From a virus (Duplodnaviria > Caudoviricetes), in the IMG/VR virus record IMGVR_UViG_3300032258_000006, positions 1-36,272 of that record: a stretch of 36,272 bases of DNA; one strand, given 5' to 3'. Positions within the stretch are counted from its first letter, which is position 1. Every line of letters begins with the position of its first letter. The position numbers and the translations under genes were made by a program. The notes under the pieces are model-generated. The model made no database searches and was not told the DNA's origin. It worked only from the letters and a program-made list of their open reading frames with translations. Below are positions 1-36,272 of the stretch, piece by piece.

Positions 1-132
1 AGCAGGTCAGAGACTACTTCAAGAGCAAGCAGAAAAAATAACGGTTGTAGGCTTTGCGCCAAAGTGACGCAATCACCGCAGATATTGCGGGTTATACGTC
101 ACTTTGGGGTATAACCATTGTTATGTGTCAGT
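1..132. repeat. Terminal direct repeat (copy 1; copy 2 at 36141-36272), indicating a circular/complete phage contig
   Basis: 1-126 identical to 36141-36266; one mismatch (g127 vs a36267), then tcagt matches. Confidence 0.95.
76..126 (+). other. attI-like array-terminal site A, ending in GTTATGT; overlaps a hairpin (ccaaagtgacg...cgtcactttgg) between convergent genes
   Basis: 35/51 identical by hand alignment to reverse complement of 28150-28200; both copies sit at the first position of an attC array on its top strand. Confidence 0.55.
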
Positions 133-325
133 AACAGCCTTGGGAATCAGCAAAGCTTTCGTTGATCAGCTTTTCCCTCTGATATTCAAGTTCGGCTTTT
201 ACTGCCTTCTCCATCGGGCTGCCTTTAGCTACCCTCTCTAGTGCCTTTTCACCATGATCGTCAACCATCGATTTGGCGAAAAAGCTTCTCGCCGGTGTGC
301 CTTTAAGCTTTACAGTTTTACCCAT
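128..325 (-). CDS. Cassette 1 hypothetical protein (65 aa)
   Basis: ATG at 325 with AGGAG RBS; stop abuts site A. Confidence 0.75.
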   Translation of the reverse strand: MGKTVKLKGTPARSFFAKSMVDDHGEKALERVAKGSPMEKAVKAELEYQREKLINESFADSQGCY

Positions 326-346
326 TAAAATCACTCCTAAGTTGCC

Positions 347-432
347 ACATAACAAAAGCCATAAAACTGGACTCTGTTACCTCGGCGTTTTTGTTAATAT
401 TTAAGTGTCGCCATTTATGGCAAATGTTAGCT
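347..432 (+). other. attC-like site
   Basis: ACATAAC...gccataaaactgg / ccatttatggc...GTTAGCT imperfect palindrome, extra bases on left arm. Confidence 0.75.
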
Positions 433-642
433 ATCTACTCGCTCAGCTAGGGCGTCTAGCGCTGGACCGTATTCAGGCCAATCGCTTTCTATTACAAGCG
501 CATCGATAGAGCTTTTTCCGTTATCCCTCCGGCCGTCATCAACAAGCTCACACAGCGCTGTAAGCGTTATCGTTTCATCTCCGTTCAAATACTGCTCAAC
601 ATCAGTTAGTTTTAGTACGATGTATCTGTTTTCGAGTTCCAT
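427..642 (-). CDS. Cassette 2 phage hypothetical protein (RYIVLK...ESDWPEY type)
   Basis: ATG 642 with GGAGG RBS; TAA stop is the complement of TTA in GTTAGCT. Confidence 0.8.
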   Translation of the reverse strand: MELENRYIVLKLTDVEQYLNGDETITLTALCELVDDGRRDNGKSSIDALVIESDWPEYGPALDALAERVDS

Positions 643-654
643 ACCAGCCTCCAC

Positions 655-743
655 AGCTAACAATTATTTTCAAATTGACGCCTTGCGCGTCCGTTCTTTG
701 CTTCATGCGCCGTTAGTGGCGCAACTTAAAATGGTAGTTATGT
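655..743 (+). other. attC-like site (family copy 1)
   Basis: AGCTAAC aatta ttt[C]aaattg[A]cgcc ... ggcg-caactt-aaa atggta GTTATGT. Confidence 0.88.
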
Positions 744-745
744 TG

Positions 746-976
746 CTACTCTTCCGTGCCGTGTATTGCATGAAAAGCAGCTTCTTCGTTTAGCTTTGCC
801 AGCTCTGGCGCAAGGGCGTTTATAGCTTCCAAAGCATGGCACTTCATTTTATGCTGTTCGTTGAAATACCTCATAGAAGTCAGCACCTCCAAGCATTCCT
901 GTAGCCTCTTATCAGTGAGGGGTGGTATTTCTGCTTTCGGTACATATTCAACATCCCCGATCATCACCTTTTCCAC
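746..976 (-). CDS. Cassette 3 hypothetical protein (KVMIGDVEYVP N-terminus)
   Basis: GTG start with AGGAGAG RBS; ORF fills the interval between attC sites. Confidence 0.8.
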   Translation of the reverse strand: MEKVMIGDVEYVPKAEIPPLTDKRLQECLEVLTSMRYFNEQHKMKCHALEAINALAPELAKLNEEAAFHAIHGTEE

Positions 977-999
977 TTCACTCTCCTATTTATCGTGCA

Positions 1000-1088
1000 A
1001 CATAACAATTATCTTCAAATTGACGCCTTACGCGTCCGTTCTTTGCTTCATGCACCATTAGTGGCGCAACTTAAAATGGTAGTTATGG
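1000..1088 (+). other. attC-like site (family copy 2)
   Basis: Near-identical to 655-743; ACATAAC...GTTATGG. Confidence 0.85.
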
Positions 1089-1499
1089 CGATATATCCCA
1101 CTTTGCCAATTCAATGGCTTTTCGGCGTGTTTCTAAATGAGCCTCACCAAATCCAGAGCATTTCTGCTGAAAGTAAGTTATATCTTCGCCTGCCTGCTGT
1201 ATCGCTATTAGGTAATACTGCTCTACCCATGAGTGATCTAAAACAAATCGGCCTTGCGCGGTTCCTCGCTCAAATACCTTATCTGGCTGTCTTGGGTCGA
1301 TTACTACCGTTTCAATCTCGAATCCGCGCTCTCTACACATGCTTTTAACGCGCTCAGCTTCCTTGCGATCTGCAAAACCTACTCGGTCGCCTTCTTTCAA
1401 TCCTTCAACCATTGATACAGTTCGCCCTGTCCTGCGAGCCGATTGAAAATATGTGTGTGACATGCCTTTCATTGCCTGGTAAATTCCAAAAATGTCCAT
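1083..1499 (-). CDS. Cassette 4 hypothetical protein with degenerate P-loop-like ARRTGRT motif
   Basis: ATG with GGAG RBS; stop embedded in the R' box. Confidence 0.8.
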   Translation of the reverse strand: MDIFGIYQAMKGMSHTYFQSARRTGRTVSMVEGLKEGDRVGFADRKEAERVKSMCRERGFEIETVVIDPRQPDKVFERGTAQGRFVLDHSWVEQYYLIAIQQAGEDITYFQQKCSGFGEAHLETRRKAIELAKWDISP

Positions 1500-1529
1500 C
1501 GTCGTGTCTCCAAAATCGTGTTAATCGCG

Positions 1530-1599
1530 CCATAACAAGCGCATACATCGGATAAACCTACGCTGCGCTACGGTTGACCGCTGATGCAGGTCGTTAGGC
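1530..1599 (+). other. attC-like site
   Basis: CCATAAC aagcg cat[A]catcgg[A]taaacc ... ggttga-ccgctg-atg caggtc GTTAGGC. Confidence 0.9.
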
Positions 1600-1809
1600 G
1601 TCAATCACTATGCTGGTCAGTATATAGTCACCTATTAGATTTCTAGTCTTTATAGACTCAGTGTCTAGCTCCTCCATTGCAAGACCGCGTAATTCATTCA
1701 GATTCACATCCTCACGAAAGTCTCGCAGCAATCTTCCGGTAATCGGCATCCCGCTACCGCCTTGATGATTGTCCCATTGCAGTGCTGTATAATTTATTTC
1801 TATAATCAT
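1594..1809 (-). CDS. Cassette 5 hypothetical protein (71 aa)
   Basis: ATG 1809 with GAGG RBS; stop in R' box. Confidence 0.7.
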   Translation of the reverse strand: MIIEINYTALQWDNHQGGSGMPITGRLLRDFREDVNLNELRGLAMEELDTESIKTRNLIGDYILTSIVIDA

Positions 1810-1844
1810 TCTAATAATCCTCAGTTTTAAGTGGCTCCGTTCAC

Positions 1845-1904
1845 GCCTAACAATTAAATCAAGGCGACACGGTAAAGCTGTGCGCCTTATTTGCGCAGTT
1901 ATGC
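1845..1904 (+). other. attC-like site, 60-nt '59-be' type
   Basis: GCCTAAC aatta aat[C]aaggcg[A]cac ... gtg-cgcctt-att tgcgca GTTATGC. Confidence 0.92.
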
Positions 1905-2165
1905 TGCCTTGTTGCCAGTTCCAGGTGTAATTGACCACCACTCAATAACCTCATCACCCTCGTACTGTAATAGCTCAATCATTGAGTCCTCGCTAATCCA
2001 TTTATTATCCCTGTCAACGTAGGCTAAGAGGTTGATGATTTGCCCATCACCCATGCAGTTATCTTTATAACGGATAGCCACTATTTCGTTGGCAGCAGGC
2101 ATAACAAGCCGTTCGTTTTGACCATCAACCGCGTGGTCTTGTTTGTTTTTATTTTGCTCTGGCAT
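1899..2165 (-). CDS. Cassette 6 hypothetical protein; N-terminus encoded inside the attC
   Basis: ATG 2165 with purine-rich RBS inside site 2099-2225; alternative ATG in the R'' box. Confidence 0.7.
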   Translation of the reverse strand: MPEQNKNKQDHAVDGQNERLVMPAANEIVAIRYKDNCMGDGQIINLLAYVDRDNKWISEDSMIELLQYEGDEVIEWWSITPGTGNKAA

Positions 2166-2225
2166 TTCACCTACCCTCTTAAATTCATCTCTCGGTTGCT
2201 GGCAACACAACATAAAATGTTAGGC
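2099..2225 (+). other. Long attC-like site (127 nt) containing antisense RBS and ATG
   Basis: GCATAAC aagcc gtt[C]gttttg[A]ccatcaaccg ... cggttgctgg-caacac-aac ataaaat GTTAGGC. Confidence 0.85.
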
Positions 2226-2226
2226 G

Positions 2227-2502
2227 TCAATCTAAAAGGTCTTCGCTAGTTGCGCTTGAATATAGTGGGGTATACGTACCTCTACAAAAATAATTCTCAT
2301 CGCAAGAAGGGCAGCATACCTCTTCCATTTCTTCTTTGGGCGCAATAGCAAACAGATCATTGTTACTATCAATCATCTCATCATCGGTCATGGTGTAGTC
2401 ACATCGGGGGCATGTTGGCTTGCAGTCATCACGCCTAACAATCTCATTGTTCTGACCCGCTACCGCATCAGTCTTTGATGTTTCAGCTTGTTCGTTGCTC
2501 AT
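2227..2502 (-). CDS. Cassette 7 putative zinc-ribbon protein (CPRC...CPSC); N-terminus encoded inside the attC
   Basis: Two CxxC motifs; ATG 2502 with AAGGA RBS inside site 2433-2561. Confidence 0.75.
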   Translation of the reverse strand: MSNEQAETSKTDAVAGQNNEIVRRDDCKPTCPRCDYTMTDDEMIDSNNDLFAIAPKEEMEEVCCPSCDENYFCRGTYTPLYSSATSEDLLD

Positions 2503-2561
2503 CGTTTCAATCCTTAATTTGGTGCATTTTGTCGCAGGCAGCACATGCTAGTCAGTTATGC
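2433..2561 (+). other. Long attC-like site (129 nt) containing antisense RBS and ATG
   Basis: GCCTAAC aatct cat[T]gttctg[A]cccgctac ... gtcgcagg-cagcac-atg ctagtca GTTATGC. Confidence 0.85.
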
Positions 2562-2563
2562 GG

Positions 2564-2770
2564 CTACTCGTAGCCTGCGTATTCTAGGTAATCACAAAAC
2601 GATGTGCGTTGTGCAAATCGCGTCTTGTATTTCTCATTAAACTCCTTAACGGCTAATTTCATGCGCCCTTCAAAGGCTGCTAGGGTTTCACAGCACCCTT
2701 GGTTGTCATGCTCTTTTAGCCATCCCATCAGCTTCAGTTTCATCTCGCTTTTTTTCATCGTGATCTCCAT
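2564..2770 (-). CDS. Cassette 8 hypothetical protein
   Basis: ORF fills the interval between two attC sites; start may be a downstream Met after GGAG. Confidence 0.7.
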   Translation of the reverse strand: MEITMKKSEMKLKLMGWLKEHDNQGCCETLAAFEGRMKLAVKEFNEKYKTRFAQRTSFCDYLEYAGYE

Positions 2771-2777
2771 ACGCGCC

Positions 2778-2865
2778 GTATAACAAATATTTTCAAATTG
2801 ACGCTTTCCGCGCCACTCGTTACTTCATGCGCCGTTAGTGGCGCAACTTAAAATGGTAGTTATGT
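2778..2865 (+). other. attC-like site (family copy 3)
   Basis: GTATAAC aaata ttt[C]aaattg[A]cgc ... gcg-caactt-aaa atggta GTTATGT; right half identical to 655-743. Confidence 0.87.
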
Positions 2866-3135
2866 TGCCTTTAATCTTTCTAGATCAATAAAAACAGCCA
2901 GTCTTTTGTAGCCATTCGGCTCAACCGATCTAATTGTCTTTTTTACTCCTGAGATTATTGTTAACTTTTTTAGTTCAACGCAGTCAAAGCATGGAGTATC
3001 AACTTCAACATTAAAAAATATTTTAGTTTGATGCACCTGTAAGCCGCCAAAATAAGGGCAACAATTAAGTAAAAGTCCTGTATGCTTTTTAATAAAAGAC
3101 AACGCTAAGTCTATAATTTCGTTCTCGTGCATCAA
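2860..3135 (-). CDS. Cassette 9 hypothetical protein, AT-rich
   Basis: GAGG RBS; stop in R' box of 2778-2865. Confidence 0.7.
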   Translation of the reverse strand: MMHENEIIDLALSFIKKHTGLLLNCCPYFGGLQVHQTKIFFNVEVDTPCFDCVELKKLTIISGVKKTIRSVEPNGYKRLAVFIDLERLKAT

Positions 3136-3157
3136 TCTTTCCTCTTGTGTAAGTGCA

Positions 3158-3177
3158 ACATAACATAAGTGTTATCT
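3158..3177. other. Collapsed att-like core ACATAAC-6nt-GTTATCT
   Basis: R''- and R'-like heptamers 6 nt apart, exactly between cassette 9 and the initiator stop codon. Confidence 0.45.
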
Positions 3178-3179
3178 GG

Positions 3180-3941
3180 TCAATCAAGATCAGGTTTCCA
3201 TGGTTTGTGTGATTGCGCTCCGGTAGATTTAACACCATCACTCGACTTAGCAAGGCCTCCCGCCATCCACTCAGCCTTGAAACCCACCCAGGAGCGTTCG
3301 GCAGCCTCGCCAATGCAGTCATCCACACTCAAGCCCTGTTTAGCAGCTAAATGTAATTGCTTGCCTATCCCGTTGATTGCGGTTTGCGTGTTGCTGGCTT
3401 TCTTTTTTCTCCTAACCTCCATCCAGTCAGCCATGATTTGATCATCTGGCAATGATGGCCATCCAGAATAATCGAGATTTTTATAATTCTTAGGCTTAGC
3501 TTTAGCCTTGGGCTTGGGCTCGATATTTACATTATTTACATTATTTACATTATTTACATTCTTATCTGTTGCGATTTCGCTGTCATCCTGCTGCGATTTC
3601 GCTGTCACTTGCTTGTCATCTTGCTTGTCACTGTCTTGCCATGAATTGTACTTAATCACCGCTACGATGCGGCTTTTAGCCTGCGATTTGCTTGTTATGT
3701 CGCCTGTTGAAATGAGTTTCTTTATTGAGGTTCTTAGCTGGCTTATAGTTAAGCCGGTTTCTTTTGATAATGAATCAAGAGAAGTAAGTAACGATCCTCG
3801 GTTGATTTCAATTCCACGCCATTTACTATCAGAGTGGTTAGCTCTAAGTAAAAAATGAACAAACAGGCGGCAAGTGTTTTGGTCGCTGTACCACTCCCAG
3901 CCCAATAGCTCACGATGAAGTTTTATCCACCCATGCGCCAC
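3180..3941 (-). CDS. Phage replication initiator (lambda O-like / replisome organizer)
   Basis: GWIKLHR N-terminus, wHTH-like segment, repeat-rich linker, C-terminal W.GF..EW motif; follows Cro-like gene. Confidence 0.85.
   Translation of the reverse strand: MAHGWIKLHRELLGWEWYSDQNTCRLFVHFLLRANHSDSKWRGIEINRGSLLTSLDSLSKETGLTISQLRTSIKKLISTGDITSKSQAKSRIVAVIKYNSWQDSDKQDDKQVTAKSQQDDSEIATDKNVNNVNNVNNVNIEPKPKAKAKPKNYKNLDYSGWPSLPDDQIMADWMEVRRKKKASNTQTAINGIGKQLHLAAKQGLSVDDCIGEAAERSWVGFKAEWMAGGLAKSSDGVKSTGAQSHKPWKPDLD
3525..3697. repeat. Putative replication origin inside the initiator gene
   Basis: (atttacatt)x4 at 3525-3560 next to iteron-like tgcgatttcgctgtca at 3570 and 3592, cttgcttgtca x2, and tgcgatttgcttgtta at 3682. 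Confidence 0.6.
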
Positions 3942-3943
3942 GT

Positions 3944-4165
3944 TTAACCCTTTTCGCCTTTGCGAATAAAATCAGCGGCGCTTATTCCAAAGTACTCTGA
4001 AAGCATTTCTATGTTTTTACCACTCATCACTGTGGACCTGCGCAATGTGCTTACCGTTGTTGCTGATATATTGAGATGCTCACCAAGCTCGCCGGCCGGA
4101 ATATCTCGATCTGTCATTAATAACCTTAGGGACCGTCCACAGTCCATTGTTGGTATGCTCATCAA
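3944..4165 (-). CDS. XRE/Cro-like HTH regulator
   Basis: Small HTH pattern (ELGEHLNISATTVSTLRR...LSEYFGIS) at the head of the replication operon. Confidence 0.8.
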   Translation of the reverse strand: MMSIPTMDCGRSLRLLMTDRDIPAGELGEHLNISATTVSTLRRSTVMSGKNIEMLSEYFGISAADFIRKGEKG

Positions 4166-4195
4166 TATTCACTCCGCATTTTAATTTCTAAACAA

Positions 4196-4224
4196 ACTAT
4201 AGCCCACCACGTGAAATAAATCAA
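4196..4224 (-). promoter_or_regulatory. Leftward sigma70 promoter for cro-initiator-cassette array
   Basis: TTGATT-17 nt-TATAGT on the minus strand. Confidence 0.7.
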
Positions 4225-4232
4225 AGTAATTA

Positions 4233-4260
4233 TTGCAATATTTCAACTTACTGCTAGTAT
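4233..4260 (+). promoter_or_regulatory. Rightward sigma70 promoter for recombination operon
   Basis: TTGCAA-16 nt-TAGTAT with TGn extension. Confidence 0.45.
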
Positions 4261-4296
4261 TATTCACATCAAGACAGCAGCGATGGAGATAAGCAA

Positions 4297-4467
4297 ATGA
4301 ATTTTATATTCCAGTTAGGCGGCCCATTTAATAAGAAGAGCTATAAGCCCTCAACAGAAGAGGTGAGAGTAGCACAGGAAAAAACGCGGAATACAGGAAG
4401 GCTTCGCAGGTATAAGCTCAGAATGATGCGGTACCTACTTCCTATCATGCTGACTAAGCAGGCATGA
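4297..4467 (+). CDS. Small basic hypothetical protein (56 aa, not in ORF track)
   Basis: GGAG RBS, ATG 4297, stop overlaps next ATG (ATGA). Confidence 0.6.
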   Translation: MNFIFQLGGPFNKKSYKPSTEEVRVAQEKTRNTGRLRRYKLRMMRYLLPIMLTKQA

Positions 4468-4709
4468 ATATTCAATTTGACGCTGACATACCAAGAAATG
4501 GAATTAACTTCTCAGGTCGATGTGATAACTACATCATCATGGTTAACGTAGAAGTTCGCGTTGACTATGAGCCAGACGACCCAAAATTAATTATGGCGAT
4601 ACACTGCCATGACAAGTACAACGGAAAAATGATCTACACAGCAAAGCATGAAGATGACCAGCTTGAAATGCTGGCACTGGAACACATTAAAAAAAGGATA
4701 GTGGCATGA
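4464..4709 (+). CDS. Hypothetical protein
   Basis: ATGA coupling at both ends. Confidence 0.7.
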   Translation: MNIQFDADIPRNGINFSGRCDNYIIMVNVEVRVDYEPDDPKLIMAIHCHDKYNGKMIYTAKHEDDQLEMLALEHIKKRIVA

Positions 4710-5650
4710 GTAACGAAGTTGCAAGTCATAAAAATATAGAAGTAAAGCTTCAACGACCATTCGAGGCTGATGATATTAAATGGAGAGTCCAACGGGCTGG
4801 CATCTCATCTAACGGCCATCCGTATGTTATGACTATTCCCTATGTAAGTAACCGTGCCATACAAAAACGCCTTGATGAGGCTCTTGGCGTGTTTGGGTGG
4901 GAAAACGCATACAAGCCAACGCCAGACGGCAAGGGCTATCTGTGCGGAATAACTATTCACCTAGAAAATAAGACGGTCACTAAATGGGATGGTGCTGAAT
5001 ACACCAGCATCGAGCCGCTTAAGGGTGCGCTATCTGACTCGATGAAGCGAACAGCTGTCCAGCTTGGTATTGGTCGTTACCTTTATTTGCTAGAAATTGC
5101 TTTTACTGAGTGCATGATAGTCGGCACTAGAAAGGAAGCGGTTAATCTTCATGTTCATTACCCAGACAAAAACAATAAATCTATTCAGACGCTTATAAGC
5201 TGGGCAAATCCAAGCCTACCGGCATGGGCTCTACCGTTTGACGACTATCAACCATTTATTGAAAAGATAAAATCAGCTCAAGATATGACAGCGCTAAAGA
5301 ATGCATTCACGGAAGCATACAGAGCCTCAGAGTCATCTAAAAACAATGAATTCCAGAACGTAGCGATAGCCGCAAAGGATGCGAGAAAAAGAGAAATATT
5401 AGCATCAATAGATGATATCAATGCCGCCAAACTTGGGGAAATAGATAATTGGCTTGAAAACGAAATGGAAACGTTCTCTCAGCTCCCAAGCGAGGCAACA
5501 GTGAATAACTACAGAAGAATAATCACAGAAAACCTATCCAATAGAATATCTGAGTGTGAATTCGACTGCTCATCATTAACAAACAAGCTCGATAAACGAT
5601 ATGAAGAGCGTATTAACGAATTATCAAAGGGGAATACAGATGCCAAATGA
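4706..5650 (+). CDS. Rad52/Rad22-family (Sak-like) single-strand annealing protein
   Basis: LQRPF...WR, RAIQKRLDEALG...W, KGALSDSMKRTAVQLGIGRYLY motifs. Confidence 0.9.
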   Translation: MSNEVASHKNIEVKLQRPFEADDIKWRVQRAGISSNGHPYVMTIPYVSNRAIQKRLDEALGVFGWENAYKPTPDGKGYLCGITIHLENKTVTKWDGAEYTSIEPLKGALSDSMKRTAVQLGIGRYLYLLEIAFTECMIVGTRKEAVNLHVHYPDKNNKSIQTLISWANPSLPAWALPFDDYQPFIEKIKSAQDMTALKNAFTEAYRASESSKNNEFQNVAIAAKDARKREILASIDDINAAKLGEIDNWLENEMETFSQLPSEATVNNYRRIITENLSNRISECEFDCSSLTNKLDKRYEERINELSKGNTDAK

Positions 5651-6836
5651 AAACAAAGAAATCTCAACCATTGAGCAGGCCGTTGCTTTAACCGGTAGAA
5701 AGTCTATTGAGTTTTTCAGCGACAAAAGCAATGTCCAACCGCTAATTGACAAGGTAGTGAATGACGCTTTAAGCCTAGTACCTGTGGTAGACACAAAAAA
5801 GGGGCGTGATGCAATAGGGTCAACCGCTTTAAATGTATCAAAATCAAGGGGTCTTATCGAGGATGCAATTGATAATGCGTCTGCTGATTTAAAAGCAAAA
5901 CTCTCATCAATAAAGGATGTGAAAGACCACGTAATAACCAGTCTAAACCAAGCAAGAAAGGACGTTCTAGCCCCTCGTGATGAGTGGAACGCAGAGCAAA
6001 AGCGCAAGGAGGATATACGAATAGAAGCAATCAAGGAAAAGATTGCTGGTATAGCAACCATTGGTGATTTTGCGGAAGATGACACCACAGAGACCATATC
6101 CAATAAAATTGATGCGTTGGAAAATATAGATATCACTATTGGGTTTGATGAATTCACCGCAGGTGCAGCAAAGGCAATCCAGGAAGCAACCGGCAAGCTG
6201 CATGAAAGAATAGTGAAAATTGCTAACGACAAGAAGGCTGAAGAGCAGCGCGTTCAACTTGAAGCTGAAAAGAAAAAGAACCTCATTCAAGAGCGGTTAT
6301 CTAACCTTACACAGATACCCCTATCATTGATGGGCAAAAGCTCCAGTGAAATCAAAAGACGACTGGACGCGGTTGGTAAAAGTGAAATAACAGATGATGA
6401 GTTTGATGAAAGATCTGATGAAGCAAGAGAGATTAGAACCAATGTTCTCCAACAGCTGGAATTTCTTCAAAACCAAGCATTATCAACTGAAGCCACTGAA
6501 AAGGCGAAAGCTGAAGAGGTAATTCAACCACCATCAGAAGCGGAAAAAGTTATCAATGATGCTGTTCAGCTGGGCACCGGTGTAATGATGGATGGTAAGC
6601 GCGTTAATCCTGCTGATATTCAAATTGAAGTGGAAAGCCATCCACTAATAACAGGCAACGCAAAACCAGCAACAGAAGAGCACTCAGGCATTAAAGCGGC
6701 AAGAGATGCGGCATTTGAGGCGTTTGCACTGGCCGAGGAAAAATGGAACGACTACACCCAAGCCCTTCCAGATGGCGACGAGAAAACAAGAGCCCTTGCC
6801 ATCTATGAAAATATTCTGCTAGTTACTCGAGTATAA
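5640..6836 (+). CDS. Phage coiled-coil protein of recombination operon
   Basis: TKKGRDAI.S.A..V.KS motif common in phage early regions; helical, charged; start trimmed to ATG 5640. Confidence 0.65.
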   Translation: MPNENKEISTIEQAVALTGRKSIEFFSDKSNVQPLIDKVVNDALSLVPVVDTKKGRDAIGSTALNVSKSRGLIEDAIDNASADLKAKLSSIKDVKDHVITSLNQARKDVLAPRDEWNAEQKRKEDIRIEAIKEKIAGIATIGDFAEDDTTETISNKIDALENIDITIGFDEFTAGAAKAIQEATGKLHERIVKIANDKKAEEQRVQLEAEKKKNLIQERLSNLTQIPLSLMGKSSSEIKRRLDAVGKSEITDDEFDERSDEAREIRTNVLQQLEFLQNQALSTEATEKAKAEEVIQPPSEAEKVINDAVQLGTGVMMDGKRVNPADIQIEVESHPLITGNAKPATEEHSGIKAARDAAFEAFALAEEKWNDYTQALPDGDEKTRALAIYENILLVTRV

Positions 6837-6885
6837 TAATTAATCACGCGGTGTAACAGCCGCAACACCAAAACAGGAGAGCAAC

Positions 6886-7257
6886 ATGGGAGATAGAAAA
6901 ACAGATGTAGTAGAGTTCATCGGTGAATGTAATGCCGGAATATTAATCGAAAAGCTTAGCCTTGCCTTAAGTGAGGCGGCAATAGCTCAAATTAATCATG
7001 GGGCTGGAAGCAAGCGCGCCAAGGTATCGTTGGAGTTTACCTTTCAGCAGATGGGCGACAATGAGCAGGTCATTGTATCTCACAAGCTTTCAACCAGCAC
7101 GCCAACTAAGCGCGGTAAGAAGGCCGAAGAGGATGTAACTGATACTGCCTTCTTCGTTGGCAAGGGTGGCGTGTTAAGTATTGGGCCGCCAGAAGAGGAG
7201 GAAACCGGTCAGTTTAACCTAGGTCGGGATCGTGACCGCGTTACACCGATAAAATAA
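6886..7257 (+). CDS. yfdP: YfdP-like prophage protein
   Basis: TDV.EFIGE...KVSL...HKL...PTKRGK..EED.T.T resembles E. coli CPS-53 YfdP; adjacent to YfdQ-like gene. Confidence 0.75.
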   Translation: MGDRKTDVVEFIGECNAGILIEKLSLALSEAAIAQINHGAGSKRAKVSLEFTFQQMGDNEQVIVSHKLSTSTPTKRGKKAEEDVTDTAFFVGKGGVLSIGPPEEEETGQFNLGRDRDRVTPIK

Positions 7258-7316
7258 TCAAACAGCCGGTGTGATAACCGGCACAACCTAAAGCAAACAA
7301 CAAGAGAGAAATTACC

Positions 7317-8138
7317 ATGTCATTAACAGTAGATGCAATCCAAGAGCTTAAAAAAGATCAACTTTTAGAGCGTGTAAATGTAGAGCTTTCGGCGGTAGAT
7401 ACGCTGGTGCCACTAATCGCCCTGCCAAATGGTATTGATCTGATAAGCATTGAGGGCTATATGCCTAACCGTGCTTCGTATCGCTTCACATTTAAGACCA
7501 AATCAATAGGTGATTTCGTTGAATACAGTGAGGAGTTTGAGCAAGAAGGTTCCAAGTGCTTTGTCGATTCCGATGAGATGTGTGCGCGAACAATCCTTGA
7601 TCTTGGAACGGAAATTAACCCGCTTCATCAGTCGCACAAGTCCATCTTGCAGCTAGATAAGACTGCAGCATTCAAGGCTATGCTGCGTGTAGATGGCATA
7701 AAGCTGGCCCAAAAGGACGCTTCAAACTTCCTTGATGACTGGGCGGATTGTTTGGAGGTGCATTCTCAGGATGGCTCAAGCATGACCATTCACCAGGCAT
7801 CAAAGCGGCTTCGTGAAATCACCATTGAGCAAAAAGCCAGCATTGATAGCAAGGTTGGCGACTTCGGCGCAAGCATGAGCTCATTTGAAAAGATAGAGGC
7901 CAAGGGTCAGGAAATGATACCGGCCACCATGATTTTCACTTGCAACCCATACCATGGTCTGGCTGAAAGAGCGTTCTTGCTGCGAGTGTCAATATTAACT
8001 GGTGAGGCAAAGCCAGCAATAACCCTTCGTATTATCAAGCTAGAGACTCAAAACGAGGCCATAGCCGAAGAGTTTAAGCAGATTCTTACTGATGGGTTTG
8101 CATCATCTGAAATAAAAACCTTTATCGGCGAAGGCTAA
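7317..8138 (+). CDS. yfdQ: YfdQ / DUF2303 family protein
   Basis: 273 aa, C.PY.GL..R.F.LR motif, yfdP-yfdQ synteny. Confidence 0.82.
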   Translation: MSLTVDAIQELKKDQLLERVNVELSAVDTLVPLIALPNGIDLISIEGYMPNRASYRFTFKTKSIGDFVEYSEEFEQEGSKCFVDSDEMCARTILDLGTEINPLHQSHKSILQLDKTAAFKAMLRVDGIKLAQKDASNFLDDWADCLEVHSQDGSSMTIHQASKRLREITIEQKASIDSKVGDFGASMSSFEKIEAKGQEMIPATMIFTCNPYHGLAERAFLLRVSILTGEAKPAITLRIIKLETQNEAIAEEFKQILTDGFASSEIKTFIGEG

Positions 8139-8183
8139 ACAGCATTAGGCCCGTTTAATTACGGGCCTATAGGAGTAAGCAAC

Positions 8184-8273
8184 GTGATCAATAAATTAAT
8201 TCTACCATTCGACACTGAAACTACTGGTATTCCAAACTGGAAAATACCATCTTACACCTCAACTTGGCATTGA
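8184..8273 (+). pseudogene. Truncated DEDDh 3'-5' exonuclease (N-terminal stub)
   Basis: AGGAG RBS + GTG gives MINKLILPFDTETTGIPNWKIPS (ExoI motif DTETTG), then stop after 29 aa. Confidence 0.75.
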
Positions 8274-8280
8274 GGTGTGA
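8253..8280. terminator. Hairpin at convergence of recombination operon and tail fibre gene
   Basis: tacacctcaa cttggca ttgaggtgtg stem-loop. Confidence 0.55.
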
Positions 8281-8286
8281 TAAATA

Positions 8287-10710
8287 TTACTCATTTGCAA
8301 TGTAAGTTGCAGAGAATCTTATGAGATTTGCATTAGCTCCTGTCCCCGCATTTGTGTATGGTAAGGTAGCCGTTGCACCATTTGCAGTAGCCCTATATAA
8401 AAGATAAAACTGTGATGTCCCACCAAGAATATAAGCATCACACGGGTGATTTGTCGACCATGATGATGATGTAGCAATATTAACCCCTGAATATCCATCA
8501 TTTGACGATCCGGTATTTGAATCAGCCTGGAACGGAAGTCCTATTATTCTTAGGTTTCCTGCAGCCGAACCAACAGTAATAGAGTCTGTTCTTAATGCAC
8601 CTTGGATATGCACAAGTTTTCCAACCTTGACATATTTTCCGCCCGTCAAGGCGTCATAAGTTACCGAATCAAAATCTGTCCCATCCGCCTCAAGGACTGG
8701 TGTCCATGTGCCCTCTTCATAATCGTCTAGAACATTAGCATCAGTTGACTTAAAGGTATTATCGAAATCAACGCCAGTAATAGCGCGGTTTTGTGACCAT
8801 TGGCTACTTGTGCTAATAGCCGACCCCGTCTCGTCCTCGGTAAAAATACCATCGATTATAGTGGAGCCATCACAGTCCTTAACTTTCATCACCGCAACAC
8901 CACCGGCAACATTCAGCCTAAATGGTTTATTTGATGCGTTTATGGTTGGGTATGTTGTACCGTGACCGAAAGCCCTATCAATATAGCATGTGCCTTTATC
9001 TGCTATCACGGCCCTGCTAGCGTTTGAGGCTCCGAAGTGATTCATACCTGTAATTCTTACGGCGCTGGATGATGTGGCGGCATTTACATATACATGAGCA
9101 AGTACCGGCCCTTCTACCCACACATTTTCAAGCACATTTTCAGAAAACGATTGAGCAGTTATCTCGATGTTATAGCCAATATTATCACCAGCAGCCCAGT
9201 AGTTGGTTTCATACGATCCGCCTATCACTCTCGTGCCATTTGCAAGCCCTTTTATCAACAGACCAGCGGCGTCATTTCTAAACGCATGACAATTGACCAA
9301 CATATTTTGGTTGGATGGGAAAGTGGATGGGGTTAGATCACCCCAGAATTGAATGCCCTCATCAATAACAAATCCAGCGCCTACATTGTTACCTGAAACG
9401 CAGCTTTCGGCCTTAACCAGTAGAGCCTGTCTTAACACTATTCCGTGACTACCGCACTGGAAAACAGACAGATTCTCAAGTTTGCAATCAAACATTCTAA
9501 GCGTGTCAATGCCGATCTGGCTAGTCTTTGTTAGATCGCCTTGTACCGCGAAATTAGCAAGCCTTATACCTGTTTTATTGTACGTTCCAAAGCCGCTTGT
9601 TACTTTGTTTCTAATGATGGCACCATCGAAGGTAGATCTAAATATGGTGGATGTTTTGCCGGAACCAACCAAGCTGACAGTTTCAGGCACTTCTATCTGT
9701 GTAATATCAAGAAATCCAGATGGAGCCGTAACAGTCGCACCGCCACTTTCACCAAAAATTGAGTTGTTAGCATCTGTAGAGCCGGTTATCAGTGTTAGAT
9801 TTCTAGCTGATTCCATAGCATTTTGCACGCCATTAGTATAATCAGCAGCAGCAAAAGTATGATGACGTAAAACATGGTGGTAAGGGTAAGATGTATTTGT
9901 GACGCCGATTTCCCAATCTGGATTAACCGGGTAATATGTAACAATAGAGCCATCAGAGCCTAGTGATTGTATGGTTAGCGAAGCTGATGTCATGCTTGCA
10001 TGCACTGTTGAAGCTGCATTTGATGTATCACGCACATTTTCAACAACAACATCGGTATGAGTAGAGAAAGAAAAATAGCTTATGGTGGCGTAACGATCAC
10101 CGCCTCCTGACATCTTTACTATCATCCCAATTGACAATTCAGAGGTTCTATCTACATTTTCATAGCGATATGATGTATCGGTAAGCTTAACCGCCACTGA
10201 TGAATCTTGATATAGACCTGGAAACCCCGCAAGTATGGATGGAAGGAGTGAATTCACAAGTCTACCCGATTGGTTCCATACCATGGCCTGCCCTTCCGCT
10301 GGCGATGGAAGAACATTAAGATCAGGCGCTCTAGACTCCGTATTAATAAATTGTAAGCCACGATAATTTAGATTTCTCTCAATTTCTTGAGCCTTAAGCC
10401 ACAGCCTATCGATATCCTCGTTAACCGTAAGCGCCCTGAAATCACCAGAATTCTGATAATCGATAACCCGTGTTGTTGGCATTTCTCTCAAAAGAAGAAC
10501 AACCGAACCATTAACCGGGTTGGTTGAAAAGGTTACGCTACCGCCGCCATTATCACCAACACCGGAAACAGTGAACCCCGAAGTCTGTATTACAGTATCA
10601 ACATACAACCCCAACTCACTTTCATCATCAATTCTGAATTCATAAGCGAAAACGGCGGTTGATCCATTCGCTACATGGGTGCTAATGGGTGTTTCAGCTG
10701 GTACTGTCAT
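8287..10710 (-). CDS. Tail fibre/spike with T7 gp17-like N-terminal anchor and beta-helix domain
   Basis: ANGSTAVFAYEF...LNED.DRLW-type anchor, pectate-lyase-like repeats, LDDYEEGTWTP C-terminal motif; start trimmed to ATG 10710. Confidence 0.88.
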   Translation of the reverse strand: MTVPAETPISTHVANGSTAVFAYEFRIDDESELGLYVDTVIQTSGFTVSGVGDNGGGSVTFSTNPVNGSVVLLLREMPTTRVIDYQNSGDFRALTVNEDIDRLWLKAQEIERNLNYRGLQFINTESRAPDLNVLPSPAEGQAMVWNQSGRLVNSLLPSILAGFPGLYQDSSVAVKLTDTSYRYENVDRTSELSIGMIVKMSGGGDRYATISYFSFSTHTDVVVENVRDTSNAASTVHASMTSASLTIQSLGSDGSIVTYYPVNPDWEIGVTNTSYPYHHVLRHHTFAAADYTNGVQNAMESARNLTLITGSTDANNSIFGESGGATVTAPSGFLDITQIEVPETVSLVGSGKTSTIFRSTFDGAIIRNKVTSGFGTYNKTGIRLANFAVQGDLTKTSQIGIDTLRMFDCKLENLSVFQCGSHGIVLRQALLVKAESCVSGNNVGAGFVIDEGIQFWGDLTPSTFPSNQNMLVNCHAFRNDAAGLLIKGLANGTRVIGGSYETNYWAAGDNIGYNIEITAQSFSENVLENVWVEGPVLAHVYVNAATSSSAVRITGMNHFGASNASRAVIADKGTCYIDRAFGHGTTYPTINASNKPFRLNVAGGVAVMKVKDCDGSTIIDGIFTEDETGSAISTSSQWSQNRAITGVDFDNTFKSTDANVLDDYEEGTWTPVLEADGTDFDSVTYDALTGGKYVKVGKLVHIQGALRTDSITVGSAAGNLRIIGLPFQADSNTGSSNDGYSGVNIATSSSWSTNHPCDAYILGGTSQFYLLYRATANGATATLPYTNAGTGANANLIRFSATYIANE

Positions 10711-12313
10711 AATCTGTCTCCACTTCAAAGGTTCCGTGATCTGGTCGCCAGTTATCACGCGTATTATCGGCGGTATCCCCGCCCTTTCCTATTCTAATCG
10801 GTGTTGCTGTAATGGCACCCGCTCCACTATCCAGGTGGCCGTCTGGTTGCTCTATCACTTTCGGGTTCCATTCCGTCATTTCATCCCACAAAGCACCATC
10901 TAACACATCAACATGCGCCCAAAGGAAACCAGAATCTAAAGGGGCCTCCCATGCGTCTAGAATGCGCTTGTTTTTATTCTTTGTCTCGTGGTTCTCACCA
11001 ACACCACAACCCGTACCTTTCAAGTGATTGCGCAAAATATGAGGAACATGAGTACCAACACCATTGGTTTCAACATCAACCCGTGGTAATTGGTATTTTT
11101 TCACATATTTTTTAACCTCTCTGCACTGCTCATCGATATTACCAAGTAAGCCAATACAAACCTGAAGGTAGAGCCGCCCTTTTTCATCGGTAAGCACCAC
11201 AGAAAAAGCACTTGTATCGTTATTGATCTTGCCTGATGCACAATCCCACTTAGTAGCCGCGCCCACAATCTGTACATTACCAAGCCACATTGTAACTTTT
11301 CTGTTTGTGTGGCGTATTACCGGTGCAACGTCATACGGTATTATCTTCTCAGGGTTAAGCCTGATATCTTGTATTGGCTTGGCGTGTAATTGGTATTGAC
11401 TATCCCATTCATTGAATGTTGTGCACTCCTTACGCCTCCACTCCATTTCTTCATGGTCGAATCTTTCAGGCCATGCGCTATCTGCGTATAAATCAACCGT
11501 TGCTCCTGGTGGCTTGGTGAAAATTATATCATTTCCATCAAGCACATAGTCTGGACCTTCTTTTGCTACCCAGCTATATTCACCAATGCCAACAAATACA
11601 AATTCCGGTGAAAACTTACATGAAAACCTTGTTTTAGTTGCTACATTATCTTCAAATCGCTGTTCTAAACCATACATCCTGATTGTTAGATCTTCAGCAC
11701 CCGCTTTTATCTTTTCATCATATATCGATTTATGGCTGTGAGGTGTGCCTATGAAATCCTTTTGCGCACCTGGTACTGCAATGTGTATTTGCTCACTCAG
11801 CCGGTGGCGCACCTTTTCCCGCGCTTCTGGAGTTGATACGTTCTTCTGAACCTCCACATCATCATTCTGTATGTAATCAGCACGTGATGATGTTATATTT
11901 TTAAGTATGCCTGCCGCTTGCATTCCAGGGTTTCTCGGGTCTTTTTCATAGCCCTCCTTTGTCCACCAGAATTCTACTTGGCCGCTTAGATTAGGCCCGA
12001 TAGAGTCCCTCGTTAGCGGGTGTTTCTCAAGTATGTTCTTTGTATCTCGTGATGCTTTATAGGCGGTTTTATCATCAGCGCCTTGGTGTAATATCTGCCT
12101 TTTTGGATTGCGGTAGTAAAGCCACGCATTATAAACACCTAATATCGTTGATTTTCCGCAACCACGAAAAACACGTAGGACACGAATACGAGAACCACAA
12201 AACTCAAGAAAATGACAAATAGCAATGTGAATGTCAGGCACTTCCCAGCCTTGGAAATCAGCCCATAACAGAAAGAACACTGCAAATGATACCTTCTTCT
12301 TTTCACGTGGCAT
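10694..12313 (-). CDS. terL: Terminase large subunit
   Basis: FRGCGKST Walker A, NDDVE Walker B, GTPH, RNase H-like C-terminal domain (VETNGVG, PDGHLDS). Confidence 0.93.
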   Translation of the reverse strand: MPREKKKVSFAVFFLLWADFQGWEVPDIHIAICHFLEFCGSRIRVLRVFRGCGKSTILGVYNAWLYYRNPKRQILHQGADDKTAYKASRDTKNILEKHPLTRDSIGPNLSGQVEFWWTKEGYEKDPRNPGMQAAGILKNITSSRADYIQNDDVEVQKNVSTPEAREKVRHRLSEQIHIAVPGAQKDFIGTPHSHKSIYDEKIKAGAEDLTIRMYGLEQRFEDNVATKTRFSCKFSPEFVFVGIGEYSWVAKEGPDYVLDGNDIIFTKPPGATVDLYADSAWPERFDHEEMEWRRKECTTFNEWDSQYQLHAKPIQDIRLNPEKIIPYDVAPVIRHTNRKVTMWLGNVQIVGAATKWDCASGKINNDTSAFSVVLTDEKGRLYLQVCIGLLGNIDEQCREVKKYVKKYQLPRVDVETNGVGTHVPHILRNHLKGTGCGVGENHETKNKNKRILDAWEAPLDSGFLWAHVDVLDGALWDEMTEWNPKVIEQPDGHLDSGAGAITATPIRIGKGGDTADNTRDNWRPDHGTFEVETDYDSTS

Positions 12314-12319
12314 TCACTT

Positions 12320-12658
12320 CTACTTTACTACTTTCATTTTTTTACGCTGCTCGAAGCGCTTCAATTGTTCACTCGCGGCTTTTTCGTGCCTGGCTATGTC
12401 CTTGTCTAAATTATCATCCTCTTGAGTGTTACCGTCATCAGGCACCCCTTTAACGCCAAAGGAATCAATCTTGTTGATCAAGGTAAGCGTGGCCGCTGCA
12501 TTCTTCTTGCACCAATAGCGGTCGCCTCGCTCCTCCTTAGTCATATCCATTGGCAAAACATCCTTTCCTGGCCAATTATCGGGATCAGCTTCGATCAAAA
12601 CAGAATCAATAAGCTTGTCTTGTAGATCCTGCAGAAGCTTAATTTGATCTTGACGCAT
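12320..12658 (-). CDS. Probable terminase small subunit
   Basis: Immediately upstream of terL; EADP..WPG...RGDRYWCKKNAAAT motif. Confidence 0.65.
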   Translation of the reverse strand: MRQDQIKLLQDLQDKLIDSVLIEADPDNWPGKDVLPMDMTKEERGDRYWCKKNAAATLTLINKIDSFGVKGVPDDGNTQEDDNLDKDIARHEKAASEQLKRFEQRKKMKVVK

Positions 12659-12669
12659 AAACCACCCCT

Positions 12670-14991
12670 TTAATCTGGTATTGCCGCACCCATATCAGGT
12701 GCGCGCTGTGGTGCTATGTCTCCAGGCTTCCACCAATATTCCTGGCCATACTCACTTGAACGCTTTCTCATTTGCCGATGGAATTTTGATTGAGCGTCTG
12801 GATCCGCCAGTAACTCCATTTGATCAAAGAAGGCGTTGCTAATAAGGTAGGTTTGCCACACATCTGGCGTATACCTATCTAGAATTTTAACCGACTCACC
12901 TAGTATATTTGTTTCTTCACCTTGCACGGCTTCACGAATATTGCCAAGTGTGAATTTAGCTGTAGTATCTAGCAGCTCACCAACTGGACCAGTAAATGTT
13001 TGAGTAAGGCCACCACCGAATCTATTCACATCTGAAAAAATAAAGTCACCAAAAATGCCCAGACCGCCACCCTGTAGCATTGATGCCCCCAGGAATTTAA
13101 GATCCATTTCTCTCGGGTCTCTCCCTGCTGTGATATCCTTCATCTGCAAGGATATTCCACCTAAAATTGTCGTAGTGGCCAATATAGCGCCAATATACAC
13201 GAGCCTATCCGCTGCTGTTGCTTGATAGGCCGCTCTATAGAAGTGGGTCATGATGATAGTAGCGGGAAACGATTTAAACATCATTGATGAGCGCCATACT
13301 TGACCATCAATGGTTGCGCGCCCTGTACCGCCGTTCATTATAGCTCGAACCTTGGCATCTGGTGTTGGTACTGCAAAATCTGTCTCACTCATTACCATCT
13401 GGTGAAACTTTTCACTGCCAGGTTGAGTCATATCAGCAAATTTAACGCCTTTATGCTCCAGTGTCTTGCTTGCGCTAAAATGCGTCCAATCATCTGGAGT
13501 TATCCCGTACTCATCAAAAGCGCGCAACAAATCCTTGTCAAGGCTGCTGTATTTCTTGCTGAAGTTCTCGGCAAGCAGCGCGCCAAACTCCATGCCAAAC
13601 CCCTTCCGCCCTGCATGAGTCCAAGGCTCAAGAAGAGAGGCCCGCATAACGCCCTCTGCAACCTTCGCGGTTGGCCCGCTTCCATAAGTATCTGCATGTC
13701 TATTGGCAGCGTGCATTCTACCCGTCATAGCATCACCAACAAGACCCATTTTAACGGCGAAAACTTGAGACTCTTCATTGGTCATCAGGCTCATATGCCT
13801 TTTAAGCACCTTCAGCGCTGGTATGGTGTTTCGCTTTGAGGTAACAACCTGAAACCCAACATCGGACACCGCAGACAAGAATGCCCGACCAAGTGTTGAA
13901 GCAACAATTACATTTCTTACACTTTGACCAATATCAGAAACGGTGGTCATATCACCCTCGTTAACCTTTCCGCTAATATTGGCGTAAACGCCTTTAGCAA
14001 ACCATTTCTTGTGACCGGCAAGACCGCCCATGTCCTTCTCAGCCATTCCAAGCAATGATTTAAACGTAGCGTCAGGGGATGGGCCGAATATTTCCATCAG
14101 TGCGTTGTCATGGCTCATCATGTCAATATGATCAGTTAACGTACCAAAAACATCACCCCGCCCGAAATCTCTTTGATACTCCATCCAGCTCTCAGCATCC
14201 TTGAAATATAGAAATCTTCTATCACTATTTTTACGGGCTAGTTTTTTACCAAGGCGTGGAACCGTTAAATCTTTAACCTTATTAAGGCCGTGAGTTGTAA
14301 TACTGTCGTAGGTATAATCAAGCGCCTCATCTAACTGCTTGCCGGTTAACGGATTGCCAGCATCATCAAGCATCTGACCTAAATCGAGCTTTGGCGTTAT
14401 TCTCTTCTTCCACTCATCAAGGCCTATTTTAGCAATGGCCCTTGCGTCATGGTGTTGCGGCATTAAATAGCGCTGATTATTCCCTATTGATCCACCACGG
14501 GCGTTAAAGTCTTTTCTCATGCGCTCATTAAGGGAAAGCCAATCTTTGGCAAACTCCATCAATTGAGGGTCATCTACCTTTTCACCATAGATAGCCTTAG
14601 CGAACAATTGCAAATCATCTTGGTTTTGATAAAAGCCTAAAGCACGAGTTCTAAAGCGCTGCAACATGTCAGCTACTTCAGCGTGATATTGCCCCGCGTA
14701 ATATTTTTGTAGGTATTCAACATTTGCATAGCCAGATTTTCCGGTTCGATCCTTAGACATTAGAGAAAGCAGCCCTTCATAAGCGCCTTCTGGGTGACTC
14801 TCTGCTTTTGCCCATGCCTCAGATAGCCTAACCGCCTGAATCACTGTCTCACGCTTCTGCCTGCTTAACTGAGCAACTATACTAGTTAACTCAGCATCAA
14901 CATCATCAGCAGCCTTTAGGCGCTCGGCAACGTCCTTAGTGATCTTCCCAGCCTTTTGAGCTTGGGTTATGCAAACATCGAAACTAGCCAA
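12670..14991 (-). CDS. Internal virion (ejection) protein
   Basis: Large helical protein with GGGLGIFGDF segment; T7 gp16-like position; TTG start with GGAG. Confidence 0.75.
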   Translation of the reverse strand: MASFDVCITQAQKAGKITKDVAERLKAADDVDAELTSIVAQLSRQKRETVIQAVRLSEAWAKAESHPEGAYEGLLSLMSKDRTGKSGYANVEYLQKYYAGQYHAEVADMLQRFRTRALGFYQNQDDLQLFAKAIYGEKVDDPQLMEFAKDWLSLNERMRKDFNARGGSIGNNQRYLMPQHHDARAIAKIGLDEWKKRITPKLDLGQMLDDAGNPLTGKQLDEALDYTYDSITTHGLNKVKDLTVPRLGKKLARKNSDRRFLYFKDAESWMEYQRDFGRGDVFGTLTDHIDMMSHDNALMEIFGPSPDATFKSLLGMAEKDMGGLAGHKKWFAKGVYANISGKVNEGDMTTVSDIGQSVRNVIVASTLGRAFLSAVSDVGFQVVTSKRNTIPALKVLKRHMSLMTNEESQVFAVKMGLVGDAMTGRMHAANRHADTYGSGPTAKVAEGVMRASLLEPWTHAGRKGFGMEFGALLAENFSKKYSSLDKDLLRAFDEYGITPDDWTHFSASKTLEHKGVKFADMTQPGSEKFHQMVMSETDFAVPTPDAKVRAIMNGGTGRATIDGQVWRSSMMFKSFPATIIMTHFYRAAYQATAADRLVYIGAILATTTILGGISLQMKDITAGRDPREMDLKFLGASMLQGGGLGIFGDFIFSDVNRFGGGLTQTFTGPVGELLDTTAKFTLGNIREAVQGEETNILGESVKILDRYTPDVWQTYLISNAFFDQMELLADPDAQSKFHRQMRKRSSEYGQEYWWKPGDIAPQRAPDMGAAIPD

Positions 14992-15121
14992 GGAAGACTA
15001 CTCCAACCTGTAGAAGCAGAGTAGATATAAAAACAAAGCCAAGTATCGCCCACTTGCGGTTTATCTTCTTATCATGCGCGGCTTTCATCTGCCCTACTTC
15101 TCTATAGAAATCAGACCACAT
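14984..15121 (-). CDS. Small membrane protein (45 aa, not in ORF track)
   Basis: MWSDFYREVGQMKAAHDKKINRKWAILGFVFISTLLLQVGVVFLG fills the gap between ejection genes. Confidence 0.5.
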   Translation of the reverse strand: MWSDFYREVGQMKAAHDKKINRKWAILGFVFISTLLLQVGVVFLG

Positions 15122-15134
15122 TTCCTGCGTTTCC

Positions 15135-16658
15135 TTATCCATATATACACCTCAACACATCATCTAAACCTTGAATCTCTTCATCGTATGACTTAACCAG
15201 CGCCGCAGCATCTACAGCCTCGCCATCAACATCCATTACTTTATTGTCCAGCCGGTTAAACTTAGCCATATCCTCATTATAGACTTCATCTAGCCCTTGC
15301 GCCTTAAGAATGTCATGCTCTCTTTGTGACGCGGTTGAGACCGGTGCTTTTGGCTTGACCTGTTGAGCGGGTGGCGGCTCATAAATCGATTTATCTTTGG
15401 ATGGTGGCGCGTACTGCTTGGCGCGGTTATCCATTTCTTTTAGGTATTCAATATCGTTTTTAACTTGCTGCGCGTGAATGTCAGTGGAAACTTGCTTTAT
15501 ATCAACGGCATCAACTGCTTTCATTCTGTCACCGGCAGGCTTTAAGGCGTTAAACTCCTTAAACATTTCTCCTTGATGAATGCCTTTAGCCTTCATCGCC
15601 TTGTATGCCTCAGCCGGAATGAAAACGGCCTTTATCTTAACGCCGTCACGCTTTGCTATTTCTGCGCGGTGATGGCCGTCTAATATTTTCAACCCACCTT
15701 CGTCCTGCACCGCAACAATGGGCTTGCTTGAATCGCCCTTGTAACTTGATATATCCTTTCCATGCTCTGTTTTTACTAGTATATGCGGGTCAACCTCGTA
15801 TAAGTACGGGTTCTTTTCACTTACCTTTTTAATTGAGTCCTCGTTGAAAATGATCTTCTCAGAGCCTTTCAATGTATCCTCTTGACGCTGCAAAGACTCC
15901 TTAGCGGTTTTTAGCTCAGGTGTTTCTGGCAACTCATCAGCCGTTTCTCTAACTTTTCGCAGCCAACCAGAAAGACCACCGGTTACACCACCGATAACAC
16001 CAGCACCAGTGGCGGCCATGGCAACATTAGCCAAAGCATCTCCCGCTGAGTAAGGGGAGTCTATCTCTTGTTTGTGCTGGTAAACGAACGCCTGAATACC
16101 TATCTCAGTAGCACCGCCAATAACAGCGGCATTTCTAGCGGTTAGCGCGGCACGGCCAATAATACTAATTGCCTTTGCTGTTACGGCAGGCGTGGCAATG
16201 CCCACGGTGAGAATATTTACAGGGTCAAGCATGTAGCCATTCATTGCCCCAAGAAATTGAGCGGTACCGGAACCACGAGAAATAACCTCTTGTGAATAAT
16301 CACGGCGGCTTTTCAGCAGTGCATTACGCTCGGTTGTTAGCTGGTCATCTGTTTTTATGTCGTCGCGCTTAAGGTCGCCAGCCACTTTATTGTAATCAAT
16401 AGCCTTGAACCCTGAGCGCGGCCTATACTGATCGACATTATCAAGCTCGCCAGACTCAACCATTTTATCAATAATAGCTTTTCGCTGAGACCAGCCCTCA
16501 CGATTTAACGATGTGGATATTGAAAGCTCTTCATCGATAACATAACCAAGAGAGGCATCGAATACTTCACTGAATTCGGCTTCCTGCATTTTTTGGTGAT
16601 CATATGGCGTGAAATTATCAAGCACCTCACTTTGTGATGATTTATTAATTAAAGGCAT
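15135..16658 (-). CDS. Internal virion protein with inserted ParB/Srx-like domain
   Basis: Gly/Ala-rich hydrophobic helices (DPVNIL...) plus PIVAV...ILDGHHR motif. Confidence 0.72.
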   Translation of the reverse strand: MPLINKSSQSEVLDNFTPYDHQKMQEAEFSEVFDASLGYVIDEELSISTSLNREGWSQRKAIIDKMVESGELDNVDQYRPRSGFKAIDYNKVAGDLKRDDIKTDDQLTTERNALLKSRRDYSQEVISRGSGTAQFLGAMNGYMLDPVNILTVGIATPAVTAKAISIIGRAALTARNAAVIGGATEIGIQAFVYQHKQEIDSPYSAGDALANVAMAATGAGVIGGVTGGLSGWLRKVRETADELPETPELKTAKESLQRQEDTLKGSEKIIFNEDSIKKVSEKNPYLYEVDPHILVKTEHGKDISSYKGDSSKPIVAVQDEGGLKILDGHHRAEIAKRDGVKIKAVFIPAEAYKAMKAKGIHQGEMFKEFNALKPAGDRMKAVDAVDIKQVSTDIHAQQVKNDIEYLKEMDNRAKQYAPPSKDKSIYEPPPAQQVKPKAPVSTASQREHDILKAQGLDEVYNEDMAKFNRLDNKVMDVDGEAVDAAALVKSYDEEIQGLDDVLRCIYG

Positions 16659-18642
16659 TGAATAGCCCCCCGCCTTGCTTTAGGCGCTCCCTTTCTTCAT
16701 CAGACATTTCACGTTCAAATTTGGCTTTTGACTGAGCTTTTTTAGTTATCGACATGGCCAATGAATCTCGTTTTAACTTATCCGCATCAAATGAAAGCAG
16801 AAATGGCTTGCTACCGTCACCAGTCATCAACATAGCATCATTAACTATTACCGCGTAACGGTTGTTTGCCACCCCGATAATTCCAGTTTGAGGCTTTCTA
16901 ATTAGATCGGATACCTGCTTATCACTCATACCCCACACACCACCATGCTCTGCTACTGTCTCAGAAGAAACGGAATCTATATAATCAGTGAAATCACCCT
17001 TGTCAATGCCCCGTGGAAGCTCTAACTTTTCCCCTCTAATTACACCTATTCCACCAGAAACGGATTTGATTGCATCTTCAAAGCTATCGTCTGAGAAAAA
17101 TCCGCTTTCTAATCCTGGCGCGTTGAGGCTGGCATAATATGCAACCGATGCATCAAACATATGTACGCGATCTCTACCTACATACGCCCCGCCAACAATA
17201 GAGTCAAATGCTGACAATAGCGTTTTGCTGTCTTCGTCAAGGTTGATCATCTTATCTTTTAGAAGCTGCTGACCTTTGAATACACCTTCCATGATGCTGG
17301 GGTCACCAATCGCGCCAGTCATTGCAAAAAGGCCGGCGTTTTTCCTGTCCAACTGACTCCATACAGCGTCATTATCCCTAAAAGATAGAGCCATTAACAC
17401 TTTTTGTTTCGGGGTACTACTCGGCAAAAGGTCGACAAATAAACCAGCTTCATCCTCCGAAAGTGGGGGAATAGGCCGGCCATAGTGAACGCTAAGATAC
17501 TCAGCCTGCTCTAGACGAGCCTGAAATGATGTAGGATCGTTTAAATCAATCGGGATCTCTTTAATTATGTCTTGCTTTACAGCGAAACCATAAGCGTCCT
17601 TGTCTAGCTCGGATTCTATTGTCTCGCTAGCATTCTCAAGGTTAAATCTAAGCTCAGCGCCTTGAACGCCATGCGCCTCTGTAATTTCACCAAGCATTTT
17701 ATCTCTAGTGGCCTTGGGAAGTGTGATAAATTTACTTGACCCCTTGGCTATCATTAGCTCTTCCTGAAGCCCTGCAAGTGGCGCAGCAAGTTCAGCTGAG
17801 GCAAGCTCATCATCTCGCACCAGGTAGTTATTGTTTAAGGATAGAATGGTATCTTTTACTAATTCAGTGGCCTGCTTTTTGGCTGCTACTGTAGATTTGT
17901 TTTTCACCTGGGCAATCTCAGTTATTGCCATGGCTTCGAATTGGCTTTGCTCTTCAGCGCTCAGCGCTTCGTATTCATTATTTCGAATGCTCTCAAGTGC
18001 CGCTAGAGGATCTTTACCTATATCCTGCCTTACCTTTCCTCGGCTAAGATCCTTTTTGAACTTCTTAATCTTGGCTTGATACTCTTCTGAGTCGATGACC
18101 CCAACCTCAAGGGAATGAGCCATAAGCGCATCACCTTTAGAAACCACTTCGTCAAACTGATCTTGATCGCCCCTAATAGCAATACCTGCTAAATCATCAA
18201 GTGAAGAGTCCAAGATAGCCTGTTGCTCTATAGCGTCCTGCTTGAGCACGTTTGACTTAATATCCAACCCTTTGTTGAATGCGAATTTATCAACATTCTT
18301 GCGCCACACATCAAACTGCTGCTTATTACCGAATCGCTCTTCATAACGCCCTTCAAGTTCATCATAGAACTCTTTATAGCGGGTGTTTTGTGTGCCGTAG
18401 TCACGATCTTCATTTTTAAATTCAAACGCCTTTGATTCTATTTCCTTCAGCGCTTCAGTTGTCGCCCCTGCTAGCTCCATGTCTTTGCGGTTTTGCTCAT
18501 AAGCCAAAATAGTATCAGCGCCAACATTGGCCAGATTGCGCATTGACTCAGCAGCCTGATCTAACCCGCCTACGCTAGGCACACCGCGCTGCGGTTCAAG
18601 CGTCTTTTGCCCTAACTCATTACCAAGATTAATTACAGGCAT
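16645..18642 (-). CDS. Internal virion (ejection) protein
   Basis: 665-aa helical protein in T7 gp15-like position. Confidence 0.7.
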   Translation of the reverse strand: MPVINLGNELGQKTLEPQRGVPSVGGLDQAAESMRNLANVGADTILAYEQNRKDMELAGATTEALKEIESKAFEFKNEDRDYGTQNTRYKEFYDELEGRYEERFGNKQQFDVWRKNVDKFAFNKGLDIKSNVLKQDAIEQQAILDSSLDDLAGIAIRGDQDQFDEVVSKGDALMAHSLEVGVIDSEEYQAKIKKFKKDLSRGKVRQDIGKDPLAALESIRNNEYEALSAEEQSQFEAMAITEIAQVKNKSTVAAKKQATELVKDTILSLNNNYLVRDDELASAELAAPLAGLQEELMIAKGSSKFITLPKATRDKMLGEITEAHGVQGAELRFNLENASETIESELDKDAYGFAVKQDIIKEIPIDLNDPTSFQARLEQAEYLSVHYGRPIPPLSEDEAGLFVDLLPSSTPKQKVLMALSFRDNDAVWSQLDRKNAGLFAMTGAIGDPSIMEGVFKGQQLLKDKMINLDEDSKTLLSAFDSIVGGAYVGRDRVHMFDASVAYYASLNAPGLESGFFSDDSFEDAIKSVSGGIGVIRGEKLELPRGIDKGDFTDYIDSVSSETVAEHGGVWGMSDKQVSDLIRKPQTGIIGVANNRYAVIVNDAMLMTGDGSKPFLLSFDADKLKRDSLAMSITKKAQSKAKFEREMSDEERERLKQGGGLFNAFN

Positions 18643-19097
18643 TACTTAGCCACCTCACTACCATACCACCCAGCCTGCCCACCGATGGAAATAGCCGATG
18701 ATGCAAAGTTAGCGACTCCAGCAGTTGCCGCTTGACTACCACGTAAACTAAAAACATCGGCCTGCTGTCGTAGTGCGGTGGCCCTGTCTCCAGCGTTTAA
18801 AGTTTCAGTGAAAGCGTCTTGCTCGGTTCTTTCGACAATATCCTTATTAATCAAGTTGCCGGTAACGCTATCAATATCAACACCTGATGCGGCCATTGCA
18901 GCTCTAGCACTTGCAGCAATACGCTTTCCGCGCTCCCGTGTTTTGGCGGCGCGCATTTCACCCGCTTGCTTTTCAGTCTCAGCGTTGGCGTTGGCCTGAT
19001 CTGCTTGAAACCCAGCAATATCTTGCTGATTCTTAACGGTCACAGCCGTACCAACAGCAGTCGCGGCAAGAGCGGCAAATTCAAATCCGGTGCACAT
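18642..19097 (-). CDS. Internal virion protein (T7 gp14-like)
   Basis: MC start, Ala-rich, ARAAMAASGVD motif; start trimmed to ATG 19097. Confidence 0.75.
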   Translation of the reverse strand: MCTGFEFAALAATAVGTAVTVKNQQDIAGFQADQANANAETEKQAGEMRAAKTRERGKRIAASARAAMAASGVDIDSVTGNLINKDIVERTEQDAFTETLNAGDRATALRQQADVFSLRGSQAATAGVANFASSAISIGGQAGWYGSEVAK

Positions 19098-19098
19098 G

Positions 19099-19554
19099 CT
19101 AAACACTCCCCATTGACATAATAGAACCAAACTTTTCAAACCCACAAAGGCTATATAATTTTTCAGTTTCTTGAACATTAACACCGGTTGATATTCCAGC
19201 CGTGATAAATTCTGGCTTAACACCTTTTGACTTTGCCCACTCTGCATATTGCTTGGCAAGCTTCAATGATGAGCGTTGCCCCCTGAATTCTTTTTTAACA
19301 AACAAGGCGAAATCACCAGCCATTAAATCGTCACTAAACCAATGGGGCGACACGTAGCCAATAAACCCGCCAACAACCCGACAATCAACCTCGACCACTA
19401 GGAATAGGTAATCTTCAGAGTCCACAGCTAGCGTAAATAAATGAGCCACTTTTTCAACATTATAATCAAGCTCTGAAAATCTGCTTTCTTGGTGCATTTC
19501 ATAGCCGAGATAAATTAACGGCTCCAAGTCGCTATATATTGCTGGTCTTATCAT
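19099..19554 (-). CDS. GNAT acetyltransferase-fold protein (T7 gp13 position)
   Basis: MIRPA...D, LFVKKEFRG, LY..CGF motifs. Confidence 0.82.
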   Translation of the reverse strand: MIRPAIYSDLEPLIYLGYEMHQESRFSELDYNVEKVAHLFTLAVDSEDYLFLVVEVDCRVVGGFIGYVSPHWFSDDLMAGDFALFVKKEFRGQRSSLKLAKQYAEWAKSKGVKPEFITAGISTGVNVQETEKLYSLCGFEKFGSIMSMGSV

Positions 19555-21998
19555 CGTGGGTTAACCGTTAGTTGTAATATTATTGATAAAACATGCACCG
19601 GCAAAGCGTTTGGCTGCTCAATTGAGATATAGCCGCGCTCTTGCCATCCTTGATTAAGTACATCAAAGATCCCAGTGTAGACGGGCGGGGGAAGATCTAG
19701 CAGGCTGTCACCAAACGACCGATAATCTATGTACTGATCATTAATATTCAAGGCAAACGTGTTCAGTACTTGTATAGATATTTTGGCTATTCGAACATTA
19801 TTACCCTGGGCGCTACCACTCTGGGTGAAAAACTCAGGACTTAAGGTCTTTATGTAACCGCGGGATGGTAGACCAATGCTAACCTCGCTAGCCACGCGAG
19901 CAATAACAACTTGACCGCTAGAAACAACCACGCTGGGTACAATAATAGCATCCGCCACAACCTCTACCGTTTCGCCTTCCAGGTGATTCAGCCCACTCCA
20001 TGTATCCGTAGGCGTGCCAGTCGTGGCACTGATTGCACTAGCCAGCCCGTAAACAGAGGCAGGGTCGAATGATTCGATATACCTGGTTGTGCCGGTATTT
20101 ACTACACACCAAACTTCATCAACACCATCAGCATTAGGCATTGATTCGACACTTTCATAAGTGGTGCCCGCTGTAGGCACCTGACGGCACCACGCTAAAA
20201 TACCCTCTTCTCTGTCAATGCATGAGGTGACCATAACGCCATCTTCACGCACAGCCCACAAGATAGATTCGGGCTCTTGTTGGTAGGTCATATCAACAAC
20301 GCCATCACCAGTTATATGTTCAGACAGCTTTACTAGATCCGGTGAGCTGAAACTATCCCGCGTTATCTGGTAACCAAGGCCGCGAATCTTACGCCCTGTT
20401 CGATTTGAAAAAACTAGCTCATTATCTACACGCACCGGCCTCACTGTATTACAGCCGTAATCGCTTGGGTTTGCCACTTGTACATTTGTCGGTGTCATTG
20501 GAGACTCAACGCCGCCGGTCAAGGTAAACTCACTACCGGACGTAAGCACTAGCAACTGACTCTTAACTTTGCTCATGTGCAAAATAGGGTCGTATTCATC
20601 AACATCTAGCGTGTAAAGGAACGCGTCATCATCAAGAACGCCAAGCTCAAAATTTAAATATTCACTTGTGCGTGATTTTGCCACTGAATGAGGGTAAGCG
20701 GGAGACCCGCCAACGACTAAGCTCTGTTGAAAAAACGTCCCGCACCTTGGGTATCCGTTAGCCGCATTCCAAATTGACTGATTGAGAGTCCAGGCACCAG
20801 CTTGAGCCGCTGCATCTGATGACATTACTTGTCTAACTATCGCATCAACTGAGCTTGTTGAATTGTATGCGGTAATCTCCATTAGTCCGCCGTTGATCTG
20901 GATAAACGCCCCAACATCACCAGCACGCCACCCGTTAGCCGCTGTACCAGTAGCAACACTTCGCACCGTGCCATATGCCGATATAGCTCCTGGATCTGGC
21001 GCATAGTTTACAGAAAAAATATCAGTCGAAGCCGATACTAACTCATAGAATCCATTGTATTCAACCGGCGTACAGCCTTCGATTTGAACTGTATTTGCAG
21101 CTGAATACCCATGATTAGCAACCGTGCTAAAATCAATCTCAGGCGGTACGGCCACGCCATCAAATACAGCAGCATCCAAGGTTAGTCGCGTACCGTAAAT
21201 TGTGCCGGTGGATAACTGAAGCTGTATGGTTTCGCCGATTGAGCCATTGGTGGATGGAGTGCATACCGCCTGCGGTGCGCCTGTTATAGTCCAGACACTA
21301 GCCGCGATACTTGTACTATCAAAAGCAGTTTCGATGGTGCATGTAACAACGGTAGGGCTGGTGTAGCCAGTAATGAGGGCAACACCATTCAGGTATGTGA
21401 TACGCCGACCCACATCAGCAGATAGAAAAGATGCGCCACCCGCTGTGAATGTACGACCGGCCCCAACAGTTGCCGCGCTTAATGTCAGTGTTTCAGCTGG
21501 GTTCAATCCCTGCTCAAAGAAAGGTTCAGGTGAGAATGGTGTATTTTCAATTGACCAATTATCATTTTCAAATCTGCGTAGCCGCTGGACCGGGTGATTT
21601 TCATGGAACAAAAATATAGTATCAGCACCACCAACATACTCAATATCGAACAACTCAGTCTCATCATAGACCGTTGCTATCTCGTAAGGGTTTAGACCAT
21701 CCATTACCTGCGTACGGTCTTGGTTAAAAAATCTAATGTAGTTATGCCCAAACTCAAGCATATTTGATTCTGACTTGGAAAATTCGAATTTTATAAGACG
21801 GCAAGGCTTATCTGCGTGCTTAGCCGTTGCGTTGTAACGCCTCATGGGTGTTGACTTAGCACCGCCCTGTATCTGCGGCACAAAACCATACATCTCAGCT
21901 ACGGCGTTTTTATAGCGCTCTACATCATAACGCCCAAACAACTTTGGCGAGATTTCCCCCGCCGTGAAGTTGGTTTGAACAAGGTTAGCATTAGCCAC
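19551..21998 (-). CDS. Tail tubular protein B / nozzle
   Basis: QTNFTAGEISP N-terminus, GYP...F.Q..L, YQQEP...W motifs. Confidence 0.88.
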   Translation of the reverse strand: MANANLVQTNFTAGEISPKLFGRYDVERYKNAVAEMYGFVPQIQGGAKSTPMRRYNATAKHADKPCRLIKFEFSKSESNMLEFGHNYIRFFNQDRTQVMDGLNPYEIATVYDETELFDIEYVGGADTIFLFHENHPVQRLRRFENDNWSIENTPFSPEPFFEQGLNPAETLTLSAATVGAGRTFTAGGASFLSADVGRRITYLNGVALITGYTSPTVVTCTIETAFDSTSIAASVWTITGAPQAVCTPSTNGSIGETIQLQLSTGTIYGTRLTLDAAVFDGVAVPPEIDFSTVANHGYSAANTVQIEGCTPVEYNGFYELVSASTDIFSVNYAPDPGAISAYGTVRSVATGTAANGWRAGDVGAFIQINGGLMEITAYNSTSSVDAIVRQVMSSDAAAQAGAWTLNQSIWNAANGYPRCGTFFQQSLVVGGSPAYPHSVAKSRTSEYLNFELGVLDDDAFLYTLDVDEYDPILHMSKVKSQLLVLTSGSEFTLTGGVESPMTPTNVQVANPSDYGCNTVRPVRVDNELVFSNRTGRKIRGLGYQITRDSFSSPDLVKLSEHITGDGVVDMTYQQEPESILWAVREDGVMVTSCIDREEGILAWCRQVPTAGTTYESVESMPNADGVDEVWCVVNTGTTRYIESFDPASVYGLASAISATTGTPTDTWSGLNHLEGETVEVVADAIIVPSVVVSSGQVVIARVASEVSIGLPSRGYIKTLSPEFFTQSGSAQGNNVRIAKISIQVLNTFALNINDQYIDYRSFGDSLLDLPPPVYTGIFDVLNQGWQERGYISIEQPNALPVHVLSIILQLTVNPR

Positions 21999-22353
21999 GC
22001 GCTAGAACCTTTTCGAGAGTTTCATCAATTTCCATGGCATCACACATGATAGTGATCACAGAATCAAAGATGGCGCGCTCTGTATCTTCGCCAACAAACG
22101 GGATATTAATTTTACTATTGATAACATCTACCAGCCGGCCTTTCATTCCAACCGAAGTTCCACGCTCGATACCGGTGGCAGCATCCTGCATTAAAGCGAC
22201 GAACTCAGCGGGTAAATACTCCTCAACCTCTACGGAAATGCGCTCAACAGCCCACGCAACTGCACGCACTTCTAGAAATTCAGGCACGTATGGAATATCA
22301 ATAGAACCGGCTACTTTTTCCGCAATAGAATCAATCTGGTTTTCAGTAAACAC
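21991..22353 (-). CDS. Hypothetical protein with internal DIP.V/NIPFV repeat
   Basis: GTG start with GGAG; follows lysozyme. Confidence 0.65.
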   Translation of the reverse strand: MFTENQIDSIAEKVAGSIDIPYVPEFLEVRAVAWAVERISVEVEEYLPAEFVALMQDAATGIERGTSVGMKGRLVDVINSKINIPFVGEDTERAIFDSVITIMCDAMEIDETLEKVLARG

Positions 22354-22357
22354 AATA

Positions 22358-22798
22358 CTACTCCTGGGGGTAAGCCCCTGTTTTCATCATTTCACTCAAT
22401 ACGCGAGCACGGCCTTTAACTTGACGCGCCCACCGGCTGTTTAGCATCTCAATGGATGCGTTAACATAATCACCGCCAGCAATAAGGCGGATTGTATTTT
22501 TAAAACTGTTGAATGTTGGCATGCCCATGTTGAACACCATGTTAACAACAACATCACGGCGCACCGCGTCCAACTCACCAAACCAATCAAACTTACTTGC
22601 ACACTCAATTGTGGCATTTGCTACATCATGCTTTAAAAGTTGTTCTGCAATATGATCAGGGATGCCATTGGCCTCAAGATTATGACCCCAACCGATTGTT
22701 AACTTATCAGCAGGGCACTGGTATGGCATGTACAAGCCACCTTTTTTTGGCCCCGTCCCCTCTTGCTCTTTTAGCATTTTAATTAATTGATCACGCAT
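22358..22798 (-). CDS. Endolysin, T4-lysozyme-like (GH24)
   Basis: EG...PY.C...KLTIGWGHNL; NMVFNMG; SRWARQV..RA. Confidence 0.9.
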   Translation of the reverse strand: MRDQLIKMLKEQEGTGPKKGGLYMPYQCPADKLTIGWGHNLEANGIPDHIAEQLLKHDVANATIECASKFDWFGELDAVRRDVVVNMVFNMGMPTFNSFKNTIRLIAGGDYVNASIEMLNSRWARQVKGRARVLSEMMKTGAYPQE

Positions 22799-22812
22799 AT
22801 TAACCTCAATAG

Positions 22813-23424
22813 TTAAGACAAAGACCGCCTAGCACCAAGAATCTCAAAGCTACCCAAAGTTGCCGGGCTCTCATCCTGTCCATCAACCGCTCTGCATTGG
22901 GCCATATATCGCCGCAAATCACCATTAAGCTGATCGCGTAACGATGTGCTTTGAGTTACCGCATAAGCCATTCTTGCGGCCATGGCCAGCTCAACCGCAG
23001 CGACAAGCATCGCATCCCAACTCTCAACGTCTTTATTTTTCCAAATGTAAACCAACTGCAAACCAGGCTGATCGATTAGCAGGCGCTTACCACCGTTACC
23101 ATCACCGACCGTCTCAGTACGATAATCAACCGCATCCGCTTGAGTGCCGTTAATCTCAACATTACGGAGCCAATCAGACGGGAGTATGTAGCGATAGGCG
23201 AAGCCAAACTCTGGAGTAGTGGCCTCTGGCGATAGAAGAACGCGAGTTGTTGCGCAACTCCAGTTGTGTGAGCGTAAAATTGCATTGCGCACAGTTGGCC
23301 ATAGATTAGCACATAGTCGCGCAGTATCTAATCCACCGGCCTGCGAGCCCTCAGAAAATGAGTTGATTGGAGATGCGCCCAATATCTGTAGGGCATTTGA
23401 GCAAACTGCAACATCCGAAGGCAT
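22813..23424 (-). CDS. Tail tubular protein A / adaptor
   Basis: SDVAVCSNAL..LGA.PI, LRSHNW.CA, Y.LPSD.LR motifs. Confidence 0.85.
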   Translation of the reverse strand: MPSDVAVCSNALQILGASPINSFSEGSQAGGLDTARLCANLWPTVRNAILRSHNWSCATTRVLLSPEATTPEFGFAYRYILPSDWLRNVEINGTQADAVDYRTETVGDGNGGKRLLIDQPGLQLVYIWKNKDVESWDAMLVAAVELAMAARMAYAVTQSTSLRDQLNGDLRRYMAQCRAVDGQDESPATLGSFEILGARRSLS

Positions 23425-23439
23425 GGATTATTATCTCCT

Positions 23440-23467
23440 AAAAAGTACCCGCATATTTCAGCGGGTA
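23440..23467 (-). terminator. Intrinsic terminator after cement gene
   Basis: acccgc-loop-gcgggt followed by a U-run on the minus strand. Confidence 0.55.
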
Positions 23468-23485
23468 AATAACAAGGGGGGAAGA

Positions 23486-23968
23486 TTAACCGGGTAACGC
23501 GACGATAACATCAATGCGGAATTGCTGATCATCATCAGGATTTGCTGCTAACAATGTAGCGTACACGTTTGAAACGGTATCGGTTCGCTGCACTGATTCA
23601 GTTGCACTAACATTAATTAGCGCACCAGCTGCACCGGCGTCTGTTTTGATACCAGCCGCCGCAACGTCTAATCCATCAGCAATACCATCGACATCGATAA
23701 CAGTCTGCGCCGGATCAACATCAGCAGATGCACGCAACCCGATATCCATCGTGACAGATGTACCCATCGCCTCGTGGAATACCTTGTAACCAACAATGCG
23801 AGTACCCACGGGTAGATTAACAGGTGATGCAACTGTATCGTTTTCAGCCCACGCGGCTGTCGCTGGTGAACTTAGCGTAATGACCTGTAAGCGACCAAGG
23901 GCCTCATCATTGCGTAGCTTGGTTCCTGCGGCCACTTTTGCAGCCTCTAGAGTGACAATTTCAGCCAT
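23486..23968 (-). CDS. Capsid cement/decoration protein
   Basis: Beta-rich 160 aa, LPVGTRI motif, directly after capsid gene. Confidence 0.7.
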   Translation of the reverse strand: MAEIVTLEAAKVAAGTKLRNDEALGRLQVITLSSPATAAWAENDTVASPVNLPVGTRIVGYKVFHEAMGTSVTMDIGLRASADVDPAQTVIDVDGIADGLDVAAAGIKTDAGAAGALINVSATESVQRTDTVSNVYATLLAANPDDDQQFRIDVIVALPG

Positions 23969-24025
23969 TTTAATTAACTCCTAAAAAATTTTGATTTCCG
24001 CGCCTGTGACGGCGCGGGTTAACTA

Positions 24026-24889
24026 TTACTGAAACGCAATCTCTACAACGCGCTTTGCTTCAGTGCGTAGTGCGCCGTAGCTAGCAGCCATCGAGACTTG
24101 CATAGTGTCCTTTTTGTCTCCACGGCGTTGAACATTACCCTCAACGAAGCCAGAACCGAATTGAATACCAGACTTTGCCCATGCTACGTTGTAGTAGGTA
24201 GTTCCATCGTTATAGATCGACTCGTAGGGTATCCATGTGAAACCAAGCCACTTACCACTAACATCGCCGTTCTGTAGCATTTTTACCGCTAAGAAGTCGG
24301 CACTGGTTAGTGTAGTATCGTTGAGGATATCCTCAAGAGTCTTAGAGTCATAAGTAATAAATAACTCTTCACCCTCATGCTCGTCGACTTCATTGCTGCG
24401 AAAAATCTTTTTGCACTCGATCAGCTTAGCCTTTGTCATACCAGCCGAACCGTGCGCGATCTTTTGCGTTGACGGCAACGCTTCAGTTGAGCCGTCTTTA
24501 AGAACCTGAGTGCCGCGCGATGCGTTATAGATAATCTTATCGCAGCGGCGGTTGCGGTTACGAATTAACAAATCCATATATGAGCCTGATGGATTCGCAA
24601 GCAACTTTGGCTCATCAGCACGATCTACCGGCAACGCTTTGTAATAATCGAGCATAGTAGCCAGCGGGGTTAGATGCGTTACATCACTCCACACCGTGTC
24701 ACCGTGTCGAGTGGAATTTTCGTCTAGCAGGCTCCCATCATCGTCAAGCATATTAGCTGTAAATGATTCGCCGGTAATTGTGCCGCGATCAGTAACCGCT
24801 CTCATTAAGCGTGACTCAGATTGTCCTGACTCGATTCTGATCTGCGTATCAAACTGCTGTACAAACGCCTGTTCGATTGATTCTGGCAT
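24026..24889 (-). CDS. Major capsid protein
   Basis: AFVQQF...Q.ESRL N-terminus, WLGFTW, GA.RTEAKRVVEI C-terminus. Confidence 0.9.
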   Translation of the reverse strand: MPESIEQAFVQQFDTQIRIESGQSESRLMRAVTDRGTITGESFTANMLDDDGSLLDENSTRHGDTVWSDVTHLTPLATMLDYYKALPVDRADEPKLLANPSGSYMDLLIRNRNRRCDKIIYNASRGTQVLKDGSTEALPSTQKIAHGSAGMTKAKLIECKKIFRSNEVDEHEGEELFITYDSKTLEDILNDTTLTSADFLAVKMLQNGDVSGKWLGFTWIPYESIYNDGTTYYNVAWAKSGIQFGSGFVEGNVQRRGDKKDTMQVSMAASYGALRTEAKRVVEIAFQ

Positions 24890-25011
24890 TGTCTTAACCT
24901 CATTAATTATGCCTTGCAGGTTATCCTATTCGGGCCTAGTACAAACATGCTGTCGGCTTAGCACATTCGGGCGTGTAGGTTATTCGGGTGCCATCCCGAG
25001 CCTATGCGCTA

Positions 25012-25043
25012 ATAATAGGCTAATCCCTCGTCGATATCCCGTC
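25012..25043 (-). promoter_or_regulatory. Late promoter 1 (capsid operon)
   Basis: GACGGGATATCGAC-12 nt-TATTAT; same architecture as 31748-31779. Confidence 0.65.
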
Positions 25044-25162
25044 TAAACGCGTGCGCACGCGAGGGGTGGCTATAAATGAGGATTTAGGCGATCTCAAGGG
25101 CCAAAACCATGACCAATAAACGTTAAATGCAAACTAAATGCAAACTAAGTGCAGATATCTAC

Positions 25163-25191
25163 TTGCATTTTACATTTAACGATGCTAAGCT
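25163..25191 (+). promoter_or_regulatory. sigma70 promoter for second early operon, with upstream taaatgcaaac repeats
   Basis: TTGCAT-17 nt-TAAGCT; 11-bp tandem repeats from 25124. Confidence 0.6.
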
Positions 25192-25226
25192 TTAATCAAC
25201 ATCAACAAACACAGAGAGTAAACAAA

Positions 25227-25466
25227 ATGAGTAACGTACTTTTCGAGATCTTAGAAGGCATCTACGGCAGCGGCTGTGCACTAGAAACTTTAGCTGATGA
25301 AGACATGGTTGTTAATTATGCGGAATCAGCAGGCCACGACATCGACTATGACCAAGCAAAAAAAATCATCAGCGTAGGCAAGCAGTGGGTTGATGATATC
25401 GAGAACGGAAACGGCGAATGGTCTCGCATGCGCCACGAAGCAATGACCGCACTAGAGGGGAAATAA
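25227..25466 (+). CDS. Acidic hypothetical protein
   Basis: ATG 25227 after GAGAG; first gene of operon. Confidence 0.7.
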   Translation: MSNVLFEILEGIYGSGCALETLADEDMVVNYAESAGHDIDYDQAKKIISVGKQWVDDIENGNGEWSRMRHEAMTALEGK

Positions 25467-25467
25467 A

Positions 25468-25761
25468 ATGCAAAAAGGCAGCATGACAAAAGACCAGGTC
25501 GTTAAGATAGTAGGATTGCAGGCGGTTGAAGAAGTTGAAAGGGAAAACTGCGAGCCGACTAATCGTGTAGGATACAATGGGGTTACACAAGGTGATAGTC
25601 TGACCGAGTGGAGTGCTATGGTCAGTTGTAAGGATAATGATGGTGATGAGGTTTATTTGGTGGCTTATTACTATACGACAAATGAACAAGATGAAATCAT
25701 AGCTGAAACTGGTGATGGTGGGTCTATCAGCTGGGAGATTGATGGATACGAAGTAGTGTGA
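25468..25761 (+). CDS. Acidic hypothetical protein
   Basis: GAGGGG RBS; coupled to neighbours. Confidence 0.75.
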   Translation: MQKGSMTKDQVVKIVGLQAVEEVERENCEPTNRVGYNGVTQGDSLTEWSAMVSCKDNDGDEVYLVAYYYTTNEQDEIIAETGDGGSISWEIDGYEVV

Positions 25762-26003
25762 ATATCGTGGCGGTGTGTTGCTTGATAATTATCATAGGGA
25801 TTTTCGGTACCTTTATAATTATCGCGGCAACACAAGGGATTACATCAGCAGTATTGGTAATCTCACTTGTTTTATATTGTTTTGTTGCGAGCTTGTTTAG
25901 CCAATCTCCATTTTCGACCGGCAAACAATGTCAGTTTAACAATTTAATTATGGTGATTTACGCCCTGATGCTGCTGGGTATTTTCGCTAAATCTCTCACC
26001 TAG
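25758..26003 (+). CDS. Small multi-pass membrane protein
   Basis: About three hydrophobic segments; GTGA overlap. Confidence 0.55.
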   Translation: MNIVAVCCLIIIIGIFGTFIIIAATQGITSAVLVISLVLYCFVASLFSQSPFSTGKQCQFNNLIMVIYALMLLGIFAKSLT

Positions 26004-26028
26004 CAAACGGTAGTTGAACGAGGTTATG

Positions 26029-26244
26029 ATGAATGAAAAACAGTTTTATTTAATAGCTAGTAAGCTTATTAAGCGCGACGATGAAAAAACAATGCGTGCG
26101 TGTAGTGATGTGATATTGCATGGATCTACTATCTACGCCGCCGAAAAAACAAGAGGATGCATTAAGGGGACTCTTGGGCGAAAAGTCCGGGCAATACAAT
26201 CTAATTATGATCATGCGGTCGAGGTATGCAGCCATGAAAAATAA
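26029..26244 (+). CDS. Small HTH protein (TrfB/KorA-like)
   Basis: M...QF......A..V..G.....A...G....L...V pattern; GAGG RBS. Confidence 0.55.
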   Translation: MNEKQFYLIASKLIKRDDEKTMRACSDVILHGSTIYAAEKTRGCIKGTLGRKVRAIQSNYDHAVEVCSHEK

Positions 26245-26458
26245 ATCTGATTACGATGAGGGTGCTATTGCTGCAGTTGCCTGGAATAACTCGCCTATTT
26301 ATGCTCAATTCGATAGAACCGTTTCGTCTGAGTACATTATGAGCTTGTTTCTCCCCCCAGTGCCACAGGATCTAATGCAGATATCCCGCCCGCTACCAAA
26401 GCCCTACGCAGATTGGTTGCGTGGGTTTAATGAGCATAGAGGAGCCGTGACACCATGA
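26234..26458 (+). CDS. Hypothetical protein
   Basis: ATG 26234 with GAGG; overlaps neighbours. Confidence 0.6.
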   Translation: MKNKSDYDEGAIAAVAWNNSPIYAQFDRTVSSEYIMSLFLPPVPQDLMQISRPLPKPYADWLRGFNEHRGAVTP

Positions 26459-26610
26459 AGAAGCTATTAATAATAGGTTTTTTATCAAGTCTGCTTATGG
26501 TCACAGCCGTAAATAGCAATCTAACCTTTGCAATTCAAGCCGGCATGCTATTAGCGGGGGCATCGACTCTACTGACATGCGCGTCTTACTTGCTTATCAA
26601 GTATTTTTAA
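26455..26610 (+). CDS. Small membrane protein (51 aa, not in ORF track)
   Basis: GAGGAG RBS; MKKLLIIGFLSSLL... two hydrophobic segments. Confidence 0.6.
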   Translation: MKKLLIIGFLSSLLMVTAVNSNLTFAIQAGMLLAGASTLLTCASYLLIKYF

Positions 26611-26621
26611 CTGGGACTACC

Positions 26622-26825
26622 ATGGATAACGATAAAAAAGTTAAGCCGATAACATTAACCGGGCAGAATGGCGAAATAATGAAACTTGCCCCAAGCCACC
26701 AACCAAATTCTAAACTCGTTGATTTTGAATTCATAGGAAACGAAGAATATTTCCTTGCGGCTCTTGAGCCGAGCGAGTTAAAGGAAATTCAGGTGTTTTT
26801 GAATGAGCACCTTGGCAATGCATAA
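26622..26825 (+). CDS. Hypothetical protein ending in att core
   Basis: ATG 26622; TAA stop within GCATAAC. Confidence 0.65.
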   Translation: MDNDKKVKPITLTGQNGEIMKLAPSHQPNSKLVDFEFIGNEEYFLAALEPSELKEIQVFLNEHLGNA

Positions 26826-26888
26826 CATTGCGGATAAGCCGTAAACGAGCGCCAGCGAAGTGCATCGGATTAATGCGCTTGGTTATGT
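26820..26888 (-). other. attC-like site (top strand = minus)
   Basis: Minus strand: ACATAAC caagcg cat[T]aatccg[A] ... cggctt-atc cgcaat GTTATGC. Confidence 0.75.
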
Positions 26889-26925
26889 GCCGCTCTATAT
26901 TCTTTTGCTTTATTTGGTTTAACCC

Positions 26926-26954
26926 TTGACAGTTGCGCGCAACTATGAGATGAT
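26926..26954 (+). promoter_or_regulatory. Promoter with palindromic operator
   Basis: TTGACA-17 nt-GATGAT; perfect palindrome AGTTGCGCGCAACT at 26931-26944. Confidence 0.6.
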
Positions 26955-27001
26955 AGCTACAAGTTAAAGAGATAAACAAATAACTCAAAGGGGTTCATCA
27001 A

Positions 27002-27328
27002 ATGGAAATCACAAAAGAAAAAGCAATTGAAATATATGAGCTAGTAGCTAATGACTCTTATGTTTGCGAGATCAGCAGCCTGGACGGGTTCAACCGCGAA
27101 AACTCAGTAGGAAATGGTAGCGACATGATAGCGGCCATTGAAGGCGGGGAATATAGCGAGTACTACTTAGTAGGCGCTGAAAAAGAAGATGCGGTTGCAG
27201 CTTACAATGACAGACTTGAGGCTGGTGAGATAAATGGCGAAGGGTATGACACATACGACTATCACATGCTTACAATTGTAAGCGGGTCGGTAATGGAGAT
27301 CTCTTATATACCAGTTGGCGGCTGGTAA
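27002..27328 (+). CDS. Acidic hypothetical protein
   Basis: AAGGGG RBS; downstream of promoter. Confidence 0.75.
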   Translation: MEITKEKAIEIYELVANDSYVCEISSLDGFNRENSVGNGSDMIAAIEGGEYSEYYLVGAEKEDAVAAYNDRLEAGEINGEGYDTYDYHMLTIVSGSVMEISYIPVGGW

Positions 27329-27495
27329 TGGCGCAAAGCAGCACAGAAAAGTCAAAAGCCCTCCGCGAAAGGAGGGCGGAAGCGGGGCAAAAAGAGATGC
27401 GCGGGATTTGGCTCACGCCAGAAGAGGAAAAGTTCATAAAGCCAGAAGTTCGAGCAAAGCTGCAAAAGATGCGAAAAGGCGAGACTGTTAAGTAA
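27328..27495 (+). CDS. Small basic putative DNA-binding protein (55 aa, not in ORF track)
   Basis: MAQSSTEKSKALRERRAEAGQKEMRGIWLTPEEE...; TAATG coupling. Confidence 0.65.
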   Translation: MAQSSTEKSKALRERRAEAGQKEMRGIWLTPEEEKFIKPEVRAKLQKMRKGETVK

Positions 27496-27543
27496 GATCA
27501 ATCGCCAATCTGGTAAGGGCAAGGGTTGAAAAGGGGTAGGGCA

Positions 27544-27819
27544 ATGAACGAATCTGACAAAGCGATAAAGAGGGCTGAAATCATAAGCAGCATCAAAGCG
27601 GCTCATCAGGATATAGAAGATAATCAGCGGGCGCTAAATAGGGTTGTAGGTGGCAAGCTGGAATATCAGCCAAGCGCGTATTGTGTCGAGGGATACCATC
27701 AAAGAATACGAGAGGGCAAGGCCAGGCTGAAAGATCTTAATGGTGAGCTAGGTGAACTAGTTGGCGATGTTGTAGATGTGGGTGGTTTGCCATCAATACT
27801 AAAGCCGCAAGCAGGGTAA
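27544..27819 (+). CDS. Hypothetical protein
   Basis: MNESDKA start after GGGG/AGGG; LPSILKPQAG end with stop in GGGTAAC. Confidence 0.7.
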   Translation: MNESDKAIKRAEIISSIKAAHQDIEDNQRALNRVVGGKLEYQPSAYCVEGYHQRIREGKARLKDLNGELGELVGDVVDVGGLPSILKPQAG

Positions 27820-27934
27820 CGTTTAGTTGTGTGGGCTGAGCCAATGAGGAATTAAAAAATGACAACTGAAAACACTGAACCAACAAACAACGACGAGCTA
27901 AGCGGCGAAGCTCCAAACAAACGGCGTGTTATGC
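27814..27934 (-). other. Long attC-like site (121 nt) containing RBS and ATG of the next gene
   Basis: Minus strand: GCATAAC acgcc gtt[T]gtttgg[A]gc ... gc-ccacac-aac taaac GTTACCC. Confidence 0.8.
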
Positions 27935-28155
27935 CTAAAGTAGTCATTGACGGAGTTGAGTACATACCTGCCAAGAACGTTGTGGCTAATGAAATGGCAA
28001 TAGCTAAAGGGTTGTTGATGCAATTCTGGGGGGTGTGCAGCGATGAAAAGGCAACCGAATTGATTAACGACAAATCCATAAGCGTTGTGGTTACTGACGA
28101 GTACCAAGGGGAATCCCTGAGAAGTGTGCTAGATGAGATAGCTAAGCAGGCATAA
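27859..28155 (+). CDS. Cassette protein with attC-encoded leader and KVVIDGVEYIP motif
   Basis: GAGGA RBS and ATG inside attC; stop in GCATAAC of site B. Confidence 0.8.
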   Translation: MTTENTEPTNNDELSGEAPNKRRVMPKVVIDGVEYIPAKNVVANEMAIAKGLLMQFWGVCSDEKATELINDKSISVVVTDEYQGESLRSVLDEIAKQA

Positions 28156-28200
28156 CAAGGGGTAGGCCCCAAAGTGGGGTATAGGCCCGATATTACGCGG
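28150..28200 (-). other. attI-like array-terminal site B
   Basis: Minus strand ccgc...tataccccactttggggcctaccccttGTTATGC; homologous to 76-126. Confidence 0.55.
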
Positions 28201-28234
28201 CAATTAAGACACTTAATAATTAGAGGGTAATGAT

Positions 28235-28753
28235 ATGTCAAGAGGCGTTAATAAGGTCATTTTGGTTGGTCGACTTGGTAAGGATGTTGAAGTTCGTTAT
28301 ATGCCGAGTGGTGGAGCTGTTGCCAACGTTACAATCGCTACAGCTGAAAGCTGGAAAGATAAGCAGACGGGTGAACAGAAAGATCGTACAGAGTGGCACA
28401 ACGTTGTTTTTTATAACCGCCTAGCTGAAATTGTTGGCGAATACCTGAAAAAGGGCTCACAAGCCTATATCGAAGGCAGCCTGCGTACACGTAAATGGCA
28501 AGATAAAACCGGCCAAGATCGTTACACCACTGAAATCATTGCCAGTGAAATGCAAATGCTAGGGGCTCGCCCAGCCGATCAGCGAGGCGCGCCACAGCAA
28601 CAAGGAGGATGCCAGCCACCGCAGCAGCAACAGCAAGGCAGCTTTAATCAATCCCATCAGCAGCAAGGTGGATATAACCAAGCACCGCAACAGGGTGGCC
28701 AAGCACCACAATGCGGCGGTTTTGATGATTTCGACGATGACATACCTTTTTAA
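28235..28753 (+). CDS. ssb: Single-stranded DNA-binding protein
   Basis: [20 protein letters not shown], acidic DDDIPF tail. Confidence 0.98.
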
Positions 28754-28765
28754 TAAGGGGTTAAT

Positions 28766-29209
28766 ATGGGTTCTCAAAGCAAGATAATCGAGCTTCTTGA
28801 TTCTGGTACGGCTAGTTATGACGCTATCTTTGCGGAAATTGGCGGGTGTGAGGATGCCTTGCATCGTCTATTATTAAATATGACTCGTAACGCCGTAATC
28901 ATATTGATTGAGGGTGAGTATCGGTTGCCACCAAGTAAACGTGAAATTATGCCATTACTAGCTAAGGACAAAAAATTGAATGAAAGAGTCGGGCATCCTA
29001 ACTGCTATAACCGTGAGCCATTTGCAGAAACAACAATGGTGCAAGATGGGTGGAGTAATGAGGCTTTAGACGGTAAGCACGTTAGGATAGCAGTAATGAA
29101 AGAAGTACCTAACTCAATGAGTAAAGATTGTAAGCAGTGGGATGATTTTGGAGAAGCAAAGCGGATGGGTTGGAACTGCGATGGCTGCATATGGAAAAAA
29201 ATAACTTAA
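28766..29209 (+). CDS. Hypothetical protein (possible wHTH plus Cys-rich C-terminus)
   Basis: CYNR...C...CDGC. Confidence 0.65.
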   Translation: MGSQSKIIELLDSGTASYDAIFAEIGGCEDALHRLLLNMTRNAVIILIEGEYRLPPSKREIMPLLAKDKKLNERVGHPNCYNREPFAETTMVQDGWSNEALDGKHVRIAVMKEVPNSMSKDCKQWDDFGEAKRMGWNCDGCIWKKIT

Positions 29210-29350
29210 ATAAAAACCCAGCCAGTGAAGGCTGGGGAGGAACAACAGCATGATAAACAACATTGAAACACCGCACGCAAGCAGTAAAAGAGACTATACA
29301 CCCAACACAGAGGAAATTGAAATAGAAATTTCAGGTATAGGCGAAAGACA

Positions 29351-30097
29351 ATGAAGATAATGCAGGGGGATTGCCTTGATAGGATGAAAGAGATTGAGAG
29401 TGGATCGGTTGATATGATTTTGACCAGCCCACCGTATAACATGAACCTGAGGATTAGGAATGGCAAATACTGCTCACGTCAAATAGTGAAAGAAATAAGC
29501 ACCAAATACGAACGGTTTTCTGACAACCTACCAATGGATGATTACTTTGAGTTTAACCGATCCGTGCTTACTGAGTGCCTTCGAGTTTCTGACTTGGTTT
29601 TTTATAACGTTCAGTTCCTTACCGGTAACAAGCCGGCGCTATTTAAGCTGATTGGGGAGTTTAGCGACAAGGTAAAGGAGTTAATAATCTGGGATAAATG
29701 CAGCGCTCAGCCAGCAATAGGGACTGGAGTGATGAATAGCCAGTTTGAAGTATTAATAGTGCTTCAGAATTCAGCGCCGCAAAGCAGAGCCTTTAAGACG
29801 GCTGAATTCGATAGAGGGACATTATCAAATGTTTGGAATATAAAGAGGGGTAAGAAGGTAGATAAGAGTCACGGCGCAGTATTCCCATTAGAGCTTGCTG
29901 AGAAAGCTATTTCATCATTCTCTAAAAGTGGTGCGACGATACTCGACCCTTTCATGGGGATGGGTACTACAGGTGTTGCATGTAAAAAACTGGGTAGGAA
30001 CTTTATTGGCATAGAGCTAGATGATAAATATTTTGATATAGCTAAAGACCGTATTGCTCACCAAGATGGCGCACTCTCGACAAGTAACAAAGGCTAA
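29351..30097 (+). CDS. Orphan amino-DNA methyltransferase (N4-C/N6-A, beta class)
   Basis: TSPPY motif IV, H.AVFP, DPFMG.GTT motif I, FIGIELD. Confidence 0.93.
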
Positions 30098-30100
30098 CAA

Positions 30101-30577
30101 ATGAAAGATTTCCCGCTAACTAAGCACAACATACAGCAATTAATGACTGAGTTGCAAAAAGAGCTTTCAGAGTGCGATGGTGGCACGCTGATCATAAGTG
30201 CTCAAGAAGCTGGAACCGGCAAGTGGGGTATGGCCAGGCTTTGGCGTGCGTGGATGACTACTACCGCCGAGTTTATGCGCGGTAACGGCGTGACTATGCC
30301 CTTATATTTTAAATCAAATGGCGAGCCATACGGGAGCAGGCAGTTTGAACCACAAGATGCTCATGAGCTATTTACTAGGCAGTGGCTAGGCGTAGATGAA
30401 AATGGCGAGCGCCTTAGCTGGGCCAAGTCTGGGAATGAAAGCGGACGCAAAGCAACCAAAGGTGAGCGGTTTATTGCCATGCTTCGACATGAGACGTGGG
30501 CTATCGACAAGGGAATAACTCTTCTAAAGCCGCGTGACTCGGAATATGAAAAGCTAACTAAGCAGCAAGAAGAATGA
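30101..30577 (+). CDS. NinB-like protein
   Basis: Position before ninG; W..WM...A and K.TKGE...A.....WA...G..L pattern. Confidence 0.5.
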   Translation: MKDFPLTKHNIQQLMTELQKELSECDGGTLIISAQEAGTGKWGMARLWRAWMTTTAEFMRGNGVTMPLYFKSNGEPYGSRQFEPQDAHELFTRQWLGVDENGERLSWAKSGNESGRKATKGERFIAMLRHETWAIDKGITLLKPRDSEYEKLTKQQEE

Positions 30578-30822
30578 TAAATAAATCTAGCAACGATGCG
30601 CCGTACCCAGTAACCGCAATATACCCCAAGTTTTATTACTGCAAGCGTGGTGATAGTGATATCGCGTGGATAATGAGAATGATGAGCCATGTTCCAGAAG
30701 AGAAAAAATTAGAGGTATCCAGTGATTATGAGTGGCTTTTTCTTAGAGATAATCACTGTGGCCGAAAAGCTGCAAACACTTATTTGCACGGCATAGCAAA
30801 GGGGTTTAAAGATAATGGGTAG
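30574..30822 (+). CDS. Hypothetical protein
   Basis: ATGA coupling; GRKAAN..L motif. Confidence 0.65.
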   Translation: MINKSSNDAPYPVTAIYPKFYYCKRGDSDIAWIMRMMSHVPEEKKLEVSSDYEWLFLRDNHCGRKAANTYLHGIAKGFKDNG

Positions 30823-31477
30823 GCGTTGTAAGTGCGGATGTAGAAAAGAGATAAAACCAGCGCGCCAATGCACAAGCTACATGGAGAAGCTTGGGTTTTA
30901 CTCTATGGAGTGCCAAGAAAAGGCAGCTATTGCCGCACTGAATAAGGCAAGAGAGAAGAAAGCGGCAAAGCCAAGGCAGTCACAACCCAAGGCAGGCAAA
31001 ACAACAAAGGCGGCGCTCCTAGCCTTGAATAAAAGGGATGTTAGGTGGCAGCATAAGAAAACACAAGTAGCATTTAATAGAATGCGAGTGCTTGAGGAGT
31101 TGCTATGGTTTAAAGAGCGCAACATTGAGCCAATATGTATTAGCTGTAGAAACCCGTTAAGGAATGATCAATGGTGCTGTGGTCACTTTAAAACCGTAGG
31201 GGCGTATTCCGCAATCAGGTATGATCGGAAAAATACGTTTTTGCAGCATAATCACCGGTGTAACATGAATCTATCAGGTGATATCGAAGGCACCAAAACC
31301 ACCTGTGGCTACAAGGTGGGCCTTAAGGTTAGATTTGGAGATGATGAGGCGCAATCAATTATTGATTATTGCGAGTCTCAAACGCAGCCGGTTAAATGGA
31401 CTTGTGAGGGTCTTGAGGCAATGAGAAAGGAGTTTAACTGTAGGGCGCGTGAAATTGAGCTACAATTAAAACTATAA
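30815..31477 (+). CDS. ninG: NinG/Rap recombination endonuclease
   Basis: Q.AFN, CISC, GHFKTVGA...RYD..N...Q...CN..LSG. Confidence 0.9.
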   Translation: MGRRCKCGCRKEIKPARQCTSYMEKLGFYSMECQEKAAIAALNKAREKKAAKPRQSQPKAGKTTKAALLALNKRDVRWQHKKTQVAFNRMRVLEELLWFKERNIEPICISCRNPLRNDQWCCGHFKTVGAYSAIRYDRKNTFLQHNHRCNMNLSGDIEGTKTTCGYKVGLKVRFGDDEAQSIIDYCESQTQPVKWTCEGLEAMRKEFNCRAREIELQLKL

Positions 31478-31496
31478 ACTCAATACAGGTGTAAAT

Positions 31497-31745
31497 ATGT
31501 TTGAGCTTAAAAAAAATGAGCGGGTTGACTGGTTCCGCATAACTGTTGACCTGCTTAATTCTGGTGTCAATATGACAAAATTAAGCCAGCTATCAGGAAT
31601 ACCAAGAACCACATTGGCAGGATACAAGCAGCGGCAAACACGACCTCAATTTGAAGAGGCTTTTATTTTGATTAACATTTGGGCAGACAAAACCAAAAGC
31701 TCAATAGATGATTTGCCAGTCTACAACCCTTGTACCAGTCGCTGA
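31497..31745 (+). CDS. HTH regulator, candidate late-gene activator
   Basis: DWFR...L...G......S..SGIPRTTL.GYK....P pattern; sits in the Q position directly before the late promoter. Confidence 0.7.
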   Translation: MFELKKNERVDWFRITVDLLNSGVNMTKLSQLSGIPRTTLAGYKQRQTRPQFEEAFILINIWADKTKSSIDDLPVYNPCTSR

Positions 31746-31747
31746 TA

Positions 31748-31779
31748 GTCGAGTTATCGACTTAATATTTTACTATAAT
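31748..31779 (+). promoter_or_regulatory. Late promoter 2 (portal operon)
   Basis: Palindromic GTCGAGTTATCGAC-12 nt-TATAAT. Confidence 0.7.
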
Positions 31780-31808
31780 GTTATCTAATCGCTAATGAGG
31801 TTTTAATT

Positions 31809-32072
31809 GTGGCGCTATCCAATAATGATGTAACCGCTATAGCTAAAGAGCTGGCAGAAGAGATGACAAGCAAAAAGCGGTCTCAATGGGTTGACCCAAG
31901 CACTCACGCCGAACACCATGAATGGATCTCTGAGAGAATGCAGGCAGAGGAAGAAATAAAGGCATTTAGAAGGAAGATAATTCAATCATCAATTGTTTGG
32001 GTAGTTCCATTGAGTCTTGGTTTTGTTGGGGTTGCGCTTTGGCGGCACCTTAAATATCTTATATCACAGTAA
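31809..32072 (+). CDS. Single-TM membrane protein, possible holin
   Basis: H.EHHEW motif then one C-terminal TM helix; first late gene. Confidence 0.5.
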   Translation: MALSNNDVTAIAKELAEEMTSKKRSQWVDPSTHAEHHEWISERMQAEEEIKAFRRKIIQSSIVWVVPLSLGFVGVALWRHLKYLISQ

Positions 32073-32081
32073 GGAGTAGTA

Positions 32082-32483
32082 ATGTCTAGAAACATAAAGC
32101 CACCAGTTACGCCAGGTGAAGACCCTAAAGGGAATGCTATAAATTCATATGTTGCTGAAAATCAAGCAGATCAAGCAGATCAAGCAGATCAAGCAGATCA
32201 AGCAGGCGATGCCGAAAATGATAATATGATCACTATGTCGAAAGCAGATATGGAAGCTCTGATAGAACAAGGGGTTGAAAGCCGCGTTGTTTCTGAGGTT
32301 AAAAAAGCAAAACGACTATCTGTAGCCAGTCCGTCCGGTTCTTCTTCTGCATTACCAAAACAGTCAGATATCGACCCGCGAAAGATAAAGCGCGCAGTAT
32401 TAACGCAAGAAGGCTGGGTGTGTCCGCTGGTTCATTCTACTGATCGTGCGGCTTTAGATCGTGGGCAAGGTAACTTAAAATAA
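32082..32483 (+). CDS. Hypothetical late protein
   Basis: AAGGAG RBS; VLTQEGWVCP motif; QAD repeats. Confidence 0.75.
   Translation: MSRNIKPPVTPGEDPKGNAINSYVAENQADQADQADQADQAGDAENDNMITMSKADMEALIEQGVESRVVSEVKKAKRLSVASPSGSSSALPKQSDIDPRKIKRAVLTQEGWVCPLVHSTDRAALDRGQGNLK
32161..32205 (+). repeat. In-frame tandem repeat (atcaagcag)x5
   Basis: Five perfect 9-mers. Confidence 0.9.
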
Positions 32484-32493
32484 AGGTCGGTGT

Positions 32494-32697
32494 ATGTGCG
32501 GTGGAACCCCGAAAGTTGAAAAGCGCGATATACAGGCTGAAAAGCGGCTAGCTGACATGGAGGCTACCAGCAAAGCTAATGCTGACATAGCAGCGCGCAG
32601 AGCAGGCCGCCGCCGCTCTTCTTTGATTTCTAATTATGGTGGGGCGGGTGGTGTTTCTGCCATATCAACCCCTGCTGGGAGTGATACGCTTGGGTGA
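32494..32697 (+). CDS. Small virion protein preceding portal
   Basis: MCGG start, basic RR.GRR core, TLG end typical of pre-portal podovirus genes. Confidence 0.7.
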   Translation: MCGGTPKVEKRDIQAEKRLADMEATSKANADIAARRAGRRRSSLISNYGGAGGVSAISTPAGSDTLG

Positions 32698-34282
32698 TAT
32701 CAAGGCATCAGCTGCTAGCATTTCGCAGCGTCTTTCTTCTATGGAGTCGCTAAGAAGTGAGCACGTCGAAGTGTGGCGTAAGTGCATGCAATATTCTTTT
32801 CCTTTGCTGCAACATGGCTTTTTTGGCGAGATAGTAACCGCTGAAAACGGGCTAGCTGAGCTTTCGCGCCTTAACGATTCGACTACTACAGAGGCCGTTA
32901 GAACGTGGGCTTCTCACATGATATCCGGCATGACACCAAGTAATGCTATCTGGTTCGGCTTGCACATGAGCGGTCAAGACGACGAAGAAAAGCGCTTTCT
33001 ATCCCAATCCGCACGAGTTATCTGGGAAAATATCCATAATAGCAATTTTGACTCATTAGCATTTGAGGCAATGATTTATGCGGCTACCGCTGGTTGGTTT
33101 GTGCTGTACATTGATGAGGATAAAGACGGCGGCTATCACTTTGAGTTATGGCCAATATCAGAATGTTTTATATCATCTTCGCGCCCTGGTCAGCCGATTG
33201 ATACTGTTTACAGAAAGTTCAAGCTACGCGCTGATCAAGCAATGACAGAGTACGGTGATGCATGTAGCGAAAAAATCAAAGAGGCCATAGCTAACAACAA
33301 GCCCCACGAGCAGTTTAGTTTTATCCACGCAGTATATCCACGTGAAGATGGAGATCCAAATGCTAGATTTGCTAAAAACCTACCAATTGCTAGTGTTCAT
33401 ATCGATTGCACTAATAAATCAGTTTTACGAGAAAGCGGCTATCATGAAATGCCGTGCTGTGTGCCTCGTTATACGCTTATACCTGGTTCGCCGTACCCGG
33501 TCGGGCCGGTTTATGATGCGTTACCAGATGCTGCCACCTTAAATAAAATCAAAGAAATGGAATTCGCTAATCTCGATTTGGCTATCGGAGGAATGTGGAT
33601 AGCTGAAGATGATGGAGTGATCAACCCTAGGTCAATTAAGATCGGGCCGCGCCGCGTAATTGTAGCCAATAGTGTTGACAGCATGAAAGAGCTCCGCTCT
33701 TCTGCTGATTTCAATATTGCCTTTATGTCCGAAGATAGAATTCAGGCGCAGATTAGAAAGATAATGCTTGCTGATATACTGCCGCCAGTGGAGGGGCAGC
33801 CGCGAACCGCTACGGAAATAAACGAGCGTATTGCGTGGCTTAGGCAAATGCTCGGCCCAATTTATGGTCGAATGGAATCCGAATACCTACAGATCATGAT
33901 AGAGCGCTGCTTTGGTCTTGCGTTGCGAGCTGGTGCGCTTGGTATGCCGCCTGAATCAATGGGTGGCCGCTCATGGCATGTTAAGTATCAATCGCCTTTA
34001 GCGCGTGCGCAGAAGGTTTCAGAGGTTGCGGCTATTGATCAATATGTCGGCGGTCTGATGTCAGTTGCTCAGCAAGACCCATCTGTAATGGATAACGTAG
34101 ATTTAGATAAAACGGCACGGTATCGAGGCGAGGCGCTAGGCGTGCCTGCTGAATTAATCCCCACTGAAAAAGATATTGAAAAGCGACGCGTGCAGCGCCA
34201 ACAAATGCAGCAAGAGCAAAAGCAAGATCAAATGGCTGAAGAGTTGCAGCTGGAAGCGGGTAAAAAGGCAATGGAGCGGTAA
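32690..34282 (+). CDS. Portal (head-tail connector), T7 gp8/Bbp21-like
   Basis: SGMTP....WF, ESGY.E.P...PR, TATEI..R, LGP...R...E.L, Y.SPLARAQK; TTG start 32690 with GGGAG. Confidence 0.93.
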   Translation: MGDIKASAASISQRLSSMESLRSEHVEVWRKCMQYSFPLLQHGFFGEIVTAENGLAELSRLNDSTTTEAVRTWASHMISGMTPSNAIWFGLHMSGQDDEEKRFLSQSARVIWENIHNSNFDSLAFEAMIYAATAGWFVLYIDEDKDGGYHFELWPISECFISSSRPGQPIDTVYRKFKLRADQAMTEYGDACSEKIKEAIANNKPHEQFSFIHAVYPREDGDPNARFAKNLPIASVHIDCTNKSVLRESGYHEMPCCVPRYTLIPGSPYPVGPVYDALPDAATLNKIKEMEFANLDLAIGGMWIAEDDGVINPRSIKIGPRRVIVANSVDSMKELRSSADFNIAFMSEDRIQAQIRKIMLADILPPVEGQPRTATEINERIAWLRQMLGPIYGRMESEYLQIMIERCFGLALRAGALGMPPESMGGRSWHVKYQSPLARAQKVSEVAAIDQYVGGLMSVAQQDPSVMDNVDLDKTARYRGEALGVPAELIPTEKDIEKRRVQRQQMQQEQKQDQMAEELQLEAGKKAMER

Positions 34283-34284
34283 AG

Positions 34285-35115
34285 ATGAGTTCAGGAGGCA
34301 ACCCTTACCAGTTAGACACGGCTATTGAAATGGCCAAACGTGAAATATTTATAACCTATGGCCACACGACTAGCGTCGGAAGAAAGACTTTAAAAAAATA
34401 CGGAAATAATACAGCAGTAGGAACAACGGAGGAGGATATAACACTAAACGGCGGTACGGAGGTTTATTTAACCACAAATGGTATAGATACAATAAGCAGC
34501 TCAGACGCCGCAGATGCTGGAAATATTTATATTGAAGGGATGACAATAGTTGGATCAATTCTTACGTTTGTGTCGCAGATAATCGTTGTTGATGGGCAAA
34601 ATAAGGTGTTGCTAACAACCCCTCTTGCTAGGTGTACTAGAATGAGAGGTGATCATGATGGCAGTATTTATGCGTATGAGGAAACGGCGATATCTGCGGG
34701 TGTGCCTGTAGATACATCTAAAATACATTGCACTATGTCAGGTGATGATAATACCAGTCTAAAGGCTGGAATAAGCGTGGCGTCAACTAATTATTTTGTT
34801 ATGACTGGTTGGTGGTCTACGTTGGGTAAGTCGGCTGGTTCTGCCGCTGCAGATATGCGCCTTAAATTTTCTTCGCTAGAAGATGCTGCACTACCTGGTG
34901 TGTTCTATACGGATGAAATAAGATCTGTATCAGCCAATAGCCCGCTAGATGCATCGTTTCACATGTACGAGATTGTAAGGCCGAACACTGACATTATTAT
35001 AACTGGGCAAGCATCATCTGGAAGCTTGGATATTCACGCCGGTTTTTATGGTTTTTTTGCTGATATTGTTGATGGGAGTACATTAACAGCTGATGGATGG
35101 GTGGTGCAAAAATGA
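34285..35115 (+). CDS. Beta-rich hypothetical, possibly virion-associated
   Basis: Coupled between portal and Bbp19-like gene; Thr/Ser/Gly-rich. Confidence 0.7.
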   Translation: MSSGGNPYQLDTAIEMAKREIFITYGHTTSVGRKTLKKYGNNTAVGTTEEDITLNGGTEVYLTTNGIDTISSSDAADAGNIYIEGMTIVGSILTFVSQIIVVDGQNKVLLTTPLARCTRMRGDHDGSIYAYEETAISAGVPVDTSKIHCTMSGDDNTSLKAGISVASTNYFVMTGWWSTLGKSAGSAAADMRLKFSSLEDAALPGVFYTDEIRSVSANSPLDASFHMYEIVRPNTDIIITGQASSGSLDIHAGFYGFFADIVDGSTLTADGWVVQK

Positions 35116-35363
35116 AAAATGATCCTGTAACACCAGAAGAATACAAGCAAATATTTGAAGATAACAAAGTAGGTCAGAGGGTCTTTGAGGATTTACTCCT
35201 TAAATTTGGCCGCCTACCAGGTGAAAAAGGCGGTATAGACCGCATACTTAATCAATTTGAGTATAGTGGGCGACGCCGAGTTATTGACCATATAGCGTTA
35301 AAAATAGATCAAGCAAACGGCCTTCGTACGCATGGCGAAGTAATCGACATTGAAAAGGAATAA
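35112..35363 (+). CDS. Bbp19-like head assembly protein
   Basis: YKQIFE...GQRVFEDL...F, GRRRV...I; position between portal and scaffold. Confidence 0.7.
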   Translation: MKNDPVTPEEYKQIFEDNKVGQRVFEDLLLKFGRLPGEKGGIDRILNQFEYSGRRRVIDHIALKIDQANGLRTHGEVIDIEKE

Positions 35364-35365
35364 CT

Positions 35366-36181
35366 ATGAACCGTAATTTTTTAAAACATAACTATCGTGA
35401 AGAGGCTACTCCAGATGGTGGTGATGGTGGTGGCGGTGCTGCACCTGATGCTAATCCAGCGCCAGTATCTGCAATTTCAGGTGATCAATCATCAATCCCT
35501 ATGCATGAATCAATGCCTGAGAAATTTCGGGTGTTTGATGGTGAGGGTGATGACGCCAAGTTCAATCTTGAGAGCTCATCACAGAAGCTACTAGACTCTT
35601 ATTCTAGCCTTGAAAAGCGTGGTGGCGCACCAGAGAGCCCTGAAGAATACAGTATTGACGCTGAAGCCATGGGCGAAGGCTTTGACGCTGAAGCATTTAT
35701 GTCTGATGAGTCCACTAAGGGCTTTCTTAAGCGAATGCATGCTAAAGGCATGAGTAACGCACAGGTTCAAGAGGTAATCGACTACGGCCTGAAAGAGTGG
35801 GCTCCAAACATGATGCAGGGCAATGTAGACCTCACATCTGATCAAGCCACCGACCACATGAAAACCGAAGTATGGAGCGACCCGGCTCAATACAAAGAAA
35901 ACATGGGGCAAGCAAACCGCGCATATTCTTCGCTATCACCTGATCTACAAAATGAGGTTAACGAGCGAATTGGCAATGATCCTGTATTTATAAAGGTAAT
36001 GGCGATTTTTGGCAAGGAGATGAGAGAGGACACGCCGCCGCTTGGTGATACTGTTGTTAGTAGCGTCATGGAAGTTGAAGAGATGATGAAATCTGACGCT
36101 TACAAGGATTCTAAGCATAAAGATCATGAAGCGGTTAGTAAGCAGGTCAGAGACTACTTCAAGAGCAAGCAGAAAAAATAA
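35366..36181 (+). CDS. Capsid scaffolding protein
   Basis: Acidic Gly/Pro N-terminus, APESPEEY, GNDP.FIK......EM.ED, AY.D.KH.DH..V motifs. Confidence 0.82.
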   Translation: MNRNFLKHNYREEATPDGGDGGGGAAPDANPAPVSAISGDQSSIPMHESMPEKFRVFDGEGDDAKFNLESSSQKLLDSYSSLEKRGGAPESPEEYSIDAEAMGEGFDAEAFMSDESTKGFLKRMHAKGMSNAQVQEVIDYGLKEWAPNMMQGNVDLTSDQATDHMKTEVWSDPAQYKENMGQANRAYSSLSPDLQNEVNERIGNDPVFIKVMAIFGKEMREDTPPLGDTVVSSVMEVEEMMKSDAYKDSKHKDHEAVSKQVRDYFKSKQKK

Positions 36182-36272
36182 CGGTTGTAGGCTTTGCGCC
36201 AAAGTGACGCAATCACCGCAGATATTGCGGGTTATACGTCACTTTGGGGTATAACCATTGTTATGTATCAGT
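36141..36272. repeat. Terminal direct repeat (copy 2)
   Basis: Matches 1-132 with one mismatch. Confidence 0.95.

Follow-up and report, generated by a model that had tools for sequence, protein, structure and literature searches.

In the phage described here, the genes of integron-type cassettes run antisense to the top strand of the attC sites. Such reversed polarity holds throughout this phage and is frequent in phages, without being universal. The window (the whole stretch of DNA that was analysed, 36,272 nt) holds a sediment phage genome of 36,140 bp plus a 132-bp end overlap. PHROGs names are available for structural genes, the terminase, a replication gene and a cro-like gene, as well as for Erf-like, NinB and NinG genes. 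Two other features are new: a 37-bp attI-like site shared by the two arrays lies at the end of each, and the cassette gene at 427-642 has a counterpart in another phage (L078) that is a plain gene lacking attC, with matching edges.

Ten full attC-like sites of 60-129 nt each can be recognized in the window, eight on the left and two on the right, and a remnant closes the last left cassette beside the stop of the replication gene:

347..432, top strand +: attC S1 (covariance model and arm-test tie; weak call)
655..743, top strand +: attC S2, of a three-copy family (arm test, covariance model)
1000..1088, top strand +: attC S3, 95% identical to S2 (arm test, covariance model)
1530..1599, top strand +: attC S4 (arm test, covariance model)
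1845..1904, top strand +: attC S5, a textbook 60-nt site (39.9 bits; arm test, model, folding)
2099..2225, top strand +: attC S6, long loop (arm test, covariance model)
2433..2561, top strand +: attC S7, long loop (arm test, covariance model)
2778..2865, top strand +: attC S8, S2/S3 family (arm test, covariance model)
3158..3177, +: remnant site (R'' ACATAAC, 6 nt, GTTATCT), hairpin body missing
26820..26888, top strand -: attC R1 (arm test, model); the gene upstream stops in its core at 26825
27814..27934, top strand -: attC R2, long loop, degenerate R' GTTACCC (arm test; weak model call)

With eight attC in 2.5 kb on the left, two in 1.1 kb on the right and no intI, each group is a CALIN as described in PMC9892861 (two or more attC within about 3 kb, intI absent). 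What the first-pass annotation called a right array comprises only two attC and an entry site, with three ORFs between both attC; its two top strands do lie on -, but the cores of R1 and R2 do not match (GTTACCC versus ACATAAC). The cores follow R'' RYYYAAC and R' GTTRRRY, 55-140 nt apart, with GTTAGCT and GTTACCC deviating. L''/L' boxes, extrahelical bases on the R''-L'' arm and an unpaired central spacer, which belong to the attC definition in PMC2727003, are also present, S1 being ambiguous in the arm test. Column identity among the sites averages 45%, and the window has no match in Rfam. Chance hairpins were considered and ruled out by the matching cores and the covariance model matches.

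Extrahelical bases determine strand choice (PMC2727003). The arm test scores the two such bases on the R''-L'' arm of both strands. The covariance model was built from 25 attC from bacterial genomes and the Shewanella M16-3 (prophage) integron, with none from the window. It calls + at all eight left sites and - at both right ones, with no opposite-strand match at E<=5 at any of the ten; E is <=0.065 for eight sites, and the matches at 347-432 (E 1.1) and 27814-27934 (E 1.8) are weak. The arm test is clear at seven of the eight left sites (10-13.3 versus 5.9-7.9) and at 27814 (8.0 versus 5.3), narrow at 26820 (7.3 versus 6.6) and tied at 347-432 (8.0 versus 7.9). Both tests are clear for seven sites, and the arm spacing (three pairs, an extra C, six pairs, an extra A) equals that in the attCaadA7 top strand (Table S3, PMC9892861). 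The original assignment, + on the left and - on the right in 10/10 full sites, holds as a direction in the model, with two of its calls weak. Free folding of the strands, proposed as a check on polarity, is not decisive: among eight sites folded, z is below -2 only for 1845-1904 (+).

The cassette genes lie on the opposite strand:

128..325, -: 65 aa, no family, AGGAG ribosome site
427..642, -: 71 aa, phrog_7810-like, stop in core; homologues in L080 (cassette) and L078 (plain gene)
746..976, -: 76 aa, no family, ribosome site
1083..1499, -: 138 aa, stop in core; resembles mostly viral hypothetical clusters
1594..1809, -: 71 aa, stop in core, ribosome site
1899..2165, -: 88 aa, ribosome site and ATG in the S6 loop, stop in the S5 core
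2227..2502, -: 91 aa, Cys-rich, ribosome site and ATG in the S7 loop
2564..2758, -: 64 aa, no family, ribosome site
2860..3132, -: 90 aa, stop in core, ribosome site
27859..28155, +: 98 aa, ribosome site and ATG (27859) in the R2 loop, stop in the R box of the right entry site

A canonical cassette has its ORF co-directional with the top strand and its attC downstream; here all nine left genes and the right-hand genes are antisense. That they are the real genes, as the first reading held, is borne out by ribosome-site matches at 9/9 left minus-strand genes against 1/8 plus-strand ORFs (the latter, considered as real genes, were rejected for this reason) and by synonymous-biased change in 427-642. 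Compared with L080, that gene has 38 of its 57 changes at third positions and no stops, with 31 synonymous and 14 non-synonymous codons. Among the cassette genes of the window it is the one with homologues. Eight genes were said to take their stop from the TTA of a GTTA core, and this is what we find (gene ends 427, 1083, 1594, 1899 and 2860 on -; 26825, 27819 and 28155 on +), the core at 28155 being part of the right entry site and not of an attC. In the remaining four left genes the stop lies 1-2 bases past the core, and three start codons fall within hairpin loops (S6, S7, R2). The frame of 1594..1809 stays open to 1941, through S5. Two cassette proteins resemble protein clusters that are 64-80% viral; none in the window matched Pfam, PADLOC or NCBIfam. 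Relatives of 746-976 were not found in viral contigs, and a search with 2227-2502 returned only itself.

Polarity was then tallied in other arrays. At the site level, one search pattern, built from the top-strand consensus, was used for viral and bacterial sets; it gave 31 reversed, 11 canonical, 18 mixed and 15 uncalled in the viral set (n=75) against 0 reversed and 10 canonical in a small bacterial set (n=13; Fisher p=2e-5). This tally wrongly counted some GC-rich shadow ORFs, for example in L113 and L116, as canonical, and so a second, ribosome-site-aware tally was made by cassette, leaving out overlapping duplicate loci and cassettes <100 or >1100 bp. Here 75 of 116 viral cassettes are antisense, with 8 sense, 4 tied and 29 uncalled, so the tally that had been suggested for phage-borne sites favours reversal. 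Reversed ORFs had been described as the exception among cassettes; the bacterial and control set has 1 antisense among 20 (12 sense, 0 tied, 7 uncalled).

One viral record with a full IntI (G360) has an R box 28 bp from the IntI start and six canonically placed attC. Its genes are antisense, beginning with a Tad2-like one for anti-defence, and its attI and intI are located at the 5' end of the top strand. Searches for the S2 and S5 families with exact patterns gave no match in the viral or genome sets. A looser pattern found six viral and six genome loci, with true sites in five viral ones, one Cellvibrio prophage (a reversed array) and one bacterial contig (L048, one S2-family site in canonical layout). 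Full intI was found neither in the Cellvibrio prophage genome nor in that of the bacterial contig, and among the genomes searched no host carries an S2/S5-type attC family in an intI-linked array. The covariance model had no match in cultured phages from the Qi et al. list (KJ018214, HQ632860, KT160311), and positions 1-3200 gave no BLAST match among named phages and plasmids. By the arm test, 10 of 11 capsid-relative records lack the array (G017 has two sites); thus, it is no trait of the structural clade.

The cassettes bear marks of movement. In 8/9 left cassettes, R'' is perfectly complementary to R' at the start of its own cassette (permutation p=5.5e-5), S8 R'' having one mismatch, and variable core bases match in 26/27 cases across cassettes versus 14/27 within sites. 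This matching of core boxes across cassettes indicates that cassettes have moved. In 4/5 cassette families common to viral contigs with differing neighbours, similarity begins at the GTTA of one R' and spans the antisense gene and hairpin up to the next R'. Since genes start inside the S6, S7 and R2 loops, the crossover needs to be on the R' side. The 427-642 cassette in L080 has different hairpin bodies on both sides, and the L138/L145/L159 family has a different body at the R'' end, so these cases do not tell which hairpin travels.

Next to the arrays lie the entry sites:

90..126, +: attI-like entry site of the left array, with a GGTTATAC box upstream, L-like GGTATAA, 5-bp spacer and R box GTTATGT (120-126)
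28150..28186, -: attI-like entry site of the right group, R box GTTATGC
36..85, -: partial copy of the entry site in inverted orientation, forming a strong hairpin with 90-126 (z -5.3)

The left and right sites are identical at 28/37 positions, and the window has three matches (two being the end overlap) versus 0.02 expected. Each lies at the top-strand 5' end of its array, is not an attC and has L-5-R spacing, as also in L161, where a close match heads a reversed array (0/2000 shuffles). The R box of the left site complements R'' of the first cassette. From these sequence features we infer an attI role for the shared 37-bp sites. The box spacing resembles attI1 as seen in L106; no sequence similarity was found to the G360 attI or attI1 (shuffle fractions 0.15 and 0.52), and the entry-site pattern had no match in viral contigs. 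The GTTATTT core of the inverted copy contains the stop of a protease-like gene, and an ssb gene follows the right entry site.

A six-frame search of the genome, from a record rated 92% complete, gave no TIGR02249 or PF00589 match for intI, and no recombinase was found in the phage genome. Having no integrase of its own, the phage likely borrows that of the host to swap accessory genes. We consider it probable that this is an integrase-less integron-type cassette system, in which host IntI cuts and inserts cassettes at the attI-like site, at the downstream end of the early unit. Successive attC crossover points would delimit each cassette; its gene lies on the bottom strand of attC, and the hairpin thus precedes it. 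The host-supplied IntI would act by its usual bottom-strand chemistry, with crossover at R', as the borders of shared cassettes suggest. On the minus strand, the gene order before the left array is:

3944..4165, -: Cro/CI-type HTH gene, first in the leftward early unit
3180..3941, -: replication initiation gene, O-like / DnaD-like (PHROGs), directly upstream of the left array

Transcription from a leftward early promoter would then continue past the replication gene into the array. Contrary to what happens in a bacterial integron, the point of entry for new cassettes would be the one most distant from the promoter. This gene order and the far-end attI-like site support an entry of transcription opposite the insertion site. 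That expression would come from phage early promoters, as proposed at first, gains nothing from promoter matches, the sigma-70-like ones (9/12 at 4224-4196 on -) totalling 7 versus 8.7 by chance. A consensus scan of 1-1456 found no plus-strand promoter match for a Pc. Identical cassettes in a host array would be antisense to Pc; by canonical geometry they should be silent there, their genes being read only from phage promoters, although one multi-gene unit carries a promoter-like site of its own (26926-26954). The mRNA had also been said to carry the recombinogenic hairpin, which is so for its sequence, but most sites do not fold freely into a full hairpin. IntI acts on DNA. The cassette genes are presumably accessory, possibly with a counter-defence role; as the cassette proteins of the window have no match in Pfam, PADLOC or NCBIfam, that role rests on another phage.

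The system may be partly frozen, given the weak free folding, the S8 mismatch, the body-less last site and the degenerate right core. Some of these features also suit a relic array, assembled by a past integrase and now made up of fixed phage genes, with any reshuffling due to phage homologous recombination at repeated hairpins. The missing integrase, the Erf-like, NinB and NinG genes and the near identity of S2 and S3 fit as well, and contigs of one DNA run, which leave about 750-2840 uncovered, contain no excision joints. A relic is nonetheless unlikely in our view, since eight of the nine core pairs retain perfect matches, the two entry sites remain intact, and most sites are too unlike for homologous exchange.

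It is very unlikely that recombination instead uses the top strand with crossover at R'', so that the remnant at 3158-3177 is a promoter-proximal attI, only the strand choice of the integrase is reversed and the cassettes are conventional for the mRNA. Read on -, the remnant is indeed AGATAAC-6 nt-GTTATGT directly after the replication gene stop, and the R''/R' complementarity test is symmetric and cannot separate the two sides. Three genes starting in an upstream hairpin loop would, however, lose their start on excision; the hairpin is 5' of the gene, with borders at R', in four of the five shared families; attI and intI of G360 are at the top-strand 5' end; and strand choice is set by extrahelical bases (PMC2727003). 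That rare inverted cassettes were captured as a block from the chromosomal integron of a host is scarcely credible. Phages do capture integron pieces (PMC9892861), and L048 has its S2-family site in a bacterial contig, but inverted cassettes at 1/20 in the bacterial and control set make 9/9 by capture implausible. Moreover, the genes belong to viral protein clusters, one is a plain phage gene elsewhere, and the attC sites are of several families.

An extension of the preferred reading, host IntI acting on phage cassettes, is more tentative, and we rather doubt it as a whole: phages might run a mirror-image integron economy, keeping attI without integrase, borrowing host IntI and minting cassettes from ordinary phage genes. 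In minting, cores would be added at the stop codon and immediately before the ribosome site, with 427-642 (a cassette here and in L080, plain in L078) as a before/after view of cassette genesis. Accessory and counter-defence genes would circulate among phages yet be silent in bacterial arrays; the same entry sites would have produced the inversion at the protease stop as a side effect.

Phage CALINs were described by Qi, Rajabal, Ghaly, Tetu and Gillings in 2023 (PMC9892861), for example in Tetrasphaera phage TJE1 and Pseudoalteromonas phage PH101, and in that study attC sites of this kind were recombined by IntI1, with the bottom strand preferred. The window phage is like them in its clustered attC without intI, and unlike TJE1, whose array has canonical polarity. 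For arrays of lytic phages that lack an integrase, the main text and first supplement part of that paper mention no antisense genes, no loop starts and no attI-like entry sites, and the literature searched, including that text, gave no statement of polarity reversal.

With bacterial integrons (class 1, sedentary chromosomal, Shewanella M16-3 prophage), the phage shares the R''-L''-L'-R' anatomy, two extrahelical bases, G|TT borders and, at the 5' end of the top strand, a simple site that is attI-like. It differs in having no intI and no consensus match for a Pc, in genes on the bottom strand, each preceded by its hairpin and with stops in R' rather than R'', and in transcription that would enter at the end far from attI. 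Inverted or self-promoted cassettes, such as toxin-antitoxin, are a minority in chromosomal integrons and have their own promoter. There, too, an ORF may oppose the array direction, but here every cassette does so, mostly promoterless and co-oriented with phage early genes. Bacterial integrons are now viewed as libraries of anti-phage genes; with a pool of their own in the opposite polarity, phages could exploit the same enzyme of the host for accessory genes, among which the related G360 array holds its Tad2-like gene. A gene with and without attC flanks is a concrete pair for the open question of how cassettes are made. Annotation tools that assume co-directional gene and attC would give each hairpin to the wrong gene.

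The reversed layout concerns two groups of attC-like sites, which lie in the window among the following features (gene calls from PHROGs):

90-126, plus strand: attI-like entry site of the left array
347-2865, top strand plus: left array, eight attC-like sites
3180-3941, minus strand: replication gene, directly upstream of the left array
3944-4165, minus strand: cro-like gene, preceding the replication gene
26820-26888 and 27814-27934, top strand minus: two right attC-like sites
28150-28186, minus strand: attI-like entry site of the right group

The top strand was called with a covariance model trained on 25 attC sites of the Shewanella M16-3 integron and of bacterial genomes, where genes run in the same direction as the sites. 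The model places it on plus at 8/8 left sites and on minus at 2/2 right sites, with no opposite-strand matches; E is at most 0.065 at eight sites and the match is weak at two. The reversed polarity that the first-pass annotation had claimed for 10/10 sites, with the same strand assignments, is thus recovered at all ten. A separate test of the arms agrees with the model clearly at eight sites and narrowly at 26820, and gives a tie at 347; extrahelical bases are defined as those on the R''-L'' arm (a passage of PMC2727003). The bulge spacing is that of the attCaadA7 top strand (Table S3 of PMC9892861), and the controls TJE1 and M16-3 are called canonical. Free folding of the strands, a check proposed earlier, counts against this in that it gives no clear signal at most window sites; some chromosomal attC sites are known for low folding propensity (a passage of PMC5371416).

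Each left cassette contains one minus-strand ORF. A ribosome-site match accompanies 9/9 left minus-strand ORFs versus 1/8 plus-strand ORFs, which speaks against the plus-strand ORFs as the genes; among right-side genes, 1/3 tested has such a match. Eight genes do take their stop codon from the TTA of a GTTA core, and the remaining four left genes stop 1-2 bases past the core. At the starts at 2165, 2502 and 27859, the ribosome site and ATG lie within the upstream hairpin loop. Gene 427-642 differs from its homologue in locus L080 at 57 bases, 38 of them third positions (31 synonymous and 14 non-synonymous codon changes), and from its copy in locus L078 by 12 changes of each kind. Proteins 1083-1499 and 427-642 resemble clusters that are 64-80% viral and without names, and Pfam, PADLOC and NCBIfam returned no match for any cassette protein of the window. 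Proteins 746-976 and 27859-28155 have in common an N-terminal KV-x-I-x-x-VEY-x-P stretch.

In eight of the nine left cassettes, R'' is complementary to the preceding R' (p=5.5e-5), far better than to its own R'. The cassettes have therefore moved; this match does not give the side of the crossover, which is called from the borders of five cassette families common to viral contigs with different neighbours. All five start at the GTTA of R', and in four the similarity spans the antisense gene and hairpin up to the next R'; in the fifth, the hairpins differ between contigs. Gene 427-642 and its L080 homologue have common sequence from GTTAGCT to AGCTAACAA but differ in their hairpin bodies, showing that a hairpin can be exchanged or replaced by another. 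The counterpart of this gene at L078:1365-1590 (DNA 87% identical) is a plain gene of a phage and has no attC, its stop aligned with the core position and the similarity stopping just 5' of the ribosome site. Either the plain gene or the cassette could be the earlier state.

Both arrays have a non-attC element at the top-strand 5' end, the two copies being 28/37 identical, with 0.02 chance matches expected. It consists of an R box complementary to the first cassette R'', an L-like box 5 bases ahead of it, and a further box upstream. The reversed array of another locus, L161, begins with a close match to it, and looser matches stand at the head of other viral arrays; the element is unlike attI1 and the attI of G360 in sequence. 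G360 is the one record with a full IntI among 45 viral records tested. There, 28 bp separate the R box from the start of intI, and six attC sites follow in canonical position with antisense cassette genes, the first Tad2-like. Because this arrangement fixes the position of attI in a reversed array, it supports reading the window element as a putative attI. Close to this G360 array (L233:5182-9073; L145), with its IntI and attI-like site, are further recombinase-like ORFs.

A six-frame search of the window found no integron integrase or any tyrosine recombinase, and the array is by definition a CALIN, neither a complete integron nor a canonical cassette array. A host would presumably supply the IntI, which would fold the bottom strand, cut at G|TT of R' and insert cassettes at the entry site; the cassettes may still be active. 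Transcription would start in the leftward early unit, pass the replication gene and cross the array to the entry site, with a phage promoter driving genes that would be silent in host arrays. Promoter consensus matches in the window are at chance level in a consensus scan. The earlier proposal that the mRNA carries the recombinogenic hairpin stands for the sequence and not beyond it. A promoter-like site, TTGACA-17-TG-GATGAT, occurs at 26926-26954, inside the multi-gene unit between the right attC sites.

One attC search pattern gave at least 126 viral loci and 14 sites in 13/301 genomes of one bacterial class. From 117 unique viral matches among the matches listed, 75 sites passed hairpin and flank filters (31 reversed, 11 canonical, 18 mixed, 15 uncalled), versus 13 bacterial sites (0 reversed, 10 canonical, 2 mixed, 1 uncalled; p=2e-5, kinship ignored). 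The polarity tally suggested by the first-pass annotation points the same way: 75/116 viral cassettes among the matches listed are antisense and 8 sense, kinship ignored, versus 1/20 antisense and 12 sense in the small bacterial and control set; the viral set counts a prophage and a phage-like metagenome contig among its members. A reversed array in the window is well supported. Our literature search, with subscription journals mostly outside its scope, found no description of systematically reversed phage cassettes; it took in PMC9892861, whose figures and Dryad file may bear on polarity, and passages of PMC2727003, PMC5371416 and PMC11551772. At L047:2815-5645, a lambdoid prophage in a Cellvibrio MAG, a reversed array lies between a Q-like antiterminator and a holin, and viral contigs L087, L092, L177 and L178 have sites nearly identical to attCaadA7 beside antisense genes.

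The window, an entire IMG/VR virus record, also encodes a podovirus-type structural set, terminase, Erf-like, SSB, methylase, NinB and NinG genes (PHROGs), and its ends overlap by 132 bp with one mismatch. Up to the R box of the entry site the two overlapping ends agree; they differ at the next base (127 vs 36267), which may mark a variant first cassette. In 31/31 capsid relatives examined, the major capsid gene has a protease-like gene 149-372 bp upstream, whereas in the window the two are apart and opposed: compared with all 31, about 25000-36272 (second early region to protease-like gene) is inverted relative to 8287-24889. One breakpoint is the protease stop, within the core of a third, inverted entry-site copy at 36-85, and one contig of metagenome run X1 covers 1-730 without a joint. 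Run X1, the single run in which the DNA was found, comes from sediment and is its possible source. An integrase acting at a secondary GTT site may have caused the inversion, though this is less likely than not. A GTTAAAT at 25122 precedes the capsid start by 232 bp. The capsid gene leader (24890-25020) has motifs in common with the closest relative (L001:9850-10000), possibly a structured RNA. Two 9-bp tandem repeats lie at 32161-32205, in ORF 32082-32483, and at 3524-3559 in the replication gene, the latter a possible origin region.

Follow-up and report, generated by a model that had tools for sequence, protein, structure and literature searches.

The locus described here raises the question of whether an integron recombination site can itself supply the signals from which a captured gene is translated. 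The window, by which we mean the whole stretch of 36,272 nt that was analysed, is a tailed phage genome of roughly 36.1 kb with a 132-nt overlap between its ends; the record is rated 92% complete, and the window proteins include portal, terminase, capsid and tail proteins, an Erf-like protein, SSB, NinB/NinG and replication functions. No tyrosine recombinase is present among the 54 window ORFs or in a six-frame search of the genome, and PF00589 has zero matches at E 1 over the whole genome searched in this way. The window contains no intI beside an attI, the mark of a complete integron, and instead has a cluster of attC sites without a nearby integrase (a CALIN). Neither the array nor its proteins have relatives among GenBank phages or plasmids, Rfam gives no match, and a promoter scan of the window found 7 promoters against 8.8 expected. 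The genome is listed for one DNA run, from a sediment metagenome that may be its source sample, and for no RNA run; the contigs of that DNA run contain no cassette joint and do not cover the three long sites discussed below. Elsewhere in the window a 9-nt unit present four times (32160–32205) encodes QADQADQADQA within the ORF at 32082–32483.

The sites were located with a purpose-written attC detector, which in 416 kb of shuffled DNA gave 3 matches at a score of at least 21 and none at 23 or above, and which in the window yields eight sites between 347 and 2865 plus one at 27814. The shorter members of the main array, all in the minus orientation, are the low-scoring (18) attC-like S2 (86 nt, 347–432), S3 (89 nt, 655–743), behind which lies a gene with its own ribosome binding site (RBS), S4 (89 nt, 1000–1088; 95% like S3), S5 (70 nt, 1530–1599; a detector call), S6 (60 nt, 1845–1904; textbook geometry with an extra G) and S9 (88 nt, 2778–2865; 89% like S3). 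Immediately after the replication gene the array is closed by a bodyless site, S10 (3158–3177), which consists of two cores separated by 6 nt. The left one is the same as the core at 2859–2865, and the 2860–3135 cassette may have lost its attC body. Further right there is an isolated short attC-like site (26820–26888, plus strand) with the same polarity relative to the local genes, for which no matching partner core was identified; after it comes sequence without ORFs, in which a TTGACA box lies upstream of gene 27002, and 26820–27000 is possibly a promoter-carrying cassette.

These sites have the inverted cores RYYYAAC/GTTRRRY, paired L boxes and lengths of about 57–141 nt that characterise attC, with some cores such as GTTATGC deviating from strict RRRY, like many bacterial cores. 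What sets the array apart is its polarity. By the arm on which the extra base lies, the bottom strand of every detected window site is the coding strand, and all six cassette genes that were scored lie on it; none of the six has the classical form, a top-strand gene followed by its attC. Each unit has the form of a gene cassette, a single gene flanked by a core and the complementary inverse of that core. In the main array, 8 of 9 core pairs that flank a gene are complementary and the ninth has a single mismatch, against 0 of 9 for the two cores of one site (permutation p 8e-5); at the single cassette at 27820–28155 the flanking cores are perfectly complementary. This is the pattern expected of shuffled cassettes. 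We also note that proteins 746–976 and 27859–28155 both open with a KV.I..VEY.P motif, and that a protein on another viral contig (L342) joins MPKVIIDGIEYVP to a body resembling 746–976, suggesting a shared N-terminal module.

Three of the sites are unusually long, and the sequence-only reading that drew attention to them proposed that each holds an RBS and an ATG in the central loop of its bottom strand, read in frame into the adjacent gene. Both the sites and the signals are present. S7 (127 nt, 2099–2225, minus) contains an RBS at 2174–2179 (AGAGGG) and an ATG at 2165, 20 codons from the GTT valine; S8 (129 nt, 2433–2561, minus) an RBS at 2511–2516 (TAAGGA) and an ATG at 2502, 21 codons from the valine; and a 121-nt site at 27814–27934 (plus) an RBS at 27846–27850 (GAGGA) and an ATG at 27859, 23 codons from the valine. 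These ATGs lie 60, 63 and 69 nt, respectively, ahead of the G of GTT, there is no stop codon between any of them and its gene, and the three leader peptides read as first given. The genes opened in this way encode 88 aa (1899–2165, minus; its stop is the TAA in R' of S6, and no homologues were found), a 91-aa CxxC...CxxC protein (2227–2502, minus) of a family that is usually 63–85 aa long and leaderless, and 98 aa (27859–28155, plus); the last belongs to the single cassette, with an attC body 5' of the gene and none 3', and the start of its leaderless homologues maps to an ATG inside R''. The suggestion that 2227–2502 needs the loop ATG to include its first CxxC is borne out, the next in-frame ATG falling beyond that motif; the other two genes, 1899 and 27859, also have an in-frame ATG within R''.

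Predicted anti-Shine-Dalgarno pairing is -7.0, -5.9 and -6.3 kcal/mol for the loop starts of the 2099, 2433 and 27814 sites, and -5.9 to -9.3 kcal/mol for the first gene starts behind five short window sites. The alternative starts downstream of the sites lack an RBS, all of those in frame at the three long sites giving only -1.7 to +1.0 kcal/mol. The probability that an RBS and start open into the gene frame by chance is 0.086, 0.041 and 0.014 for the three sites (2000 shuffles per loop). The three hairpins are predicted to hold the only good RBS and start for their genes, which is, at the level of sequence, the aid given by ORF-11, where a gene without an RBS and start of its own draws on those of a recombination site.

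As hairpins the three are weak. Each has the extrahelical base on its R''-L'' arm (a G in L'' at 2099–2225, an A at the 2433 and 27814 sites), and the R'-side arms of 2099 and 2433 exceed the detector's standard geometry by one base. Compared with shuffled sequences they fold no better (z -0.13, -0.65 and +0.61; unconstrained folding), and the recombinogenic hairpin is not their minimum-energy fold. For the recombinogenic fold the predicted probabilities are 0.059, 0.0034 and 3e-5, all within the range of 16 Vibrio sites (2e-5 to 0.71, median 0.069), and because of the last value we regard 27814–27934 as a weak site. The leaders, described in the sequence-only reading as similar in length and composition, share only a loose identity (8 of 21, 4 of 21 and 3 of 22 residues, counted back from the valine); an ESM Atlas search with their region yielded nothing above 0.86. 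Upstream of the loop ATGs the frames of S7 and S8 continue without a stop for 16 and 14 codons (2166–2213 and 2503–2544), to an ATG and a GTG. On the loop side of the 27814 site, 27890–27905 includes a 12-nt identity with the left arm of an attC of Pseudoalteromonas phage H101, either chance or a nested remnant. At 26601–26682 the likely N-terminus of ORF 26577–26825 ends GQNGEIM, resembling the S8 leader GQNNEIV, and is possibly a decayed head.

The ends of the arrays bear on what is mobile. Dock A (57–126, plus), with a predicted crossover between the G and TT of GTT at 120/121, is repeated in the 132-nt end overlap, and dock B (28150–28215, minus) is homologous to it up to the GTTATG core; by their geometry we regard both as putative attI-like sites. 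We had tried 36–126 as an attC and dropped it, its 3' part aligning with dock B. The cassette at 27820–28155 has an attC body ahead of its gene and a dock behind it, from which we infer that the mobile unit is the head, as we term a hairpin so placed, plus the gene; ordinary shuffling would for that reason not lend a head elsewhere. The same dock geometry is present beside intI in 8 of 20 bacterial regions, in one of them with the same CGTCA..TGACG palindrome, and similar array ends are seen by eye in other viral contigs. A scan with the dock pattern gave 0 viral loci and 7 phage matches attributable to chance; as a pointer to the host it was rejected, since 8 matches in genome contigs share the pattern alone and look like chance.

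We then asked how widely such starts occur, using a viral set drawn from two attC-arm pattern scans with no RBS or ATG in the pattern (at least 122 loci each) together with further scans; a first arm pattern had given 3 loci, 1 of them real. Long sites were taken as those of 100 nt or more, and a fusion as an RBS and ATG or GTG fused to 40 or more codons. Among the matches listed, 18 of 38 scorable long viral sites (2 more were skipped at contig ends) carry a fused leader, with 1.2 expected from loop shuffling and 1.5 from a frameshift null; these counts are not independent, there being several sites per contig, some long calls are probably false, and one of the 18 fusions (L001) was found with a window-derived pattern. 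On the top strand of the listed viral matches there are no fusions (0/39), and at their short sites 3 in 43. None is seen at 64 long bacterial sites (20 regions beside intI in a Pseudomonadota sample, 16 of which had sites) or at 20 long sites in prophage-borne arrays of Vibrio and Shewanella. We regard the observation as confirmed at sequence level, being real and apparently general in phages. Homologous long sites often lack an RBS or ATG, which speaks against a fixed module: G005 has 18 listed sites, many of them related, with one fusion and two short ORFs. Nor does the GTT-valine frame of the three window sites hold for the class, the fusions among the viral matches listed being in frames 0, +1 and +2 at 7, 10 and 1 sites; by eye, frame 0 leaders are polar, and those in frame +1 often have a hydrophobic stretch before a lipobox-like Cys.

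The reversed polarity is similarly widespread. Among the matches listed, 38 of 45 viral cassettes have their longest ORF on the bottom strand, the other 7 being conventional. In bacteria the count is 9 of 106 for integron regions and 3 of 23 for prophage-borne arrays; one Vibrio cassette has a clear reversed gene. In 24 of 36 cassettes from the listed matches the stop codon is the TAA of R'. A fused leader and an RBS of the gene's own exclude each other: among 40 long bottom-oriented sites in the matches listed (those of the window among them; 24 of the 107 sites were left out, being top-oriented or tied) an own RBS is found for 1 of 18 fused and 13 of 22 unfused genes (p 0.0006). Predicted folding differs little between the two kinds, with medians of 0.073 for leader-bearing long sites (n=18) and 0.024 for those with an own RBS (n=14), no clear difference. 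PF00589 is matched in 1 of 10 array-bearing viral contigs, most of them incomplete. A 205-aa recombinase near the array of one contig (L354:439–1056) was rejected as an IntI, at 17.5 bits against an NCBIfam cut-off of 265; it is a catalytic-domain-only tyrosine recombinase, 1.3 kb upstream of the reversed array in a provirus. Other listed contigs contain DNA methyltransferase genes with reading frames opening within attC sites (L217:816–1625, L224:1046–1858 and L231:4133–4768), and small lipoprotein-like proteins, related by eye, behind three different attC heads (L115, L225 and L263:3334–3531; the L115 and L225 bodies are 54% identical).

Comparison with homologues places the joint between head and gene. 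The CxxC protein has 70 homologues, and none shows the window leader; in the 58 that could be measured the first Cys is preceded by a median of 11 residues (range 3–40), compared with 30 in the window protein, and the codon after GTT coincides with the Met of the top match. At 21 viral loci the family occurs in three settings: 18 lack a flanking attC, two are cassettes with their own RBS (L356 and L360), and one (L354) is headed. In the last a 131-nt head supplies a different 32-aa leader in the same frame and at the same junction as in the window, the mature parts being identical at 56 of 70 positions. At 61%, identity between the S8 and L354 bodies reaches the 95th percentile for bodies that are unrelated (median 53%, n=739), and the two may instead be one old head that diverged fast. 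For the 27859 protein all five homologues are leaderless, three beginning MPKV at the ATG inside R'', and as a query it finds no viral locus; DNA homology with the 77% identical L339, which has its own RBS, begins at the TTATG of R'', and a dock-like palindrome follows the L339 stop. A C5 methyltransferase on an unrelated contig shows residue 1 of M.HaeIII aligned to the codon that follows GTT (query 32 to chain 5). The 1899–2165 protein has no homologue, and the 427–663 gene has one, 86% identical, without a surrounding site, flanking attC calls being found at 0 of 62 loci of its family.

Near-identical heads also precede unrelated genes. Four pairs of bodies are 98%, 92%, 88% and 74% identical with downstream DNA at 52–56%, and in an aligned pair homology stops at R''; one shared head is fused in one cassette and in another forms a 27-aa ORF over the next start. 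As judged from these alignments, heads and genes occur in different combinations joined at R''.

We consider it quite probable that translation starts in the loop, that such starts are kept where a gene has none, and that a host integrase moves head plus gene. The three sites would be reversed attC sites, each placed ahead of its own gene in an integrase-free phage, their loop RBS and ATG serving, in frame, as the start for genes without a start signal; the hairpin likely serves as an exchangeable "head" that would let a start-less gene be translated. The host integron integrase would act by the usual bottom-strand crossover at R', moving a head and its gene as one unit, and the head-gene joint at R'' would be made or remade rarely, by cassette formation or top-strand crossover. 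Joints severing a gene's own RBS would persist only with a start supplied by the head, either in frame or by coupling; polar leaders would be tolerated by-products whose sequence matters little, and in frame +1 the same arm would be read as a lipoprotein signal-like segment. The proposal that the site makes an expressed gene of a captured frame therefore survives in part: a start within the site, above chance, is found almost only where the gene has no signal of its own, but ordinary shuffling would not switch on a new frame, and because ordinary recombination moves a head with its own gene, new fusions need exchange at R''. That joint may have arisen by capture or exchange at R'', or by deletion of a native RBS between short repeats, as L339 would allow; the routes differ in history and not in present function.

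The deletion route can stand as an explanation in itself, with a cassette's own RBS behind R'' lost by a short deletion and the gene rescued by a loop start, old or new. L339 has 28 nt, including the RBS, between two TTATG repeats (in R'' and at the start codon), whose deletion yields the window junction; many related long sites have no start; and in L356 and L360 the CxxC gene is a cassette with its own RBS. Alone, it leaves unexplained why the same gene has two dissimilar heads at one junction and why near-identical heads precede unrelated genes with homology ending at R'', and the site upstream of L339 is unrelated to the window's head. We regard it as a serious possibility that falls somewhat short of probable; it is compatible with the preferred reading on present function, and under it heads would say little on the first making of cassettes. 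If instead the loop starts acted mainly in ribosome loading or coupling, the functional protein would come from a downstream ATG (that in R'' for 1899 and 27859) or the leader would be removed. ORF-11 in attI1 acts so, according to the available text of PMC8876359; short ORFs stop at the start of the next gene in L235 (27 aa), L351_5578 (26 aa) and L356_2092 (23 aa); and the ATGs within R'' of 1899 and 27859 could serve reinitiation. We think this unlikely given that the three window frames run into their genes without a stop, that neither 2227–2502 nor its L354 homologue has an ATG before the first CxxC, and that frame +1 heads give the hydrophobic part of lipoprotein-type signals, as assigned by eye.

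A recombinase of another kind, cutting at R'', would make a mirror-image system in which the head is lent to whichever cassette follows. The bodyless site at 3158–3177 does resemble a simple site at the promoter-proximal end, and heads and genes do occur in several combinations; the attI-like docks, however, are at the opposite end and oriented as R' crossover would require, the body of the single cassette stands ahead of its gene, most genes behind short sites are not in frame with GTT, and two H101 sites of the same reversed polarity recombine via the bottom strand with IntI1, as described in the available part of PMC9892861. On this evidence we find a mirror-image system very improbable. 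Chance would require only that A-rich loops hold RBS-like words and ATGs, the leaders being annotation artefacts, and both the single-site probabilities of up to 0.086 and the weakness of the hairpins fit it. It is hard to reconcile with the excess of fusions among the listed viral sites over the 1.2 expected and their absence from the other strand and from bacterial sites, with the mutual exclusion of fusion and own RBS, or with an independent head (L354) supplying the same gene in frame, and we take it to be extremely unlikely.

Ordinary phage genes are found site-free, as cassettes with their own RBS, or as cassettes with an attC head, joined at or near the start codon, and this provides specific junctions for the question of cassette origin. 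It also suggests that phages use host integrases for a mirror-image gene pool, and for annotators it means that some N-terminal extensions and lipoprotein signals of small phage proteins derive from attC arms. The link of heads to cassette creation is a matter of inference. A more ambitious and rather doubtful idea is that reversed phage cassettes shuffle N-termini in nature and preserve a record of how cassettes are born: an integrase crossover at R'' would join a ready-made attC head, bringing a start with or without an export signal, to the start codon of a phage gene, an R' crossover would close the cassette at the stop codon, and heads would later be swapped. The first making of integron cassettes is described as largely unknown in the available text of PMC5371416; if the idea is true, cassette genesis would be reproducible in the laboratory with IntI and a phage-type attC.

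The closest known relatives are the phage attC clusters of Qi et al. 2023 (PMC9892861), which likewise lie in integrase-free phages; according to the available portion of that paper, five of the six phage sites that were assayed recombined with attI1 via IntI1, and that portion does not describe bottom-strand genes, starts inside attC or attI-like docks in such phages. In the cultured Pseudoalteromonas phage H101 (KR534323 76000–78600; L375) the annotated CALIN genes are on the attC bottom strand, with short sites and genes that have their own RBS, and since this phage has the reversed layout part of the proposal is bench-testable; in TJE1 the one cassette bounded by the detector is conventional. 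We found no description of reversed phage cassettes or of starts inside attC in open-licence PubMed Central and bioRxiv, and the available texts of PMC8618304, PMC5371416, PMC13323075 and bioRxiv preprints contain neither.

The nearest functional parallels are ORF-11, ORF-17 and ORF-18 in attI1 and short ORFs inside attC, which supply an RBS and start to the cassettes without one, about 20% (PMC8876359, available text). That aid comes, in the same text, from a fixed platform or the attC of an upstream cassette, on the top strand, mainly by coupling and depending on position, whereas the phage heads act from the bottom strand, by in-frame fusion and within the gene's own cassette. ORF-11 itself lies in attI and ends at a stop in the cassette core; the window starts lie in attC and are fused in frame at all three sites. 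Synthetic attC sites placed in coding sequence have an arm that codes for protein and yet recombines (Nivina et al. 2020, PMC7439510, available text); those sites were engineered, and the phage sites would be natural recombination sites coding for protein, with an RBS and start in the loop. In architecture the phage cassettes share with classical ones their R and L boxes, an extra base on the R''-L'' arm, a length of 57–141 nt driven by the loop, and matched cores (PMC2727003, PMC5027507 and PMC5371416, each in its available text). The extra base directs crossover to R', A, T or C being tolerated as the extrahelical base (PMC2727003, available text), and top-strand crossover at R'' is reported to have a frequency 1000–10000 times lower (PMC5027507, available text). 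They differ from classical cassettes in that the gene is inverted relative to attC, with R'' meeting the start codon and R' the stop codon, and on this comparison the reversed, headed phage cassette appears to be a new variant on the integron cassette.
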